Assembly (NCBI GenBank): GCA_963921275.4
Contig: OZ001293.3
Coordinates: 4,384,001 to 4,448,000 of the forward strand
Reading direction: 5' to 3'
DNA: 64,000 nucleotides
Source: an uncultured Hormoscilla sp.
GTDB taxonomy: Bacteria; Cyanobacteriota; Cyanobacteriia; Cyanobacteriales; Desertifilaceae
In this document: positions 1-64,000 of the stretch, one piece after another
Layout of the letters: every line of letters begins with the position of its first letter
Numbering within the stretch: the stretch's first letter is position 1
Translations under genes and position numbers: made by a program
Notes under the pieces: model-generated
What the model was told of the DNA's origin: nothing
The model's database searches: none
What the model saw: only the letters and a program-made list of their open reading frames with translations

Positions 1-224
<224 letters not shown>

Positions 225-457
225 TAGCAAAGATTTGCAGTATCGTAAAGTTCAACTGGTGTAATAAGGCTGAGACACCAGCCCAAAAGGGGAAGGATAT
301 AGGTCACTGGCAATTGTATGTTTGACCAGTAAGCACTGACAATAAACCCGGCATATGGAATCCATCTAAGGTTACAATCAATCATCTGTAGGAACGGAGT
401 AAACCATGTATGCACTCTCTATCACCGGTCGATAGGTAGAGTAGTCACCAAAGACGG

Positions 458-836
458 TCAACCAATACTCTGATCTTCCAGAAAATCAGACTTGCAATCA
501 GATAATATCCATTCTTTTTTCGATAAAATAACGAAAGAGAAAACAAGTCCTTTGAGAGAATCGACTTGACGCTTTAAAATCACGACTCGATTGATAACAG
601 ATATCGCGATAGGAGTCCCAGTTATCGGAATTGTTGCTGGAAAAATCTGCGATCGCATCTAGCTGCGGTTCCAGCATTCCTTCCTCGCAGATAAACCCTT
701 CTATCCCAATAACGGCTAGATTATTTTGATAACAGTCGGCAATCAAATTAAAAGCTTGTGGTAGAGATAGATAAAGTTCGCCACCTCGGACAAAGCCAGT
801 AATATTTTTTAATATCAAGTCTGGATAATTACTCAC
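458..836 (-). pseudogene. Small hypothetical protein, possibly Imm40-like immunity protein, frameshifted near 570
   Basis: ORF 498..836 (LIADCYQNNLAVIGIEGF) appears to continue in the frame of ORF 458..658. The family call is resemblance only. Confidence 0.3.
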
Positions 837-948
837 AATTAATAACTTCGGGCTTTCATCATCTAGAGTGGAACGCGATACTCAAAGTTGGGTTTCGTCT
901 CTCAACCAAACCTACAGATGGTATCCTACAGATGGTATTATTTGCGAT

Positions 949-1548
949 TTATTTTAGCATATTTAACTCGATAAATTCAACCACCGCTGGCAGTCCTTCC
1001 TGAGTTTTCAAGTTGGTGAATACGAAGGGTTTGTCCCCGCGCATTTTTTTCGCATCCCGTTCCATTATACCTAAATCTGCGCCTACTTGGGGGGCGAGGT
1101 CAATTTTGTTAATCACCAGCAAATCAGATTTGCTAATTCCTGGTCCCCCTTTGCGCGGTATTTTATCTCCCGCCGCGACGTCTATTACATATATTGTTAA
1201 ATCTACCAGTTCCGGGCTGAAGGTTGCTGCTAGGTTGTCCCCCCCACTCTCGACCAACATTAAGTTCAAGTCGGGAAATTGGCTCTCCATTTCTTCTATT
1301 GCTACTATATTTATGGAAGCGTCCTCGCGAATGGCCGTATGGGGACATCCCCCTGTTTCGACCCCCATTATTCTCTCACTCTCTAAGGCCTGCGAGCGCA
1401 CTAAAAATTGGGCATCTTCCTGGGTATAAATATCGTTGGTCACCACCGCAATTCTGTATCGATCGCGCATAATTTTACAAATTGCATCAACTAAGGCTGT
1501 TTTTCCCGAACCTACTGGTCCGGCAATTCCGACTCGCAAAGCATTCAT
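949..1548 (-). CDS. ureG: Urease accessory GTPase
   Basis: GPVGSGKT P-loop, ETGGCPH, ESGGDNL and INKID motifs. Start taken at MNALRVG. Confidence 0.97.
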
Positions 1549-1561
1549 GTTGATTAATAAT

Positions 1562-2236
1562 TTAACTTCTAAACAATCGCGTGTATTGTGTTTCATGAGC
1601 CATACTTGCTAGGCCCAGTCCCCAACTACAACTACAAAGGTCGTCATCTTCTAAGGATAAAATATTTTGAGTGGCATTGGCAATATCTGGATTTAAATCT
1701 AGCAGTAGCTTTTGCCCCCTAGTTTGACCCAAGGGTATAAGTTTAACTCCTGCCGTGACCAGATTAGTTGCCCAACTGTGTAAATAACCAAGTATAGCAT
1801 CGTAGGGGGGAATCTGCCAGTGATATGCTGCTATGCCAAAGGCGATCGGATAATAGCAGTCAGTCCCACAAGTATCCAGCAATGTCTTCAGTTCGGGTTG
1901 CATTTCTCGCAGCAACCGTGAAAGCGATCGCCCCATTTGCCAGCTTTGTTGGCGCAACTCTTCCGTTTCCTTTGCCGCCCCCACCCATGCATTCCAGTAA
2001 CTCAATGCCGATTTGTCGCCTTTCGCCGCCCCCCAAAGGGCCCGCACCATCACCGCCGCTTCTATAGGAATTGCCCCATAGCGCAATTCCCGTTGTAACC
2101 ATTGTCTCAGGCTTTCCCAGCAGGCGATGGCCCCAGTCTCAACTAGCACCTCCAGCCCCTCAGAATAGCTATAAGCACCTACTGGCAAGGCTGGACTAGC
2201 TAGCTGTAGTATGTACAATAGTTTGTCATTGGTCAT
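1562..2236 (-). CDS. ureF: Urease accessory protein
   Basis: [21 protein letters not shown]-terminus and [12 protein letters not shown]-terminus. Confidence 0.96.
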
Positions 2237-2513
2237 TTTACCAAATTATCTTACTGTGGTTACTATAGCAAGCCGTGCAGGAGTTGTGCAACTGAGCGAT
2301 TTTAATGAAAGCCATGGCAGACAATGATTTCAGCCGCGATCGCCCCCTGACTAAAATTTGCACAAATGATTTAGGTTCGCTATATAGCATCTAAAAAATA
2401 TTCCTACAGATGGATATTTCATAATTCACAGATGGGAGCTAGTTTCCCAATATCAAATCTCAAATCCGATCGCAGACCATAAAATTTAATATTTACTATA
2501 TAAATCAGCTATA

Positions 2514-2623
2514 AGGGACTTCCAAATAAAAAAATCACCAATACCGGAGAATGCAGGGAGCAGAGGGAGTAAAACAAGCAGGTCAACTCTTTAAATTGGA
2601 GAATTTATTTTTGGTAGTTCCCT
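2514..2623. mobile_element. MITE-like element (~110 bp)
   Basis: Imperfect terminal inverted repeats AGGGACTTCCAAATAAAAAAAT / ATTTATTTTTGGTAGTTCCCT; no ORF. Confidence 0.55.
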
Positions 2624-3019
2624 AAGCAAAAGCTAGAATAGATAAAAGTTGACTCCAGACCAGGCGCGATCCCGCGAAGCAATGAAAATCTCCATTCCGT
2701 ACCCGCCCCCCAACTGGCAACTGCATCGGACAGACGGGTCTCCTGGGTTTTGGGTGATAAGTAAATCTTATAATCACACAAAATAGAGAGTTTCAGCCTT
2801 TTTTATAGCAGCAAATTGTATAGCAAAATACATTTTTCACTATAAATCCAGAAGAACCGGACAGACAAGATGCCTGTTATACGAGCAAACACGGTTGTTT
2901 ACAATTTTTTCACAAAGGCTTGCTAAGACTAGATTAAGGGACAATCCATTCCTGATTACCCCAAGGTCTGTAGAAAAGAGATATGTATGACTACTATGCT
3001 TGTTACAGTTCCGGGCTAT

Positions 3020-3148
3020 GAGGAAAGGCTTACAGCCTTTAGGAGCTCGCGAATTGCTCATGGTCGGTCGATCGGGCTCAAACCCGCTTCCAATAAGAGC
3101 AGTTCCCCAATCGCGTAGCGTGCAGCCATAGAACTTCGCACTGTCCAG
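3020..3148 (-). repeat. Partial copy of the MITE/IS end found at 43497-43662
   Basis: Reverse complement reads CTGGACAGTGCGAAGTTCTAT...GGAAGCGGGTTTGAGCCCGATCGACCGACCATGAGCAATTCGCGAGCTC, nearly identical to 43497-43600. Confidence 0.8.
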
Positions 3149-3420
3149 AAAATAAATATAGGCAAATATCTTGGGAATATAGCGTTTCTCAAATTTATGT
3201 GGTACGACATGGTAGGACAAAATGCAGACAGGATATGGGTTTCAGCTCTCTTTTGTATACCACACTAATAAGAGCAACTGCTATAAGTATCTTTGGTGGG
3301 AGGAATAGCTGGATGCTCGAATTAATCTCAAAACTCTTAGGGAAATTTATTGCTCTGCTTCTACAAGCGGACGATCCTAGTGCTGGCGATTGCGCAGTAC
3401 GCGCCGGCGCAGCCGTTCGC

Positions 3421-4584
3421 CTACAGCGCAAGCGTGCGCCTACGGCGATCGGGTAAGTCCTGCAATAATAACAAGAGCTCTCCCAGACGAAAGCGGGCCC
3501 TTACTGTATCTGGCTTTAAGGCAATAGCATGGCGGTAATAGCCGATCGCCTCTTGTAATTTCAGTTGTTCTCGCAGGGCAAAACCCAGGTTGCTGTAGAC
3601 TTCGGCAAGGTCTAATTTCAGGGCGATCGCCTTTTGGTAGCATGCGATCGCCTCTGCAAACTTACGCTGCTCTTGCCAAGCGGTCCCCATCCTATTGTAA
3701 GCTTCTGGATAATCTGGTTTAATTGCCAGAGCCTGACGATATTGTCCGATCGCCTCTGCTATTTTACCCTGCTTTTGCAGTATCACCCCCAGGTCGCAAT
3801 TTGCGTTTAGATAGTTCGGCTTTAAGGCGATCGCCTGTTCATACTGCCTCGCCGCCTCTGCTAACTTTTCACATCTTTGATAGCATTTCCCCAACTGATT
3901 GTAAAATTTCGCTTCTGGTTTAATGGCAATGGCTTTTTCATAATAGGCGATCGCCTCTTCTCTGCGGTTTTGCTCTTCCATAATTCTGGCCGCATTATAG
4001 TAAGCATCCGCACATTTTGGGTCAATGCTCCGAGCCTGCCCCTTTTCGTAGCAGGCGATCTTCTGTTGGTAATGAGCGAGCGCCTCTTGATAACGCTTTT
4101 CTTGGCAACGCATCGCCGCCAATTTTTCATGAGCCGCTCCACTTTGGGTCAGCGATCCCACTTGCTGGTCAGTCTCCTTCGCGTAGCGTGCGCGCAGCTC
4201 GATCGCCTCTAATCTTTTTCCCTGTTTTTCCAGGGCCAAAGCCAGGTTATCATAAGCATCAAGATAATCAGGCTTCACTGCGATCGCCTGTTTGTAGGCA
4301 GCGATCGCCTGTTCGATTTTTCTCTGTTCCCAGAAGCAAGCCCCCAGATTATTATAAGTCTCATGCCAATTTGGCTTTATAGACATCACCTGTTGGAAAT
4401 AGTTGATCGCCCGATCGTATTCCCTCGTCCGATAAGCAATAATTCCCAGCATCTGCATAGCCTCTACCTGGTGAGGCTGCTGTTTGAGCATCGCCAAATA
4501 AACAGCCCTCGCTTCATTCAGACGTCCGGCTTTGTAGTGACCCAAAGCCTTTCTTAACCAATCATTATCCGCTTGCTGTACCAT
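3421..4584 (-). CDS. Tetratricopeptide repeat protein, probably C-terminally truncated
   Basis: Multiple 34-aa TPRs (AIAxYxQAIALKPDY). The ORF ends inside a GC-rich repeat insertion at ~3390-3450. Confidence 0.85.
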   Translation of the reverse strand: MVQQADNDWLRKALGHYKAGRLNEARAVYLAMLKQQPHQVEAMQMLGIIAYRTREYDRAINYFQQVMSIKPNWHETYNNLGACFWEQRKIEQAIAAYKQAIAVKPDYLDAYDNLALALEKQGKRLEAIELRARYAKETDQQVGSLTQSGAAHEKLAAMRCQEKRYQEALAHYQQKIACYEKGQARSIDPKCADAYYNAARIMEEQNRREEAIAYYEKAIAIKPEAKFYNQLGKCYQRCEKLAEAARQYEQAIALKPNYLNANCDLGVILQKQGKIAEAIGQYRQALAIKPDYPEAYNRMGTAWQEQRKFAEAIACYQKAIALKLDLAEVYSNLGFALREQLKLQEAIGYYRHAIALKPDTVRARFRLGELLLLLQDLPDRRRRTLAL

Positions 4585-5101
4585 TTCACCTCCTAATCAT
4601 AACAGACAAATCAACGTTAATCATAGCTTCAATTTCCAACTGTTGAATTTCTGATTCCCGGGATATTTTATTTTAACAGACCCTCCGACGGAAATTACCT
4701 GAGTTTTTGGCGGTTCTCCCGATACCGCAAGTTATTGCTCTCACAACTCACCCAGGACATGCGATCCGGCCGCTCGACAGTGCTCTCGTCTTGCGGTGAG
4801 CGAAGTCAAACCGGCGGTGAGCAAAGTCGAACCGCAAGACGAGAGTCGGGCTAGTATTACACTAGCACATCAAAATCAATTCAGCAACTTTAAAGTAAAG
4901 CATAATTTCTTTGCCAACACCATGGTAATAGTAGATGAATTACAACAGCACTCCGAGCAGATAATTATGTTAGCATATTAGATGGTAGTGTGTTAGCTAG
5001 CACCGGTAGTCTTAGATATTTACTTTGCCGCTGGGAGCTTGTAGCTTTGGTTCCGAAAAAACCAGTTACGAGTCGCGCGAAAAGCGCTTGCCTTCAGGAG
5101 T

Positions 5102-6937
5102 GAGAACTTCAACTTCAATGTCAGCCGGAACTTCGGCGACCTCAACAACAACATTAATAGCTACGGCGCTAATGGTTTGCCAAACGGTTTAACCATTAAC
5201 TCCACTACTGGGGTGATCAGCGGCACTCCTACTACTGATGGCAGTTTTACCGTGACGGTAACAGCAACGGATAGGGCGGGAGGCCGGGGAGAGGATGAAT
5301 TTAATATTACAGTATCGCGTCCCACTAGCTTCACCCTTTCTGATAGTTTCGCTCTCAATGGCAACTTTACCAATTTGTACATCGGTGACTTTAATGGGGA
5401 CAATTATGATGATATCCTCCGTCAAGAAAAGGGCAGTTGGTCCAACGACGATGCCTATCGGACTGCTGAAGTCCTCTTATCCCAAGGTAACGGCAACTTT
5501 ACCCGCACCACCCTTCCTGATAGTTTCGCTCTCAATGGCAACTTTACCAATTTGTATGTCGGTGACTTTAATGGGGACAATCATGATGATATCCTCCGTC
5601 AAGAAAAGGGCAGTTGGTCCAACGAGGATGCCGTAAGGACTGCTGACGTCCTTTTATTCCAAGGTAACGGCAACTTTACCCGCACCACCCTTCCTGAGAG
5701 TTTCGAGCTCAATGGCAACTTTACCAATTTGTATGTCGATGACTTTAATGGAGACGGGAAAAGCGATATCCTCCGTCAAGAAAAGGGCAGTTGGTCCAAC
5801 GACGATGCCTATCGGACTGCTGAAGTCCTCTTATCCCAAGGTAACGGCAACTTTACCCGCACCACCCTTCCTGAGAGTTTCGAGCTCAATGGCAACTTTA
5901 CCAATTTGTATGTCGGTGACTTTAATGGAGACGGGAAAAGCGATATCCTCCGTCAAGAAAAAAGCAGTTGGTCCAACGAGGATGCCGTAAGGACTGCTGA
6001 AGTCCTCTTATCCCAAGGTAACGGCAACTTTACCCGCACCACCCTTCCTGATAGTTTCGCTCTCAAGGGCGACTTTACCAATTTGTATGTCGGTGACTTT
6101 AATGGAGACGGGAAAAGCGATATCCTCCGTCAAGAAAAGGGCGATTGGGATAACGATGGCATTCGGACTGCTGAAGTCCTCTTATCCCAAGGTAACGGCA
6201 ACTTTACCCGCACCACCCTTCCTGAGAGTTTCGATCTCAAGGGCGACTTGACCAAGTTGTATATAGAAGATTTGGATGGTGATGGCCGAGATGAGATTCT
6301 GGTTCAAAAAAAATCGGCCCAAGGGGATCTGTCCCGCGTCCTGAAGGTATTGTCCTCAAATGATGGGCGCAATTTTACCGAATCTCTGCTCCCTTCTGCG
6401 CTTCAGTTTTCCAGTCAAAGCGGGCAACTGTATATTGCCGATTACTCCGGCAGTGGGCAAAACAATGATGTTCTGGTTCAGGGTTCTGGACACCAAGCGC
6501 TGCTAGGCAGCATTACCCTGGGGAGCAATGACTACCTTCAAGGGGGAACAGGAAACGATTCCCTCAATGGGGGTAACGGAAACGACTGGATTCGCGGATA
6601 CGGGGGCGACGATACCCTTTTAGGGGGCAGCGATAACGATACTCTCTATGGCGACGAGGGAGAGGATATTCTCAATGGGGGTAAGGGGCACGACATGCTT
6701 TACGGCAATTCCGGTAGTGATACTTTTGTCTTGGCCCGGGGCATGGGCGGGGATACCATCCAGGACTTTTCAGATGGTACGGACTTTATCCGGTTAGAAG
6801 GAGGTTTGAGTTTTGCTGATTTAGGAATTGATTCTCAGAACGGTTCGACTTCTATTAAGGTCAGTGCTTCTGGGGAACTGTTGGGGATTTTGTCGGGAGT
6901 TGATTCTAGTCTTATTGGTGCTTCTGATTTTGTTTAG
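5102..6937 (+). CDS. Putative Ig + FG-GAP/VCBS repeats + RTX Ca-binding secreted protein, 5'-truncated
   Basis: GLPNGLTINSTTGVISGTPT (He_PIG), about five 59-aa repeats with GDFNGDGKSDIL, and GGxGxD nonapeptides. The reading frame extends upstream of 5177 without an ATG. Confidence 0.85.
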   Translation, partial: ENFNFNVSRNFGDLNNNINSYGANGLPNGLTINSTTGVISGTPTTDGSFTVTVTATDRAGGRGEDEFNITVSRPTSFTLSDSFALNGNFTNLYIGDFNGDNYDDILRQEKGSWSNDDAYRTAEVLLSQGNGNFTRTTLPDSFALNGNFTNLYVGDFNGDNHDDILRQEKGSWSNEDAVRTADVLLFQGNGNFTRTTLPESFELNGNFTNLYVDDFNGDGKSDILRQEKGSWSNDDAYRTAEVLLSQGNGNFTRTTLPESFELNGNFTNLYVGDFNGDGKSDILRQEKSSWSNEDAVRTAEVLLSQGNGNFTRTTLPDSFALKGDFTNLYVGDFNGDGKSDILRQEKGDWDNDGIRTAEVLLSQGNGNFTRTTLPESFDLKGDLTKLYIEDLDGDGRDEILVQKKSAQGDLSRVLKVLSSNDGRNFTESLLPSALQFSSQSGQLYIADYSGSGQNNDVLVQGSGHQALLGSITLGSNDYLQGGTGNDSLNGGNGNDWIRGYGGDDTLLGGSDNDTLYGDEGEDILNGGKGHDMLYGNSGSDTFVLARGMGGDTIQDFSDGTDFIRLEGGLSFADLGIDSQNGSTSIKVSASGELLGILSGVDSSLIGASDFV

Positions 6938-7207
6938 TTACGGTAAGGCTGTTGTTTTCCCTGGGGGGCCTTTGACTGCTATTGGGGTGTGGTCTTGCGC
7001 CCGTTGGTAGGAGACAGTAGCCGGGCCAGTGAAGGGCCGGGTCTGTCCTATGGTAAAGCAGGAAATGTTACCAATGTCGCCGGTAACCAACACTTGAGTT
7101 ATAATAAACAAACGTGCCACTCGTTCCGGCGTAAGTCAGAAATATGACGATAGTCGGGCTAGTATTACACCAGCACCTCTACAGAAAAATACAAGAGAAA
7201 CCAAAAA

Positions 7208-10065
7208 ATGAAGCATAATACCAATGCCAACACCATGGTAGTAGTGGATGCTTCCCTAGAAAACTACCAGCAGCTTATAGACGGCATCCGGCCTGGGGCC
7301 AAATCTTTCCTCTTAGACCTTCGGTCCGATGGCATCAAACAGATCGGCGAACTTCTCCGACAGCATAAAGAAACAGAGGTTCTGCACCTACTTTCCCACG
7401 GCAGCCCTGGCTGTCTGTATCTGGGAAACTCCCAACTGAGTTTAGATACTCTAGGAGATTACGCCTCTACCCTGCAGAAGTGGAAGGTAAAACAACTCCT
7501 ACTCTACGGCTGTAACGTCGCCGCCGGAGATGCAGGAGAGGAGTTGATGACTAAGCTACAGGCCCTGACCGGGGCATCCCTCGCCGCCTCTACTACCCGG
7601 ACAGGGGCAGCAGCCCGGGGCGGAAATTGGAAGTTGGAGTGGCGAACTCCGGGGATGAAAACTCCCTTAGCATTGTCCGCAGAAGCTCAGATGGCCTATG
7701 GGGGCATATTGATCTCCCAGCAGGAGTATCAGGCCTTAAGGGCTCTATACCAAGGCACCAATGGAACTTCTTGGAGTAACAATACAGGCTGGCGGGACTG
7801 GAATTTCAACAGCGCAATTCCCCCCAATGATTCTGTTGTTAATGGTTGGCATGGAGTGGCGGTAGCTAACTCCCAGGTGATTAACCTCCGGCTGAACTCC
7901 AACCAACTGACTGGCAGCATCCCGACGGAGTTAGGGAATCTTTCCAATTTGGTATCTCTCTGGCTGTACTCCAACCAACTGACTGGCAGCATCCCGACGG
8001 AGTTAGGGAATCTTTCCAATTTGACATCTCTCCTTCTGGAAGAGAACCAACTGACTGGCAGCATCCCGACGGAGTTAGGGAATCTTTCCAATTTGGTGGG
8101 GCTCTGGCTGTACTCCAACCAACTGACTGGCAGCATCCCGACGGAGTTAGGGAATCTTTCCAATTTGGTATCTCTCTGGCTGTACTCCAACCAACTGACT
8201 GGCAGCATCCCGACGGAGTTAGGGAATCTTTCCAATTTGACATCTCTCCTTCTGGAAGAGAACCAACTGACTGGCAGCATCCCGACGGAGTTAGGGAATC
8301 TTTCCAATTTGGTGGGGCTCTGGCTGTACTCCAACCAACTGACTGGCAGCATCCCGACGGAGTTAGGGAATCTTTCCAATTTGCAGTTGCTCCTGCTGGA
8401 CAGAAACCACTGACTGGCAGCATCCCGACGGAGTTAGGGAATCTTTCCAATTTGACATCTCTCTGGCTGTACTCCAACCAACTGACTGGCAGCATCCCGA
8501 CGGAGTTAGGGAATCTTTCCAATTTGAAATCTCTCTTTCTGGAAGAGAACCAACTGACTGGCAGCATCCCCCAAGAGGTTCTAGATTTGAGTGCCTCAAA
8601 GCGATTGGAAAACCCCCCTTATGTTTTAACCGAGATTCCCGACGTCCAACTCTTGCTAGGTAATAACCTCAACATAGACATTAGCGCAAATTTCGGCGAC
8701 ATCAATAACAACATCGACAATTACACAGCTACCGGTTTACCAGGGGGCGTAACTATCAACTCTCAGGGAGTTATCAGCGGTATCTCTACTACCGCAGGCA
8801 TCTTTACCGTAACAGTAACCGCCATCGACAGAGCGGGATCTGAAGTGACAGATACCTTTGATATTGTTATAAAGAACTCCCCTCCTACCGATCTAGAACT
8901 CAGCAGCAGTAGCATCGATGAAAACTCCGCCGTCAATAGCGTCGTGGGGACTTTCTCCACTACCGACCCCGACAGTGGAGATACTTTTACCTACCAGTTA
9001 GTCTCAGGCGCCGGTGCCGAAGACAACGCCGCCTTCAGCATAGAAGGGAACCAACTGCAAATCAACAGTTCACCGGACTATGAGACCCAGTCGAGTTACA
9101 GCATCCGCGTCCAAACTACCGACGCTGCTGGGGCCAGTTACTCAGAGACCTTGACCATTAACGTAAACGATGTTCCCGAGTCTCCTACCGGCCTCAACCT
9201 CTCTGGCAACAGCATTGATGAAAACTCCGCCGTCAATAGCGTCGTGGGGACTTTCTCCACTACCGACCCCGACAGTGGAGATACTTTTACCTACCAGTTA
9301 GTCTCAGGCGCCGGTGCTGATGATAACGCCGCCTTCACCATTTCCGGGGACCAACTGCTAATTAACAGTTCACCGGACTATGAAACCCAGTCGAGTTACA
9401 GCATCCGCGTCCAAACTACCGACGCTGCTGGGGCCAGTTACTCAGAGACCTTGACCATTAACGTAAACGATGTTCCCGAGTCTCCTACCGGTCTCAACCT
9501 CTCTGGCAGCAGCATTGATGAAAACTCCGCTGAGGGTGCAGTCGTGGGGATCTTCTCCACTATCGACCCCGACTCTGGAGATAGCTTTACCTACCAGTTA
9601 GTCTACCTCCGGGGGACGCCCAACGGGGAACAACTGTTAGGTCTAGGAGGAAAAGACCAGCTCTTTGGGAAAAAAGGGAACGACACCCTCATTGGTGGCT
9701 CGGGAAAGGATCGCCTCTACGGAGGAGGTGGGAACGACTCTCTCATCGGCGGACGTGGAAAAGATTACCTCTACGGAGAAGATGAGAACGACTCCCTCAT
9801 CGGCGGATATGGAAACGATACCATCTACGGAGGGGAGAACGCCGATATTTTTGTTCTGAAGCAGGGCCATGACCGGGATACCATCATAGACTTTGAAGAT
9901 GGCACGGACAAGATCGGGCTAGCAGGAAGTTTGAGTTTCAACGATTTGCAGATCGTCCCTCAGGGCCGAAATGTCTTGATTAACTTTGGAGAGGAAACCC
10001 TGGTCACCCTACAGCGCATTGATTTGACCCTGATTACTAGCGATGATTTCACTGTGGTTACTTGA
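7208..10065 (+). pseudogene. DUF4347 + plant-type LRR + Ig + cadherin + RTX surface protein, split by a 1-nt deletion near 8410
   Basis: DUF4347 motifs (LSHGSPG, LYGCNVA, GGNWKLE), 24-aa LRRs NQLTGSIPTELGNLSNL, cadherin repeats (DYETQSSYSIRV) and an RTX tail. One repeat reads AACCACTG instead of AACCAACTG. Confidence 0.9.
7900..8570 (+). repeat. 72-bp LRR-coding tandem repeat (~10 units)
   Basis: AACCAACTGACTGGCAGCATCCCGACGGAGTTAGGGAATCTTTCCAATTTG recurs every 72 bp. Confidence 0.95.
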
Positions 10066-10499
10066 AGTTTACCACAATGGGGGGAACCTCAATGCCCCAC
10101 GAGCCGCCCCCGCTGCGCATGGCTGCCGCCACGCTGCGCGATGTGGGCGCGGTGTCTAGAGCGTACCTAAGTGTCTGGAGCATACCGATGGCGCTACGCT
10201 GGGGGCGCCAGCCGTGTCCTTCAGGACAAGAGTATGCGGAAGACACTTAAGTCCTTCAGGACAAGAGTACGCGGAAGACGCCGCAGCAGCGCATGCGATA
10301 CCTGAGGGGTTGCCGGCGTTGCATCCCGAAGGCAGCAAAAGAAAATTTACCCTGCTGCTAGTCGTGACACCGTCACTGCTATGATGAAAAGACAACCAAA
10401 GATGAAAATCTAGGTACTAAGCAAGCGGAAATAGTGCCTCGCGCGAACCCGTTAAAACAGGGAAGCAGTGCCCATGACTTGGGTAACGTGTCGCCTCCT

Positions 10500-10915
10500 G
10501 TGGATTATTTTAATCTCTATAACGATACCTACGGTCATCAAGCTGAAGATAATTGTTTGCGGGCAGTTGCCCGGGCTATTAACATAAATCTCAAGCGGCC
10601 AGGAGATTTAGCTGATCGTTATGGCGGGGAAGGATTTGCTGTCATTCTACCGCAAACGGATCTTTATGGAGCACAGCATATCGCCAAAATTATCGGGTCA
10701 GAGATCCAACAACTGAAGATTCCCCATGCATTGTGAGTGAATATGTTACCATGAGTATGGGTATTTCTAGTACCTTTCCCCATCATAAACTTTACAAAAA
10801 AGACCTAGTAGCTGCTGCGGATAAACCCCTTTATCAAGCAAAAGCTAAAGGTCGTAATACCTACTGTTTTCACTCTTTAGGAGAATTGCGAATGGCTGAA
10901 CGGGCAATCAACTAA
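10500..10915 (+). pseudogene. GGDEF diguanylate cyclase fragment
   Basis: VDYFNLYNDTYGHQ...RYGGEGF, a frameshift at ~10735, then ADKPLYQAKAKGRN. No N-terminus. Confidence 0.85.
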
Positions 10916-10929
10916 CAACTAACAACTAA

Positions 10930-11367
10930 CTAATGGTGATGTCCATAAGCCCCCGTTTCTGGTTGAAAAGCTAAAACCGCCTCAGTTACTTCTAAACCCA
11001 TTTGTTCTAGCATTGTCTTCAATACCGGATCTGATTCGAGGCGCAAATAGGTGGGAGTGATTTCCAGGGGAACATGACGATTTCCCAGATGATAAGCTGC
11101 CCGCAGTAGATCCAATGGCCTCTGGGAAGTTACATTCAGCACGGGTTCGGGTTTGGCCGTTACCCGCACTAATCGATCGCCCGTTTCCGTTTGCAATAAA
11201 TCGCCATCCCGCAGTACCGTACCTCTAGGTAAACGCAGATAGACAACTCGACCGTCAGGTGTTTCAAAGCGGTGACGGCTACGGGTGCGCTCAGTTGCCG
11301 TGAGTGCTAGAGTAAAGCTGACCGCTACATCAGGATCTGTAGGTAGACATTTAGTGAAAGTCAGCAT
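10930..11367 (-). CDS. ureE: Urease accessory nickel chaperone
   Basis: [20 protein letters not shown] and a His tail. Confidence 0.96.
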
Positions 11368-11369
11368 CC

Positions 11370-11846
11370 TTATTGAGTGAAAGATTTTCTTTGTTGGCGG
11401 AGTAATTCATCTTCCAGCAGTTGTCTGAGATCCCGATCGGCTGGCAAGTTAGCGGTGATATCATTGAAACGGCTAACCGTGAATCCATTTCTTTGGGCAA
11501 TCTCAAGAGATCTAGTGCAGTAATTGACAGCAATCTCTTTGACATCTAAGGGCAGATCGGCTATAGTTTGAGGCTGGTTGCAAATAATCAGCGGCACCTT
11601 GCTTGAGTTTTGCTCAACTTGATTGTAGGCGGCCCGTCGGAAGGGCTCGATCGCCAGCACCGCTTTGGCATAGTTTGTAACTTCTTCATCGCTGAGAAAA
11701 ACCGGCGGGGGCGGGGGCGGCACTTCCCGCCCCACGAGCGGCGGCGGGGCGGAGGTACATCCAGATACAATAGAGGCGATACTGGCTAGTATTCCTAGGC
11801 CCAGGGCAGGCCAAGGCCTAGGACTGGAATCACATTGGTTGGTCAT
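11370..11846 (-). CDS. DUF4168-like exported (lipo)protein
   Basis: Signal peptide with [20 protein letters not shown]...[10 protein letters not shown]. Confidence 0.7.
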
Positions 11847-12146
11847 AGGCCCTCGAAGCTACATCCATCCGATTTTATCAGCTATACTGCGAATGGTCAC
11901 GAACTGCGCCTAAGAGAGCAGCCAATATGTCCGGAGCAAGGGTGGGATGTAGCCGTTCTCTTTGTGTAGTCCGAATAACTCCCCCCCCGTTAGCGCCGCG
12001 GCGCTAACGGGGGGGTCTTAGGTAGAAGCATACCACAGTGGAGATTTTGGGAACTCCCCCTCGCAATGACACGTTCTTCTCCATTTTGCGCAAGTCGATC
12101 CCTTTCAAAGTATAGTCCGACTCCCGCGACAGCCAGAACCCGACTA

Positions 12147-12668
12147 CTAGCGGCAAACTTGTAGCTTTTTATATTGATTCTGCTGGCACAGCCTGCCAAA
12201 GGCTGCAGTAATTTGGGGATATTGCTGCGGGTTGCGATCGTATCTGTTTTTCATCTCCCGGAATTGAGCTGCGGATAATCTATTTTGCTGTAGAATGGAT
12301 TTCGACTGATTGCACAGACTCTGAATTGGCTGGCGAATTTCATTAGAAAAATTGTTGATGTTGATTACCCTGCCCGATGCTATATCGCATTCAAAATCCT
12401 GAGCAGGGCCAGGGTTCTGCCGCAGAGTGGCTTCCCGCGCTAGCTCAATTTCCAGGATAGATTGCGCAAAAGCATTCACCTGTTGCCGATCATATTGTTG
12501 AGCATAAGCTGAGGTCTCAAACTCAATGGTGGCAAAGCTTGGCGATGGGCTAACATCCAAGCCAGGAACCAGTCCCAAAAGCCAACCAACAGTAGAAAGA
12601 GCACCGACAATCAGAGATTTTGACAGCATCTGCTTGGGTTCCGGTCTCTCAAGGTGATAATCGATCAT
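12147..12668 (-). CDS. DUF4168-like exported protein (start uncertain)
   Basis: Signal peptide ending SAYAQ; QVNAFAQSILEIE...LSAAQFREM, paralogous to the neighbouring gene. Confidence 0.55.
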   Translation of the reverse strand: MIDYHLERPEPKQMLSKSLIVGALSTVGWLLGLVPGLDVSPSPSFATIEFETSAYAQQYDRQQVNAFAQSILEIELAREATLRQNPGPAQDFECDIASGRVININNFSNEIRQPIQSLCNQSKSILQQNRLSAAQFREMKNRYDRNPQQYPQITAAFGRLCQQNQYKKLQVCR

Positions 12669-12837
12669 GATTTTGTGTAACAAAAATAGAACTCTCAATC
12701 TTATTAGAGCTATTTTTCGACTATAAGTTCCAGCCCAGGGTTCGTAGTAAGCATTCAAGTGCTTCAGGCGTTCGTAGTAAACACTGAAGAGTGCGTTCGT
12801 ATTCGGAGCGCGGGAACAGGCTTCATGTTACTACAAA

Positions 12838-13836
12838 CTACTGGTAAAGCCGGCAGAGTTCGATAATTTTGCTACTCAGTGCGGACATCTCTTCGGCTCC
12901 TTGCTTGAGGCTGACTTCTAATTCTAGCAGCTTTGGTAATGTCTGTCGCAGTTGCCACAAGTTAAGCCCTGCTACTTCTTGGCGCAGGAAGTAGATGCGT
13001 TTGGGGTTGTGGACTTCTGCTGCTTGTGCTATCTCCCGATCGCGTAGCGTGCGCGCAGCGCATTCGTCCCGCACGCCAGCGACGATCGTCAGTTTCACCC
13101 ATAACCAGGTGCGGAACTGACCTGTTAAGGTGGCTACTATCTTCAAAGCTGGCTCGTTGCGCTCCCTCAGACTGGCGATCGAGCTTAAGGCTTTCCCCAC
13201 ATCCCCTCTTGCGATCGCGCTGGCCAGCTGCAAGCTATTGGTAGCGTTATTTCTGACCAAAGCGTCCACATCTGCCACATCTACTGTCCTGTCAATTACA
13301 TAAAGCCGCAATTTTTCCAATTCATTAAACAGCTGCCGCGTGTTATTACCTACAGAAGAGACTAACAGTTCCGCCGCCTCATCAGTTAGTTTCACTCCTA
13401 CTTCTGCGGCAGCTTTCTTGGCTCGCTGCACCAGCAGGTCTGTTTTCCAAGGGGGAATGAGGGAAAATTCCTGCACTTGGGCATATTTTTGCAATAGTTT
13501 GGTAGACTTAAGTCGTCCATCCGGCTTGCTGCGGCTGGTTAGCAATAGCACCGAGGTTTCCGGTATCGCTGGCAGGGTGCGTTCTAGTTCTGCTAATAGG
13601 GACTGGGAGGCTTGCTGACATAGATTGCTATTTACTAGCCATACTAAACGCTGTCCGGCTCCAAAGGCTGGGGTCATCGCTTGATTGAGTGCCTCGATGA
13701 CGCTATCTGCTCCCGACTCCGAATAGCAAGTATAGTTGAAACTGGCCCAGTTGGGGTCGAGTACCCGATCCCGCAATTGTGCCACTGCTCTTTCAAGGGC
13801 ATAGTCATCCTCTCCCCAGTAAAAGTATATTGACAT
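12838..13836 (-). CDS. holA: DNA polymerase III delta subunit
   Basis: MSIYFYWGEDDY, KPDGRLKSTK, NELEKLRLY and NPKRIYFL. Carries a small in-frame repeat insertion. Confidence 0.93.
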   Translation of the reverse strand: MSIYFYWGEDDYALERAVAQLRDRVLDPNWASFNYTCYSESGADSVIEALNQAMTPAFGAGQRLVWLVNSNLCQQASQSLLAELERTLPAIPETSVLLLTSRSKPDGRLKSTKLLQKYAQVQEFSLIPPWKTDLLVQRAKKAAAEVGVKLTDEAAELLVSSVGNNTRQLFNELEKLRLYVIDRTVDVADVDALVRNNATNSLQLASAIARGDVGKALSSIASLRERNEPALKIVATLTGQFRTWLWVKLTIVAGVRDECAARTLRDREIAQAAEVHNPKRIYFLRQEVAGLNLWQLRQTLPKLLELEVSLKQGAEEMSALSSKIIELCRLYQ

Positions 13837-14392
13837 TCTTATTCCTTTGGTGAATAACTAGAATCAAAATTCTATCTATTAGCTGAAATTGCCAATGACA
13901 CAAATATCAAATCATCACGGTGACACGAGACATAAGTTTTTGTTGAGTAGCGTAGCGTGTTGCCGCTTAACTCAACCTACAGTATTATAGCTGTTATAGC
14001 TAATCATCCGGACTTGATAAGTAGGTCTGCAAAGGTAGAACTGAATCATGTAAAATTTTGTAATTTTGGTGAAAAGGGCTCTATGCTTCTCCCAGAAAGA
14101 GGTTCAGCTATATTAACATTCCAACTTCAACTAACCGCGCAGCGTTGCGAGGCATGAAGCAATCTCGAACCGCGCGCGTTGCGAGGCACGAAGCAATATC
14201 GAACTACTTATTACCGAGTGTGGTCAAAACTCGTTGGTACTCGGCCTCGCCGCCCGAACCCGTGCATGGTCCGGCTACTTCACAACATTGCCCGCCCTTC
14301 GGCTAACGCAGCGCGGGCTATATTACATGCATCTGAGATGCACCCGACTATCAACTACAAGTGAGTGTACCCAATCTAACCGGTGCCCCACT

Positions 14393-14571
14393 GTTGGGGT
14401 TTAAAACCTCTCGGTTGGGGTTTTCAACCTCTCGGTTGGGGTTTTCAACCTCTCGGCTGGGGTTTAAAACCTCTCGGTTGGGGTTTTCAACCTCTCGGTT
14501 AGGGTTTAAAACCTCTCGGTTGGGGTTTTCAACCTCTCGGTTGGGGTTTAAAACCTCTCGGCTGGGGTTTT
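14393..14571. repeat. 21-bp tandem repeat, 8 full copies plus a partial one
   Basis: Unit G(T/C)T(G/A)GGGTTT(AA/TC)AACCTCTCG, head to tail with no spacers. Confidence 0.95.
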
Positions 14572-14782
14572 ATGTGTGGTATTGCGCCCGTTGGTAACCG
14601 TTCACAGTTCCCTGTGAAGAGTTTCCCACTAATACAACTACTTTTGACCACACCCCTTATTACCTGTCTTAAAATAGGCGAGATACCTGTTGGAATAAAC
14701 TGTCCGCAGAGCCTCAGTTATCGTTCCTAGGCAGAGCCTAGGAACGATAGCACCGATCGCGCAGCGTGGCGCAGCCATAGCT

Positions 14783-15184
14783 CTAGCCCATCAAAATCAC
14801 CGTATCAATTACATGAATTATGCCGTTACTCGCCTCAATATCGGCAGCCACCACTATAGCATTTTTCACTTCAAACGGTTCGCCACACCGAATCGGAATT
14901 GGCGAACCTTCTAGGGATGTTAACATCCCTACATCCTGCAATTCTGCCGTTGGATAACGACCCGCTACAACGTGATATGTTAAAATGCGCTGGAGTTGGG
15001 GAACATTCTGCACTAATGTATCCACTGTTCCGGGTAATAACTTCCCAAAGGCATCATCATTGGGGGCAAAAACCGTGAATGGCCCTGGCTGCTGTAATGC
15101 CTCCACTAACCCTGCCACTTTCACCGCCGTTACCAATGTTTGAAACGCATCATTATTTGCAGCAATTTCTACAATATTGGGCAT
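14783..15184 (-). CDS. cupS: Fasciclin-domain protein of the NDH-1(3) complex
   Basis: [13 protein letters not shown] and [10 protein letters not shown]; directly downstream of cupA. Confidence 0.85.
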
Positions 15185-15278
15185 AGCATCCACCTGAATT
15201 TATTTATCTTGACCACAGAAAATGATAAGAGAATAGAAGACCTATTCTCTCTATCTGAATCACTAGACTAATGTCCGA

Positions 15279-16583
15279 TTAACGATAGTCTTGACGTTGA
15301 ATATCACCAAGCCGTGCTTCGGGACGCGCGAAGCGATCGAGTTGGGCTTCAAAAAATTGGCGATTTTTCAGCCGATGTTCGGGTTTGGGATCGTCTAAGG
15401 GATAAAGCAGTGCTGTCCGCAAGGCTTGAATTACAGCAGATGTCACGTTATACATCGATCGCTGGAAGGTAATGCCCAACTGAATCAACATATCATTTTC
15501 CCCCCGGCAATGTTGTTGGTAATATTCTACTAAATAGGGGGGCAAAAAGTGCAGCATATCTTGCATTAACAGTGTGGGAGGAATTCCTGCTGTGCCCACT
15601 GGGAAAACATCCGCGTAGAGAATGCCGTAGTGGAAATCTTTTTGCTCGTCGGGAACTTGTTTGGCTTGGGCGTTGTAGGATTTTGTCCCTCGGAAGGGAG
15701 ATGTCCGATAAAAGATGGCTTCTACGTAGGGTAATGCTGCTTCATAGAGCCACATAAACCCCTTCCTTTTGGGGATAATTTCATAACATTCACCCCGAAT
15801 GTAAGCATGGTGATAAATCGGCCTTCCTGCGGCGATGAAAATCACGTTCACCAGAAAATTCATCGCATCCGTGACGGTCTTAAATTCTCCGGCATCGTAG
15901 CGATCGCTCATTTCAAAGAATACCGGAGCCATCACTTCCCAAAACAGCCCCAAGTTGGCATAGTAGGAGAGTTCCCGTACTTTTTCATAGAACATCTCCG
16001 GGAATAGTTTATACAGTCCCAGCATCAAAGGGTTGAATTTGAAATAGGCTTTGATGGCCCGATCGGCGTTGGTGATGTATTCTGAACTTTCGAGGTAGTC
16101 GTTGAATTGGCCTCCCATGCCCTGATGCCAGAGCATGGCCCGCATGCAGGCTTCGGCAAATTCCATGTTAATGCGATCGTGCCAGAGGTGATGGAACAAT
16201 TTAGGGAGTTTTTTCTTTAACTCTCCTTTTTCCATAAACTCCAGTAATTCCGGGTGGGCGCTAGCTTTTCCTTTTTGCCACACCCGATAATCTGCCGTAT
16301 CCCCTGCATAGTGGTTGGGGAGGTCTAAATACTCTTGAGGCAGGAAGTATTTAAAGAAGGGCAGGGGATTGAGAAACGCTCGCTCGGCAATGTAGAGCAG
16401 ATCGCGCCAGTAGAAATCCATCGGCACGGCATAGGCTTTGTAAATGCCGATAATTTGCATCAAGTTTTCTGGCGTATCTGGTAACATCGAGCCGCCTGCT
16501 TCCAGGCGATGAATAATCTCAGCGTATTTGTGAGTGGAGGGAGGGAGTTGCGTGGTTGTAGAATCAAGAGTTGCAGACATCAT
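15279..16583 (-). CDS. cupA: CO2 hydration protein ChpY/CupA
   Basis: RLEAGGSMLPDTPENL, HLWHDRINMEFAE, GIPPTLLMQDM; 434 aa; operon context. Confidence 0.95.
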   Translation of the reverse strand: MMSATLDSTTTQLPPSTHKYAEIIHRLEAGGSMLPDTPENLMQIIGIYKAYAVPMDFYWRDLLYIAERAFLNPLPFFKYFLPQEYLDLPNHYAGDTADYRVWQKGKASAHPELLEFMEKGELKKKLPKLFHHLWHDRINMEFAEACMRAMLWHQGMGGQFNDYLESSEYITNADRAIKAYFKFNPLMLGLYKLFPEMFYEKVRELSYYANLGLFWEVMAPVFFEMSDRYDAGEFKTVTDAMNFLVNVIFIAAGRPIYHHAYIRGECYEIIPKRKGFMWLYEAALPYVEAIFYRTSPFRGTKSYNAQAKQVPDEQKDFHYGILYADVFPVGTAGIPPTLLMQDMLHFLPPYLVEYYQQHCRGENDMLIQLGITFQRSMYNVTSAVIQALRTALLYPLDDPKPEHRLKNRQFFEAQLDRFARPEARLGDIQRQDYR

Positions 16584-16671
16584 ATTGGAGTTTGGAGTAG
16601 GGGGGCATCAAGTTGTCTAATAGCATTTTGTCAAAATAATATTCTTAGTCGGTTTTAACCGACTTGAGCTT

Positions 16672-18189
16672 TTAGCCGGGGGTTAAAACCCCCGGCGGGC
16701 TAACAGCGAAGTGAGGCATTTGAACGATCGCCGGGTTGTGTAATTCAGCTACGAGGCTGGTAGTAGTGGGTTCCATCCAGCGCAGCAACCAGTTGGGTTG
16801 CACACCTAAAAAGAGGATGATTGCAGTCATCACTAAAGCGGGCCATTGTTCGTTAAGGGTGACGCGGGTGTAGTAGGCGCGGGCATTGTCCAGCCTGCCG
16901 AAACAAGTACGGTTAATGAGGATGACAAAATACACTGCCGTTAACCCAGAAGAGATGATACAGAGGAGGGTGGGGATGGGGAAGGTGGCGAAACTGCCTT
17001 GGAAAACGATGAATTCTGCCGCAAACCCAACCAGTCCGGGGATTCCCGCGCTGGCCATGCCTGCGAGAATTAGCAAGGCACTGGTGAGGGGAAGGCCGCG
17101 AATTGGATTCATTAACCCGTTGAGAATATCCAGATCCCGGGTTCCGGTGGTAAGTTCTACAGTTCCCACCAAGAAGAACAGCAGGGCCAGAATTAAACCG
17201 TGAGCAATCATTTGGGCGATCGCACCTAGCACGCTCAACTCCGTGCCTGCGGCGGCGGCCACGAGAATATAGCCCATGTGACCGATGGAACTGTAGGCCA
17301 CCATCCGTTTGATGTCCCGTTGGGCGATCGCATTCATGGCACCGTAGATGACACTCACGGTGCCGATAATAGCCAAACCAGGGGCAACCAGCTGCCAGGC
17401 GACCCCGAAGAGTTGCAACCCGAAGCGTAAGAGACCGTAGGTGCCCAACTTAGCGAAAATGCCACCCAGTAAGATTGTCGTTCCCGGGGAGGCTTCAACG
17501 TAGGTGTCTGGCATCCAGGTATGCAGGGGAACCAGGGGCGTTTTAATCCCGAAACCGATCAGTAAGGCAGTCAGCAAAAACAGTTGTGGAATCAAATCCA
17601 GGTTTTGCACGTCAATAGCGCCGAACTCAAAGGTGGGGGGGGATTCACCGCTGAAGGCAATGCCCAAGAAACCCGCGATTACGAGTAACCCGGAAACAGC
17701 AGTATAGAGCAGAAATTTTGTCGAAGCATAGCCCCGTTTTTCACCGCCCCAAATGGCAATCAGCAGGTAGAACGGGATGAGTTCCAACTCATAGAAAATG
17801 ATGAAGAGGAGCAGGTTTTGGGCTATGAGTGCCCCGGCAATCCCGCCATTGATCAGCAGAATGAGGCTGTCATGGAAGCGGAATCGTTCCCGGCGATCGC
17901 CACTGGTGTAGAGGGCGATCGCTGTCAGGAGGCTATTTAAGACCAACAGGGGCAGGGATAGCCCATCAACCCCCAGGCTGTAGTTGAGACCGATGGGCTT
18001 AACCCAGGCATGAAATTCTGTAAACTGGAATTCCCCCAGGCTGAGGTCAAATTGACTCAGAAGATAGACCGTCCACCCAAAGCTGGCCAGGCTGAACAGA
18101 GTCGCGATCGCGCGACTGGCTTGGGGTTTTGGGTAAAGCACGATCGCGATCGCGCCCAGCAGGGGAATCAGGAGTAATGGCGTTAGCAT
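16672..18189 (-). CDS. ndhD3: NAD(P)H-quinone oxidoreductase subunit D3
   Basis: NuoM-type membrane protein (GVDGLSLPL, KTPLVPLHTW, AYSSIGHMG) between ndhF3 and cupA. Confidence 0.92.
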   Translation of the reverse strand: MLTPLLLIPLLGAIAIVLYPKPQASRAIATLFSLASFGWTVYLLSQFDLSLGEFQFTEFHAWVKPIGLNYSLGVDGLSLPLLVLNSLLTAIALYTSGDRRERFRFHDSLILLINGGIAGALIAQNLLLFIIFYELELIPFYLLIAIWGGEKRGYASTKFLLYTAVSGLLVIAGFLGIAFSGESPPTFEFGAIDVQNLDLIPQLFLLTALLIGFGIKTPLVPLHTWMPDTYVEASPGTTILLGGIFAKLGTYGLLRFGLQLFGVAWQLVAPGLAIIGTVSVIYGAMNAIAQRDIKRMVAYSSIGHMGYILVAAAAGTELSVLGAIAQMIAHGLILALLFFLVGTVELTTGTRDLDILNGLMNPIRGLPLTSALLILAGMASAGIPGLVGFAAEFIVFQGSFATFPIPTLLCIISSGLTAVYFVILINRTCFGRLDNARAYYTRVTLNEQWPALVMTAIILFLGVQPNWLLRWMEPTTTSLVAELHNPAIVQMPHFAVSPPGVLTPG

Positions 18190-18254
18190 GAGTTGTTAAT
18201 TCTCTCATTCAAACATTCAAAATTCAGAATTAAATGGTGTTAAAAGGGTTTAAT

Positions 18255-20099
18255 TTACAAGATGGATAGATTCAAACCAGACAAAACGGGGTAGCAGAGT
18301 ACCAACCCAAACAGGATCGTGCCCAGCAGGATCGAGAGGGCATAGAACTGCACCTGTCCAGTGGTGTTGTATTTCAGGCTTTGACCGCTGGCCATCGTAA
18401 ATAGTCCGACCAAATTCACGGCACCATCCACAAGGATGCGATCGCACCAATCGATCGCCTTGGCCACAAATCCCACTATGGCAATGACCGTCACTTTATA
18501 CAGTTGCGCCGTGTAGAAGTCGTAGGCGAAGAAATCTTGCACGGCGGGTACGGGTAGGCAAATTGGTTTAGACACAGTGGGCAAAGCATAGAGGAAAAGT
18601 CCCACTCCCCCACCGATCGCGGTTGAACCCATTAGTAATAAGGTGGCGGGTTGCCTCACCAATGCCAGCTCCGGTAATATACCCAAGACAGCCAACATTT
18701 GCGGCAAATGCAGGGCAAAACCGAGTAATATTGTCATCGGCAACACCAATGCCCATAATCCTTCGGGCGATCGCCGCGTCCAATCCGTTGCCAGGCCAGT
18801 AAAGACTTGACCAAAGACCCGTGCTAAACTACACGCGGTTAATCCATTCACCAGTAACAGCAGGGTCAGCAACAGAGGCGGTAAACCATTGGCAATAGTT
18901 GCCAGCCCCCAGAAGCAACCGAGGGGCGGCACTGCCACTAAGGACAAAGCCCCGACGACAAAGCAGATGCCGGAAATGGGGCGACGTTGCCAGAGCCCTC
19001 CCAGTTGGGTAACATCTTGGGAAATATTGTTCAGGATGATGCCACCGATGCTCATCAGGAGCAGAGCCATGGCGATCGCATAGGTCAAGAGCAACATCAA
19101 CGCCGCTTCACTCTGTCCCGTCCCGACGGCGACGAACACTACACCCAGATAGGCACTGGTGGCGTAGGAAAAGACCCGCTTAATATCAACCTGGGCCAGG
19201 GCGATCGCGGCACAACTGACCGCCGTAAACGCACCGACCCAAATTTCCGCATTCGCGACCAGGGGCGAGAGGGCGAGAATGGGCTGCATCTTAATCAGCA
19301 CCCAGGCCCCAGTTGAAACCACCACCGCATTCCGCAGCACCGTTGCAGGCATTGGCCCTTCCATCGCTTCATCGAGCCAGAGTTGCAGGGGGAATTGGGC
19401 GCATTTACCCAAGGGGCCCGCAAGGAGGGCTAAACCCAGAAGGGTGGCAACTGTCGGATCCAGTTCTACCACACTGGCCCAAGCGGTCAGTTCGTCATAG
19501 TTCCAAGTGCCTGCCAGTGGATAAAGGGCCACCACTCCCATCAGCAACACCAAGTCACCCACCCGCTTCGTGAGGAAGCCATCCCGCGCCCCCGTCACCA
19601 CCAGGGATTGATTAAACCAAAAACCAATCAACAGGTAGGTTCCCAAGGTCAGGATTTCCAGCATCACGTAGCTGAAAAAGAGTGAATTGGCGAGCATCAG
19701 GGCGCTCATCCCGGCTTCAAAAAACGCGAGGAGGGCGTAGAACCGCGCCCAACCCCAGTCTGTTTCCATATAGGCGATCGCATATATCTGGGTCAGGGCA
19801 TTCAAGCCCAAGATTACGACCAGTGCCCCCACCGTCGTCGCCGAAGCCTCTACATCAAAGGCAATATCCAGATTCGCGGCATGGAGCCAATTGACCGAAA
19901 AATGCATCGGTGCCGACCAAACCTCCCGTAGGGCGAAGAGGCTATGCACCAAAGCCGCAAGAGTCATCAGCAAATTCACATAGCCCGCTGGTCGGGGGCC
20001 AGAGCGGCGAATCAGACCGGGCGACCAGGGCACCGTCAGCACTGCACCGAGGAGGGCGTAGAGCGGGACTAACCAAATGGTTTGACTAAAGGTATCCAT
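18255..20099 (-). CDS. ndhF3: NAD(P)H-quinone oxidoreductase subunit F3
   Basis: GPRPAGYVN, DWGWARF, KCAQFPLQLWLDEAMEGP. Start taken at MDTFSQ (the ORF extends to 20138). Confidence 0.93.
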   Translation of the reverse strand: MDTFSQTIWLVPLYALLGAVLTVPWSPGLIRRSGPRPAGYVNLLMTLAALVHSLFALREVWSAPMHFSVNWLHAANLDIAFDVEASATTVGALVVILGLNALTQIYAIAYMETDWGWARFYALLAFFEAGMSALMLANSLFFSYVMLEILTLGTYLLIGFWFNQSLVVTGARDGFLTKRVGDLVLLMGVVALYPLAGTWNYDELTAWASVVELDPTVATLLGLALLAGPLGKCAQFPLQLWLDEAMEGPMPATVLRNAVVVSTGAWVLIKMQPILALSPLVANAEIWVGAFTAVSCAAIALAQVDIKRVFSYATSAYLGVVFVAVGTGQSEAALMLLLTYAIAMALLLMSIGGIILNNISQDVTQLGGLWQRRPISGICFVVGALSLVAVPPLGCFWGLATIANGLPPLLLTLLLLVNGLTACSLARVFGQVFTGLATDWTRRSPEGLWALVLPMTILLGFALHLPQMLAVLGILPELALVRQPATLLLMGSTAIGGGVGLFLYALPTVSKPICLPVPAVQDFFAYDFYTAQLYKVTVIAIVGFVAKAIDWCDRILVDGAVNLVGLFTMASGQSLKYNTTGQVQFYALSILLGTILFGLVLCYPVLSGLNLSIL

Positions 20100-20164
20100 T
20101 TCCGAATGGGCGATCCATAGGGGTGATATATTCGCCATAGCCTAGTAACATGGATAAACCAGGG

Positions 20165-20260
20165 GGAAGACGATAGATTATTATCTAATTTTGTCTGGTA
20201 CTGCATTGCTAAAAGTCTATGACTTGCTCCCTATCATAGATTGTTTTATTAAAAAAAACA
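20165..20260 (-). promoter_or_regulatory. Putative LysR (NdhR/CcmR) operator region upstream of ndhF3
   Basis: AT-rich region with ATAG-N8-CTAA at ~20173. ndhF3 operons are known CcmR targets. Imperfect match. Confidence 0.3.
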
Positions 20261-20432
20261 ACAAAATTGGCTTATATTCATGATTAAGGGATATAATGCT
20301 TAAGCTTGGGCGTTGGCGTAGCCGGTCAGCTACACTGAAAAGAAACCCGGTTTCTGGCCCCCGCGCTCACGCCCCCCGAACCCGACTAGAAGATGGAGAA
20401 CCTATATTGTCATGACTCAATTTCCCTAGGTT

Positions 20433-20771
20433 ATGAAATTACCCAAGGGCGATCGAGCCGAAATATCCATGCAAAAACTGGTTGGTTATTGCTTGAACCC
20501 AGAACATCATAGCGGCAAACATAAAGCTAGAGTATTCAAGTCCCGCTTGGGACTGGAAGCCGAAAATGCCGAGCAATTGCGAGAGCTTATCCAAAACACC
20601 GCGATTGCAGGGGAAGTTGTCAAGCAAGATACCACAGATTTTGGTATACAATATAAAGTGGATTGGGCTGTACCCGAAACTGATGGGGTTCAACTGCGGA
20701 CAATCCGGGAAATTACCCCAGAAAATGTAAATCCTCGTTTAGTATCTGCATTCATTAAGTCAAGAAGATGA
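20433..20771 (+). CDS. DUF6883-like protein
   Basis: KLVGYCLNPEHHSGKHKARVF...PRLVSAF; overlaps the start of a DUF4926 gene. Confidence 0.7.
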   Translation: MKLPKGDRAEISMQKLVGYCLNPEHHSGKHKARVFKSRLGLEAENAEQLRELIQNTAIAGEVVKQDTTDFGIQYKVDWAVPETDGVQLRTIREITPENVNPRLVSAFIKSRR

Positions 20772-21028
20772 AAAAATTTAACCTGTTGGACACAGTGGCG
20801 CTAATCAACTAAATTCCGAGATCGAGATTGACTTTAGTAGATGATGATTGCGAAGATATCGAAAGTTTACCGCCCGGGCAAGTAGGAACGATCGTTGAAG
20901 TCTACGATCGAGCAGAAGGTTGCCAATATTTGATCGAGTTTTCTGACCAAACAGGCTGTGAATATGCGATGGCAATCTTAAAAGCAGAAGAATTTTTAGT
21001 TCTGCATTATGAGTTAACTGCTGCTTAA
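20768..21028 (+). pseudogene. DUF4926 protein with an internal TAA at 20810-20812
   Basis: MKKFNLLDTVALIN*...LPPGQVGTIVEVY...YLIEFSD in a single frame. Confidence 0.75.
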
Positions 21029-21052
21029 TCAGGGGAGACGGCAATATCCCGG

Positions 21053-22363
21053 TTATTTGCTTTCCGAAAGAATGCTCAACTGCACGGCATCCCCGTGTTG
21101 TAAGGGTTTGCTACTGCGGACGACAAACCTTTCTCCTGGTTCTAAGCCAGATGTGATTAATGCTTGTCCGTCCGCCCGATCGCCGATAATTACCTTACGA
21201 GCAGAGGCTCGTGCAGTGTTTTCTACTCCACTGATTACAAATAAGGTGGCTACATTGCCTTCAAGGTCTGACAATGCTGTAGTACTGACAACTAATCCCT
21301 GACTATTTTGAGATGTAAAGCTTACTCGTGCTAGCAGTCCGCTGCCCAAACGCCCGTTAATATTAGGAATGGTAACTTCTACAGGCACCTGTCGCGCCAC
21401 AGGATCGGCGGCGGGGGAGATGCGAGTTACTCTACCAGGAAATTCTTGATGAGGAAATGCGTCTAGCTTGACTTGCACTGACTGTCCTATACTAATCTGA
21501 CCTAGCTGCAATTCAGAAATATTCACTACTACTTTCACTCGGCTGAAGTCCCCCAGCTTGACTATTTCATCACCTTCACGCACCAGGTTGCCCGGTTCGG
21601 TGACTTTGGCCAAGACAGTACCGGTAATAGGAGAAGTCAGTTCGGCATGAGACTGGCGTTCTTGTGTTTGCCTGAGCACTGCTTGTTGGGCGACAACGCG
21701 CTTGCGGGCCGCTGCGACAGCTTTTTTCTGGATGCTGACTTGTGCTTCTGCAGAACGCAGGATCTGTTGAGCGGCGCGAGCAGCAGTTTGGGCTAACTCG
21801 GCATCTTGTTGAGAAACTGCTCCTTCTTGGAAGAGGGTTTGCAGTCGCTGGGCATCAGCTATGAGCTGTTCTAATTCTACTCGCGCTTGTTCTACCCGCG
21901 CTTCCGCTTCTAAGACCTGGTTTCTGGCCCTAGCTATTTCTACTGCCCGTGCAGATAGTTCTGCTTGTGCCTCCATCACCTCCGCAACGGGAAGCGTATT
22001 ATCCAACTGGGCCAGAACTTGACCGCGAGTTACCTTGTCCCCCGCATCTACGCCGAGAAACAGCAGCTGTCCCTCCGTTCGCGATCGCACGGATACATGC
22101 TGTATCGGTTCCGTCGTACCATTAAACTCTAACCCTTGTCTCAGGGAGTCAGTGCGGGCGATCGCCACATCAACTGGTATCTTCGTTTTGCTAGACTCTG
22201 CCCTAGGGGGGTTATACCTTGCTTCTGCTTCTTGCTTGGGTATCCTGCCGCAACCCGCAGTCCCCATGAGAATTGCTACCAGGATTGCTTGCTGCCAAAG
22301 CTTGCCCTGAGGATAATTTTGTGCTCTCTTCGCCTGCGCATCGAATGGATCTAGTTGCCTCAT
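21053..22363 (-). CDS. RND efflux periplasmic adaptor (membrane fusion protein)
   Basis: Lipobox TAGC, biotinyl-lipoyl halves (VRSRTEG; SPITGTV), coiled coil, GRVTRISPAADP. Confidence 0.9.
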   Translation of the reverse strand: MRQLDPFDAQAKRAQNYPQGKLWQQAILVAILMGTAGCGRIPKQEAEARYNPPRAESSKTKIPVDVAIARTDSLRQGLEFNGTTEPIQHVSVRSRTEGQLLFLGVDAGDKVTRGQVLAQLDNTLPVAEVMEAQAELSARAVEIARARNQVLEAEARVEQARVELEQLIADAQRLQTLFQEGAVSQQDAELAQTAARAAQQILRSAEAQVSIQKKAVAAARKRVVAQQAVLRQTQERQSHAELTSPITGTVLAKVTEPGNLVREGDEIVKLGDFSRVKVVVNISELQLGQISIGQSVQVKLDAFPHQEFPGRVTRISPAADPVARQVPVEVTIPNINGRLGSGLLARVSFTSQNSQGLVVSTTALSDLEGNVATLFVISGVENTARASARKVIIGDRADGQALITSGLEPGERFVVRSSKPLQHGDAVQLSILSESK

Positions 22364-22450
22364 GGTATTTTGCCCCCTTGTCGCCTCATAATTTATACTG
22401 TCTGACAGGCAACATGAGCTGTTCGTCCATCTTTTTTCTATTCCCTGCCT

Positions 22451-22705
22451 TTAACCACAGATACGCTCTCTCCCAGTATAAACATTAAGCCGCTGCTCGC
22501 GCAAGCATCCCACTAAAGTGATATTGAATTCCCGCACCAGAGACACTGCTAAACTACTAGGTGCGGACGATGTCTCCGGGGTTTTTGCGTCAGCGCAGCG
22601 CAGCCGCGGCTGCATGCATCCCGGAGACATCGGAACTGTACAAACGATCTGCACCCCAGCGCGTCAACTTTTCTGTAATAGTTCAAAGCTAGCTCGTCCG
22701 CTAAG
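22451..22705 (-). pseudogene. fdhD: FdhD sulfurtransferase C-terminal remnant interrupted by a MITE
   Basis: GRASFELLQK...SAPSSLAVSL.REFNITLVG.LRE.RLNVYTG; insertion at 22569-22631. Confidence 0.75.
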
Positions 22706-23132
22706 TTAGTCTTGACATATAATCTAGTATCATATAGAGGTTGACGTGGTTGGCAGCAAGTTATGGATTGTCCTGCGTTTTATCTCAGCCGCGAGTTGTA
22801 GAAGGGGCTGTGGGACTTGTTGGCGATCTTTTGTAACATGATGTACTTGGGAGTTAAAGGTTGAGAAAATGGGATTCAGTAAGCATACCCATCCTAGTTC
22901 GCGAGGGACAACAAGCTAACGGCTCAGCTCTTCCCCTCGCGAATGCGCTGCGCGCACGCTACGCGATCGGGAGATCTTGAGTCCTGAATTTCTGTCAAGC
23001 TTTGCCTATGCACCGGTGGTTGCCTGTGGGAGATACTGTTGCTGGTAACATTAATAATAGGCAGCACGCTACACGCTACGCTATTTTTCGATTCAGCCAA
23101 TATTTTTGGTAAAAATACTCATAAATGACGTA

Positions 23133-25795
23133 ATGAACGATTATCAAACTACTTCTCCTCTCAGGGTCAGCGGTAACGAGCCACTCCTCTTAGACGACCC
23201 CGATACTGTCTGGTTGATTCAGTCTGGTTCAATGGCAGTTTTTGCCGTGAGGGTCGTTGATGGCGTTCCCAAAGGAGCCCGTCGCTATTTGTTTAGCCTC
23301 ACAATTGATGAAGTCCTGTTTGGCATTGGTGGCCTTGGGGATACTCGATTCCTAGCCATTGCAGTTGCAGAAACTGCCCTCGTCCAATTGAGCTTAACAG
23401 ATTTAGTCGAGGGAGGACAATTAACTCACGTGCTTCATTGGCGCGATCGCCTCACCAACCTGTTCGCCCAGACAGATATATCTTTGACATTACCAGCATT
23501 TGAAAGGCTCGAAGATGCGAATAAACTCGCTTCTAATCTCAAGGAACTCCACAGAGAGTTTAGATCCAGTTTAGAGCAACTAGAACAACAGGAAAATGAA
23601 AATCAATTCAGCCAATTTCAAGAGCGCCAACGGCTCAATCAAAGGAGTATTAGAGGCGCAATTGGCGACCTGGTTTCGATCCTCAAGCCCAAACAGGGTC
23701 AATTGCTCCCAGAAGGAACGCCCTTACTAATTGCCGCAGGGGCTGTGGGACGGGCAATGGGGATTGAAATTCGTCCCCCCGCTCCTTCGGAAGATATGAA
23801 ACGGATCAAAAACCCCTTGGATGCGATCGCTCGCGCCTCTCGCATTTGTACCCGCCGCGTGCTCTTGAACGATGGCTGGTGGCGGACCGACTGCGGCCCT
23901 ATTTTAGCCTACAGGGAAGCGGACAATAGTCCTGTCGCCCTGCTGCCCGCAGGGCGGGGCAAGTATGAAATCTTTGACCCCTTACAACACAAGCGTTTTC
24001 CAGTTACTCCGGAGACAGTACGGCAGCTATATCCTTTTGCCTACACGTTCTACCGACCCTTTCCAGATAAAGAACTCAACGCCCTCGAACTCTTAAAGTT
24101 TTCCTTCCGAAGTCTAGGGCTAGATGTCATGATTATTTTGATCGTGGGCATCCTTGCTACTCTTCTGGGCATGATCTTTCCCCAAGCCACTGGCATAATT
24201 GTTGACAAGGTTATCCCGAGCTCCGATCGGGGGTTGCTATTCAAATCGGTTTCGGCTTGTTGGCAGCTAGTTTCGGCAAAGCTACCTTCGAGTTAGCTCA
24301 GGTATTTACTATTTTGAGGGTTCAAACCATCTCCAACTCCGCCAACCAAGCAGCACTCTGGGACCGGCTGCTGAAACTGCCCATTTCTTTCTTTCGCCAG
24401 TATACTACTGGTGACTTGCAAAACCGGGTTTCTGCAGTTAATCAGATTCGCCAAATCCTCGGCGGCACCGTCATGCGATCGCTGTTCAGCAGTTTTTTCT
24501 CCCTGCTGAATTTGGTTTTGATGCTTTATTACAGCATTAAGTTATCCTTGGCGGCAATGGCCATCGCCCTTGTCAATATTATCTTCACTACCATCTCGGG
24601 AATCCTCACTCACCAGAAAACGCGACCCCTGCAAAAAATCGCCGGGGAAATCTTTGGCTTGACCGTGCAGTTGCTCGGCGGCATTTCTAAACTGCGCATT
24701 GCTGGAGCGGAAAAGCGGGCCTTTGCCTACTGGACGAAACAATACAGCCAACAACTCTCCTTAATCTTAAGCACCGAACTCATTGAAGATGCGCTCAATA
24801 TCTTCAATACTGTATTGCCCACAATTAGCTCCATTATCATCTTTATCTTAGCCGTTAACTTAATCGCCGAGGCCCAGACTCAAGCAGAAGCCTGGCTATC
24901 GACTGGAACATTCCTCGTCTTTAACTCGGCCTTCGGAACCTTTCTCAGCGGTGTAACCAACCTGAGCAATACGATGATTGAAATTCTGGAGGTGACGATT
25001 CTCTGGGAACGCGCTCAACCGATTTTAGAAGCCAAACCAGAAACAGATCTCACTAAAGCAGATCCGGGACGACTTCGGGGTAATGTTAATCTCGCGGGAG
25101 TAACCTTCCGTTACCGAGAAAATGGTCCTCTTACCCTCAATCAGGTGACTGTTGAAGCCAAGGCTGGAGAATTTATCGCCCTCGTCGGTCCCTCAGGAAG
25201 CGGCAAATCTACCATTGTCCGCTTGCTGTTGGGTTTTGAAACTCCCGAAGACGGAACAGTTTACTACGACGGTCAGGATATCACCGGTTTAGATATCTCC
25301 GCCCTGCGGCGACAATTGGGAGTAGTCTTACAAAATGGTCGCATTAACAGCGGCTCAATTTTTGATAATATCGCCAGTAATGCATTGGTCACCATGGACG
25401 AGGTTTGGGAAGCCGCACTCCTGGCCGGATTTGCTGAAGATATCGAAAAAATGCCTATGGGCCTGCACACCGTTATCTCTGAAGGAGGCACCAATCTATC
25501 TGGGGGACAGCGACAGCGTTTGTTAATTGCTCGGGCCTTGGTTTTAAGACCAAAAATTATCATTTTTGACGAGGCTACCAGTTTCTTAGACAACCGCACT
25601 CAAGCTATTGTCACTCGGAGTTTAGAACCCTTGCAGGCAACTCGCATCGTTATTGCTCACCGCCTGAGTACTATTGCTAAGGCCGATCGCATCTATGTGA
25701 TTCAGGATGGTGTTGTCCTACAGCAAGAAACTTTTGACTAGCTGGCTTCTCAACCAGGACTTTTTGCTCAACTGATGGCTCGGCAGATGATGTAA
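23133..25795 (+). pseudogene. NHLP bacteriocin ABC transporter permease/ATPase (TIGR03797-like); frameshift ~24240 and TAG at 25739
   Basis: GPSGSGKS, LSGGQRQR, N-terminal cNMP-like domain and WWRTDCGPILAY. The frame continues LASQPGLFAQLMARQMM after the TAG. Confidence 0.9.
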
Positions 25796-25971
25796 TGGTT
25801 AGTGGGTTCTATAACAGGTAATATGCCTTCCATCGAAAATACTAATGCCCTAGACGATTCGGGCGGTTCGGGCGGTTCGGGCTGCTGTATCACATCAATG
25901 CCGAGATTCGCTATATCCCGTACACAGCAACGGGATTAGAAAATTGATAAAAATAAAGGAGGTAGACAACC

Positions 25972-26997
25972 GTGGAACAAACAATTGCCAAGTATCCTCA
26001 TTTTCAGGTCTTAAATGAAAGGGACATCGATTGGCTAGTCTCTCAAGGAAGGCAGGGAGAATGCCAGGCCGGGGAAATTCTGATTCAAGCCGGTCGCCAG
26101 GTAGAGTTCATACATATTTCTCTGTCGGGAACTTTGGCGGTTACAGCTTACCGTCAAGGAGAAGGAGAGCGGGAACTTAAAAAACTCTATGCTGGAGAAA
26201 TGATGGGAGAGATGTCTTTTTTAGATAATCAACTCCCCCCGACGACCATTAAAGTCCTAAAACAGTCTCGGGTGCTGTCCATTTCTAAGCAAGAACTAGG
26301 ACACAAGTTGGAACGGGACGAAGATTTTGCGACTCGCTTTTATCACCTGCTGGCTTTGAAACTATCTAACCAGTTGCGAGGACTGTCGGAATTATTGAGT
26401 CAAAATCAAGGGAGGGCAAGTCAACCTTTGCGCAAGGTACTACTGGTATTCGCGATTTTGCAGGATAGGGATATTGCTTGGGCGATCGCCAATGGGGTCT
26501 CCCAAAAGCTATCGGCGGGTACGGTGCTAATCCAGCAGGGCAAACCGGTCACGGCTGTGTATATATTACTGGAAGGAACCTTGGGTATCTATATTTCTCT
26601 GCCCCATGGGGGAGTAATGGCTGCTAAGGAAGTGGGACAATCGATGAAAGGGGAAATTCTTGGGGAAATGTCCTTTGTAGAAACGGGAACGGCTTCGGCA
26701 ACGGTAAAGGCGATCGCAGATTCTTGGTGCTTGGCAATTCCCCAAGCTAAATTGGCGTCTAAGTTGGCAGGAGACCTTCGAGGCGCTGCCAGGTTTTATC
26801 GCTCGATCGCCATCCTGATGTCCAACCGCTGGCGGGAACGCCTCTTCCGTCGCGGGTTTGCTACCCTCTATGAGGAGGGAAAACAAATGCTTTCTGAAGA
26901 CATAGAAGTAGAAGATGAACTGGATTTAGACACGATCGAAGGAACTGCTATTGCCGGCACTCGCTTCGATTGGATGATTAGACAGTTAAGTCGATGA
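25972..26997 (+). CDS. Bacteriocin-transport-associated tandem cyclic-nucleotide-binding protein (TIGR03896-like)
   Basis: Two cNMP domains (GEMMGEMSFL, GEILGEMSFV) and a DELDLD...AGTRFDWM tail. Confidence 0.85.
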   Translation: MEQTIAKYPHFQVLNERDIDWLVSQGRQGECQAGEILIQAGRQVEFIHISLSGTLAVTAYRQGEGERELKKLYAGEMMGEMSFLDNQLPPTTIKVLKQSRVLSISKQELGHKLERDEDFATRFYHLLALKLSNQLRGLSELLSQNQGRASQPLRKVLLVFAILQDRDIAWAIANGVSQKLSAGTVLIQQGKPVTAVYILLEGTLGIYISLPHGGVMAAKEVGQSMKGEILGEMSFVETGTASATVKAIADSWCLAIPQAKLASKLAGDLRGAARFYRSIAILMSNRWRERLFRRGFATLYEEGKQMLSEDIEVEDELDLDTIEGTAIAGTRFDWMIRQLSR

Positions 26998-27017
26998 TTG
27001 CGATCGAGGGAAAAGTC

Positions 27018-28640
27018 ATGTTTGGCCAGGATAAAAATGCAAAAAGGAATATTTTCCGCCAGGAATCCCTGGAACAACTCTCTTCACCAGAACGCTTGGA
27101 TCAGCTCATGCAGGCGATCGGCCCCAAGGACTGGCTGCCTTTAAAGGTGTTGGGAAGTCTAGTTTTCGCGGGATTGGTTTGGAGTATCTTCGGGCGCATT
27201 CCGATCGCCGTTGAAGGGCGAGGGATTCTTATCGATCCCCGTCGCGTCGCTAACTTGGAATCTCCTATTTCTGGTCAATTGTCCTCCTTAAATGTCCAAG
27301 CTGGTCAATGTGTTGCTCGGGACGAACTCCTGGCCACCATCGAACCTTCCGAATTGCGACAAAGGTTAAGGTCGGCCCAGAATCAAAAGACAGAATTACA
27401 ACGGCAATTCAATGAAACCACCATCCTTCTGTACCAAGGTGCTAACCTGGAAAAAGAGGCGATCGCCGCTTCCCAGGCCAGTATAGAGCAAAGCCTGCGG
27501 GACACCCGCTCCCTGACTCCCATTCTCAAAGATAAAGCCTTAAATTACCTTGCGGAACAACGCCGGAGTCTCCAACAACGCCTGGAGGATACCCAAGCAC
27601 TCACCCCCATTCTCAAAGACAAAGGTTTGGAGGCTATTGCCGAGCAACGGAATAGTCTCCAACAGCGCCTGGGTAATGCAAAAAAACTCTCGCCCATTTT
27701 GCGCGAAAGACTTGAAAAACGTCAGGCCCTGGCAGCAACAGGGGCGATCGAGCAAGATACCGTCCTGCAAGCAGAACAAGAATACATTGGCGCCCTGGAA
27801 AATATTGCTGACTTGGAAGCCGAACTGAAAAATCTGGATGTTCGGGAATCTGACGCCGAGCGACAATATCTGGAAAACCTCAGTCAGATTGGCAACCTCC
27901 AATCTCAACTCAAAGATTTAGATGTCAAAGAAGTAGAAGCGGAAAAGCAATATCTGGACAATCTTAATCGGATTAGCCAACTGGAAACCGAATTGCAAGA
28001 ATTAGAAACCAGGAAAAAGCGTTTGGAGCAAGAAAACCTCCAACAGCTCAACAGTAATAAAAATCAAATCCAGGAGGTAGAACGGGAGATTGCCCAACTG
28101 GAGCAACGGATTGCCGAGAACAGTAAAATTCTCAGTCCCAAGGCTGGCTGTATTTTAGAAATAACCGCTACCACCGGTCAGGTCGTCTCTCCAGGTACGC
28201 GCTTGGGGTCAATGAACATAGCGGGGAAAGAAAAAACCATCATGGGAGTCAGTTATTTTGCCATCTCTGACGGCAAGAAAATTGCCTTGGGAATGCCCAT
28301 TCAAATCACCCCTGACATTGTCAAGCGGCAGCGCTTCGGCGGGATTACCGGGACCGTTACTTCCATTTCCGAGTTTCCCGTCACCCAAGAAGGTGCAGCC
28401 ACGATTATCGGTAATCAGGAAGTCGTTAGTGGTTTAATTTCTGGGGGCGGCGTGATAGAAATTTGGGCCGAACTAGATGGGTCAGCCGACAGCTTCAGCG
28501 GTTACAAATGGTCTTCTTCCCAGGGACCCAAAATCAACATCACTCCCGGGACGACAACCACGGCCATAGTCCACGTAGAACAAAGGGCGCCGATTACTTT
28601 TGTCCTGCCAATTTTACGGGAGTGGACGGGCATATATTAG
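27018..28640 (+). CDS. NHLP bacteriocin secretion protein (HlyD family, TIGR03794-like)
   Basis: IFRQESLEQLSSPERLDQL, long coiled coil, GYKWSSSQGP, APITFVLP. Confidence 0.92.
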   Translation: MFGQDKNAKRNIFRQESLEQLSSPERLDQLMQAIGPKDWLPLKVLGSLVFAGLVWSIFGRIPIAVEGRGILIDPRRVANLESPISGQLSSLNVQAGQCVARDELLATIEPSELRQRLRSAQNQKTELQRQFNETTILLYQGANLEKEAIAASQASIEQSLRDTRSLTPILKDKALNYLAEQRRSLQQRLEDTQALTPILKDKGLEAIAEQRNSLQQRLGNAKKLSPILRERLEKRQALAATGAIEQDTVLQAEQEYIGALENIADLEAELKNLDVRESDAERQYLENLSQIGNLQSQLKDLDVKEVEAEKQYLDNLNRISQLETELQELETRKKRLEQENLQQLNSNKNQIQEVEREIAQLEQRIAENSKILSPKAGCILEITATTGQVVSPGTRLGSMNIAGKEKTIMGVSYFAISDGKKIALGMPIQITPDIVKRQRFGGITGTVTSISEFPVTQEGAATIIGNQEVVSGLISGGGVIEIWAELDGSADSFSGYKWSSSQGPKINITPGTTTTAIVHVEQRAPITFVLPILREWTGIY

Positions 28641-28693
28641 GCGGATCGCCTACCCGTCAATTTTGAAGAAATAATTTGTAATTGTCAGCAGTC

Positions 28694-30880
28694 ATGGCGA
28701 AAAAAAATCAGAAAGACACACCTCAAATTCCCAAGCGGGTTAAAACCCCAACCTTGCTACAAATGGAAGTAGTTGAGTGCGGTGCCGCTGCCTTGGGAAT
28801 TATTTTGGCTTACCACGGTCTGATCTTGCCATTACCAGAACTCCGCAGCAGTTGCGGGGTTTCTCGGGATGGTAGTAAAGCTGTAAATATGCTCAAGGCT
28901 GCCAGAAGCTACGGAATGCAAGCCAAGGGGTTTAAGAAAGATATCGACCAACTCCGGGAAATTCCCCCGTCCTTTATTGTTTTTTGGAATTTCAATCACT
29001 TCCTCGTGGTCGAAGGTTTTGTGGGAAACCGAATTTATTTGAACGACCCGGCCACGGGACCGCGAACTGTATCCTTTGAGGAATTTAATCGCGCCTATAC
29101 TGGCGTTGTTCTGATTTGTTCGCCGGGACCGGAGTTCAAAAAAGGAGGACGTAAACCCAGCATTATCGGCTCCCTCTACAGTCGCTTAAAAAACTCCTTG
29201 GGGATAATTTTGTATTGTATTTTGGCCGGTCTTCTCTTGGTCATCCCCGGGTTGGCCGTTGCTGTCTTCACCCAAGTCTTTGTCGATCGCATTCTGGTAG
29301 AAAATCGGATGAATTGGCTGCGTCCGTTGATTCTGGGCATGATCCTGACCGCGATCTTCCAATCCCTGTTAACATTTCTGCAATTTCGCTATCTAAGACA
29401 TTTGCAGATTAAGCTCTCAGTGGAGATGTCAACGGGCTTTCTCTGGCACCTGCTGCGCTTGCCCGCACGGTTTTATGCCCAACGGTTTCCTGGAGAAATT
29501 GGCGATCGCCTCCGCATTAATACTAAGGTAGCCAGCGTGCTTTCGGGTCAGTTAGCCACCACGGTTATTGATGCCGTGGTGGTGGTTTTTTACGCGGCTG
29601 TCATGTTTTCCTATGACTGGTTACTGACTTTAATCGGTCTATTCTTTTCGGGAATTAATGTCCTGCTCCTGCAGTGGGTGGGGCGGCTACGCAAAGATAC
29701 CTACATCCGCTTGAGCCAAGACCAGAGCAAGTTAGCGGGTGTCGGCATTGCGGCTCTGCAAAGTATAGAAACCCTCAAGTCGGCTACCCTAGAATCGGAT
29801 TTCTTTGCCCGTTGGGGTGGATATTACGCTAAAGTTAGCAATGCTCAACAGCAAATGGGAATTGTCAATCAGACCTTGGGAATTCTGCCCTCTCTGATTA
29901 CTTCCTTGACGACCCTATTTCTCCTTGTCGTTGGCGGCCTGCGGGTGATGAACGGTTATATCAGTATTGGCATGTTGGTGGCCTTTCAGAGCTTGATGCA
30001 AAGCTTTCAAAGGCCAGTTAATACCCTAGTCTCATTTGCCAGTACCCTTCAGGAGTTAGAAGGAGATCTCAATCGCTTAGACGACGTGCTCGACAATGAG
30101 GTGGATGGGCAGCTGGAACGGGAACCTCAGGATAGCAACTCGACCTTCTTTAAGCTGCAAGGGCATCTGGAGCTACGCAACCTCACCTTTGGCTATTCGC
30201 GGCTCGATTCGCCCTTAATTGAGAACTTCAATCTCTCCTTACAACCCGGACAGCGAGTCGCCTTGGTTAGGAGTAGCGGTTCGGGGAAATCAACTATTGC
30301 TAAGCTAGTGGTAGGGCTATATGAACCTTGGTCTGGGGAAATTCTTTTTGATGGCATCGACAGGGCTAAAATTCCACGGGAAGTATTGACTAATTCCCTG
30401 TCGATGGTGGAGCAAGAAATTTTCTGGTTCGGCGGTACGGTGCGGGATAATTTGACCCTGTGGGACGATACGATTCCTAAGGACCAGTTAATCCGCGCCT
30501 GCGAGGATGCGGCAATTTTGGATGCGGTTTGGGCCATTCCAGGGGGACTGGAGGGAAATTTGCTGGAAGGAGCGGCCAACATGAGCGGAGGACAACGTCA
30601 GCGATTGGAAATTGCCCGGGCCTTGGTTAACAATCCTTCGATCTTGGTGATGGACGAGGCCACTAGCGCTTTAGATGCGGAAATGGAGAAGATTATTGAC
30701 CAAAATTTACGGCGCCGGGGCTGTACTTGCCTGCTCGTGGCCCACCGGTTGAGTACGATTCGCGATTGCGACGAGATTATCGTCTTGGAACAGGGAAAGG
30801 TGGTGCAGCGGGGAACTCACGACCAGATGCGGGACGTGGAAGGCGCCTATGCTCGCTTGATTCAGTCTGAGTTCGGTTAA
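28694..30880 (+). CDS. NHLP bacteriocin C39 peptidase/ABC transporter (TIGR03796-like)
   Basis: QMEVVECGAA (catalytic Cys), WNFNHF, MSGGQRQR. Walker A reads RSSGSGKST. Confidence 0.93.
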   Translation: MAKKNQKDTPQIPKRVKTPTLLQMEVVECGAAALGIILAYHGLILPLPELRSSCGVSRDGSKAVNMLKAARSYGMQAKGFKKDIDQLREIPPSFIVFWNFNHFLVVEGFVGNRIYLNDPATGPRTVSFEEFNRAYTGVVLICSPGPEFKKGGRKPSIIGSLYSRLKNSLGIILYCILAGLLLVIPGLAVAVFTQVFVDRILVENRMNWLRPLILGMILTAIFQSLLTFLQFRYLRHLQIKLSVEMSTGFLWHLLRLPARFYAQRFPGEIGDRLRINTKVASVLSGQLATTVIDAVVVVFYAAVMFSYDWLLTLIGLFFSGINVLLLQWVGRLRKDTYIRLSQDQSKLAGVGIAALQSIETLKSATLESDFFARWGGYYAKVSNAQQQMGIVNQTLGILPSLITSLTTLFLLVVGGLRVMNGYISIGMLVAFQSLMQSFQRPVNTLVSFASTLQELEGDLNRLDDVLDNEVDGQLEREPQDSNSTFFKLQGHLELRNLTFGYSRLDSPLIENFNLSLQPGQRVALVRSSGSGKSTIAKLVVGLYEPWSGEILFDGIDRAKIPREVLTNSLSMVEQEIFWFGGTVRDNLTLWDDTIPKDQLIRACEDAAILDAVWAIPGGLEGNLLEGAANMSGGQRQRLEIARALVNNPSILVMDEATSALDAEMEKIIDQNLRRRGCTCLLVAHRLSTIRDCDEIIVLEQGKVVQRGTHDQMRDVEGAYARLIQSEFG

Positions 30881-30923
30881 TATGACGACAGCTTAAGTCC
30901 TGCCCTTAATATCGGCACTCTCT

Positions 30924-31015
30924 GCGCGACTCTGCGTTAAAGTCGCGCGACTCTGCGTTAAAGTCGCGCAACTCTGCGTTAAAGTCGCGCGACTCTGCGT
31001 TAAAGTCGCGCGACT
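30924..31015. repeat. 21-bp tandem repeat, ~4.4 copies
   Basis: GCGCGACTCTGCGTTAAAGTC head to tail. Confidence 0.92.
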
Positions 31016-31361
31016 TTGCCATAGAATCACGTGACTAATTTCTCAATCAATGTGACTTTAATCTAGATATGTAGCCCGCTGGCGCGGGCCCTCTCGACTT
31101 TGAAAAGGTTTGAGCAGGAACTTCTAGAGATGGGAGTCAAGGAACTGATTTAAGTAGATCCCCTCAGGGAAAAATTAGCAGATTGCGGTGAAGTAGTTAT
31201 TAGGGGAGTTACCTTCCCCGCCAGCCCCCAAGCAAGGGAAAAAGTAAAAAGAGGAAAGAAAATGATTCCAGAACTAGCGAAGCAACTATGTCTGTCAAAA
31301 AACGTCCGAATAGGGGGTGATGGAGGTGAAAAAAAAGTAGAAAGTAAAAGGAGGAAAGAAA

Positions 31362-32225
31362 ATAATTCCCGAACTAGTGAAGCAACAAGGGAACTTGATT
31401 TCCTTGGCCTGGAAGGATGAGGCATTCAAGCAAGTCCTTCTAAGCAATCCCTCTGAGGCGATCGCCTCAGAGTTGGGCATCTCTATCCCCCCAGGGACGG
31501 CGGTGCAGGTGCTGGAGGAAAAGGCCAACAGCCGCACGGTAGTCATCCCCCGGGAAGCCATAGGGCCAGAGAAACTGGAGCAGGTGAAAAGCCAGTGGGC
31601 AGAAGGGGAACTGTATCAGATAGCCAAGCTACTAGCTAGGGCGCAAGGAGAGGCGAAGTTCAAGGCATTCAGGCAAGTCCTTCTAAGCAATCCCAAAGAG
31701 GCGATCGCCTCAGAGTTGGGCATCTCTATCCCCCCAGGGACGACGGTGCAGGTGCTGGAGGAAAAGGCCAACAGCCGCACGGTAGTCATCCCCCGGGAAG
31801 CCATAGGGCCAGAGAAACTGGAGCAGGTGAAAAGCCAGTGGGGAGAAGGGGAACCGTATCAGATAGCTTCGCTGCTGGCCAGGGCGCAAGGAGAGGCGAA
31901 GTTCAAGCAGTTCCTGCTGTCCAGCCCCAAGCAGGCTATATCTAAGGCCCTGGGGACGGAACTCCCCCAGGATCTGGAAATTACCATGGTTTCCTCACAA
32001 CTGGATACGGAGTATATTATCCTGCCAGCTAAACCGGAAGGAGACCTGGAGGAACTGTCGGATGAAGAGTTGATGGCTGTTGCTGGGGGGAGCGAATTGA
32101 TTAAGATTACCATAGTGGGATCTGCTTCGGTATGTCTGTCGGCAGCGCTGTCGGTACTGCTGTTGGGGAGCGCTGTCGGTACTGCTGTTGGGGCAATCAC
32201 ATTCACTACCACAACCAATTGGTAG
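31362..32225 (+). CDS. NHLP-family RiPP precursor 1 (three leader modules; 44-aa core at 32091-32222)
   Basis: AWKDEAFKQVLLSNP repeats and the ELSDEELMAVAGG cleavage motif. The homologous start codon is ATA at 31362; alternative GTG at 31377. Confidence 0.88.
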   Translation: MIPELVKQQGNLISLAWKDEAFKQVLLSNPSEAIASELGISIPPGTAVQVLEEKANSRTVVIPREAIGPEKLEQVKSQWAEGELYQIAKLLARAQGEAKFKAFRQVLLSNPKEAIASELGISIPPGTTVQVLEEKANSRTVVIPREAIGPEKLEQVKSQWGEGEPYQIASLLARAQGEAKFKQFLLSSPKQAISKALGTELPQDLEITMVSSQLDTEYIILPAKPEGDLEELSDEELMAVAGGSELIKITIVGSASVCLSAALSVLLLGSAVGTAVGAITFTTTTNW

Positions 32226-32522
32226 ACGAGTTTGCTGGTACAGGGTAAGGACATGGGAAATTTTTCTTGCCCTTGCCCTGTTTGCTGAGGGAGGAAAACT
32301 CGGGCAGAAATCTGGCAGGGGGGAGTTTTCCCCCTCGTTATTGCCCTATAGTACTTTCCGCAGCGGAAAAGCGGAAACCATTGATTATAGGGCTCGGGGG
32401 ACTTGCCGGGATGAGAAAGTTGCAGTTATTATCGGGAATAGGGGTGCTTCCAGAAGAGGTGGTTATTAGGGGGTGACCTTCACCGCTTCCAAGCAAGGGA
32501 AAAGGTAAAAAGAGGAAAGAAA

Positions 32523-33122
32523 ATGATTCCAGAACTAGCGAGGCAACGAGGGAATTTGATTTCCAAGGCATGGAGGGATGAGGCATTCAGGCAGGTCTTT
32601 CTAAGCAATCCCAAAGAGGCGATCGCCTCAGAGTTGGGCATCTCTATCCCCCCAGGGACGACGGTGCAGGTGCTGGAGGAAAAGGCCAACAGCCGCACGG
32701 TAGTCATCCCCCGGGAAGCCATAGGGCCAGAGAAACTGGAGCAGGTGAAAAGCCAGTGGGGAGAAGGGGAACCGTACCAGATAGCCAAGCTACTAGCTAG
32801 GGCGCAAGGAGAGGCGAAGTTCAAGCAGGAACTGCTGTCTAGCCCCAAGCAGGTTATATCTAAGGCCCTGGGGACGAAACTCCCCCAGGATCTGGAGATC
32901 GCCATGGTTTCCTCACAATCGGATACGGAGTATATTATCCTGTCAGCTAAACCGGAAAAAGACCTGGAGGAACTGTCGGATGAAGAGTTGATGGCTGTTG
33001 CTGGGGGGAGCGAATTGATTAAGATTACCATATTGGCACTTACTATTATCAATATCGGCAGCGCTGTCGGTATTGCTGTTGGGGTTGGGGCAATCGCATC
33101 ATCTACCACAACCAATTGGTAG
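32523..33122 (+). CDS. NHLP-family RiPP precursor 2 (two leader modules; 37-aa core at 33009-33119)
   Basis: ISKAWRDEAFRQVFLSNPK, ELSDEELMAVAGG, and an AGAGGA RBS upstream of the ATG. Confidence 0.92.
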   Translation: MIPELARQRGNLISKAWRDEAFRQVFLSNPKEAIASELGISIPPGTTVQVLEEKANSRTVVIPREAIGPEKLEQVKSQWGEGEPYQIAKLLARAQGEAKFKQELLSSPKQVISKALGTKLPQDLEIAMVSSQSDTEYIILSAKPEKDLEELSDEELMAVAGGSELIKITILALTIINIGSAVGIAVGVGAIASSTTTNW

Positions 33123-33424
33123 ACGAGTTTGCTGGTACAGGGTAAGGACATGGGAAATTTTTCTTGCCCTTGCCCTGTTTACTGAGGGAGGAAAACTCGG
33201 GCAGAAATCTGGCAGGGGAGAGTTTTCCCCCTCGTTATTGCCCTATAGTACTTTCCGCAGCGGAAAAGCGGAAACCATTGATTATAGGGCTCGGGGGACT
33301 TGCCGAGAAAAGAAAATTGCAGTTATCATCGGGAAATAGGGTACTTCCAGGTAAAGTAGTTATCACTAATGCGCGATCGAACTCGGTTCCCCCAAACTGC
33401 CGTTTATTGCCCTTGCGTGAGACG

Positions 33425-34305
33425 ATGATTCCTACCTTAGCAGAGGCGGTTTTAGCCGTCAGCCCTTACATCCCTGCTAAACTGATTTCCGGGAAAAACC
33501 TCCGGCATATGAGAGCGATCGCATCTCACCTGCCGGGGGCGATCGCCAGTTTTTGGGGATTTGAATGTCGCCTGGGAGAAGAAGCGCCCCTTGGGGACTT
33601 TCTCATATCCGTTAAAGCTGATGAAGGTCGGGTGATCGTTGCAGGGACCCACGATAGTATAGAATTATCGGAGTCCCTGAAAACAAATCCAGTGTGGAAC
33701 CTAGGGTGCAAGTTCAGCCAGCATTGGGCGGATTCAACCTCTCCTATTTATGAGAAAGTAGATAACATGTGGTTGGAGTTCGATGTGGATGGGGAACCTC
33801 CTGCCATTCCCATCCCCAGCTTGTTCTTTGGTTGCAGTCCCACCCAAGTGGAAAATACAGGCATCACCTTGGCCAAGGCCGAACCGTCCTCTCATGAATG
33901 GGTAACGGAAACGGCATTAAAAATCCTCCTGGGGGATAGTTTGTCTGGGGAGATAGTACAAAAATTACGGCAATGCTTGGGGGCATTACCCCCAGAGGCA
34001 TATGTTTTTCAAATTGGGCTCATGCTTGCCAGAAAAGCCGAGACAATCAGACTCTGTATTCGCAACATTTCCCCTCAAAATATTATCCTCTATCTGGAGA
34101 AAATCGGCTGGACTGGTGCAATTGACCTTCTGCAAGGGACAGTATCGGAACTCGCCAGTTTTACAGACCGCATCGACCTAGATTTAGATGTGGGTAATGC
34201 CGTGTTGCCGAAAATCGGTTTAGAATGCTATATTGAAGGGCAACCTCGCAGCGAACCGAAATGGCTGGCATTTTTGTCCTATCTGGTAGAGGGGGGTTTG
34301 TGCTA
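33425..34305 (+). pseudogene. Putative RiPP-modifying enzyme (possibly aromatic prenyltransferase-like), 3'-truncated by IS607
   Basis: Protein-like from MIPTLAE through FWGFECRLG, NMWLEFD, QIGLMLAR, LDLDVG..PKIGLECY to VEGGLC, then runs into IS left-end sequence. Function is inferred. Confidence 0.55.
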
Positions 34306-35450
34306 CAAACCCGGGCCGCTTATCAACCAGCGAAATCGTCATAATCTTACCTTTTCTCTACCAACCAGTTTCGACCACACCCCAACCCTCAACCCTCCGC
34401 CCCCCACAAGCCCGTTAACAGCCTCGCCTTGGGAATTAGATCCGATACAGAAACTGACAATGTGCAAAAGAGCAGTCACGGAGTTGCGACTAAGTGCCCG
34501 AAAACCTACACATCTCTCACGCTTTGACGATAATTCAGTATCGTCGGGATTATTATCGGTAGCAAAACATTCTACTATTTCCGTATTATCGCGCTTTCCG
34601 GCAGGTCGGATTGTGTCTGTAATAAAGCTAATAAAGCTAATGCATTTAGCAAAAAACGAGCATTGGCTGCTCGCGAATAAATGAAACATGAGTATTATAG
34701 CCCAGCCCAAGCAGCTAACCTTTTGGGAGTGCATCCAGAGTCCGGAAGAAGGTGGGAAAGAGAAGGAAAAATCACGTCGTACAGGACGCCGAGTGGGCAG
34801 CGCCGCTTCCTCAAAAGGGAAATCGAGGGATTGCTCCTCATCGGGTTGCCAACTACAACTGTTTGTTATGCAAGGGTCTCAAGCTATTCCCAACGTGAAG
34901 ATGCAAGAGCCGACAACTTGAATACCTGCGCCTTCACTATCCAGAGGCGGAGTTCATTTCTGAAATTGGAGGGGGGCTTAATTTTAAGCGGCGGAAGTTC
35001 AAAGCCATTTTGGAACGAATTGTCGAGCAGGATATCCAGCGGCTTGTCGTTGCCCACCGCGACAGACTCTGCCGATTTGGATGGGAACTGGTTGAGTGGT
35101 TATGCAAATACAATGCAGTCCAACTCGTGGTTCTCAATGAACAACAACTCAGTCCAGAGCAAGAGCTTGTTCAGGATATGCTGTCCATCATCCATTGCTT
35201 CAGTTCTCGGCTCTACGGTCTCCGAAAGTACAGAAAAGAAATCAGCTCGAAAGTACGGGAAGAATCAATTCAAGAAAAGCCGGAATGTTCAGCCGAACAG
35301 TGTCCGAAAAATCCCGTTATTTCCCGATCGGGAACTTCACGCTATTTGGAAGCAATGACTAGCTGCTTATCGCTGGGTTTATAATCAGTGCGTTGAATTT
35401 TACAATAAGGGTCGCTCTCTGGCACCCAAGCAGTCGTTAGACCAAATCGA
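34305..35450 (+). mobile_element. Degenerate, right-truncated IS607 element (frameshifted tnpA at 34681-35384; tnpB stub)
   Basis: MerR-like HTH, CYARVSS, HRDRLCRFG, FSSRLYGLRKY; tnpB start KIPLFPD...WKQ*LAAYRWVYNQ. Confidence 0.88.
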
Positions 35451-36132
35451 ACTGCCTTTTTAGCTGCCGAAAAGCATTGTAAATCTCTTCTTCATAATAA
35501 CTGCAAAAATCAATATTTCTCCCAATTGTAAATCTCTTCTTCATAATGACTGCAAAAATCAATATTTCTCCCAAAGTTCTCTGCCTGGAGATATAGTTTA
35601 TAGCCGCCCTTCTTGGCCATATCGATAAAAGCCTTTTCCACCTGTAAGATCCGCCGATTACTCGCCCCGTCTCCCGTGCACATTCTGGACATGACTCCAA
35701 TGACCAGAAACGGTTCCGCTTGGGGATAGACCAAAGGCGGGTTGAACTGGAAGAAACGAATGAAATAATAATATCCCATGGGCGCGGCATTAAAAAAGGG
35801 ACCGGCCCATTCACCACCTTCAGGGATTATCTCATGGGGGTGAGCTTTGACGAACCTATAAAGGTCGATCCAGGCTTTCATTAACTCCTTTTGAGAAACT
35901 AATAAGCTGAACCCAAAAAGATTATTTTGCTTGCCATTTTTGGGAGGCCGATCGTTCTCTTTCGGATCGTCGGTTTGCCGCTTGACTATTTTCCCGGATG
36001 CACCCAGGAGCAACTCGCCCTTTTGGGGCAAGGAAACGCCGTTAAAGGTTCGGAAACTATTTCGATGCCTAAATCTGAAAATAACTCCTCCAGGGCCCTA
36101 TTGTCTGCTGGTATTAGCTCCTTCATTTGCAT
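35437..36132 (-). pseudogene. FAD-linked oxidase C-terminal-like protein, disrupted
   Basis: KLYLQ...SHYEEEIYNAFRQLKRQFD resembles the FAD-oxidase/cytokinin dehydrogenase C-terminus. Frameshift at ~36035, a 49-bp tandem duplication (35476/35525), and cut by IS607. Confidence 0.5.
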
Positions 36133-36135
36133 ACC

Positions 36136-37530
36136 TCAATCCAACCAGTGTAACCGATCTGGCGAAGGAACGAGATTGCCTTCTATAGCAGGTAAAGATT
36201 CCACCTGTTCCATCTGGGCGATCGCTGCGGTCAAGAGCATTTTCCCATTCAGCTGGCGTAGGGACTCAACCGAGGACATATTTTTGGGTAGGGGGCGTTT
36301 TTCGCGAATCAGACGATCTACATTTTGCTCGAATGGTTCCAAGCTAAAACTATTCGTATCTCTGAGCCATTTCCGCATCCAGGCATGGTAAGTCGGGCGT
36401 TCTTTTTTCATGTCATAAAGCCCTGACAACAATTGATAGAACCTGCTATACTCCAAGCGATAGCGCAGTTCAAATTCATGCAAGCAAACAGCTTCATCTA
36501 TCTCGCCCCGCAAAGTCGTGTTAATCGAGCGGGCGGCCAACAGGGCGCCATAGGTTGCCAAATGTACCCCCGAGGAAAACAGCACATCGATAAAGCAGGC
36601 AGCATCGCCAACCAGGAGAATACCTGGCTTCCAGAAATGGGAATGGCAGTAGGAAAATTCCTGACGCATGCGAATTTCCCCATAGGGAATTTCCCTTGCT
36701 GGCTGGGCCCCTGCCAAATATTCTGATATAATCGGACAAGCTGCAATATAATCTTGCAGAGTTCCGGCCAAATTTCCTCGATTCTCTTTGAGCTTGCCAG
36801 TCCGTTCTTCGGGCAATACAGCACCAACGCTAGTGAGAGTATCGTCAAGGGGGATGTACCACAACCACCCATCGTCAAATGCTTCAAATAGAACGTTTCC
36901 GCTGTCTGGTTGGGGCAGGCGTTTGCCGTTAACAAAATAGCCGTATATAGCGATATTGCGATAGAACTGGGAGTAGAGGCGATCGCCTACCTGCTGGGCC
37001 ATTTTGCTTTGATGTCCCGAAGCATCTACCACAAAACGGGCCGTTGCCCTTTCTTCACGACCGTTCCCATCGCCGAACACAACTCCCGTTACCCGATCGC
37101 CCGACCAAACCAAATTTTTCACTCGGTGTTGTTCGCGGACATCAACGCCCTTTTCTCTAGCATTATCCAGCAGAATGCGATCAAACTCCGCCCGTTTCAC
37201 TTGGTAGGCGTAGACTCTGCTATAGTCATTGGGGTCTCCTACAACTAGAGAGCTGCCAAAATTGAGAGTCCAAGCACCTGTTTCCTTGCCCCAAGAAAAA
37301 GTCCCACCCCTTTTCTTGATAAAACCCGCCTGCTTGACTGAGTCGCCAACACCAAGTAACTGCACAATACCATTGATTGTCGCTGGTAATAGGGACTCGC
37401 CAATTTGATAACGAGGGAAGCGTTCCCGTTCCAGCAAAAGCACCTTATGCCCCTGCATGGCTACCAGAGTGGCCGCTGTTGACCCTGCCGGTCCGCCTCC
37501 GATCGCAATCATATCGTATTCTTTGTCCAT
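36136..37530 (-). CDS. Flavin-dependent halogenase (CndH/VhaA-like phenolic type)
   Basis: GGGPAG, FPRYQIGESLLP, KRGGTFSWG (catalytic Lys region), WLWYIP, GDAACF..FSSGVHLA. Confidence 0.92.
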   Translation of the reverse strand: MDKEYDMIAIGGGPAGSTAATLVAMQGHKVLLLERERFPRYQIGESLLPATINGIVQLLGVGDSVKQAGFIKKRGGTFSWGKETGAWTLNFGSSLVVGDPNDYSRVYAYQVKRAEFDRILLDNAREKGVDVREQHRVKNLVWSGDRVTGVVFGDGNGREERATARFVVDASGHQSKMAQQVGDRLYSQFYRNIAIYGYFVNGKRLPQPDSGNVLFEAFDDGWLWYIPLDDTLTSVGAVLPEERTGKLKENRGNLAGTLQDYIAACPIISEYLAGAQPAREIPYGEIRMRQEFSYCHSHFWKPGILLVGDAACFIDVLFSSGVHLATYGALLAARSINTTLRGEIDEAVCLHEFELRYRLEYSRFYQLLSGLYDMKKERPTYHAWMRKWLRDTNSFSLEPFEQNVDRLIREKRPLPKNMSSVESLRQLNGKMLLTAAIAQMEQVESLPAIEGNLVPSPDRLHWLD

Positions 37531-37666
37531 TTACACCATCCTGTTTGCGAGGGCCTATTTCTGAAGGAGCATCTCTTCATTGACTCCATACCCAGGATAG
37601 CATCCCCTGACCAAATCGTCAAGGGAGCGATCCTTTGCAAATAAGTTAGTTTTGACAATCTAACTC

Positions 37667-37822
37667 AAGTTGCTACCTATAAAAATTGCGACCTCCCAGA
37701 CAGCCATTTTGGTAAATTTATTCGCCAAAATGCTGTTTTGGGGTAAATCACAAGGTAATTTTGGCTGATTTTGGCTGATTTTGGCGCTTTGCAAGGAGTT
37801 GAGGTTCTATAGGTAGCAACTT
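37667..37822. mobile_element. MITE (156 bp)
   Basis: Perfect 15-bp inverted repeats AAGTTGCTACCTATA / TATAGGTAGCAACTT. Confidence 0.8.
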
Positions 37823-38026
37823 AGGTCAATCTAGTATAATAGAGGTTGACGTGGTTAGCAGAGCGAGGGTGTCAAAAAGAAAACATCGGTAAGCAATTAA
37901 GCATTAGTTAGCGATCGTCGATACCGTCGTCGCGTCCCCGAAGACATCGTACTCGCACTACCCCACTGTTCCAGAAAAATCGCCCATCGTCTTTGTTGTT
38001 GTACTTGGGAGTTAAAGGTTGAGAAA

Positions 38027-38653
38027 ATGGGATACAGTAGCTTTCAACTATCTGAGGTGGTAAAAAAGTTTGATTTACAAGTTAACCGAGAACAGAACCT
38101 ATTCTGCTTAATTACCGAAGTAACATACAGCGAGTATCTACAATTTGTCCTGGATAACTACCTACCTCTAGCCATTGATATTAATACGGAGAAAGCCCGT
38201 TCGGAAATGATAATCACACCTATCTTGCTAGAGTTAAAACAAGAAATCAAGCATAAAATTAGTCTGTTTTCGGGTAAAACCCTGACAGTAAATGCGGAAC
38301 AAGGACTAAACGGTGAATGTAACTATATCATCAGTCTTTCTCCCGAACAGTTATTTATTCGGGCTCCGATCGTTACCTTAGTAGAGGCGAAAAATGAAGA
38401 TATTATCGGAAGTTTAGGACAATGTGTAGCGCAAATGTTGGCGACACAAATATTTAACGAACGAGAGGAAAATCAAATTACTTCAGTTTATGGTTTTGTG
38501 ATGACAGGAACAGCTTGGCGCTTTTTGAGATTGACTGATAAGAGGGTTGATATTGATACCCAGGAATATTATATCAGTAACATTAGGAAAATTATGGGAA
38601 TTTTCCACAGCATCATTGACTCGGGACTAGGGGGTTCGCCTCATGGTTCGTAG
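38027..38653 (+). CDS. Conserved cyanobacterial hypothetical protein, PD-(D/E)XK/HsdR-N-like
   Basis: TEKARSEMII.PIL, VEAKNEDI, QCVAQM, TGTAWRF. Confidence 0.7.
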   Translation: MGYSSFQLSEVVKKFDLQVNREQNLFCLITEVTYSEYLQFVLDNYLPLAIDINTEKARSEMIITPILLELKQEIKHKISLFSGKTLTVNAEQGLNGECNYIISLSPEQLFIRAPIVTLVEAKNEDIIGSLGQCVAQMLATQIFNEREENQITSVYGFVMTGTAWRFLRLTDKRVDIDTQEYYISNIRKIMGIFHSIIDSGLGGSPHGS

Positions 38654-38739
38654 TCAGGACTTTGGTCCCTGCGATCGGGGAACACTCTTCCTGTTTACTA
38701 CGAAGCTTTAGCCATTGACATTCACCGCCAAACCCGGCA

Positions 38740-38913
38740 TCAGATGCAAAACCTAGGAGCATCAGCAAACAGGAATTGGTATTCGGGCAGGTTCAGCATT
38801 GGCGCTATTGGGGGCAAATCTTGCATATTGGCACCCCAACCATGTAAGCAGACCATTAACTTGCTTGGGTCTTGACCGTTGACTGGTGGAACAGTAATAA
38901 ATTGTAAAGACAA
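38740..38913 (-). pseudogene. Phospholipase/carboxylesterase N-terminal fragment
   Basis: LHGWGANMQDL...YQFLFADAP, then truncated. Confidence 0.7.
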
Positions 38914-39611
38914 GGCTTTTTCTCCAAATTCAGCTCCGGGTGTGGTTCTGGGACACCTAATAGTATGCAGGCAGAGCCGTGGGAACGAGGGGGGTGCGGC
39001 TACAAGAATCAAGCAATGTCCGGAGCGATTTTTCGCGCAGACGGAGTTTGCAGCCTGGTGCCAGATCCCCGGATAACGCCCCCCTCCGCTGCGAGGGCAA
39101 CCTTTCTCCGCGGGCTACAGTGCTTGCTAATTTAAGAATGAAATAGCCCTGCCAGCTTACCATACTCATGGTACCGATCTACAGGAGCATCTCAATGCAT
39201 GTATTTGGAAGGTCAAGGGGATTCTTGGGAATGGCAAATTACAAATCTGAGATGCATTCGGGATCGACTATTTTGGTTACTGAAAGTTCACATCACTGGG
39301 GTGGAGTTGGTGGAACCGGGCGGTAAATTTTCCTGGGGGACGTGCGGAACTACGGCAACAGATTGGTTTGCTGCCCGAGAACTTCGACCGAGCATCGACC
39401 CCGAGTTCTTCATCGCCCTAAAAGAGCATTTACTCCCAATCAGTCATGTAGAAATTTAACTCAGGGCGCTATCAAAACGAACCGACTTGCTTCTTTTACA
39501 ATGGAGACCAAACCTGAAGAAAAGTTTAAAAATCAACTTGGGAAGATGGTTTGGGACGATCGCCTTTATCCTGATGAAGGCACAATATGGATGATTCCTC
39601 ATAGTATAGCG

Positions 39612-41150
39612 ATGGCACCACTAGCACTGCTGAGTACCTCTGATAAAACTGGACTGATTGACTTGGCCCGCTCTCTCGTGCAAGAATTTGGTTTCGATCT
39701 GATTAGCAGTGGTGGCACAGCGGCTACCCTGAAAGAGGCTGGTTTACCGGTAACCAAAGTGGCTGACTACACCGGGTTTCCCGAAATTTTGGGCGGTCGC
39801 GTCAAAACCTTGCATCCCCGCATTCATGGTGGTATCCTAGCAAGGCGGGATCTGGAACGGGATCGGGCGGATTTGTCAAGTCACGAGATTCGCCCGCTTG
39901 ACTTGGTTGTGGTCAATCTCTATCCTTTTGCACGGACGATCGCCCAAGATCATGTTACATTAGCAGAGGCGATAGAGCAAATCGATATTGGCGGACCGAC
40001 TCTCCTGCGGGCAGCGGCGAAAAACTTCGCTCACCTGACTGTATTGTGTAATCCTGCCGATTATAATGCCTATTTGCAGGAGTTGCGCGACCATGGGGGA
40101 AAAGCTTCTCTGGAATTTCGCCAAGGACGGGCCCTACAGGTATTCTCCCATACGGCGGGGTACGATCGGGCGATCGCCTCCTACCTGGCGGGTCAAGCAG
40201 AAACCACAGTACCCGAACAATATACGCTTTCAGGGCAACAGCTGCAAGTGCTGCGCTACGGAGAGAACCCCCATCAACCGGCTGCTTGGTATGAAACTGG
40301 GACAAATAAGAGTGGTTGGGCGGCAGCGACCAAACTGCAAGGCAAGGAACTGAGTTATAACAACTTAGTAGACTTAGAGGCCGCCCGTCGTTTGATTAGT
40401 GAATTTACAGACAGCCCAGCAGCAGCCGTCCTCAAGCATAGCAATCCCTGTGGCGTCGCGTCGGGCAGTACGCTGTCAGAAGCTTACGAGAAAGCCTTCG
40501 CTGCTGACTCGGTATCCGCTTTTGGTGGTATCGTGGCTTTGAATCGGGCGATCGACGCCCCCACGGCCCAGATCATGGTCCAGACCTTTTTAGAATGCGT
40601 GGTCGCCCCGAACTGCGAACCAGAGGCCAAGTCAATTCTAGCAGCCAAATCTAAGTTGCGGGTCTTAACCTTGCCCCGTCTTGGTGATAGAGTAAACGAG
40701 ACTGTCAAAGCGATTGCGGGAGGTTTTCTGGTCCAGGGGTCGGACGAGGAGGCGGAGAACCCCCAGGAGTGGCAAGTCGCGACGGAGGCCAAACCCACCC
40801 CAGAGCAGATGTCAGAACTGCTGTTTGCCTGGAAAGTGGTCAAGCATGTAAAATCGAATGCGATCGTCGTCACGGGCGATCGGGTGACCCTGGGCATTGG
40901 GGCTGGTCAAATGAACCGCGTAGGTGCAGTAGAGATTGCCCTGAAACAGGCAGGGGACAAAGCCCAAGGGAGGATACTAGCCAGCGATGGCTTCTTTCCC
41001 TTCGACGACTCCGTGCGTGCCGCCGCAGCTGCTGGCATTAGCGCCATTATCCAGCCTGGAGGTAGCATCCGGGACAAAGATTCCATAACGGCAGCCAATG
41101 AATTAGGATTAGTAATGGTCTTGACTGGAACGAGACATTTTTGGCATTAG
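39612..41150 (+). CDS. purH: Bifunctional AICAR transformylase/IMP cyclohydrolase
   Basis: SDKTG, GRVKTLHP, IDIGGP, LRYGENPHQ, ASDGFFPF, TGTRHFWH. Confidence 0.98.
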   Translation: MAPLALLSTSDKTGLIDLARSLVQEFGFDLISSGGTAATLKEAGLPVTKVADYTGFPEILGGRVKTLHPRIHGGILARRDLERDRADLSSHEIRPLDLVVVNLYPFARTIAQDHVTLAEAIEQIDIGGPTLLRAAAKNFAHLTVLCNPADYNAYLQELRDHGGKASLEFRQGRALQVFSHTAGYDRAIASYLAGQAETTVPEQYTLSGQQLQVLRYGENPHQPAAWYETGTNKSGWAAATKLQGKELSYNNLVDLEAARRLISEFTDSPAAAVLKHSNPCGVASGSTLSEAYEKAFAADSVSAFGGIVALNRAIDAPTAQIMVQTFLECVVAPNCEPEAKSILAAKSKLRVLTLPRLGDRVNETVKAIAGGFLVQGSDEEAENPQEWQVATEAKPTPEQMSELLFAWKVVKHVKSNAIVVTGDRVTLGIGAGQMNRVGAVEIALKQAGDKAQGRILASDGFFPFDDSVRAAAAAGISAIIQPGGSIRDKDSITAANELGLVMVLTGTRHFWH

Positions 41151-41335
41151 GACATATACATGGAAAGTACAACAACACCACCGCAAGCCGAATCCAGGGA
41201 TGTAAAAGTGACGATTCTCCTAGCGGGAGGACATCAGTATACTAGCCAAAATTTAATTGGGATAATCACGGAACCGCCGATGTTTATGCAACCGCAGCAA
41301 CAACAGCCTGCGGATGCTGCAAGTTAAACTGTTTC

Positions 41336-41430
41336 GGGGGTTCGTAGTAAACGCTTTAACGTTTGCTGGGGGGTTCATAGTAAACGCTTTAGCGTTTGCT
41401 GGGGGGTTCGTAGTAAACGCTTTAGCGTTT
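41336..41430. repeat. 33-bp REP-like tandem repeat x3
   Basis: GGGGGTTCGTAGTAAACGCTTTAGCGTTTGCTG: GTAG followed by hairpin AAACGC..GCGTTT. Confidence 0.85.
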
Positions 41431-41650
41431 ACAGAGAAACAGGCGCTGCTACTGGTTCAATTTGTGCAGCTGAGACAGCAATCACTTCAAAACCATTCCT
41501 GTTTTCGTCCAATACCTCTAAAACGTAGCCATCTTCTTGTCCTTCTGGTCTCGGACAATAATCCACTATGATTGCCGAAATACCCTGAGGCAAATTATAC
41601 TCAGGAATATCTGAGAGCAGTTTAACTTCTGAAAACATTTCAAATTTCAT
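41429..41650 (-). CDS. DUF4926-like small protein
   Basis: EVKLLSDIPEYNLPQG...IVD...GYVLEV. Confidence 0.65.
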   Translation of the reverse strand: MKFEMFSEVKLLSDIPEYNLPQGISAIIVDYCPRPEGQEDGYVLEVLDENRNGFEVIAVSAAQIEPVAAPVSL

Positions 41651-42099
41651 AGTTGACCTCTTTCTAGTTAATTAGGCAGGAGGGTCACGAACCTTGTCTC
41701 ATTAGATAATGAATAGACCTTTCCCAAATATAAATTTTTGCTATAATAAGATTTGAAAATTTAATTTTGAGTCTATAAATATGAGTTATATTGTCCAATA
41801 TTTTGCATGATAAAAAATTTATAAACGGGATATCATCTGCTGAAATTAAGAAACCCGGTTTCTAGGCTATATCCCGAGAATAGGGTCGCCAATGCAAAGG
41901 AGGGGCGATATGAGGGAAGTGAGAGCTGTTAAAGTACAATGATCGTGCTGTGTAAATTTTGAGCCAGAAGAGAAAGATGACTGCATGGGTTAAAGTGTGG
42001 GTACAGGGAAAACTGCATCTCGAAGCTTACTCTTAGTTTGCCTCAGCGCTTTAATCGCGATCGGACCGCAAGGGTAGACTACCAGTTCTAGTCTAGTGG

Positions 42100-42334
42100 C
42101 CAAACAGAAACTAGGAGTGAGACCAACGGCACCGATCGCATTAGATTTCACGGCGATGTCTCCTGTGTGCCGTATGTCCCCTGGGACAAGAGATCTGGCA
42201 GAGATATCGAAACCCCCACCCTGTCATCGATCGGGAAAGCAGCTTCCCACGGTTGCGTCCGGATGCGGAATGAGGATGTCGTGGCTTTATTCGAGCAAGT
42301 GCAAGTGGGGACACCGGTAGTCATAGAACCGTAG
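42100..42334 (+). pseudogene. L,D-transpeptidase (YkuD) C-terminal remnant
   Basis: IRFHG[insertion 42155-42208]TP...[35 protein letters not shown]. Confidence 0.85.
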
Positions 42335-42852
42335 GACGGGCAGATCGTCTGTCCGAATCCCAGGATGGGCCGATCGGGAGTCAGAGCGCTGGTGGCTGAA
42401 AAGCCCACAGGATAAGGATTTTAGCCTCAGACGCCAAACAGGAGCATAAGGTAAAGCTATAGTGGTCAGTTCTCAGTGGTGGTCTTTGGTTGAGGCGATC
42501 GGTGTTGGTAAATTACCGCGTTCGCGTTGCGAATCAGGACAAACCCAAGGTTCAATTGCAGAAGTGACCACTTCGCGATCTAATCAACCGGGCTGCTATT
42601 TACATTGAATATATACAGAGGACAGCACAAAGGGCTCGTCCTAAACAGTCAAACTATAATAAAGAGAGGAAGCCCATTATGAAATTAGTCACCACAGACA
42701 TATTTTTTGCAGGACTGGCCGCTGCTATTGGCGTGAGTATTACCCAAACCACCGATGTCAATCTGGCTGCTATTTACATTGAATATATACAGAGGACAGC
42801 ACAAAGGGCTCGTCCCAAACAGTCAAACTATAACAAAGAGAGGGAGGAAATT

Positions 42853-43344
42853 ATGAGATTAATCACCACAAGCATATTTTTTGCAGGACTGGCCGCTGCT
42901 ATTGGCGTGAGTATTACCCAAACCACCGAAGGCGGCTGGAACATCAAAACTCCACCCATTCCGGCTATGAATATTACCATTAACACGGGGGAACAACCTA
43001 CTACTCCAGTCCAGGAGGTAATACCCATCTCCGAAAAATTATCCGAAAAAGTCTCAGAAGAACCTGAGTTTTATCAATCCTTGCCCAATCGGGATGTAGT
43101 ATTTGCCCCAGGAACCGACCATCTGGATGTTTCTGGTGAAGGCGCAACCCAGCTCAACTACAATATAATCGCCTTAGAAGGCCAGCAGATTGTAATTACC
43201 AGCTTGTCCGGTCAGGTAAAAACGGAGGTATTTACACCCAGCGGCGGTTTGTTGAGTGAAAATGAACCTTTACCGATAACCGGGAAATATACAATCAACG
43301 TTAGGGCTGCCAGTCCTTACACCCTCAGAATAAAAGTCAATTGA
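42853..43344 (+). CDS. Exported hypothetical protein (PPC-like C-terminus)
   Basis: N-terminal hydrophobic segment; LPITGKYTINV...YTLRIKV. Promoter and 5' end are duplicated (42591-42755 / 42765-42929). Confidence 0.6.
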   Translation: MRLITTSIFFAGLAAAIGVSITQTTEGGWNIKTPPIPAMNITINTGEQPTTPVQEVIPISEKLSEKVSEEPEFYQSLPNRDVVFAPGTDHLDVSGEGATQLNYNIIALEGQQIVITSLSGQVKTEVFTPSGGLLSENEPLPITGKYTINVRAASPYTLRIKVN

Positions 43345-43496
43345 CGATCGACCGTCTCAATTGTCAGTACATCCCGACATAAGTAAATGAATTAAGAAAC
43401 CCGGTTTTTCCAAAAAACAGGGTTTCTGCGCTACTGATGACCGGGCCCTGTCTCCGGGGACAGGGTTTGGGTTTAAGCTGACTCATATCAAATCTA

Positions 43497-43662
43497 CTGG
43501 ACAGTGCGAAGTTCTATAGGGAACTGCTTGAAAGGAAGCGGGTTTGGGCCCGATCGACCGACCATGAGCAATTCGCGAGCTCATAAAGGCTGTAAGCCTT
43601 TCGTCCCAAGGGGTTCAGCTTTTAGGATCGGTCCGATTTTCAGAGAACTTCGCACTCTCCAG
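43497..43662. mobile_element. MITE (166 bp) with a 9-bp target duplication
   Basis: TIRs CTGGACAGTGCGAAGTTCT / AGAACTTCGCACTCTCCAG; flanks TCAAATCTA / TCAAATCGA. Confidence 0.85.
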
Positions 43663-43702
43663 TCAAATCGAGTTGAATGCCCATAATAAAAAATGAGCGC
43701 AA

Positions 43703-43780
43703 CTGTAGGTTGGGTTGAAGCACGAAACCCAACCGCACCAAGGCATGTTGGGTTTCTTCCCGCTAAGCCCAACCTACAGT
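43703..43780. repeat. Inverted REP doublet
   Basis: CTGTAGGTTGGGTT...AACCCAAC and GTTGGGTTT...CCCAACCTACAG; related singlets at ~887-917 and ~13943-13982. Confidence 0.7.
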
Positions 43781-43813
43781 ATTAAGATTATCCAGATGTG
43801 ATATCAGATACAT

Positions 43814-45014
43814 TTAACCCGAAAAAATCTTGTAATTGCCGGAAATTTCTGAGTATGGCACAATCTGGAATGAAGCTATCAGGCCAGATGCGGAGGTATC
43901 TCTCAAAGCCTTCAACAAAATGTTGAAAGCGCCATTAATATCACGACTAATAGTGTGACCACATGAGGGACAAATAAATCGTTTGTTGCCTCCTAACTTT
44001 ATGTGAATGTGCCCACATTTTGAGCAAGTTTTGCTGGTGTACTCTTCCGTCACGTCTACTACAACACAGCCGTATTTAGCTGCTTGATGCTTGAACGTTT
44101 GCTTAAAACGGTAATGAGACCATGTAACCATTTTACGTGCTGTCTTAGTTGACAACCGTCGCTTGCCTCGTTTGACCATATTTTTAACCTCAAATGTAGG
44201 CAAAAATATGACTTTGTACTTGGTGCATAGATAGTTGGCTGCTTTCTTATGCAGTTCATCAACCAAGTTACGAATCTTAACCCGAATCTTTTGTGCCGCC
44301 TTTCGCAGGCAGTGCCGTAGCCGCTTAAATTGGCGTCCTTTAGATAAGCCGATTCGAGACATTAGCCGATCGAGATGACTGGCTAACCGATAGATACGAC
44401 CCATATCAGACTTGCCAACCTCCCAAATTTCTTGACCGTCAAACCCAGTTAGAAATGTCCTGACACCTGGATCAAGGGCGATGGCTAGCTCACTGTTTAA
44501 TGGTTCCAGTTTAGGCACGTCTATGGCATAACAGATAAACCAACGTCCTCTGTCTAGTACCAATGTAGGCTCATGGTGCATTTTGTCTATAATTGGCTCA
44601 CTTGCTTTGAACCTTAATCCTTTGGTCTGTGTTGGATAAAAATTTCCTTTTTTCCAGTTATTTTTCTGAAACCGGATAGACTTAACAGATTCACGTACTG
44701 AGCGAAATTTAGCATCTCCTCCTGATTTTCTTGCTGCTTTGTGTGCCTCATAAGCCTGAAATACCGCCAATTGGCGTGGGCTATATGGGGTTTGACTTAC
44801 CCAAGATGGAGCCATATCTATGACCGTTTTGCGTAGGTCATATTTACCAATCTTCTGATTTTTGAGTATAGCAATGGCTTGATTGAAGCACCATCTGGCT
44901 GCTGATATCCATTGAAACCAGGTTTTAGCTAATGCCGTTTCTGGGTAAACTCGAATCTTCTTTGATAGCAGATTTGTACTTCCTGAGTCCATAGAGTCTG
45001 CAACTGAAGACATG
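43814..45014 (-). CDS. tnpB: IS607 TnpB RNA-guided endonuclease (start uncertain; ORF open to 45505)
   Basis: KKIRVYP, IALDPGVR, EEYTSKTCSKCG...CPSCG, RDINGAFNI. Confidence 0.92.
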
Positions 45015-45512
45015 GACGATGACAAGGATATCCTCAACCATTTCTCGTTCTGGAGATAGGTCACTTCGGTTGAGAACCACGAGTTGGCAATCTTTTTGTT
45101 GACAGAGCCACTCGATAAGGTCAAGTCCAAACCTGACAAGTCTGTCTTTGTGGCAGACCACAACTTCTTTGACATCTCCTGACATGACTTGTCCCAGAAT
45201 GGATAAAAACCCTTTGCGTTTGTAGTTGAGTCCTGATCCGATTTCCTTGACAAGTTTTCCGTCTGTGAACAAGGATTGCAAATAGTCGGCTTGCCGTTCA
45301 AGGTCTGACTTTTGCTTATATGAACTGACTCTGGCGTAGAGGATTCTGATTCTTGGGGAGCCGTCTGGATTAATGACGGAGTCGATGTCGTATCGTCGAT
45401 GACCAGCGGGAGTTCTAATTGTCTGTATTTTTCCGTCTCTATCCCAGTTTCGGAGTGTTTTTTCCGAGACCTGAAGGACTTGTGACGCTTCTCTCGGTGT
45501 GGCATATCTCAT
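44925..45512 (-). CDS. tnpA: IS607 serine recombinase TnpA
   Basis: N-terminal HTH (TLRNWD, RTPAGHRRY), LYARVSS, EIGSGLNYKR, HKDRLVRFG. Confidence 0.95.
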   Translation of the reverse strand: MRYATPREASQVLQVSEKTLRNWDRDGKIQTIRTPAGHRRYDIDSVINPDGSPRIRILYARVSSYKQKSDLERQADYLQSLFTDGKLVKEIGSGLNYKRKGFLSILGQVMSGDVKEVVVCHKDRLVRFGLDLIEWLCQQKDCQLVVLNRSDLSPEREMVEDILVIVHVFSCRLYGLRKYKSAIKEDSSLPRNGIS

Positions 45513-45536
45513 GATGTTTTTGTTTGCACTATCAAT

Positions 45537-45545
45537 ATTATACCA
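45537..45545 (-). promoter_or_regulatory. Extended -10 promoter for IS607 tnpA
   Basis: Minus strand TGGTATAAT ~25 nt upstream of the tnpA ATG. Confidence 0.5.
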
Positions 45546-45597
45546 CACGCGAGAATATATTTCCGGAAAAATATATAAAATTCCTGGAAATCATACT

Positions 45598-46536
45598 TTA
45601 GTTATCAACACTCATTTCTTCGCACTGTTCCAGTCTGTGGGAGATCGCCACCAGACTATCTGCGGCGGTAGATGTACCCACACCATAACAAGCGCGTCGC
45701 CGCCAGGCGATCACGGGGAGATGTCCTTCCGGAGCATTAGCAGAGAAACTCAGTTCATCATAATTGAGCCAGTTTTCCTGCTGGCGCCAGCCCACCCGAT
45801 CGCAAAAATCCATATAATTGTTCTCCAGGCTGGATAATATTTGCCTCTGCACATTGAAGCCGAAGCGTCCACCGCTATACTCGGTCCAGAGTTGGTCGAT
45901 CGTCTGTAAGTCGGCACAAGGAAAATTTTCGATATCTTCCAAGCGCAGCCAGCCTTCAGCTTCTCGATCGACTACAATGAGCATTACTAGCCAGGTATAT
46001 TCATTAGCTTCTTGCCATCTTCCTGCGGCCAAGAACTGGTCTAGCTGACTATAGTCCATCCCTACCTCAGACTGCCAGCTAGTTTCTGTAGACCCAGGAC
46101 TGAAGAATTCCAGTTTTGTTAAGATCTCTTTGAGCATGGACATAAGTTCTACTCTTTGAGAACTTGCGAGTTCCAGTTCCTGTTTCAGTTCCTGGCGTTC
46201 GATCTCCCCCTGCTGCAAAGCGGCTTCCAACTTATTCAACCGGTTTTCCAGCCTCAAGACCGCCGACTGCAGAAACTCCTGCTGTGCTAAAGTCATACTA
46301 GACAATAGTATGTTGGGTGGTTCCGACTCCTGCAAGGGCTCCGCTGGTTGGTTGTCACGGTTTTTCGCACCAGACTTCTTGGTATCAGTATTCTTTACCG
46401 CCGAACTTTCCGCGTCAACGTTGATAATAATGGTGCCACTGGGCAACTGGTAACCGTTGAGGGCTCCTGACTTCCACCAGCGCCAAGCTGTTCTGTATGA
46501 GACGCCCACTTCACGGGCATAATCTGCTAGTTTCAC
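45598..46536 (-). CDS. GUN4-domain protein with an N-terminal IS607-TnpA-like HTH and a coiled coil
   Basis: DYSQLDQFLAAGRWQEANEYT, FPCADLQTIDQLW..YSGGRFGF, PEGHLP; N-terminus MKLADYAREVGVSYRTAWRWWKSG. Confidence 0.88.
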   Translation of the reverse strand: MKLADYAREVGVSYRTAWRWWKSGALNGYQLPSGTIIINVDAESSAVKNTDTKKSGAKNRDNQPAEPLQESEPPNILLSSMTLAQQEFLQSAVLRLENRLNKLEAALQQGEIERQELKQELELASSQRVELMSMLKEILTKLEFFSPGSTETSWQSEVGMDYSQLDQFLAAGRWQEANEYTWLVMLIVVDREAEGWLRLEDIENFPCADLQTIDQLWTEYSGGRFGFNVQRQILSSLENNYMDFCDRVGWRQQENWLNYDELSFSANAPEGHLPVIAWRRRACYGVGTSTAADSLVAISHRLEQCEEMSVDN

Positions 46537-46677
46537 TCTTCCGTTTTATTTTAACGACTGGCTACATATTAGTCCGTTTGACTATATATGAAAGTAAAGT
46601 TTTGCAAAGATTGTCTAGCGGTCAGTTGTTAGCAGTCAGTTGTTAGCGGTCAGTTGTCAGTACCATACCTAGGGGTC

Positions 46678-48909
46678 ATGGCTAATTCCAGTTTACAACT
46701 CCCAGAGATAGTCGATCGGCAAAGGGCAGAGGATATTATCATTCACCTGGCCTATTTGCAATACCAGCAACAAGGGGCGATCGCCTCTCGGGAAGACTTA
46801 GCCCCGGACATACAAGCAGCTGCTTGTCAGCTAGTCTCGCGCCTCAAACAACTGGATGCCATTGCCTCCTGCTGCCAACAGAGTCCCATTGGCAAACTGC
46901 TACCAGGTGCTCTGTACGTCCATGTTACAGCAATAGAAGCCCTCGACCCCCTGCTGCGGCTCTACGAAAGATGCGCCCGGGACATTGCTGGGGATGTTTC
47001 GGAGGCCACGATCGTTAAATTCCACCTGGACAAACAGAAAATCTCCTATCTATTCTACCCGGACTTCGACAGGGACGCCCATCCTCTACTCGAAGCTAGT
47101 ATCCAGGTTGACTTTTGTCAAGCCCAAAACAACTACCGAGATTATAGCACTAGTAATAATCCTCCCATTCTCCACCGCAAAGATGCTTTTGTCACCCCAG
47201 ACTATCCCTATTATGAAGAATTTGCCCAGCTTACCCGAGAGGAAGAAGAGTTAGGACTCCTGGACAAGGGTCGGGGTTTTTCCATCGGGACGCTGCAAAG
47301 TTGGCTAGACTGCTTAGAAGCCCATGGCGTGAAAATCGAAAATCACCATGTTATCCAAGGACCAGATTTTGTCAGGGCATCAGTAGCGCCAAAAATCGAA
47401 CGCCACAAAGCTGCCATGGTCCGCAAGGATCTTTCTCGTCCTGTCCGTTTAGCTTTAGAAGCGGAACTCTTCACCCCAGATACGACTTTCTTTGACTACG
47501 GTTGTGGATATGAGGGGGATATCCAACGCATAGTCTTTCTCGGCTATGCCAGTTCCGGTTGGGACCCCTATTACTGCCCCGATCGCCCTTTAGTGAGTGC
47601 GGATATTGTCAACTTAGGTTATGTGATCAATGTAATCGAATGTCAGGAGGAACGTCGGGAAGCATTAATTAAAGCCTGGGAACTCACCCAGAAAGTTTTA
47701 CTGGTATCGGCGCAAGTTTTGATTAATGACCGGAAGGCCGGACAAGTCGCCTATGGTGATGGCATCATTACCAAGCGCAATACCTTTCAGAAATATTTTG
47801 AACAAGAAGAACTGAAAACTTATATTGACCAGATCCTGGGTGTAGATGCAGTTCCCGTGGCCCTGGGAATTTATTTTGTCTTCTCCGACGCAGCACAAGC
47901 TGAGAGTTTCCGCGCCTCTCGCTTTTATTCCCGGGCCAGAACCCCCAGAGTTCGCTTACTCGATAAGAAGTTTGCAGATTATCAAACCATGCTGACTCCT
48001 TTGATGGAGTTCTTTACTAAGCGGGGACGCCTTCCTGTCAGAGGAGAACTTGCTTCTGAGTCGGAAATATTAGCAGAGTTTAGAACTTTGCGTCGCGCTT
48101 TTAAGGTGATTTTACAGGTTACTGACCCAGAAGATTGGGATGCGATCGCTTCCAAGCGGAGTCAGGACTTGCTAGTCTACATCGCCCTCACACATTTTAG
48201 CGGTCGTCCTCAGGCGCGAAACCTCGCCCCCCTAGTAAAAAACGACATCAAAGCATTACTGGGCAGCTACAAATCTGCTTGCCTGCTTGCGGATAAAATG
48301 CTCTTCAGCATTGGCGACCTCAATTGTATCGCTAAATGTTGCGAACATTCCCCTGTGGGCAAGCAGGGCCCCCATGCTTTCTCCGTGCATGTCAATTATC
48401 TGCACCAACTCGACCCCCGACTGCGACTCTACGAAGGCTGTGCCAACCGCACCATTGGGCGCTTAGATGGAGCGACTGTCATCAAGTTCCATACTAACAT
48501 ACCGAAAATCTCTTATCTATTCTATCCCGACTTCGATACCGACCCCCATCCCATTTTACAGACCTGCATGCAGATTGACTTGCGGGATTTAAGCGTCAAT
48601 TATCAAGACTACAAGCATGTCCATAACCCTCCCATTCTACATCAAAAAGACCAGTTAGTAGGACCAGATTACCCGAATTATGAAAAATTCGCCCGACTCA
48701 GCCAACTGGAAGCAGACTGGGGACTTTTAGATGATTTATCTGCGATCGGCACCCGTCAGGGATGGCTGCAATGTCTGGAAGCACATTGTGCTACGATCGA
48801 TAATTATCGTCTCTATTGGCGCAAAGATGCCGATTATTATCGCCTCAGAGTTCTCAAGGCTGCTGTCAATAACCGCCGAGGAAAAAGAAGAAAGGCACGG
48901 ATGATATAA
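46678..48909 (+). CDS. DNA phosphorothioation-associated putative methyltransferase (TIGR04096-like)
   Basis: RHKAAMVR, FFDYGCG, GWDPYY, NLGYVINVIE, TFQKYF; duplicated ISYLFYPDFD..HP and NPPILH.K modules. Confidence 0.85.
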   Translation: MANSSLQLPEIVDRQRAEDIIIHLAYLQYQQQGAIASREDLAPDIQAAACQLVSRLKQLDAIASCCQQSPIGKLLPGALYVHVTAIEALDPLLRLYERCARDIAGDVSEATIVKFHLDKQKISYLFYPDFDRDAHPLLEASIQVDFCQAQNNYRDYSTSNNPPILHRKDAFVTPDYPYYEEFAQLTREEEELGLLDKGRGFSIGTLQSWLDCLEAHGVKIENHHVIQGPDFVRASVAPKIERHKAAMVRKDLSRPVRLALEAELFTPDTTFFDYGCGYEGDIQRIVFLGYASSGWDPYYCPDRPLVSADIVNLGYVINVIECQEERREALIKAWELTQKVLLVSAQVLINDRKAGQVAYGDGIITKRNTFQKYFEQEELKTYIDQILGVDAVPVALGIYFVFSDAAQAESFRASRFYSRARTPRVRLLDKKFADYQTMLTPLMEFFTKRGRLPVRGELASESEILAEFRTLRRAFKVILQVTDPEDWDAIASKRSQDLLVYIALTHFSGRPQARNLAPLVKNDIKALLGSYKSACLLADKMLFSIGDLNCIAKCCEHSPVGKQGPHAFSVHVNYLHQLDPRLRLYEGCANRTIGRLDGATVIKFHTNIPKISYLFYPDFDTDPHPILQTCMQIDLRDLSVNYQDYKHVHNPPILHQKDQLVGPDYPNYEKFARLSQLEADWGLLDDLSAIGTRQGWLQCLEAHCATIDNYRLYWRKDADYYRLRVLKAAVNNRRGKRRKARMI

Positions 48910-48947
48910 TCCGATGATCTAATCCGATCTTGAACCTATTTTCATTA

Positions 48948-49812
48948 GGGCGTGTCATCAATTAAGCCAGATGACAGCGGCAGCGAGGTGGATGGCACCT
49001 AAGAAATTGCGAGCCGTTTTATCGTAGCGTGTCGCAATCGCCCTGTATTGCTTGAGTTTTTGGAATAGATTTTCAATATCGTTGCCGCCACTTGTACATT
49101 TCTTCGTCGTATTCTCTGTGTTCTGTGCGGTTACTTTTTGGAGGAATAACAGCCTTACAATCGGCCTCTTTCAGGCGCTCGAGCACACCTTGTGCTGCAT
49201 CATAGGCAATATCTGCAAGCAGCGCACCAATCTCACGGATTTTATTCCTAAGCACGTCAGGGCCTTGTAAATCGTGGGCTTGGCCCGGGGTAAGATGAAA
49301 TCCTGTGGGATTGCCCAAGGCATCGCAAGTGGCATGAATCTTTGTCGATAGTCCTCCTTTGCTGCGGCCTATGGCTTGGGTTTCGCACGTATCATCGGGT
49401 GTTTTTTTTTCGTACCCGCACGCTCGTTGATGGGCACGCACAATGGTGGAATCAATGGCGGCGTATTCGTTGTCGGCCTCTTCGGTCAAAACATCGAGAA
49501 CCTGCTTCCAAACCCCCTTTTCAGACCAACGGGTATGAACAACTCGAAAATCCCTCTTAAGCTCCGGTAAATCCCGCTAGGGAATTCCGGCACGATAGCG
49601 ATATAAAACGGCAGAACACGAATAATCGATTGTCTTTAACCTCCGCACCTGGATCCTTTTCTTTACCTGGTAAGAGGTGTTCGATCCGTTCCCACTGGTC
49701 GTCTCGCAAGCCATAGCGTCTCATATCATGCCCACCTGATTGTTATTGCAGGATAAGTCCCCCTTACCCTATCCATCTACTTCTGTCAAGCAATTTGATT
49801 GATGACACGCCC
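48948..49812 (-). mobile_element. IS5-family element (IS427-like), degenerate transposase
   Basis: TIRs GGGCGTGTCATCAAT / ATTGATGACACGCCC, TA flanks, IDSTIVRAHQ and GRSKGGLSTKIH. Confidence 0.92.
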
Positions 49813-49870
49813 TAATTTTTCCTCGTGCTGCACTATGGTAAAATATGAAACAGAAAAAAGAGGAAAGATC

Positions 49871-50047
49871 ATGTCACAATTAGATATTGCAGAAGCGAGG
49901 ACTAAACTGCCAGAATTACTCGAAATAGCCCTCAACGGTGAAGAAGTGGTCATAACCCAAGGCGATCGCTCGGTGGAACCTCGGGATTTTCTCATCAGAA
50001 AATATGGCTTCAATCGGCCAACGCATTCCATAATCGAGAGTTGGTAG
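49871..50047 (+). pseudogene. Phd/YefM-type antitoxin, C-terminus probably truncated
   Basis: MSQLDIAEARTKLPELLEIALNGEEVVITQ. Confidence 0.7.
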
Positions 50048-50971
50048 TGATAAATATGTAGTGACACAACATTATATCTCTCTATTGATCTGTATTTTTT
50101 AATGGGAAACAATATTGTTGTGAATTGATAATTAAGATTGATAATAAATCTAAGTAATTACTATAGATAGATTCTTGTCAAAATACTATACTTTTATTGG
50201 CAAAAAAAATCATAAAATCATGAAGACACCATCAGATTTATGCTGGCGACCAAATTGCAGGCACTGTTAAAGTGAGCAAACAGTAAAAAACGGTAGCACT
50301 CATAATAAAAAGCAAAAATATAAGTGTAAAGAGTGTGGCAGGCAATTTGTTGAAAACCCTACCATTAAAGCGATATCTGAAAATAAAAAAACCAATATAG
50401 ATGGCCTTTTGCTTGAGAAAATTACTTTAGCTGGGATTGCTCGTCAAGTTAAAGTTTCAAAAACATGGCTTCAACAATATGTTAATAAAAAATCTGCCGA
50501 AACCCCCCGTAAAATCAAGGTTTCAGACAAGCCAAAAGGAAAATTAACAATTGAATGTGACGTTCCGGTGGTCTTTTGTGGGAAACAAAGAAAATAAACA
50601 ATGGATTTGGTTGGCGCTCGATATAAAAACAAGAGAAATCTTTGGAGTTTCTGTGGGCGATCGCAGTCGTTAATCGGCAAGTTGTGGAAATATTTACCTA
50701 CTCTCTATCGAAAATGTGCCGTTTTTTATACAGATTATTGGGAATATTATAACACAGTAATCCCGAAAAAGCGTTACTATTGCTGTAGGGAAAGAAACTG
50801 GAAAAACTAATCACATTGAAAGGTTAAATAACACTTTAAGACAAAGAATTAGTCGGTTGGTTCGGAAAAGGTTATCATTTTCCAAAAAGCTGGAAAATCA
50901 CATTGGGGCTATTTGGTACTTTGTGCATAATTACAATAAATGTTTGTCGGGATAGATGGTGCATCACTACA
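50043..50971 (+). mobile_element. Degenerate IS1-family element
   Basis: Ends GGTAGTGAT / TGCATCACTAC; InsA Zn finger (YKCKECGRQF) and InsB fragments (IECD, YTDYW, NHIERLNNTLRQR) broken by frameshifts. Confidence 0.85.
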
Positions 50972-50974
50972 TGT

Positions 50975-51370
50975 TTATTACTACCCCACCCAACAACTGG
51001 ATGTCGAAGCTCGCCAACAATGGGTGGAGTGGGCGTGCTGGATATGTGCCAAATATCAACGCACATCTTCGGCCGTCGAAGGGCGCAATGGCACTTTGAG
51101 TCTCGTCTCCATCATGCTTCTCGCGGTTTGGATGGTCAAACCGAGCGCCGTGCTCACCGGAATCCACAATTTTGACCTTGATGTCTCCTGTGTGCCGTAT
51201 CCCTTGCGGGAGCGTAGCCATGTCCCCTGGGACAAGAGCAAGGAGCAGAGATATCGAAAGGCGAGGGGATGGTTCTACAGCAGCGAACCCGACTATTTGG
51301 ACAATCTTTCCCTAACTTATTTGAGTGGGTGGTAGACCATATGAGTGAACTCCCCCGGCCACGACAGTCA
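50975..51370 (+). mobile_element. DUF6399-like transposase remnant
   Basis: YQRTSSAVEGRNG motif; interrupted by a small element at 51180-51255. Confidence 0.6.
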
Positions 51371-51964
51371 TCTTCTATACAACCGTCCCATCCCTTACCC
51401 CTACTGACTGTCCCGACTTAAGTTGGTAGCCCTTCGCCGTCAAAGCTGACGAGATGGGGACATCAGTACTGCTGGTCAGATAGGTCTTGCAGCAGCAACT
51501 CCTCAAAGAATAGCAGGCCCTGATTGAGAAGCAACAGAAAGAACTGGAGGCCCTCAACGAGGAAAACTTACAACTCCAGGACTCCCTGGACAAACTGAAA
51601 AACAGGTCGTCTCAAAACAGTTCCGTCCCAGGGCAACCCATCGAATTTTATATAACTGATAACAGAAAAAAATACACTTAGATGATTTTTTCTTAAAATT
51701 GTTGCATTATCACCCCAAAACAGTATTTTGATTGAGATTTTGCAGACTGGCCACGCTACTTTCAACAAAGGCCCAATTGGATCGTAAGATTATTGTGCAG
51801 ATTTTCATATTTTAGCTCCCGAGAAAGTAACCGGTTTATCTGTGTATTGATAAAGAACTGTTTGTATTGACAATTTTATAGAAAAATAATTTTTCAAATT
51901 ATATTATCAGACTTGTGTCTGTAGTCAAGGATTAGAATTTAGATTCGTTTACCCTGGATAAGTA

Positions 51965-52230
51965 ATTAAAAATTCATTTTATATTTATCCCCAAAGTCTC
52001 GAAATACATTTTCCACCGCTTTAACTAAACTGTTCCAACTCTCATATGTATCTATATCTAGCCACGAGTATTAAATTAGCGCCACAAAATTTCAATAATA
52101 TTTAAATCAGGAGAATAGGTGGGCAAGGAGAATATTTTTAACCCCTTTTTTCTCCATTCTTCTTGTTTATTTGGCACTGCCTTACTCCTATAATGGAAGC
52201 ATTATCCATTACTAATCCCGTTTTTTTCTA
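51965..52230 (-). mobile_element. IS630-family transposase C-terminal remnant
   Basis: Minus strand gives VMDNAS and LPTYSPDLNIIEILW. Confidence 0.75.
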
Positions 52231-52302
52231 GTGTAGATCGAAAATAACTGCCAAACTGCGCCAAAATAGATATAATGAATATTTGTCAAAAAATGGGGAA
52301 TA

Positions 52303-52923
52303 ATGTCATTAGATTTTTTATCACTGGAGACAATAAAGGAAATCGCCCATGAATATGGCTACTGGGCAGTTTTTCTGGGAATAATGCTAGAAAATACGGG
52401 AGTGCCTCTACCAGGGGAAACCATTACCCTCGTGGGTGGGTTTTTGGCCGGTAGCGGTGAGCTGAATTACTGGTGGGTGCTGTTCTTCGCGATCGCTGGT
52501 GCCATCCTGGGGGATAACTGTGGTTATTGGATCGGCAGATATGGCGGTTGGCCAGTGTTGCTGCGGGTGGGTAAGTTATTCCGGATTACCGAACAGCAGC
52601 TGTTAGAGGTAAAATACCAGTTCAGTCTCAACGCCGCCAAAGCAGTGTTTCTGGGGCGATTTGTGGCCTTGCTACGTATTTTTGCGGGACCGATCGCAGG
52701 CATAGCCCAAATGCCCTACGGGATATTTTTGCTGTGCAACGCGGCGGGGGCCACTATCTGGGCTAGTCTGATGGTGAGTCTGTCGTTCTTTGTCGGGCGA
52801 CTTGTGCCTCTCGAAGAATTGGCAGCTTGGGTGGCTGAATTTGGATTAGTCGCTTTATTGCTGGTGATTGCCTGGATAGTGGTTCCGATCTGGTGGGAGT
52901 CGAGAAAGGGGAAAGTTTCCTAA
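52303..52923 (+). CDS. dedA: DedA family membrane protein
   Basis: LENTGVPLPGE, GAILGDNCGYWIGR, GRFVALLR. Confidence 0.93.
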   Translation: MSLDFLSLETIKEIAHEYGYWAVFLGIMLENTGVPLPGETITLVGGFLAGSGELNYWWVLFFAIAGAILGDNCGYWIGRYGGWPVLLRVGKLFRITEQQLLEVKYQFSLNAAKAVFLGRFVALLRIFAGPIAGIAQMPYGIFLLCNAAGATIWASLMVSLSFFVGRLVPLEELAAWVAEFGLVALLLVIAWIVVPIWWESRKGKVS

Positions 52924-53962
52924 CAAGTCCTAGCTACAACCGGCGCGCAGCGCCTAGGAAACTGACTCTGGTTGGGGAGATCTGGCGACTGGCGGTCTTT
53001 TTCTCCGGAAAGCCGAAAGGGCGATCGCTGCTGCGGTTGCCATATGATTTTCGACATTTTTTGCCGCATTGAGGGAGCAACCACAAATTTCTGCGATAAA
53101 GAGATCGGGAAAATGCTGGAAGTAATTCCATACAGCCCAAGGGTTGTCCGATATAGATACTTACCAGATTTCATAGTCGGGATGTTCCGTACACATAGCG
53201 AGTGCATCTGCCAATGGAACACAAGCCTTGCTTTCCCATCCACCAGCACACGCTTCGCTACTCTAATCCTCACTTAGTGCAACGGTAGACATCTACTAAG
53301 GAATCTGGATCTAGATTCACAACGTTTTTTGTATAGTTCAGCACGATCGAGTACCTCCTCCAAGCTCCACAATTTTAATACTTGCTTTAATTTATTATCA
53401 TGCACCAGCTAAGGTCTGTAATCGGTAAATTTATCCTTTTTCTATAATATGATATTTATAGTTCAAATGATTTTGTAAATTATGATAGTTATTGACCAAA
53501 TATCACCGCTCGGCAATTACAGCATTTTTCATGACAGTTGAATATCGGACTGAATACAAGACATAATGTTATAACCCTGGCGGACAAATAGTCCGATATG
53601 ATGTTTGTATTCTATCAACATGTTCATCGCTGTAATCCTAGCTTAATATCTGGTGTGTCATACTGCAAATATAAGGAAAAATCGGATTTTTCCGGAACGG
53701 TTCGCAACAATTTTTATTCTTGGCGACGAACGCCTAAAGGTTTTCAGAATCGAATAAAATCCACACAATTAGACGGGAAGGTAATAAGGGATTGTAGAAT
53801 ATACAATTACTGTTGTATACAGGTTTTGTAGCAGTCGTATAGCTAGAGTAAGTTATCGGTGAAATACTTTTTCCTAGCGGATGGATGGACAGTAGGTCGG
53901 GTGTGGGAGTTCGGGGGCTATGGAACGAAGTCGCCTGGAGACGCAAACCACAGATTGACAAA

Positions 53963-54166
53963 ATGAATCTCGGGATCGTAGAACAGGGGCAAACCCTATG
54001 GCTTTACCGGGTTGAAGATGCCGTGTTAATGGTAGAGGTAAAACCCACACCAACAGCAGACCTCCATAACGCGATCGGTCAAGTGGTCCTCAAACGCTTA
54101 ATTAGCGCTGATCAAGCCATTGACCGATTACGTACAGCTGAAGCAACCATCAACTACCAAATCTAG
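53963..54166 (+). CDS. Small hypothetical protein
   Basis: 67-aa ORF with globular composition, convergent with tolC. Confidence 0.45.
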   Translation: MNLGIVEQGQTLWLYRVEDAVLMVEVKPTPTADLHNAIGQVVLKRLISADQAIDRLRTAEATINYQI

Positions 54167-55899
54167 GGACTCTCAGAGGCAGAAATATTACTGATCGCCC
54201 GTTGGAGGTTAGCTAAAGCCCGATTATAGCCGAGTACCGCCTGCACCCGATTGAACTCAGCCTGTGTCAAATCAGTTTCCGAGTTGATCACGTCAGTTTG
54301 AGTACCCACACCCGCCTGAAAGCGTAACCGAGCCAGTCGCAGGGCTTCTGTGGCCTGTTCTAGAGCCGCAGAAGCCGTGCCAATATTCTCAAAACTGGAA
54401 ATCAAGTTGAAATAGGATTGTTCCACCTGCAAGCGGATCTCGTTGCGTTGGTCAGCAAAAGTCGTTTCCGCGATCGCCGTTTCTGCCTCTTCCTGAGCTG
54501 CTTGCGCCTTGGCCTGTCCCCCATCAAACAAATTCCAAACAACTCGCGCGCCAAAGGAGTAGCCATCACCAGCTCCCTGCTGATTATTCAAGTTCTCATC
54601 ACTGTCCAGCTTGAACACATTGTAGTTAGCAAACAGACTGATCTGAGGTCCGAAAGTTGCTAACCGGGCCAGACGTTGCTGCTGGTTCAGTTCCCGAGTT
54701 ACTAGCTGGGTCTCCAACTCCGCCCGGTTCTGAAAAGCCAATATAATGCTCTGGTCCAAAGGGATGTTCCAGGTGCTAGCAATCTCCACCGGATCTGCTG
54801 CCGAGACATCAATAAACTGGGGTAAACTCAGTTGCTCCACTAATATCCGGCGGGATAACCGCTGCTGAGAAATTGCTTCGGTCAGTCTTTGCTCTTCCTC
54901 CGCCAACTGCACCTGGGATTGCAGCACGGCAAATCTGGTGCCCACACCGACCCTTTCCAAAGCTTGGGCATCTCGCAGACTACTCTCGGCATTGCGCACG
55001 GCCTGCTCTCGGATCCGCACTTGTTCGTCACTTTGCTGAAGGTCGTAGTAGCTTTCCGTCACTGCTAGACGCACCTCCTCCTGCAAGCGCTCGATTTCCA
55101 GTTCGCTCAAGCGCACCTGCTTTTTCCCCACCCGGATGTTAGCAGACCTCAAACCGGAAGTATAGATGTCATAATTTAGTGCTAAGGTGCCAGTTAAGGT
55201 GGTGGTGGGAGCATCTTGATCTAGTACTAATGGAGGATTTTCGTTCGCCTCATTAATCTGACCTTGGGCACTCTGACTGCGAGTGATATCTCCCTGAGCT
55301 GTGAGCGTTGGATACTCAGCTGCCAGAGCTTCTCGCAATTGAGCTTTTGCCTGTTCCAGTTGCAGCTGAGCTACCTGTAGATCCCTATTGTTGCGCCATG
55401 CCAAATCCAGTACCTGTTGCAAGGTCAGGGGCTGGGTTCCCTGAATCTCCACTTCCTCCGGTGTGGTGGGCAATTGTAGCGGATTAGGACCCGGGTCAAG
55501 ATAGAGTTCTGGGGAATTTTCCAACTCCGGCCCTGAGAACAATCGGTCCCTAGACGCCGGAAGGTTCGCCCCTGGCTTTTGTACTGCCAATTCCACCATC
55601 TCGGAAGCTTGGGGCTGGGCTAAGTCGGTACTCTCTGAGAGCACATCTGCTACTTCTGGCTCCCAGGCTTTGATAGAGCGTACAGTGAAGGGAGCAAAGC
55701 GAAAACTGGTCCGACCCTGGTCGGATGCATCTTGGGTGGCCTCCGGAGTTGGGCTGGCCTGGGCAATGGTGTTAGGGCTAGGCCATGTCTGAGGGGTTTT
55801 TGCGATTTTTCCCGCAGCGTAGCATAAAGAAGGCATCGAAGCTCCCAGGGCGATCGCGGCGATCGCACTCACACCAATAAAATTAAGCTTTTTCGACAT
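54163..55899 (-). CDS. tolC: TolC/HgdD outer membrane efflux protein
   Basis: Signal peptide, two OEP repeats, LRLARLRFQAGVGTQTDVI. Confidence 0.93.
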   Translation of the reverse strand: MSKKLNFIGVSAIAAIALGASMPSLCYAAGKIAKTPQTWPSPNTIAQASPTPEATQDASDQGRTSFRFAPFTVRSIKAWEPEVADVLSESTDLAQPQASEMVELAVQKPGANLPASRDRLFSGPELENSPELYLDPGPNPLQLPTTPEEVEIQGTQPLTLQQVLDLAWRNNRDLQVAQLQLEQAKAQLREALAAEYPTLTAQGDITRSQSAQGQINEANENPPLVLDQDAPTTTLTGTLALNYDIYTSGLRSANIRVGKKQVRLSELEIERLQEEVRLAVTESYYDLQQSDEQVRIREQAVRNAESSLRDAQALERVGVGTRFAVLQSQVQLAEEEQRLTEAISQQRLSRRILVEQLSLPQFIDVSAADPVEIASTWNIPLDQSIILAFQNRAELETQLVTRELNQQQRLARLATFGPQISLFANYNVFKLDSDENLNNQQGAGDGYSFGARVVWNLFDGGQAKAQAAQEEAETAIAETTFADQRNEIRLQVEQSYFNLISSFENIGTASAALEQATEALRLARLRFQAGVGTQTDVINSETDLTQAEFNRVQAVLGYNRALANLQRAISNISASESP

Positions 55900-56111
55900 T
55901 TGTTTAAGATATCTGGGCAGTCAGGTAAATTTTCCCTCGATGCCTGAGGGGTTTTTGCGATTTTATGCGCTGCGCGCACGCTACGCGGACGCGCAGCGTA
56001 GCATAAAGAAGGCATCGAAACTGTCAGGCTTCCAACCAATAGCAGCATACTGGCTTGCTATTGGGCACGGGCTTAAGTTTTAGCATCTCTAGTAGGTTAG
56101 CAGTTTCCCTA

Positions 56112-57003
56112 GGGCGTGTCATCAGTTAAGCCAAACAACAGTAGCAGCCAGGTAGATAGCACCCAAGAAATTCTGAGCCCTCTTATCGTAACGGGTGGCA
56201 ATGGCTCGATATTGCTTGAGTTTGGCAAAAAAATTCTCAATCAAATGACGTGCTTTGTATAGATATTTGTCATAACGGCGTTGTTCTTTTCGATTGGATT
56301 TAGGCGGAATCACAGGTTCGCATTGCTGGGCTTCAAGACGTTTCAAAACCCGTTCGTCAGCATCAGAAGCTTTGTCTGCGAGTAACGCATCAGCCTTAAT
56401 ATTATCAAGTAACACATCAGCCCCTTCCAAATCGTGAGCTTGACCGGCTGTTAAATGAAAACCCGTTGGGTTCCCCAATGCGTCACAGGTCGCGTGAATT
56501 TTGGTACTCAAACCCCCTTTACGGCGTCCGATGGCTTGGTCGCAATCTTTTTTTTTGAGCACCTGCACTATGTTGATGAGCCCTTTATATCGTGGCATCA
56601 ATCATCGCATATTCGTTATCGGCATCGGACGCAAGTACCTTGAATACTCTTTCCCATACCCCGGATTTTGACCACCTACTATGGCGCGTATGAATTACCC
56701 TCAAGTCCCCAAATCGCTCGGGTCCCGCCAAGGTATCCCAGCTCTATATCGATACAAGACAGCATAGACAAATAAGCGGTTATCCTTAGCTGTCCCCCCC
56801 ACATAACCCTCCCGACCTGGCAATAGGTCCCTGATTCTCTCCCACTGGTCATCTCTTAAAGCATAGCGACGCATTTCTCAAATTCTCCTGCTCTAACCTT
56901 TACCCTCTTAGATCACACCAATATATCCTGGTTGTCAACTCAATCATCTTGTTATATATTTTTGGTGGGAACCCATATCGTTAATCTAACTGATGACACG
57001 CCC
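56112..57003 (-). mobile_element. IS5-family element, same TIR family as 48948-49812; orfA degenerate
   Basis: TIRs GGGCGTGTCATCAGTTA / TAACTGATGACACGCCC with CTAG at both junctions; GGLSTKIH and IENFFAKLKQYRAIATRYDK. Confidence 0.93.
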
Positions 57004-57066
57004 TAGAGTAAGGCTTTAGTTAAGATTCGATTGTATCAACTAAAATTATACCTGTAGTCTAGGCGA

Positions 57067-58233
57067 GTGAACAACATTCCCTCTGTTGACCTGAGCGGGC
57101 AGTACCTTCCCATTGCCGCAGAACTGGAAGCCGCTGTCAAAGAAGTCCTGGCTAGCGGTCGTTACATCGGTGGTCCGCTGGTGTCTGAATTTGAAGCTCA
57201 ATTTGCGGCCTATTTAAACGCTACTGAATGCGTGGCCTGCAATTCGGGTACCGACGCTCTGTATCTGGCCCTGCGTGCTTTGCAGATCGGGCCCTCTGAT
57301 GAAGTGATTACTACCCCTTTTACCTTTATTGCTACGGCTGAGGCCATCTCGGCGGTGGGAGCGAGGCCGGTGTTTGTTGATATTGACCCCCAAACTTTTA
57401 ATTTGGACCTGGAACAGTTGTCAGGGGCAGTCACTGGCCAGACTAGGGCGATTATACCAGTTCACCTGTTTGGCCAACCAGTTGATATGACCCGCTTAAT
57501 GGCGATCGCCAACTCTCACGGTCTAGCTGTGATTGAAGACTGCGCCCAGGCTACCGGAGGCGAATGGGCTGGCCAAAAGCTGGGGACGATCGGTCTAGTG
57601 GGCTGCTTTAGTTTCTACCCTACCAAGAACTTAGCCGCCTGTGGCGATGCCGGTGCTGTGATTACTAGAGATCGAGCGATCGCCTCCACTGTCCGGCAAC
57701 TGCGAGATCACGGTCGCCGCCAGAGCTACGATTTTTCCGGAACGGTGCACGTACATACTGGCATTAACTCTCGCCTCGACACCATACAAGCTGCCATTCT
57801 GAAAATCAAACTCAAGTATCTCGATCGCTGGAATGAACAGCGTCGCCAGATTGCCTCTCGCTACCATCTGCTGCTGCAAACTCTTCCAGATATCATTCGT
57901 CCCCAAGAGATCGAGGGCGGTCTTACTGTTTGGAATCAATACACAATTCGGGTGAAAAGTCAAGCAAAAAACTCCCCCATCTCGCAGCGGGACTGGATGC
58001 GTTCCCAGTTACGGCAGCATGGCGTGAGCACAATGGTTTACTATCCCTTGCCCTTGCATCTACAACCGGTCTACAAACATTTGGGTTATCAACCCGGTCA
58101 ACTGCCAGTTGCAGAGCAGGCTTGTCGGGAAGTCTTATCCTTGCCCATGTTCCCCGAACTGGACAGCCGGCAACAGGCTATTATGGTCGAGCGCTTGCTT
58201 GATTTATACTGCGAAGGGTCCCTTTGCCCTTAG
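57067..58233 (+). CDS. DegT/DnrJ/EryC1/StrS aminotransferase
   Basis: NSGTDAL, IEDCAQA, SFYPTKNL, NSRLDTIQAA. Confidence 0.95.
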   Translation: MNNIPSVDLSGQYLPIAAELEAAVKEVLASGRYIGGPLVSEFEAQFAAYLNATECVACNSGTDALYLALRALQIGPSDEVITTPFTFIATAEAISAVGARPVFVDIDPQTFNLDLEQLSGAVTGQTRAIIPVHLFGQPVDMTRLMAIANSHGLAVIEDCAQATGGEWAGQKLGTIGLVGCFSFYPTKNLAACGDAGAVITRDRAIASTVRQLRDHGRRQSYDFSGTVHVHTGINSRLDTIQAAILKIKLKYLDRWNEQRRQIASRYHLLLQTLPDIIRPQEIEGGLTVWNQYTIRVKSQAKNSPISQRDWMRSQLRQHGVSTMVYYPLPLHLQPVYKHLGYQPGQLPVAEQACREVLSLPMFPELDSRQQAIMVERLLDLYCEGSLCP

Positions 58234-58866
58234 GGCCGTAATTGTCTAAGCGGGGATAATTGAGATATCCTTGTGTGACGGAGTATTTGCAGCCAGAGTA
58301 TATATCCACATTGGATAGGCAACTGACAGTTGCTGGCAACCCTTATATCGAACAGTTCCTTTCGCAAGATAAGGCGATCGTCTGCTAGGAGCGTGTTCGC
58401 CGATCCACTGCTAGTTTCTCTAGCGCCAAGCGGGCATCAAATCCATGTTAGCAATTAGAACTTCCGATGGCGAAAAACCCAATGGCATTATTGCCTTGCA
58501 TCAATGTATCGTCACCCCCAGCCGGATCTCCTGGGAGCACTATTCGTACTACCCAGGAGATCCGGCGATGAGATTGAGTTACTTGAAGCGATCGCCGACA
58601 AGTGAGCCCGATCGCCTTTTGGAGCAAGAAACAATGAAAAATTTGGCTTTAGAAAAAGCCCGACAGGCGGCGGAAGCTGGACGCGATCTCGCTGCGCGCG
58701 CGCTGGACGCGATCTCGCTAGCAGGAGGTTTGAGTTTCGACGATTTGGCGATCGTCTCTCAGGGCCTAGATACGACAAAGTCATCGACGTATCTGACTAC
58801 TGTCAGTTCCCTTTGTTTGACGCCAAACCACCATCATCTATAAGTTGGTGCAGAGGATAATTACAG

Positions 58867-60432
58867 ATGAAAGATAGAGCAGCACAAATTCAACAAATAG
58901 CAGTAACTGCGGCCCAGATGCGGGAAATAGAAGAGAGGATCTTTGCCGCAGGCATGCCAGTGGCAGCATTGATGGAAAAGGTAGCGGGCCTGCTGGCCCG
59001 GCGCATAGAATCTCTATACCCAGGATCCCAGCGGGTAGGAGTCTTGGTCGGACCGGGTCATAATGGGGGAGATGCTTTAGTAGTGGCGCGGGAGTTGCAT
59101 TTCCACTCTTATGATGTTACTATCTATAAACCCTTATCTAAACTGAAGCAACTTACCAGTCAACATGCCGAGTATGCCGCAAGTTTGGGTATTCCCTTTC
59201 ACGAAGAGATTGCCCCGCTGCAAGATTGCCACCTGTTGATTGATGGTTTATTTGGATTTGGGTTAGAACGGACAATCTCCGAGGGACTGGCAGAGGCAGT
59301 AAACGAGCTGAATAGCTGGTCAAAACCGGTGCTAAGTATAGATATTCCTGCGGGCATCCACACGGATACAGGGGCAGTCCTGGGAACGGCAGTGCGGGCA
59401 ACTCGGACATTTTGTCTGGGTTTGTGGAAGCTGGCATTTTTGCAGGACCAAGCTTTAGAATATATCGGCAAGGCGGAACTGATTGATTTTGATATTCCCT
59501 GGGCAGATATCGAACCTGTAATTAATCAAACATCGAGAATATATCGGATTACAGCAGCTACGGCAGTGGCCCATCTGCCCATCCCTCGCCCGCGAGTTAC
59601 TCATAAATATAAGGAAGGACATTTGCTGTCCATCTGCGGTTCTCGTAAGTATGCAGGGGCAGCGATTTTAACGGGTTTGGGCGCGCAAGCAAGTGGAGTG
59701 GGGATGCTGTCAATCGCGGTGCCAGAGTCTTTGAAACAGTTGTTAGTGGCACAGTTACCCTCAGCATTGATTATCGGTTGTCCGGAGACGAAAACAGGCG
59801 CGATCGCCCAACTGCCAGTAAAATTGAGCAGCTATAGCGCGATCGCCTGCGGTCCGGGATTGACAACGGAGGCAGTAGAAGTAGTAGAAAAGGTATTGGA
59901 GAGCGATCGCCTGCTAGTGCTAGATGCCGACGGGTTAAATATCCTGGCATCTTTGGGCCCGATCGCCAGATTATCCCAGCGGCAAGTACCAACAGTGCTT
60001 ACCCCGCATACGGTCGAGTTTAAGCGTCTGTTTCCCCAAGCACCCGAGACCCAAGATAGAATCAAGGCAGTGCAAAATGTTTCCGGATTGGGAGGTGCTG
60101 TGGTATTGTTGAAAGGAGCATTAACCGCGATCGTCAATCATTACGGTTCTGTATGGATTATCCCCGAAAGCACCCCAGCATTAGCCCGTGGCGGCAGTGG
60201 GGACGTATTGACTGGACTGTTGGGTGGACTGTTAGCACAGGCCCCCTCCCGGGAGACTCCCATAGAAGGGGTAGTAGTAACAGCAGCATGGTGCCATGCC
60301 CAGGCAGGCATGTTGGCAGCATCCGAACGAACGGAGTTGGGCGTAGATGCCCTGACCTTGACCCAATATTTAATGGCAGCGGTGGGAAATTCTATAGTTG
60401 ATTATTCAGCTGACAAAAGCATCTACTGTTGA
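58867..60432 (+). CDS. nnr: Bifunctional NAD(P)H-hydrate epimerase/dehydratase
   Basis: GPGHNGGD, DGLFGFG, DADGLN, LTPH, ARGGSGDVLTG. Confidence 0.95.
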   Translation: MKDRAAQIQQIAVTAAQMREIEERIFAAGMPVAALMEKVAGLLARRIESLYPGSQRVGVLVGPGHNGGDALVVARELHFHSYDVTIYKPLSKLKQLTSQHAEYAASLGIPFHEEIAPLQDCHLLIDGLFGFGLERTISEGLAEAVNELNSWSKPVLSIDIPAGIHTDTGAVLGTAVRATRTFCLGLWKLAFLQDQALEYIGKAELIDFDIPWADIEPVINQTSRIYRITAATAVAHLPIPRPRVTHKYKEGHLLSICGSRKYAGAAILTGLGAQASGVGMLSIAVPESLKQLLVAQLPSALIIGCPETKTGAIAQLPVKLSSYSAIACGPGLTTEAVEVVEKVLESDRLLVLDADGLNILASLGPIARLSQRQVPTVLTPHTVEFKRLFPQAPETQDRIKAVQNVSGLGGAVVLLKGALTAIVNHYGSVWIIPESTPALARGGSGDVLTGLLGGLLAQAPSRETPIEGVVVTAAWCHAQAGMLAASERTELGVDALTLTQYLMAAVGNSIVDYSADKSIYC

Positions 60433-60461
60433 AAATCATAGTTGCAACTTCAGGAAATACC

Positions 60462-61019
60462 ATGAAATCAGCCCATCCTCTGGCAACAATTGTTGCGACA
60501 GCAATTACAACCTTGACAACCCTGAATCCGGCGATCGCTGCCATCTTCGGTCAACAAGAAGTGAACCAAAACAACTTTGTGGCAGTTGTGGTGCCCGTGG
60601 ACGGCGGGAACTCGCAACGGTTGGTGATTCTGGAGCAAAAAACAAATCGCCGTGCTTGTTGGAGTGAGTATGGTAGCGGTCCAGTGCGGATCTACCCCCT
60701 GCTGTTGAGTTTCGATTTTACAGGCATTTGTGGCAGGGCAGCAGACAGCAACGCCTACTCAATTCGAGTCGGGGGCCAAGACTTGGGACTGAAATACACT
60801 CTCTTTCTCGAAGTCAGAAATGGAGATATTTTTCTGATCGGCAAGGATCTACTCAATCCCAATGCACCGGTCCTGACAATTGGCAAGACTAATGGGATTA
60901 CCAATGAGTTTATGAAGATTAATCTGGAATCAGGTTGGTACTTTACTAAAAGAACCTATAATGGACGGACTTTGGGTCACATCTATCTGACTAATGATTC
61001 CCGGGCGATCGCACCTTAA
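60462..61019 (+). CDS. DUF3747 exported protein
   Basis: FGQQEVNQNNF, CWSE, FDFTGICGR, LGHIYL. Confidence 0.85.
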   Translation: MKSAHPLATIVATAITTLTTLNPAIAAIFGQQEVNQNNFVAVVVPVDGGNSQRLVILEQKTNRRACWSEYGSGPVRIYPLLLSFDFTGICGRAADSNAYSIRVGGQDLGLKYTLFLEVRNGDIFLIGKDLLNPNAPVLTIGKTNGITNEFMKINLESGWYFTKRTYNGRTLGHIYLTNDSRAIAP

Positions 61020-61022
61020 CTG

Positions 61023-61059
61023 GTTTCCCAGGCGACAGGCGATCGATCGCCTGGGAAAC
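61023..61059. terminator. Hairpin between convergent genes
   Basis: GTTTCCCAGGCGA...TCGCCTGGGAAAC. Confidence 0.5.
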
Positions 61060-61078
61060 TAGCGCCATCAAAGGAGGT

Positions 61079-61459
61079 TTACCCCAGGGCTCGATCTAGA
61101 TCGGCAATTAGATCCTCTGGATGTTCTAAACCAACAGATATGCGCAGCAAATTGTCCGGAGTTGTCGAACCTGGTCCTTCAATGGAAGCGCGATGTTCGA
61201 TGAAACTTTCTACACCACCCAAACTGGTGGCCCGGGCGAACAGCTTCACGGCAGAGGTGACAGCAAAAGCCATTGGTTTTCCACCTTTCACCTGGAAAGA
61301 TAGCATACCTCCAAACAGTTGCATCTGCCTGGCAGCAATTTCATGTCCTGGATGTGCTTTAAGTCCCGGATAATGCACCGCTTCCACTTGAGGATGTGCC
61401 GCTAAAAAATCAGCCAGCCGTAGGGCATTTTCTGTCTGGGCCCGCAGGCGATAAGGCAT
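61079..61459 (-). pseudogene. Cys/Met metabolism PLP enzyme (cystathionine gamma-synthase family), C-terminal fragment
   Basis: VHYPGL, FGGMLSF, ATSLGGVES, LRISVGLE; N-terminal two thirds missing. Confidence 0.88.
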
Positions 61460-61509
61460 GTTTTACTGCGCACCAGAGGCAATAAAATTTCAAATTCCGT
61501 ACCCGACCC

Positions 61510-62760
61510 ATACTGCGATCGCACCTGAAACTCACTGCCATGCTTAGCAGTGACAATTTGACAACTAACCGCTAAACTTGTTTCCTTTTATTCTCGTTTT
61601 TCCACCGAAAAATATTCCAGAATTTCCTTTAATTTATTAGGGGATAAACCGGGAAGATTATCAGCAATTTTAATGAAGACCCAGCGATTATCGCGAATAT
61701 CTTGCTTACTTCTCTTGATAGAAAAAACATGAGTTGTAATTTCAATCCGAGGCTGGCGGTTTGTCCTGCCTTCACCGCCCAATGAGCCAACAAACTCTCG
61801 AGTCACAGCCTGATTTAGTAAAGCATCAACCGCATTTGTGAGGATATTCATAAACACCTGGTTCATCTGACCCGCAAAGCATGACACTAGCGGCAGATAG
61901 CCGTAATTTTTAACAATTTCAATAGTAACAAAATCTTATCCAGACAAGCATGCAAATCAGCTGGCTTAGGATAAACCTCATCAATATGGCAGAAATTTTG
62001 CAAACCCGTCATCAGGATCTTTAACCCTTCGGCGCCCCTTTGAATGCTCTTAATTGCTCGCGGCAAGTCTATTTGTAAAAAATCCAAATCAATTTATGCT
62101 TTCAACTCGCTAATTTCGGTCGGGGAGAGCTTGTTTTCATAAGCCTCTAGCAATTTCATCATATACTGATTATAGATAGAAACAAAATTCAAGTTGCCCC
62201 AAATAAAATTCACCGGGTCTAAAACCTAATGAGCCACCCCATCCACCAGGCGTCCCAAACTAGCCATTTTCTCAGTTTGAATCATCTGGACCTGGGCCCG
62301 TTCGTAGCGCACCTGAGCTGCAGCCAAGCAGCCTGGTTTAATTGATTAATGTCCAATATCTGATAAGTCTGGGAGTCCCCCTTCACCACCACCGGTTCGC
62401 CTAAAAGTTCCGGCGATCGCCTGAAAGCCTGTCCCGCCGCCTCCAGGATCGGCATTGTATCGGGAAGCAGTAAAATTTACGTGTGCGCGTAGCTGTAGAT
62501 CACCTCCACCGATTGACTTAAAAACAGCTCTTTATCCCCTGAGGGCGGAGCAGCAGTTCTAGCAAAATCCGTCGGGATATCATAACCCGTGAATTCGCCC
62601 TGATATAGCAAGATCGCACCAGGGAGTTGAGGATTTCTCAAACATCCGGGCCACTTGCACGGCCAAGCAGCTCATATCCACCTGAAAACCATGTAGAGGT
62701 AAATCCCTCAGAGTCGATTCTAGAGAGAAAGCCCGATCGCTGCCCTCAGAGAAAGACGGT
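61510..62760 (-). pseudogene. Sensor histidine kinase, multiply disrupted
   Basis: EKMASLGRLVDGVAH* H-box, NQVFMNILTNAVD N-box, IKIADN; several stops and frameshifts. Confidence 0.8.
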
Positions 62761-62764
62761 GTTA

Positions 62765-63370
62765 GGCAAAATCACCGAAAATTCTTCGCCCCCGTAGCGA
62801 GCCACTAAATCCGTAGTACGGCGTACAGTCCAATAGATCGCGAAAGCGATCTATTGCAAACAGGCGTCACCAGCTTGATGACCATAGGTGTCGTTGTAGA
62901 GTTTGAAATAATCCACATCAGACATAATCAGGGACAATGGGGTTCGCGAACTAGCCAGGCCACGCCAGTTCTTGTCCAGGTAGGAGTTAAACTGGCGTCG
63001 GTTAGCCAGCTGAGTCAAGCCATCTAGAGAGGCAAGGCGTTGCAACTTTTCACTGGCCGACTCCAACAATTGAGGAACCAGACCCGACTTTCACCATTAC
63101 TGGTTTACGCCGGAACGAATCGCACAAACAATTCCAAGCCATAGGGACAGCTCATCTGTTCCCAAACCGGCGTCCGGAAATCATCCCTATATACTGTCCC
63201 AGTTCTGTCAAGATTACTCCAGGCAGCAACGGATTAGCATCCATTGCTCGAGCAACTTCCTGACCTGGGTGCTCCAATGATATTTGAAAATCATGAAGCC
63301 TCAGTTCCAGTACAATTGACTTTTGACTAAGGTTGTACATATCGATCTCAGACCGGGGTTGAACTAACAT
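62765..63370 (-). pseudogene. GGDEF diguanylate cyclase, fragmented
   Basis: DGLTQLANRR, DVDYFKLYNDTYGHQAGD, TAG, then VARYGGEEF and truncation. Confidence 0.82.
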
Positions 63371-63516
63371 AGAAGACTGCCAAGTCTCACGGCATAGCTA
63401 AAGTTACAGCTTGTCACTGCCAGATCCTCATCGGCGCTCTGGCAGACTTAAAATTGATAATTGATAATTGACAATTCACAACTAACAACTGACCATTAAC
63501 AACTGACCATTAAAAC

Positions 63517-63846
63517 CTACCCCTGTGAGAGAGGGGGTGTGCCGTCCGGCTCTGATGGGGAAGAGCCAGTCATATGCACCAAGATTTCGCGCAATTTCAT
63601 CCGATTGATATAGGGCCAGCCCCCTTGGGCTTCAATATCTTTCACCAGAGAGTAAAGATCCTGACGGTTATCTGGTAAAGACTCTTGAAACAGACCTTCC
63701 CGAATTTCTCGATGCAGAGCCTCCAAGCTCCGCAGCAGCTGTAGGAGAGCCAAAGTATCTCCCCGACAACCCGCAGCCTGAGCAGAGATCCTATCCGTAA
63801 TGGCTTGCAAATCCCGTTGTGAGTTATAATTACTGCCGCTATTCAT
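63517..63846 (-). CDS. Conserved cyanobacterial hypothetical protein
   Basis: LLQLLRSLEALHREIRE..LPDNRQDLY..DIE..GGWPYI. Confidence 0.7.
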   Translation of the reverse strand: MNSGSNYNSQRDLQAITDRISAQAAGCRGDTLALLQLLRSLEALHREIREGLFQESLPDNRQDLYSLVKDIEAQGGWPYINRMKLREILVHMTGSSPSEPDGTPPLSQG

Positions 63847-64000
63847 GCTATAGTCTATTGTGCTTCATTGGGACAAATCCAATCTAACCCAGTCTCCTGC
63901 TGATGTAGGAGGGAAGTTGAATTGAAGCACCGGTGATAGATGATCGAGAAGAGGGAACTGATACTTCCTCCAGCCAGCATCCAAATCACCGCGCGATTGG

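Follow-up and report, generated by a model that had tools for sequence, protein, structure and literature searches.

A probable remnant of a RiPP gene cluster with Trp-terminated precursors and an ABBA prenyltransferase-like gene in an uncultured Hormoscilla sp.

The window analysed here, a 64-kb stretch of DNA from an uncultured Hormoscilla sp., includes an NHLP export module on the forward strand. Its first gene (23106..25741), for the permease/ATPase ABC2 (TIGR03797), is a pseudogene in two frames, with model positions 1-181 matched in 23106-24296 (193.7 bits) and positions 182-669 in 24257-25741 (734 bits; cut-off 709.4). The frameshift lies at a T run near 24240, which is one T short as compared with the locus of Hormoscilla GUM202 (L001). 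ABC2 is followed by genes for a bacteriocin-type transport-associated protein with two cNMP-binding domains (25972..26997; TIGR03896, 292.7 bits, cut-off 161, model positions 1-317 of 317; PF00027 twice), an NHLP-system HlyD-family secretion adaptor (26994..28640; TIGR03794, 354.1 bits, cut-off 156, model positions 2-420 of 421) and a full-length C39 peptidase/permease/ATPase, ABC1 (28682..30880; TIGR03796, 1125 bits, cut-off 853; Peptidase_C39, 4.2e-33). The Walker A motif of ABC1 is aberrant and reads RSSGSGKST, with Arg530 in place of the Gly found in all 39 of the 39 Walker A motifs of ABC homologues across the related loci. The four families expected of an NHLP export system, TIGR03796, TIGR03797, TIGR03794 and TIGR03896, are present together and in order, ABC2 only as two frames. 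As judged by transport and leader families above curated cut-offs, the split ABC2 excepted, the locus resembles the NHLP/Nif11 export systems (TIGR03793-03797, TIGR03896), but it departs from the usual ones in the frameshifted ABC2, the Walker A of ABC1, and leaders with two or three NHLP domains.

Two precursor genes lie downstream on the same strand. Precursor 1 (31377..32225, 282 aa) includes three tandem NHLP domains (TIGR03793, 146.3 bits in 3 stretches) and a 44-aa core, and precursor 2 (32523..33122, 199 aa) includes two (115 bits in 2 stretches) and a 37-aa core, both scores being above the cut-off of 50.9. In each, the leader is of the NHLP (proteusin) type and ends with the double-glycine cleavage site ELSDEELMAVAGG (...MAVAGG before the core), after which the core, SELIK...TTTNW, follows. 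The cores are hydrophobic (GRAVY 1.25 and 1.23, respectively), resemble membrane helices, and end with Trp, which is their only electron-rich aromatic residue; Cys occurs once in core 1 and is absent from core 2. Precursor 2 aligns with Trp-terminated precursors from five phyla, and the terminal Trp is the sole invariant core residue among 14 aligned precursors. Copies of a 300-nt repeat were found at 31420, 31663 and 32581, and those of repeat family D3 at 31228, 31328 and 32489. The segment 31228..31420 (+ strand) is the remnant of a duplicated precursor start, with a dead 52-aa ORF at 31262-31420, the translation of which ends at a stop.

Directly downstream of the precursors is a 3'-truncated gene (33425..34303, + strand), assigned to a family with a predicted ABBA prenyltransferase (PT)-like fold on the basis of homology to the Hormoscilla protein P0002 and a fold model of the family. 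The ORF runs from 33164 or 33425 to 34684 and its homology ends at 34303, the window copy sharing 87% identity with residues 1-294 of P0002 (358 aa). The missing 3' end was sought elsewhere in the window and was absent, and Pfam and NCBIfam gave no matches for the ORF. The next gene (34681..35384, + strand) is tnpA, for an IS607-family serine-recombinase transposase with MerR HTH and Resolvase Pfam domains, and is broken into two frames (NF033518 positions 2-70 in 34681-35358 and positions 112-186 in 35010-35384).

Convergent to these genes, the minus strand includes an FAD-linked oxidase pseudogene (35446..36126) and an apparently intact flavin-dependent halogenase gene (36136..37530; PF04820, Trp_halogenase, 2e-49). 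Of the L001 oxidase (424 aa), the remnant matches residues 1-28, 66-88 and 218-387 and nothing else, and the FAD-binding part (PF01565, residues 43-178 in the L001 oxidase) is lost. The halogenase is 94% identical to its L001 orthologue. It is CndH-like, matching CndH (PDB 3e1t) over residues 4-400 with 468.9 bits (1.4e-139), whereas MibH (5uao) was matched only over a short stretch with 20.7 bits (E 1.3e-3). It is closest to CndH and CmlS, in a clade whose known substrates are phenols, pyrroles or carrier-bound. As CndH is a far better match than MibH, identity as an SrpI-type (MibH-related) halogenase, the type known to brominate C-terminal Trp, was rejected.

Across the 64 kb, no gene for LanM, YcaO or a radical-SAM enzyme was detected, and none of the 24 remaining ORFs with a length of 150 aa or more encodes one. 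In tblastn of the window with LanM, YcaO, radical-SAM and cyclase queries, no match fell below E 0.02. LanM was not detected in the window at E≤0.05, and the combination that marks a class II lanthipeptide (DUF4135 and LANC_like, with Cys plus Ser/Thr in the core) is absent from it. Remnants of TfuA, a cyclase-like gene, MBL-fold genes, a 2OG oxygenase, DUF7005 and JmjC were not found in the window beyond chance, and promoter/terminator, Rfam and tRNA scans added nothing to the finding. The earlier note on this DNA had described the four-gene export module, the two double-glycine precursors, the unassigned downstream gene, the convergent halogenase with an oxidase fragment and the lack of LanM, YcaO and radical-SAM genes, all of which were confirmed. 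The decay that it had recognised extends further than was noticed then, and now includes the loss of the last two barrel strands from the PT-like gene, an oxidase without its FAD domain, the ABC2 frameshift, and the Arg for the first Walker A Gly of ABC1. IS elements sit between the cluster genes, and the pathway in this genome is most likely dead.

A total of 80 loci of the enzyme family were surveyed by tblastn across all and protein clustering within ±8 kb, with LanM identified by tblastn. In 33 loci, ABC1/C39 homologues were found; 22-23 loci had NHLP precursors, 23 had Nif11 precursors, and 34 had LanM. In the enzyme tree, built with FastTree only, the window copy belongs to a clade of 40 rows (local support 91, unstarred). 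Three rows of the tree on one long branch are LanM fragments brought in by clustering and, as LanM proteins were merged with the PT family in the clustering via LanM-PT fusions, no claim is made on PT paralogues. A LanM, YcaO or radical-SAM gene is present in 16 of the 20 clade loci having at least 8 kb on both sides. Hence, the novelty of a system with no maturase is weak, and the new maturase-free RiPP subtype proposed earlier is largely contradicted. Loss, rather than membership of a maturase-free class, is the better explanation for the absence of a maturase in the window, and any LanM, YcaO or cyclase partner was most likely lost from this cluster.

The halogenase and oxidase could represent a separate degraded small-molecule pathway, which was brought in by IS-mediated rearrangement and does not act on the peptide. 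The halogenase occurs together with the enzyme in only three of the 80 loci, one of these by a weak match, the two genes are convergent in the window with IS607 debris in between, and the nearest characterised relatives are CndH and CmlS rather than the peptide halogenase MibH. However, in an independent genome (L049), a single Trp-terminated NHLP precursor is followed by a PT-like gene, a halogenase-oxidase fusion, TfuA and YcaO in one operon, in which stops and starts overlap. The window halogenase and the corresponding half of the L049 fusion share 46% identity over 459 aligned positions, the oxidase fragment also has a homologue in L049, and Trp is the one electron-rich aromatic residue available in the window cores. 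A separate origin is thus considered somewhat unlikely, and the L049 operon, together with the synteny between the window and L001, upholds the earlier view that the halogenase is linked to the system.

The fold of the enzyme family was modelled with AlphaFold2 on the intact relative P0003, not on the truncated window copy. In the model (pLDDT 86, pTM 0.86), helix pairs and strand pairs alternate, and a Foldseek search of the PDB gave 43 matches at E≤1e-3, all of those listed (ranks 1-43) being ABBA aromatic prenyltransferases. The best match was PriB (5jxm; 5.2e-5, TM 0.49/0.52), and many of the matches use indole or Trp as substrate, namely IptA, DMATS1, 5- and 6-DMATS, and TleC. The TM-scores are moderate (0.34-0.50), with E-values of ~1e-4 to 1e-5. 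As judged by this model, the family has the ABBA (PT-barrel) aromatic prenyltransferase fold, and is no longer the orphan of unknown kind that the earlier note had taken it for. Identity as a PalQ-type enzyme, with a trans-isoprenyl-diphosphate-synthase fold, is excluded by the barrel model. Conserved Arg, Lys, His and Tyr residues at alternate strand positions of the model would be compatible with prenyl-diphosphate binding and transfer.

An isoprenoid on the substrate is implied by links with terpene cyclases. A squalene-hopene cyclase domain (PF13243) lies C-terminal to the PT-like domain in 8 of 18 long homologues, and the window fragment is 29% identical (E 9e-42) to the N-terminal domain of one PT-cyclase fusion (P0134). 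In 37 of the 80 loci, a same-strand gene for a protein of ~600 aa lies directly downstream of the enzyme (median gap 57 bp). A model of this protein (pLDDT 90.6) resembles class II terpene cyclases, MstE, drimenol synthase and SHC among them (6.8e-9 to 1e-4). A terpene cyclase gene was not found in the window and was not seen in L001 or L049, nor was a polyprenyl-diphosphate synthase seen in the window.

An ABBA-fold protein may also act on the C-terminal Trp without being a prenyltransferase, through another alkylation, cyclisation, or as a non-catalytic peptide-binding partner. The family, which comprises 3907 representatives at 50% identity, is without a Pfam or NCBIfam model, and is matched by none of the sequence models for known PT families. 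When 20 members were compared with Pfam at E≤5, there was no match to Trp_DMAT, PTase_Orf2 or a cyanobactin PT model. A profile search of the PDB found no prenyltransferase, only 4 chance-level matches (E 0.32-1.3), and in a protein atlas the Trp_DMAT and PTase_Orf2 clusters came up only as weak leads (0.87-0.88). The invariant residues of the family include several Cys, Glu and Asp, which is unusual, and a different chemistry in the ABBA fold is possible. Fusions to 2OG oxygenases, a methyltransferase, ADH, a beta-hydroxylase and LanM would likewise suit a generic substrate-binding module. The cyclase fusions and adjacency, the Foldseek matches and the published NctPC (PMC13290415), which fits the same description in the text available, argue against this, and a role other than prenyl transfer appears improbable. 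The enzyme is therefore a likely RiPP prenyltransferase, as far as the model and its neighbours indicate.

Its presumed acceptor is suggested by the distribution of the terminal Trp. Double-glycine precursors near the enzyme end in Trp in 48 of 104 cases, spread over 29 of the 80 loci, as compared with 55 of 1070 among all ORFs, those precursors counted in. Within the 39-locus clade of the window enzyme, Trp-terminated precursors are present in 24 of 26 precursor-bearing loci (25 of 27 with the window), and outside it in 2 of 22. The two clade loci with precursors of which none ends in Trp (L053 and L080) are both on short contigs. On the tree, the Trp state needs 4 changes for 50 labelled rows. 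The conserved C-terminal Trp that the earlier note had pointed out thus tracks the clade of the neighbouring enzyme. A reading of the precursors as bacteriocin-like class II (double-glycine) peptides that stay unmodified, need only the C39 ABC exporter and are flanked by unrelated enzyme genes would fit the membrane-helix-like cores, the missing maturase and the weak matches of both cores to Bacteriocin_IIc (PF10439; 24.0 and 17.6 bits, below the gathering score of 27.1, so that this identity was rejected), but is very improbable given this co-variation, the damage to the exporter itself, and the finding that in Terriglobia, Chloroflexota, Bacteroidota and Pseudomonadota homologous precursors are encoded right next to the enzyme, together with LanM or YcaO.

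The window is therefore probably the decayed remnant of a RiPP cluster, the ancestor of which would have combined leader-guided ABBA-type prenylation of a C-terminal Trp with further tailoring by the halogenase and oxidase, and export. In this ancestor, NHLP-leader precursors would have presented a hydrophobic, transmembrane-helix-like core with Trp as the last residue, and the PT-like enzyme, guided by the leader, would have prenylated that Trp. Given that the cores offer no electron-rich aromatic residue other than Trp, the CndH-like, FADH2-dependent halogenase and the FAD-linked oxidase would probably have tailored the same residue further. The C39 domain of ABC1 would then have cut after the GG, and ABC1, ABC2 and the HlyD-family adaptor would have exported a lipidated, presumably membrane-active peptide.

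The proposed prenylation would resemble that by NctPC and MppC in fold and that by PalQ in target. In NctPC (Hubrich et al., Chem 2024, as described in the accessible parts of PMC13290415, PMC13647313 and PMC12715784), a PT with the ABBA fold is fused to a cyclase resembling MstE, and the enzyme attaches a geranylgeranyl group to Trp. According to that description, and by description rather than by sequence, relatives of the window enzyme share with it the fusion or adjacency to an MstE-like class II terpene cyclase, the putative Trp acceptor, the occurrence in cyanobacteria and, in many cases, the LanM lanthipeptide context. A PT fused to or beside an MstE-like cyclase is thus found in the relatives but not in the window. 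The window, L001 and L049 lack both cyclase and LanM and carry instead the CndH-like halogenase and FAD oxidase, and their precursors differ further in having NHLP leaders, tandem in the window, and long hydrophobic cores. The cluster fits this recently described kind. MppC, from the mpp cluster of Moorena producens, is reported in the available text of PMC12715784 as a leader-dependent soluble ABBA-type PT, which needs a long structured Nif11 leader and alkylates the Trp indole of a lanthipeptide. However, its target there is an internal Trp of a LanM-cyclised heptapeptide core, and it is assigned to the cyanobactin PT family, whereas the window family matches no model; this comparison, too, is by description only.

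In PalQ/PalX, as far as PMC10853753 is accessible, the C-terminal Trp of an NHLP-type precursor, also conserved, is the prenylation site, and the reaction strictly requires the C-terminal position. PalQ has an all-helical trans-isoprenyl-diphosphate-synthase fold, in contrast to the ABBA barrel, and acts on a short 8-residue core in a three-gene cluster with a histidine kinase. The srp clusters of sponge microbiomes (available portions of PMC10858898 and PMC12615548) encode SrpI, a flavin-dependent halogenase that brominates the C-terminal Trp of the NHLP precursor SrpE in a leader-dependent manner. They share with the window the NHLP precursor ending in Trp, as in both window cores, and the sponge-symbiont setting, the nearest genome to the window being Hormoscilla. 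They differ in that SrpI was found via MibH as a hook, whereas the window halogenase is CndH-like, and in the short LCCCW core of SrpE with thiazolines made by YcaO, which the window lacks. A barettin/halogenase preprint and a peptide-arginase paper, as far as their accessible text goes, have no bearing on the window. In the literature searched for a Nif11/NHLP family with a conserved C-terminal Trp, PalQ, SrpI, MppC and the reviews came up, and no description of the ...KW or hydrophobic-W precursors was among them, though the primary NctPC paper or a 2026 review by its first author may contain one.

More tentatively, and on balance unlikely, the window, Hormoscilla GUM202 and L049 may represent a separate branch of isoprenoid RiPPs without cyclase or LanM, in which the Trp of a transmembrane-helix-like peptide is capped by an ABBA PT and a CndH-type halogenase-FAD-oxidase pair, with the C-terminal Trp (often ...KW) serving as a rule for recognition and as acceptor throughout one clade of the 3900-representative family. 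If so, the product of this branch would bear a prenyl-indole lipid anchor that is both halogenated and oxidised, for which no RiPP precedent has been described so far. Being a remnant, the window cluster should be left out when the producing biosynthetic pathways of the symbiont are inventoried. Lipidation and halogenation of a C-terminal Trp are sought for peptide engineering, for which SrpI, PalQ and MppC are being developed. For the enzyme family, unannotated until now, the findings point to a likely role as RiPP prenyltransferases and, for one clade, to a simple substrate rule, namely a precursor ending in Trp.

The window carries members of all four NHLP bacteriocin export families on the plus strand, each assigned by family match, namely TIGR03797 (ABC2, the NHLP export permease/ATPase; split between 23106-24296 and 24257-25741), TIGR03896 (25972-26997), TIGR03794 (26994-28640) and TIGR03796 with a C39 peptidase domain (28682-30880). 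They are followed on the same strand by precursor 1 (31377-32225; 282 aa) and precursor 2 (32523-33122; 199 aa), which include three and two stretches, respectively, matching the NHLP leader model. Downstream lie an ORF that matches no Pfam or NCBIfam model (33164-34684, plus strand; likely start at 33425), an IS607 transposase gene split over two frames (34681-35384, plus strand) and, on the minus strand, fragments of a FAD-linked oxidase, beyond which a gene for a 464-aa protein (36136-37530, minus strand) was assigned to the Trp_halogenase family by a family match. The export set, precursors, unassigned gene, halogenase and oxidase fragments described in the earlier note are therefore all present. 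Elsewhere, the window sequence is typical of cyanobacteria, with ChpXY, NdhD/F-type subunits and GUN4. Three large repeat-protein genes (FG-GAP/RTX; DUF4347 with LRR; cadherin/He_PIG/RTX) are located at 5177-10065 (plus strand), and a second HlyD-family gene (21053-22363, minus strand) and a TolC-like OEP gene (54163-55899, minus strand) may have a role in a type I secretion system.

Both precursors include ELSDEELMAVAGG, followed by a hydrophobic core of 44 aa in precursor 1 and 37 aa in precursor 2 (GRAVY 1.25 and 1.23), in which Gly, Ala, Val, Ile, Ser and Thr are abundant and the C-terminus is TTTNW. As judged by repeat comparison, the array (31228-33363) is the product of a recent tandem duplication. 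A 300-nt repeat of the NHLP domain lies at 31420, 31663 and 32581 and a 280-nt repeat of the 3'-flank at 32187 and 33084 (82-95% identity), while the start region recurs at 31228, 31328 and 32489, all on the plus strand, and a dead start with a 52-aa ORF remains at 31262. Duplication thus left precursor 1 with three NHLP domains in its leader and precursor 2 with two, and leaders of the two-domain type are also found in further proteins from cyanobacteria (P0123-P0129). The precursors P0121-P0129 bear the label PF27793.1 in the protein collection, an accession absent from the Pfam version searched. Identical short GC-rich hairpins (32318-32333 and 33215-33230, plus strand), terminator-like by consensus scan only, lie ~90 bp past each precursor stop within the duplicated flank.

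For the unassigned gene, a word-indexed search in which 8000 candidates were scored returned 251 relatives at E<=0.001, most of them cyanobacterial, ~380 aa in length and without a Pfam label, the closest (87% identity) being encoded by Hormoscilla sp. GUM202. A 20-member profile matched 3907 cluster representatives among 1.84 billion at E<=1e-3, 3135 at 1e-10 and 1554 at 1e-30, and Pfam models gave no match to any of these 20 members at E<=5. Homology is confined to the first ~293 residues of the window ORF and ends at base 34303. The missing ~65-90 C-terminal residues, which include two almost invariant strands, HHIK and AKAY, were not found anywhere in the window, and ~250 bp of the GUM202 locus correspond at the 3' end of the gene to ~75 bp of scrambled sequence. 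In the AlphaFold2 model of an intact family member (pLDDT 86, pTM 0.86), pairs of helices alternate with pairs of strands. Arg232, Arg238, Lys292, His358, Lys360, Lys372 and Tyr374 (P0003 numbering) are conserved and may line a diphosphate pocket. Foldseek comparison with the PDB gave 43 matches at E<=1e-3, and those listed, including PriB, AmbP1, NphB/Orf2, EpzP, IptA, DMATS1, AnaPT, CdpNPT and TleC, are all ABBA aromatic prenyltransferases, at moderate TM-scores (0.34-0.50).

The neighbourhoods of the prenyltransferase-like (PT-like) gene were examined by scanning one genome per species, which yielded 105 relatives, and 80 loci were retained: 47 from Cyanobacteriota, 12 from Actinomycetota, five from Acidobacteriota, four from Bacteroidota, three each from Chloroflexota and Pseudomonadota, one each from Spirochaetota and Deferribacterota, and four with no phylum given. 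Clustering of genes within 8 kb on either side found C39/ABC transporters in 28/80 loci, Nif11 precursors in 23, NHLP precursors in 21, two metallo-beta-lactamase-fold families in 20 and 19, 2OG oxygenase in 19, DUF7005 in 17, Zn-ADH in 14, JmjC in nine, YcaO in eight, rSAM in eight with a further five B12-rSAM, and WelO5-like proteins in five; LanM, counted by tblastn, is found in 34/80. In 37/80 loci, a gene for a ~600-aa protein with no Pfam match follows the PT-like gene on the same strand (median spacing 57 bp); the family spans loci L003-L072 (e.g. L052, 4828-6627). In the model of this protein (pLDDT 90.6), a beta-rich domain at the N-terminus precedes a C-terminal alpha/alpha barrel that matches class II terpene cyclases, namely an SHC-like single-domain enzyme (8pak, 6.8e-9) and MstE (6.6e-8), with further matches to drimenol and drimenyl-diphosphate synthases, ent-CPP synthase and SHC. 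Moreover, in 8 of 18 homologues of 670-2000 aa the PT-like domain is followed by a squalene-hopene-cyclase domain, and one such fusion could be aligned, through its N-terminal domain, with the window fragment (29% identity, E 9e-42). One of the 18 is a LanM fusion. Fusions of the PT-like domain with LanM, methyltransferase PF05050, Asp/Asn beta-hydroxylase and Zn-ADH are seen among P0135 (1357 aa), P0080, P0130 and P0144, and cyanobacteria commonly encode ~575-aa fusions with a 2OG-Fe(II) oxygenase. According to a passage in a 2026 review (PMC13290415), NctPC of RiPP clusters consists of an ABBA barrel joined to a terpene cyclase and geranylgeranylates Trp before the prenyl group is cyclised. 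The enzyme relatives, with an ABBA barrel joined to or preceding a terpene cyclase, resemble NctPC as described in that passage.

In 52/80 loci, 104 ORFs with double-glycine leaders were found, and 48 of these, spread over 29 loci, end in Trp; among all non-overlapping ORFs, the count is 55/1070, including those precursors. Nif11-type cores mostly finish in KW, and the penultimate residue is Lys in 28 of the 48 Trp-ended cores. The Nif11-leader precursors adjoining the enzyme in L002-L034 have the conserved end [I/P/A]KW, which in L002 (Nostoc) reads IKW. NHLP-type Trp-ended cores, from Terriglobia, Anaerolineae, Saprospiraceae and Rhodoferax (the last three MAGs), the MAG locus L049 and the window, have in common GG|(T/S)E, a hydrophobic stretch and the terminal Trp; no other core column is invariant when 14 precursors are aligned. 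In a FastTree tree of the enzyme, the window protein and its Hormoscilla orthologue fall within a 40-row clade whose local support (91) is not strong; three rows on one long branch of the tree are LanM fragments brought in by clustering. Trp-ended precursors are present in 24/26 clade loci with recognisable precursors (25/27 counting the window), a count inflated by relatedness, and both exceptions lie on short contigs. Beyond the clade, 2/22 loci have such precursors, and the Trp state requires four changes across 50 labelled rows. A C-terminal Trp is an apparent rule for this enzyme clade; the rule is not stated in the literature searched, and the primary NctPC paper may state it.

Residues 4-400 of the halogenase align with CndH (3e1t; 468.9 bits), followed by CmlS and pyrrole/phenol halogenases. 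SrpI is a precedent for halogenating the C-terminal Trp of an NHLP precursor in a leader-dependent manner (PMC10858898), and MibH was the hook by which SrpI was discovered (PMC12615548). MibH gave only 20.7 bits, and the window halogenase is therefore not of the SrpI type. A halogenase occurs together with the PT-like gene in 3/80 loci: the syntenic Hormoscilla locus, L070 (a weak match) and L049, a 59% GC MAG contig labelled uncultured Klebsiella. The L049 genes that run in one direction encode JmjC, an arginase-family protein, an NHLP precursor with the C-terminus RRW, the PT-like protein, a fusion of halogenase and FAD-oxidase, TfuA and YcaO; from the PT-like gene on, stop codons overlap the following starts. 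The RiPP operon covers 6399-21036, and a second flavoprotein gene (opposite strand), a cNMP protein gene and an HlyD gene follow YcaO. The halogenase part of the fusion is 46% identical to that of the window; the fusion speaks for joint action of halogenase and oxidase, and the operon for assigning both to RiPP pathways of this type.

The window locus is decayed. The PT-like and oxidase genes are truncated, the latter retaining only residues 1-28, 66-88 and 218-387 of a protein that is intact in GUM202 (424 aa, FAD_binding_4). The IS607 transposase gene, too, is broken. In ABC2, one T is missing near 24240, and the GUM202 copy carries a break at another site. The C39 exporter ABC1 is full length, though its Walker A motif (RSSGSGKST) has Arg530 at the first Gly, a residue kept in 39/39 motifs of ABC homologues across the 80 loci; this point change may have inactivated the exporter. 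The precursor genes look intact. GUM202 lacks the segment corresponding to 25856-33419 entirely, i.e. the cNMP protein, HlyD, ABC1 and both precursors, and IS630-like genes occupy its site. The IS630-like and IS4-like genes of the GUM202 locus differ in position from the insertion sequences of the window. Mobile genes across the 64 kb, among them a TnpB/Cas12f-like gene and a DDE transposase fragment (43814-45505 and 56122-56601, minus strand), are consistent with an IS-rich and pseudogene-rich genome. A group II intron domain (Rfam RF00029) is present at 147-224 (plus strand; 47 bits against a gathering score of 40).

The earlier note had also proposed a new RiPP subtype with no maturase, and no LanM, YcaO or radical-SAM gene was found within the 64-kb window. 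This claim is weakened, as LanM, YcaO or rSAM is present in 16/20 well-covered loci of the enzyme's clade, the remaining four being L001 (GUM202), L016, L026 and L044. The enzyme fold, its association with terpene cyclases, its co-variation with Trp and the gene lesions are direct results of the analysis. The chemistry that we infer for the intact ancestor most likely comprised three steps. The ABBA enzyme would prenylate the C-terminal Trp under guidance of the leader, the same Trp would be halogenated and oxidised, and cleavage after GG would precede export of a lipid-capped, membrane-active peptide. Several features remain unusual, namely how large the unannotated enzyme family is, the pairing of halogenase and oxidase without a cyclase, the tandem NHLP leaders and the apparent C-terminal Trp rule.

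What the first reader, a model, noticed from the sequence alone, without database searches (positions are those of the whole stretch)
31362..33008. Precursor leaders built from tandem NHLP modules (2x and 3x)
Precursor 2 has a ~162-aa leader with two NHLP-like modules (AWRDEAFRQVFLSNPK... and AQGEAKFKQELLSSPK...). Precursor 1 gained a third through an in-frame 243-bp (81-aa) duplication (31421 vs 31664). Typical NHLP leaders have one module. Extra modules could form an intramolecular pseudo-dimer, bind several enzymes, or solubilise the very hydrophobic core (inference).
Basis: partly seen in the sequence, partly recalled or inferred. Interest (0 to 1): 0.78.

Follow-up and report, generated by a model that had tools for sequence, protein, structure and literature searches.

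The report
Doubled folded leader on peptide precursors
Two neighbouring cyanobacterial genes for natural-product peptide precursors carry two and three copies of a folded "leader" module instead of the usual one; the two-copy form turns out to be common across bacteria and is predicted to fold into one unit shaped like the core of the enzyme nitrile hydratase, while the three-copy form is a recent local duplication in a gene cluster that is likely decaying.

Summary
Observation confirmed. TIGR03793 matches 2 stretches in precursor 2 (P2) and 3 in precursor 1 (P1). The 243-bp in-frame duplication is 95% identical, and contig depth supports three real copies (2.6x seen, 2.64x expected).

Two-module leaders are not rare: 137 of the 150 best 50%-identity representatives have two modules, 4 have four, 1 has three (the query favours doubles). 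They sit beside LanM, YcaO, radical-SAM and prenyltransferase-like genes and arose repeatedly. AlphaFold folds P2's leader as one confident unit whose best match is the whole nitrile hydratase alpha core (Z 9.6, 130 residues, rmsd 3.9), which itself scores as two modules. A split-module test gave only weak support for pairing (0.44 vs 0.02).

P1's third module is a recent chimeric duplication. P1's start is ATA, one transporter is frameshifted and the prenyltransferase-like gene is truncated, so this cluster is likely dying.

Nine paper searches found no description of doubled canonical NHLP leaders; fused NHLP-Burk pairs are the precedent. The scan noted doubled NHLP proteins twice before on other DNA. 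Verdict: new variant of a known kind.

The parts
23106..25741 (+). NHLP export ABC transporter without peptidase (TIGR03797), in two ORFs (23106-24296, 24257-25741); frameshift near 24242
   Evidence: one-base gap against the same-genus genome G004
25972..26997 (+). Cyclic-nucleotide-binding, bacteriocin-transport-associated protein (TIGR03896)
   Evidence: 292.7 bits, cut-off 161
26994..28640 (+). NHLP secretion adaptor, HlyD type (TIGR03794)
   Evidence: 354 bits, cut-off 156
28682..30880 (+). NHLP ABC transporter with C39 peptidase (TIGR03796), the likely Gly-Gly cutter and exporter
31262..31420 (+). 52-aa ORF from the ATG that has P2's start context; out of frame with P1 because of a ~100-bp duplication of the start region
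   Evidence: (family D4)
31362..32225 (+). Precursor 1: three-module leader; in-frame codon at 31362 is ATA, first common start GTG 31377; Gly-Gly ends 32090; 44-aa core ending in Trp
   Evidence: ATA region covered without differences in 3 of 4 runs
31386..31550 (+). P1 module 1 (A type)
   Evidence: 74.6 bits
31620..31793 (+). P1 module 2 (chimeric: B-type helix 1, 3 extra residues, A-type remainder)
31863..32027 (+). P1 module 3 (B type)
   Evidence: 54.4 bits
31420..31907 (+). 243-bp tandem duplication (copies 31420-31664 and 31663-31907, 94.7% identical)
   Evidence: depth ratio
32523..33122 (+). Precursor 2: 162-aa two-module leader, Leu-x4-Leu at -12 to -7, Gly-Gly ending 33008, 37-aa hydrophobic core ending in Trp
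32547..32711 (+). P2 module A (three helices, beta hairpin in the model)
32781..32945 (+). P2 module B (three helices, beta hairpin in the model); 23% identical to module A
33425..34304 (+). Aromatic (ABBA-type) prenyltransferase-like gene, truncated: homology to relatives stops about 64 residues before the end of the 358-aa orthologue, at a small dispersed repeat
34681..35358 (+). IS607-type transposase remnant
36136..37530 (-). Flavin-dependent halogenase, closest solved relative 3E1T; link to the precursors uncertain

Best explanation
Both genes encode NHLP (proteusin-type) peptide precursors whose leader holds two (P2) or three (P1) copies of the ~55-residue NHLP module; the two-module leader is predicted to fold as one compact paired unit arranged like the core of nitrile hydratase alpha without its metal-binding cysteines, and P1's third module is a recent local duplication in a likely decaying gene. 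Shown: module counts, the duplication, a single Gly-Gly after the last module, the NHLP export genes upstream, and the wide spread of two-module leaders. Predicted: the two modules pack on each other in a fixed orientation, with a linker helix where nitrile hydratase has its CxxCSC loop. Inferred from work on single NHLPs: the last module's Leu-x4-Leu/Gly-Gly tail directs the C39 transporter to cut and export the core, and the folded pair serves as an enlarged, stable docking surface for tailoring enzymes; in the intact ancestor of this cluster the prenyltransferase-like enzyme would likely have lipidated the core's terminal Trp. Inferred from damage to three genes: this particular cluster probably no longer makes its product, and P1's odd module has no partner and no selected role.
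For: AlphaFold2 model of P2 from a 115-row alignment: pLDDT 93-98 in ten-residue blocks over residues 11-140, pTM 0.73 although 37 of 199 residues are disordered, which implies a fixed orientation of the two modules (the implication is my inference). Best structural matches are whole nitrile hydratase alpha chains (4zge_A Z 9.6, rmsd 3.9, 130 aligned; 4ob1_A Z 8.6, 123 aligned among 48,161 chains), above single NHLPs (8tb1 Z 5.4, 56 aligned). By sequence, module A aligns to alpha-subunit residues 55-109 and module B to 133-188. A module profile built from 158 precursor-like hits scores two modules, flanking CxxCSC, in 6 of 6 nitrile hydratase alpha ORFs examined. Split modules A and B as two chains: weak support, score 0.44, best of 3 controls 0.02; runs agree in at least 95% of contacts, partner pLDDT at least 71; at 0.60 or under the mark was reached by 18 of 157 solved complexes and by both of the 2 of 215 mismatches that passed. 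Module counts among the 150 listed representatives: 137 two, 8 one, 4 four, 1 three with a partial first module. In four-module P0010 the pair was duplicated (modules 1-3 83%, 2-4 88%, 1-2 50% identical). In the P1 model modules 2+3 are confident and superpose on nitrile hydratase, while module 1's hairpin has low confidence. Decay: ATA start, frameshifted ABC gene, truncated prenyltransferase-like gene; P1 module 1 vs P2 shows 12 replacement and 5 silent codon changes; same-genus genome G004 lacks window 25856-33419, including both precursors.
Against: All structural evidence is predicted; no contacts could be inspected. rmsd near 4 A (6-7 A and TM 0.44 by Foldseek) means the packing is similar to, not the same as, nitrile hydratase, and both predictors may lean on those solved structures. 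Single NHLP MprE7 is a monomer by SAXS (PMC10858898, passages), so pairing is not needed for folding. First and second modules show no position-specific signature across the family (mean identity 0.340 first-first, 0.331 second-second, 0.331 first-second) and linkers range from about 7 to 70 residues, which fits loose tandem copies as well. The four-versus-three count is tiny, three of the four four-module proteins may be one lineage, and the pair pattern is clear only in P0010, weak in P0013 and absent in P0012 and P0015. The low confidence of P1 module 1 may come from a shallow alignment there (about 5 of 47 rows), and it still matched 8tb1 at rmsd 2.1 over 56 residues. ATA or GTG could still start P1 at a low level. 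No enzyme-leader binding was tested.
Confidence: 0.6

Rival explanations
1. Beads on a string: the extra modules are tolerated tandem duplications that fold separately and do nothing; enzymes and transporter read only the last module and its tail.
For: Doubling arose many times: in 29 of 161 two-module proteins the two modules meet in a clade of 4 tips or fewer, and some are 93-98% identical within one protein. No position-specific signature. The brominase SrpI does not need the folded nucleus (PMC10858898, passages). Singles and doubles share clusters (L015, L021, L046). P1 shows how easily a module is added.
Against: Doubles persist at a median 38% identity between their modules with the fold motifs intact, triples are nearly absent among hits where they should rank high, and the P2 model is a single rigid unit.
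Confidence: 0.22
2. Two docking pads: each module binds a different tailoring enzyme, or two subunits of one enzyme, whether or not the modules touch.
For: Different enzymes use different NHLP surfaces: LanM inserts residues into the helical nucleus (PMC12537861, passages), YcaO binds helix 1 (PMC12455567, part 2), and the prenyltransferase MppC is leader-dependent (PMC12715784, part 1). P2's modules are only 23% identical.
Against: Doubles occur with every enzyme class seen and beside single-module precursors in the same clusters; no binding was tested. Compatible with the best explanation rather than exclusive.
Confidence: 0.1
3. Solubility tag: extra modules keep a very hydrophobic core soluble until export.
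For: P1 and P2 cores have mean hydropathy 1.25 and 1.23; doubles have a higher median (0.46, n=91) than singles (0.09, n=8).
Against: Only 17 of 91 double cores exceed 1.0; the closest relative P0003 has 0.66; the three four-module cores measured have a median of -1.26; the single-module sample is small.
Confidence: 0.04
4. Relic lineage: two-module leaders descend directly from nitrile hydratase alpha by loss of the cysteine loop, and single leaders came later by losing one repeat.
For: Collinear sequence and fold match to the alpha subunit, including the acidic tail motif.
Against: In a tree of 378 modules the two nitrile hydratase repeats form their own groups, single modules are scattered, and many doubles come from recent self-duplication (55 columns, weak support at depth).
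Confidence: 0.03
5. The 243-bp duplication is an assembly artefact.
For: The three-module protein is on record only from this contig; no contig was seen bridging the junction (table cut).
Against: Three distinct versions of the repeat, 13 differences between the tandem copies, depth 2.6x as expected for three copies in two runs with a matching control.
Confidence: 0.01

Closest known systems
Canonical NHLP / proteusin precursors (TIGR03793; MprE7 PDB 8TB1, DprE2 PDB 9CJX)
   Same: Each module scores with TIGR03793 and superposes on 8TB1/9CJX at 2.0-2.3 A over 56 residues; Leu-x4-Leu at -12 to -7, Gly-Gly cut site, variable core, TIGR03794/03796/03797 export genes.
   Different: Leader is 162 or about 240 residues with two or three folded modules instead of about 83-87 residues and one (PMC2887384, passages); no structure or assay of a two-module leader found in the papers searched.
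Nitrile hydratase alpha subunit (TIGR01323, PF02979)
   Same: Two tandem modules in the same order followed by a similar acidic motif; best fold match over 123-130 residues; the alpha subunit scores as two modules.
   Different: No CxxCSC metal site (a helix links the modules), no N-terminal arm, no beta subunit gene nearby, far below the family cut-off (52 vs 250 bits), ends in Gly-Gly plus core; rmsd about 4 A.
NHLP-Burk precursors (TIGR03795), fused tandem pairs in Delftia and Acidovorax (PMC2887384, PMC4603692; passages)
   Same: Two NHLP-clan units in one polypeptide.
   Different: Described there as fusion of two whole precursors of a two-peptide product; here one core follows a doubled leader with no internal Gly-Gly. 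P2 scores 35.8 bits (cut-off 41); P1 41.1, marginal and summed over repeats.
Os1348 (PDB 6LK7; PMC7726476, passages)
   Same: An NHLP-clan small protein that forms a homodimer in the crystal.
   Different: All-helical, weak match to the model (Z 3.0-3.5); authors saw no similarity to nitrile hydratase; the dimer is between chains.
Leader-dependent RiPP prenyltransferase MppC (PMC12715784, part 1 of 3) and brominase SrpI (PMC10858898, passages)
   Same: ABBA-type prenyltransferase or flavin halogenase acting on a core Trp of a long-leader precursor; both cores here end in Trp.
   Different: Orthology to MppC or SrpI was not tested; the prenyltransferase-like gene here is truncated; the halogenase is closest to 3E1T and has no hit at E 1e-10 to the halogenase in NHLP cluster L046.

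Membership tests
NHLP (proteusin) precursor | TIGR03793 above curated cut-off | tested here: met
   146 and 115 bits vs 50.9; 4 of 5 single modules over cut-off on their own, the chimeric one 43.6
NHLP (proteusin) precursor | Gly-Gly cut site with Leu-x4-Leu at -12 to -7, then a variable core | tested here: met
   sequence; core differs wholly from that of the 81%-identical P0003
NHLP (proteusin) precursor | Three-helix plus beta-hairpin fold | tested here: met
   predicted model; for P1 module 1 the hairpin is low-confidence
NHLP (proteusin) precursor | Linked export cassette TIGR03794/03796/03797 | tested here: met
   TIGR03797 gene is frameshifted
NHLP (proteusin) precursor | An intact tailoring enzyme that modifies the core | tested here: inconclusive
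   prenyltransferase-like gene truncated; halogenase intact but link unproven
NHLP (proteusin) precursor | Expression, cleavage and modified product | not testable with these tools
   no RNA holder listed; needs experiment
Nitrile hydratase alpha subunit | CxxCSC metal-binding motif and TIGR01323 cut-off | tested here: not met
   motif absent from both precursors; 72.7 and 52.1 bits vs 249.85
Nitrile hydratase alpha subunit | Two-repeat core fold | tested here: met
   predicted model, Z 8.4-9.6, rmsd 3.9-4.3; works like it in architecture only
NHLP-Burk (TIGR03795) | Model cut-off; tandem pair with YcaO cyclodehydratase and kinase | tested here: not met
   P2 35.8 vs 41, P1 41.1 summed over repeats; no YcaO among the 19 long ORFs scanned at 16.7-48.9 kb

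The most novel reading that the evidence does not exclude
Two-module NHLP leaders are an overlooked, widespread subclass of RiPP precursors whose leader is a full pseudo-symmetric protein domain, re-created many times by self-duplication and converging on the architecture of the nitrile hydratase alpha core; the pair is the folding unit (so two and four modules persist and three do not), and nitrile hydratase alpha itself arose as such a doubled module that gained a metal-binding loop at the junction.
Probability: 0.35. Interest if true: 0.72.

Novelty: new variant of a known kind. Interest (0 to 1): 0.48.

Why it matters
NHLP leaders are studied as small folded proteins whose surfaces decide which enzymes modify the core. 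A doubled form in well over a hundred distinct sequence clusters gives a natural series (one, two, four modules, sometimes in one cluster) for testing what the fold is for and for building leaders with two docking faces. It also recasts the link to nitrile hydratase: the 63-residue 'deletion' described in 2010 corresponds to one of two repeats of the alpha subunit, which makes the direction of evolution between enzyme and leader testable. Length filters in genome mining may miss 170-230-residue precursors (inference). This locus is a poor model, as it appears to be decaying; intact clusters such as L019, L020, L042 and L046 are better.

Tried and rejected
Assembly artefact: rejected. Uniqueness of the tandem leader: rejected. 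The word-indexed homologue searches were insensitive: 9 hits with P2 and 13 with the family alignment, so they add nothing on three versus four modules. Locus scans found 3 single-module relatives in genome contigs and none in metagenome contigs in two scans, so no intact close relative of this cluster was seen. No match to the P2 leader in 13 same-family genomes at E 0.001. No RNA holder listed. The prenyltransferase-like family has no Pfam or NCBIfam hit and no PDB sequence hit; its assignment rests on Atlas feature and structure neighbours (Trp_DMAT, DUF5838, PTase_Orf2; scores 0.88, TM about 0.6), a lead only. My first idea that an IS607 element cut that gene was corrected: homology ends at a small dispersed repeat, and the IS607 piece lies further on. 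The query labelled 'down' was in the wrong frame and is disregarded. Position-specific signatures of first versus second modules: none found. Direct descent of doubles from nitrile hydratase: not supported by the module tree. Papers read without bearing: PMC9259500 and PMC8939145 (passages).

Full report
1. Observation. The window holds two tandem precursor genes after an NHLP export cassette. P2 (32523-33122) is 199 aa with a 162-aa leader ending in Gly-Gly; P1's frame runs 31362-32225. TIGR03793 matches two stretches in P2 and three in P1, both above cut-off; Pfam NHase_alpha also matches. A 245-nt segment is repeated at a spacing of 243 with 94.7% identity. The tandem copies differ at 13 sites, and each differs from P2's copy at 9 or 10. 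In two runs the contig shared by the copies is about 2.6 times as deep as unique contigs, matching the 2.64 expected from word counts for three copies and not the 2.0 for two; a two-copy control behaved as expected (ratios are my arithmetic). These runs come from one study and may be the source, and no contig was seen bridging the junction because the table was cut.

2. Anatomy. Each module is about 55 residues. P2 has an A and a B module, 23% identical, joined by 23 residues. P1 is A, chimera, B: the duplication joined the start of B to the start of A with three extra residues. There is one Gly-Gly, after the last module, preceded by Leu-x4-Leu at -12 to -7. Both cores are hydrophobic and end in Trp; P2's has no Cys, P1's has one. 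Upstream lie TIGR03797, TIGR03896, TIGR03794 and TIGR03796 genes. Downstream is a gene of an unnamed family (276 homologues; the closest named one is labelled Hormoscilla sp. GUM202 by its source) whose Atlas neighbours point to aromatic prenyltransferases (a lead), then an IS607 remnant and, on the other strand, a flavin halogenase closest to PDB 3E1T.

3. The cluster looks damaged. P1's in-frame start is ATA, the proper ATG being displaced out of frame by a 100-bp duplication; the region is covered without differences in 3 of 4 runs. The TIGR03797 gene has a one-base frameshift against same-genus genome G004 (real change or sequencing error not settled). The prenyltransferase-like gene lacks about 64 C-terminal residues, including two nearly invariant motifs. 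G004 has lost window 25856-33419 with both precursors but keeps that gene whole. P1 module 1 differs from P2 by 12 replacement and 5 silent codons, the rest of the P1 leader by 10 and 9 (small counts).

4. How common is the architecture. The P2 leader found 1,650 representatives at E 0.001 among 1.84 billion; the best 150 were listed. A module profile built from those and the hits gave, for the 150: 137 with two modules, 8 with one (one of them, P0011, a fragment that begins inside its first module), 4 with four, 1 with three. The query favours multi-module hits over singles, so this is no frequency estimate against singles, but triples would not be disfavoured. Of the 144 doubles in the full set of 158, 92 have a Gly-Gly-type motif by my pattern, at a median position of 161, and none has that motif between modules; 1 of the 158 carries a CxxCSC string, position not examined. 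With the one-module family model, 33 of 401 genomes of the phylum matched (at most 13 candidates scored per genome); most strong matches were singles; reading the ORFs showed clear doubles in 4 genomes besides this one, a weak double-like protein in a fifth, and nitrile hydratase alpha in 5. Ten further loci were fetched around top hits (8 of them's family search) and all 8 of those held doubles. Neighbours of doubles include LanM (L019, L020, L041, L042, L046), YcaO (L015), radical SAM (L021, L044, L048) and the same prenyltransferase-like family (L020, L048); L022, L023 and L043 showed no such enzyme among the ORFs I scanned and their doubles lack the Gly-Gly pattern. Singles and doubles coexist in L015, L021 and L046. 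A relative 81% identical to P2 (P0003) has the same two-module leader and an unrelated core.

5. Structure. AlphaFold2 with 115 aligned doubles gave two helix-helix-helix-hairpin modules joined by a helix, pLDDT 93-98 over residues 11-140, pTM 0.73, core disordered. The best matches are nitrile hydratase alpha and thiocyanate hydrolase gamma chains over both modules (Z 8.0-9.6, rmsd 3.9-4.9, 118-139 aligned), then single NHLPs 8TB1 and 9CJX (Z 5.4, 5.1; 56 aligned). By sequence, A aligns before and B after the alpha subunit's cysteine motif, and 6 of 6 alpha-subunit ORFs examined score as two modules. Haft et al. describe NHLP as the alpha subunit minus 63 residues around CxxCSC (PMC2887384, section 5 read); my results say that this stretch amounts to one of two repeats. 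I recall that structural classifications note an internal duplication in the alpha subunit; that is memory, and searches did not surface it. The split-module prediction gave weak support only: 0.44 against a best control of 0.02, runs agreeing in at least 95% of contacts, partner pLDDT at least 71; passes at 0.60 or under were reached by 18 of 157 solved complexes and by both of the 2 of 215 mismatches that passed, and likeness to nitrile hydratase may explain it. In the P1 model (47 rows) modules 2 and 3 are confident, module 1's hairpin is not, pTM 0.59; few rows cover module 1, and it still matches 8TB1 at 2.1 A.

6. Origin. Modules within a double are a median 38% identical, up to 98%; first and second modules have no family-wide signature. 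In a tree of 378 modules, 29 of 161 doubles have their two modules within a clade of four tips or fewer, nitrile hydratase repeats group apart, and singles are scattered (55 columns, unrooted, weak at depth; no rows dropped beyond matches under 35 residues). Doubling therefore happened repeatedly. In P0010 the pair itself was doubled; in the other three four-module proteins that pattern is weak or absent.

7. Mechanism. Best reading (0.6): the pair folds as one unit and acts as an enlarged docking domain, while the tail directs cutting and export; P1's third module is an accident. Published single-NHLP work shows LanM and YcaO need the folded part and SrpI does not (PMC12537861, part 1 of 10 and passages; PMC12455567, parts 1 and 2 of 3; PMC10858898, passages), that MprE7 is monomeric, and that a long-leader prenyltransferase geranylates a core Trp in a leader-dependent way (PMC12715784, part 1 of 3). 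The main rival (0.22) is tolerated duplication without function. Solubilisation is weakly supported.

8. Prior description. Nine searches found no paper on doubled canonical NHLP leaders; phrases such as 'two NHLP', 'tandem NHLP' and 'double NHLP' had no occurrence in the listing. The library lacks most subscription papers, and I read no supplements, where precursor tables could show such sequences. Precedents are fused NHLP-Burk pairs (PMC2887384 and PMC4603692, passages) and the Os1348 homodimer (PMC7726476, passages). Some multi-module proteins are already auto-annotated as NHLP precursors. Earlier scan notes e1-977966 and e1-3140940 report doubled NHLP proteins in other genomes; they are unchecked and not counted as support.

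9. Verdict. Real; a new variant of a known kind. The general two-module class and its match to the nitrile hydratase core are the interesting part; the three-module gene is a local curiosity in a likely decaying cluster. Interest 0.48.

Noticed in passing
window 32091-32222 vs 33009-33119: The two cores differ partly by compensating frameshifts: a 25-bp repeat in P1 is read in two frames, so ten residues of P1's core are the alternative-frame reading of a segment of P2's core.
   Followed up: partly
window 30903-31036: 21-bp tandem repeat with internal palindromes between the transporter and P1; contigs of all four runs show a form 42 bp shorter and copies elsewhere.
   Followed up: no
window 34315-34383: About 68-bp element at the break of the prenyltransferase-like gene, with 7 similar places elsewhere in the genome at 84-91% identity.
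   Followed up: partly
window 33425-34304; P0160-P0278; L017, L020, L040, L048: A family of about 380-aa proteins with no Pfam, NCBIfam or PDB sequence hit, likely ABBA prenyltransferases, found next to NHLP precursors in several genomes.
   Followed up: partly
L015:2566-4296 (-): A Nif11-leader domain fused to Cache, HAMP and a phosphatase-like region in a YcaO/NHLP cluster.
   Followed up: no
P0004-P0009, L041, L022, L023: Separate two-module NHLP groups without the Gly-Gly motif: one with Cys-rich tails (L041 lies beside LanM), one with Trp-rich linkers and tails and no tailoring enzyme among the ORFs scanned.
   Followed up: no
P0012, P0013, P0015: Four-module leaders; P0012 and P0013 have Arg/Trp/Gly-rich cationic cores; cluster members are labelled Trichodesmium and Calothrix by their sources.
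   Followed up: no
L026:4450-5346 (-), L027:4059-5381 (-): Lipoprotein-like ORFs with two weak NHLP-like modules after an apparent signal peptide, in distant members of the phylum.
   Followed up: no
window 43814-45505 (-) and 46654-48909 (+): TnpB-family nuclease with a long N-terminal extension, and a phosphorothioation-associated methyltransferase (TIGR04096).
   Followed up: no
window 35476-35573: 49-bp exact-length tandem duplication in the decayed region between the IS607 remnant and the halogenase; G004 has two ORFs here (one FAD-binding) that are broken or missing in the window.
   Followed up: no

What the first reader, a model, noticed from the sequence alone, without database searches (positions are those of the whole stretch)
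33425..34305. Orphan enzyme next to the precursors: candidate peptide (Trp) prenyltransferase
The motifs FECRLG, WLEFD, QIGLMLAR..IRLC and LDLDVG..PKIGLECY alternate helix and strand in a way reminiscent of ABBA/PT-barrel aromatic prenyltransferases associated with cyanobacterial RiPPs. Both cores end in Trp. The fold call is recollection-based inference. The gene is cut after VEGGLC by IS607, so the C-terminus (and any fused domain) is lost.
Basis: inference. Interest (0 to 1): 0.75.

Follow-up and report, generated by a model that had tools for sequence, protein, structure and literature searches.

The report
Broken MppC-type peptide tryptophan prenyltransferase
This is a broken gene, 40% identical to the characterised peptide prenyltransferase MppC, that likely once attached an isoprenoid chain to the last tryptophan of the two neighbouring precursor peptides; it has lost its final ~65 residues and is probably inactive, so it is a known kind of enzyme in a decaying cluster.

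Summary
The ORF and motifs are real, and the fold guess was right. The model (pLDDT 90) matches only ABBA/PT-barrel prenyltransferases in its top 19 hits (Z 7.9-12.5; next 5.1). It is not an orphan: it is 40% identical (E 2e-70) to the gene that fits the published MppC, a leader-dependent Trp C5-geranyltransferase. In its clade, 41 of 42 distinct neighbouring cores end in Trp, against 0 of 16 control cores from genomes without a match. IS607 starts ~180 bp downstream. A deletion into a MITE replaced the gene's 3' end, removing ~65 residues with the last barrel strands and five invariant residues. The nearest intact relatives have no fused domain. The junction stands in contigs of three runs. 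No LanM or cyclase was found in the genome. A CndH-like halogenase and an FAD-oxidase remnant likely belong to the cluster. Verdict: probably a pseudogene, a new member of a known family. One open point: intact sister enzymes lack MppC's leader-binding segment.

The parts
33425..34303 (+). Native part (293 codons) of an MppC-family ABBA prenyltransferase gene; holds 8 modelled barrel strands and lacks the C-terminal elements
   Evidence: 87% identical to intact P0003
34304..34684 (+). Non-homologous read-through tail (127 codons to TAA) across the MITE end, old 3' intergenic DNA and the IS607 left end
34305..34382 (+). Right end of a MITE; the deletion that joined it to codon 293 removed about 247 bp of gene end and 3' flank
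   Evidence: junction spanned without differences by contigs 33276-35055 in three runs of one study
34380..34474 (+). Remnant of the gene's original 3' intergenic region (88% to L001 11131-11230)
34484..35444 (+). Degenerate IS607 (frameshifted TnpA); downstream of the break, not its cause
31377..32225 (+). Precursor 1: three tandem NHLP leader domains, LSDEEL..VAGG cleavage site, core 32091-32222 ending TTTTNW; ATA at 31362 where precursor 2 has ATG
32523..33122 (+). Precursor 2: two tandem NHLP domains; core SELIKITILALTIINIGSAVGIAVGVGAIASSTTTNW, whose only aromatic residue is the last Trp
23106..25741 (+). NHLM ABC transporter 2 (TIGR03797), split by a frameshift near 24257-24296
   Evidence: same letters in contigs of two runs
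25972..30880 (+). cNMP-binding protein (TIGR03896), HlyD (TIGR03794) and C39-peptidase ABC transporter (TIGR03796) of the NHLM export system
35446..36126 (-). Remnant of an FAD_binding_4 oxidoreductase (424 aa in L001) with two internal deletions and no 3' end
36136..37530 (-). Intact flavin-dependent halogenase, closest solved relative 3e1t (E 1e-139; the name CndH is recalled); likely part of the same cluster
   Evidence: homologues directly after family prenyltransferases in L033 (58%) and L084 (49%)

Best explanation
The gene is a truncated member of the MppC family of ABBA-barrel peptide prenyltransferases that likely once prenylated the C-terminal Trp of the two NHLP precursors and is now probably inactive. 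Shown: predicted barrel fold, 40% identity to MppC, Trp-ending cores, and the 3' deletion into a MITE. Inferred mechanism for the intact ancestor: Mg2+-assisted loss of diphosphate from an allylic donor (GPP if like MppC; chain length untested) gives a carbocation in the barrel. The indole of the terminal Trp attacks it (C5 in MppC). The CndH-like halogenase may also act on that indole. The C39-ABC/HlyD system would cut at the double glycine and export a linear, hydrophobic lipopeptide; no LanM or cyclase was found in this genome, so no ring would form. The 420-aa read-through product would lack the last barrel strands and invariant K298/H330/K332/K344/Y346 (P0003 numbering), which likely include diphosphate-binding residues.
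For: Fold: model pLDDT 90.3; VIA top 19 all ABBA prenyltransferases, Z 12.5 (MpnD, rmsd 3.9, 251 aligned), rank 20 at Z 5.1; intact sister Z 15.9, rmsd 4.3, 297 aligned. Family: the gene after the ACWRWSG precursor in G535 has W336 and F340 as published for MppC, scores E 2.6e-127 on the family profile, is 115/284 identical to P0001, and is sister to the P0001/P0003/P0004 group (FastTree support 0.836). MppC geranylates Trp indole C5, needs the leader and does not accept free L-Trp (PMC12715784). Substrate link: in the 31-locus clade, 18 of 19 loci with a precursor have a Trp-ending core and 41 of 42 distinct cores end in Trp; control 0 of 16 cores from 11 genomes without a match. 17 of 20 chosen loci carry a squalene-hopene-cyclase-like neighbour, and 3 of 40 longer homologues are cyclase fusions. 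Loss: P0001 keeps 57 of 68 columns conserved at 90% or more, changes 2 and lacks 9 through the deletion; the lost part holds H296-303, E307-313, E320-336, E339-354; the missing piece was not found elsewhere in the genome.
Against: No enzyme assay was possible. Foldseek alone gave no match at E<=0.001 (best 1.5e-3). The intact sisters P0003 and P0004 have a 20-residue loop where MppC and 73 of 85 matched rows have 33, so the segment carrying MppC W336/F340 is gone. The genome that encodes intact P0003 has no match to the precursor (0 of 4 congeners). MppC prefers a lanthionine-cyclised core, whereas no LanM was found in this genome. Loci are related, so the 41 of 42 count overstates independence, and the control cores are NHLP-type while most clade cores are Nif11-type. 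32 of 99 loci showed a precursor at all; many contigs are short.
Confidence: 0.78

Rival explanations
1. In this lineage the enzyme moved off the precursors and prenylates a small aromatic (free indole, Trp or Tyr derivative) together with the halogenase and FAD oxidase; the precursors are bystanders.
For: Intact P0003 persists beside an intact halogenase and oxidase in a genome without a precursor match. It lacks the MppC leader-binding segment. The halogenase is closest to 3e1t and gave no hit to the mpp halogenase. The closest folds are small-molecule indole prenyltransferases.
Against: That locus is full of transposase-like ORFs and its transporter is broken too, so precursor loss looks like decay. 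The same prenyltransferase-plus-halogenase pairing sits with Trp-ending NHLP cores in L033/L034 and L084. MppC does not accept L-Trp. No solved MppC-family structure was found, so fold neighbours say little about substrate.
Confidence: 0.1
2. The conserved terminal Trp is the target of the halogenase only (as for SrpI), and the prenyltransferase acts on another residue such as Ser/Thr.
For: SrpI brominates the C-terminal Trp of an NHLP precursor (PMC12615548, passages). An intact halogenase lies in this cluster. In the mpp cluster, halogenase and prenyltransferase act on different Trp residues.
Against: Most clade loci with Trp-ending cores showed no homologue of this halogenase; blastp hits were in L001, L033, L084 and weakly L081. 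Trp therefore tracks the prenyltransferase, not the halogenase. MppC and NctPC both act on Trp.
Confidence: 0.07
3. The 420-aa read-through protein is still a working prenyltransferase.
For: The frame is open to 34684, the first 293 codons carry no stop or frameshift, and dN/dS is 0.25.
Against: The last barrel strands and 9 highly conserved residues are gone. The tail is MITE, intergenic and IS DNA. Transporter 2 and the oxidase are broken too. Low dN/dS fits a recent break.
Confidence: 0.05

Closest known systems
MppC, lanthipeptide Trp C5-geranyltransferase of the mpp cluster (PMC12715784)
   Same: ABBA fold; 40% identity over 284 residues; same profile (E 2.6e-127); gene directly after a double-glycine precursor with a long structured leader and an L(X)4L motif; halogenase in the cluster.
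   Different: Here the leaders are tandem NHLP domains, not Nif11; the Trp is the very last residue of a long linear core; no LanM or cyclase was found in the genome; the intact sisters lack the W336/F340 segment; this copy is truncated.
NctPC / steromaze prenyltransferase-cyclase fusion (Hubrich et al. 2024; seen only through review PMC13290415 and a reference listing)
   Same: ABBA prenyltransferase acting on a RiPP Trp; family homologues fused to squalene-hopene-cyclase-like domains occur beside SWTGC-type cores.
   Different: No cyclase fused or found in this genome. The fusions lie in another clade (tree distance 2.4 vs 1.5 to MppC). The NctPC sequence itself could not be compared.
Cyanobactin F-type prenyltransferases (PagF, PatF, LimF, KgpF, DciF)
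   Same: ABBA barrel, peptide substrates (Z 7.9-9.1).
   Different: 9-12% structural identity, no sequence match; they act without the leader, after cleavage.
DMATS / NphB-CloQ small-molecule ABBA prenyltransferases (MpnD, CymD, FgaPT2)
   Same: Best structural matches (Z 10-12.5).
   Different: 7-11% identity; no Trp_DMAT or PTase_Orf2 Pfam hit for P0001; small-molecule acceptors.
PalQ / PalX (PMC10853753)
   Same: NHLP precursor with a conserved C-terminal Trp that is prenylated (passages).
   Different: PalQ is an isoprene-synthase-fold enzyme, unrelated to the ABBA barrel; same logic, different fold.

Membership tests
ABBA / PT-barrel prenyltransferase superfamily | Repeated alpha-alpha-beta-beta units forming an antiparallel barrel ringed by helices | tested here: met
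   Models of P0001 and P0003; VIA Z 12.5 and 15.9, with the top 19 hits all ABBA enzymes.
ABBA / PT-barrel prenyltransferase superfamily | Complete, closed barrel in this gene's own product | tested here: not met
   The window's copy has 8 modelled strands; E307-313, E320-336 and E339-354 of the intact sister are deleted. This lowers 'working enzyme', not descent.
ABBA / PT-barrel prenyltransferase superfamily | Basic and Tyr residues on the strands for diphosphate binding | tested here: inconclusive
   Conserved R203, R209, K263 kept; K332, K344, Y346 lost. Their role is inferred from recalled DMATS active sites; no residue-level superposition was available.
MppC-type RiPP Trp prenyltransferases | Sequence homology to MppC | tested here: met
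   115/284 identical, E 2e-70; the MppC-matching gene scores E 2.6e-127 on the family profile.
MppC-type RiPP Trp prenyltransferases | Linked long-leader precursor with Trp in the core | tested here: met
   Two NHLP precursors ending in Trp directly upstream; 41 of 42 distinct clade cores end in Trp.
MppC-type RiPP Trp prenyltransferases | Leader-engaging segment around W336/F340 | tested here: not met
   Deleted with the C-terminus here, and 13 residues shorter in intact P0003 and P0004. It is a feature of MppC itself; the paper shows it in other members only by models.
MppC-type RiPP Trp prenyltransferases | Prenyl transfer to Trp indole, donor and position | not testable with these tools
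   Needs an assay.
NctPC-type prenyltransferase-cyclase maturases | Fused or adjacent class II terpene cyclase | tested here: not met
   No tblastn hit in the genome for the 600-aa neighbour, a fused cyclase domain or the mpp terpene synthase; intact sisters end at 358 and 386 aa.
Cyanobactin F-family prenyltransferases | Sequence match to PagF/LynF-type enzymes and a cyanobactin cluster | tested here: not met
   No Pfam, NCBIfam or PDB sequence hit; neighbours are NHLP/NHLM genes.

The most novel reading that the evidence does not exclude
The intact sisters (P0003, P0004) form a variant of the MppC family that has shed MppC's leader-binding segment and prenylates the very last Trp of linear, tandem-NHLP precursors, with a CndH-type halogenase decorating the same indole. 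The wider clade marks an uncharacterised family of clusters with ...KW-ending cores, LanM, a Zn-dehydrogenase and a stand-alone cyclase, whose products would carry a terpenylated C-terminal Trp.
Probability: 0.35. Interest if true: 0.55.

Novelty: new member of a known kind. Interest (0 to 1): 0.33.

Why it matters
The copy itself is probably a pseudogene, so its value is as a pointer. An ABBA enzyme that prenylates any C-terminal Trp on a linear peptide, perhaps with little dependence on the leader, would be a useful lipidation tool, and an intact natural sister plus a cognate-type precursor makes this directly testable. The locus also shows one RiPP cluster at three stages of loss in three congeners: enzyme broken with precursors kept (window), enzyme intact with no precursor match (L001), and both gone with halogenase and oxidase parts left (L166).

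Tried and rejected
Pfam, NCBIfam and PDB sequence searches, single and profile, gave no hit for the protein. Foldseek gave nothing at E<=0.001, although its listed rows were ABBA enzymes. The complex prediction of P0003 with precursor 2 gave no answer (score 0.01, controls not folded) and is used neither way. 'IS607 split the gene and the 3' half lies beyond it or elsewhere' was rejected: best tblastn E 0.04, best blastn a 58-bp piece of the non-coding flank. 'Assembly artefact' was rejected for the samples seen, though these three runs are one study and may be the window's own source. The first search for the mpp core motif found 0 of 121 genomes; the second found 2 of 52. My own profile of the 600-aa neighbour did not link it to fused cyclases (best E 0.03) and it had no PDB sequence hit; the cyclase label rests on the Atlas and a weak match to the mpp terpene synthase (E 5.5e-7). 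A resemblance of the LanM plus Zn-dehydrogenase loci to the npn cluster could not be checked (paper not held). Two RNA runs showed no contig of this organism's transporter or precursor genes (laid on 23000-33400 only, so the prenyltransferase gene was not examined in RNA runs); no statement on expression. Earlier findings of the scan: none returned. Literature searches for a description of the KW-type clusters found none, but Hubrich et al. 2024 and the MppC supplement (Figures S67-S71 list further clusters) could not be read and may cover them.

Full report
Observation. The frame from ATG 33425 gives 293 residues with all four quoted motifs. It has no Pfam, NCBIfam or PDB sequence hit, but 276 homologues among 2175 candidates, mostly unnamed proteins of about 360-400 aa. 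The nearest listed are P0003 (87%, 358 aa, named Hormoscilla sp. GUM202 by the source) and P0004 (81%). Upstream lie two NHLP precursors, with three and two leader domains and cores ending TTTNW, and an NHLM export system.

The break. Aligned with the intact gene (L001), similarity ends at 34304 and resumes at 34380, 54 nt past the intact stop. The 75 bases between are the right end of a MITE with 13 other hits in the genome; complete copies have GGGTGTGGTCAAAA ends and 8-9-bp target duplications. IS607 starts only at ~34484. I infer that a MITE inserted just behind the gene, and a later deletion ran from codon 293 into it. The lost 65 codons were not found elsewhere in the genome. Contigs of three runs of one study span 33276-35055 with no difference. 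The frame reads on for 127 unrelated residues. Neighbours are decaying too: transporter 2 is frameshifted, the FAD oxidase has deletions, and precursor 1 has ATA where precursor 2 has ATG. dN/dS of 0.25 against the sister gene fits a recent break.

Fold. AlphaFold with 118 sequences gave pLDDT 90.3 and four helix-helix-strand-strand units. Against 48,161 chains, the top 19 are all ABBA prenyltransferases (Z 12.5 to 7.9) and rank 20 falls to 5.1. Foldseek agreed in rank but not in significance (best E 1.5e-3). The intact sister models at pLDDT 91.5 and Z 15.9; its H296-303, E307-313, E320-336 and E339-354 are what the window lacks. K298, H330, K332, K344 and Y346 are invariant in 117 full-length rows. 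P0001 keeps 57 of 68 highly conserved columns, changes 2 and lacks 9. That some of these bind diphosphate is inferred from recalled DMATS chemistry.

Family. PMC12715784 (parts 1 and 2 of 3 read; supplement not readable) shows MppC to be an ABBA enzyme that geranylates Trp indole C5 on a cyclised core, needs the leader, rejects L-Trp, and uses W336/F340 for leader contact. PMC11791876 (part 1 of 3) gives the core ACWRWSG. That motif occurs in 2 of 52 genomes of one family. The next gene in G535 has W336 and F340, scores E 2.6e-127 on my profile, and is 115/284 identical to P0001 (E 2e-70). In a 99-tip FastTree it is sister to P0001/P0003/P0004, at moderate support of 0.836. The window's gene is thus an MppC-family member by test, not by recall. 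Of 40 longer homologues, 27 are fused to 2OG-Fe(II) oxygenases, 4 to LanM, 4 to methyltransferases and 3 to squalene-hopene-cyclase domains, and 2 carry other or no domains. The cyclase fusions recall NctPC, which I saw only through section 8 of review PMC13290415 and a reference listing. The family was found in 17 of 401 genomes of the phylum, the window's included.

Substrate. Of 99 loci, 32 showed a double-glycine precursor and 30 of these had Trp. In the 31-locus clade around the window's gene, 19 loci showed precursors, 18 of them with a terminal Trp, and 41 of 42 distinct cores end in Trp. In the other 68 loci, 9 of 38 cores end in Trp, 25 have it inside and 4 lack it. As control, 20 genomes with NHLP matches but no enzyme match gave 16 readable cores from 11 genomes: none ends in Trp and 4 have it inside. 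Kin are not independent, and most clade leaders are Nif11-type. In 20 loci that I chose from the 99, the commonest neighbours were LanM (17), a ~600-aa cyclase-like protein (17), metallo-beta-lactamase-fold proteins (14 and 9), a Zn-dehydrogenase (13) and a 2OG oxygenase (12). LanM, the cyclase-like protein and the dehydrogenase gave no hit in this genome. Instead the window resembles a smaller set, L033/L034, L084 and L081: NHLP cores ending in Trp with a halogenase and/or an FAD oxidase like those at 35446-37530. The halogenase is closest to 3e1t and gave no hit to the mpp halogenase.

Mechanism. Shown: fold, family, linkage, truncation. Inferred: the intact ancestor ionised an allylic diphosphate and alkylated the terminal indole, GPP at C5 being the nearest precedent. 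The halogenase may act on the same ring, since core 2 has no other aromatic residue. The C39 transporter would release a linear lipopeptide. The present product is probably inactive. Against this reading: intact P0003 and P0004 have 20 residues where MppC and 73 of the 85 rows matched (of 117) have 33, so the W336/F340 segment is gone; and none of 4 congeners matched the precursor. This keeps a small-molecule role open (0.10) and is also the most novel lead.

Comparison and verdict. It works like MppC and descends from that family. It is not an NctPC-type fusion, a cyanobactin F enzyme or PalQ, which prenylates an NHLP terminal Trp with another fold (PMC10853753, passages). SrpI gives a precedent for halogenating an NHLP terminal Trp (PMC12615548, passages). 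Searches for a description of the KW-type clusters found none, but the key 2024 paper and one supplement were not readable. New member of a known kind, probably a pseudogene; interest 0.33.

Noticed in passing
window 31377-33122: Both precursors carry tandem NHLP leader domains (three and two) before one core; tandem leaders also occur in L027 and L111 precursors.
   Followed up: partly
window 32144-32193: Core 1 holds a 25-nt direct repeat whose first copy is read in a shifted frame (SVCLSAALSVLLLG) and whose second copy is read as SAVGTAVG, in register with core 2; the frame stays open to the terminal Trp.
   Followed up: partly
window 31240-31380: The precursor start region is duplicated: an ATG copy at 31262 runs out of frame, and the in-frame copy has ATA at 31362; contigs of two runs agree.
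   Followed up: partly
L002, L003, L025-L031, L036-L046, L052, L104-L106: A recurring cluster with Nif11 precursors ending ...KW and almost free of Cys, LanM, Zn-dehydrogenase, two metallo-beta-lactamase-fold proteins, 2OG oxygenase (often fused to the prenyltransferase), a stand-alone cyclase-like protein and JmjC; no description found in the searches made.
   Followed up: partly
L045 and L100 (one contig, VFQU01000137.1): Two family prenyltransferases about 20 kb apart: a 2OG fusion with Trp-ending cores, and a cyclase fusion with nine WTGC-type cores.
   Followed up: no
L034 448-5943 and L081 6193-11696: YcaO-TfuA genes and a ~700-aa halogenase-like protein beside family prenyltransferases and Trp-ending NHLP cores, suggesting thioamide plus prenyl products.
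   Followed up: no
P0151-P0153, P0155: Prenyltransferase domain fused at the C-terminus of LanM (about 1360 aa).
   Followed up: no
L166 (G547:C2): A congener has lost the whole block matching window 22568-35446 (transporters, precursors, prenyltransferase) but keeps oxidase and halogenase parts.
   Followed up: partly
window 31200-33150, runs X7 and X11: Contigs in two RNA libraries match the precursor leader, mostly at under 95% identity, and continue into different cores: related organisms carry precursors of this leader family; transcription not shown.
   Followed up: no
window 43814-45548 (-): A second IS607-type element with apparently intact resolvase and TnpB genes.
   Followed up: no
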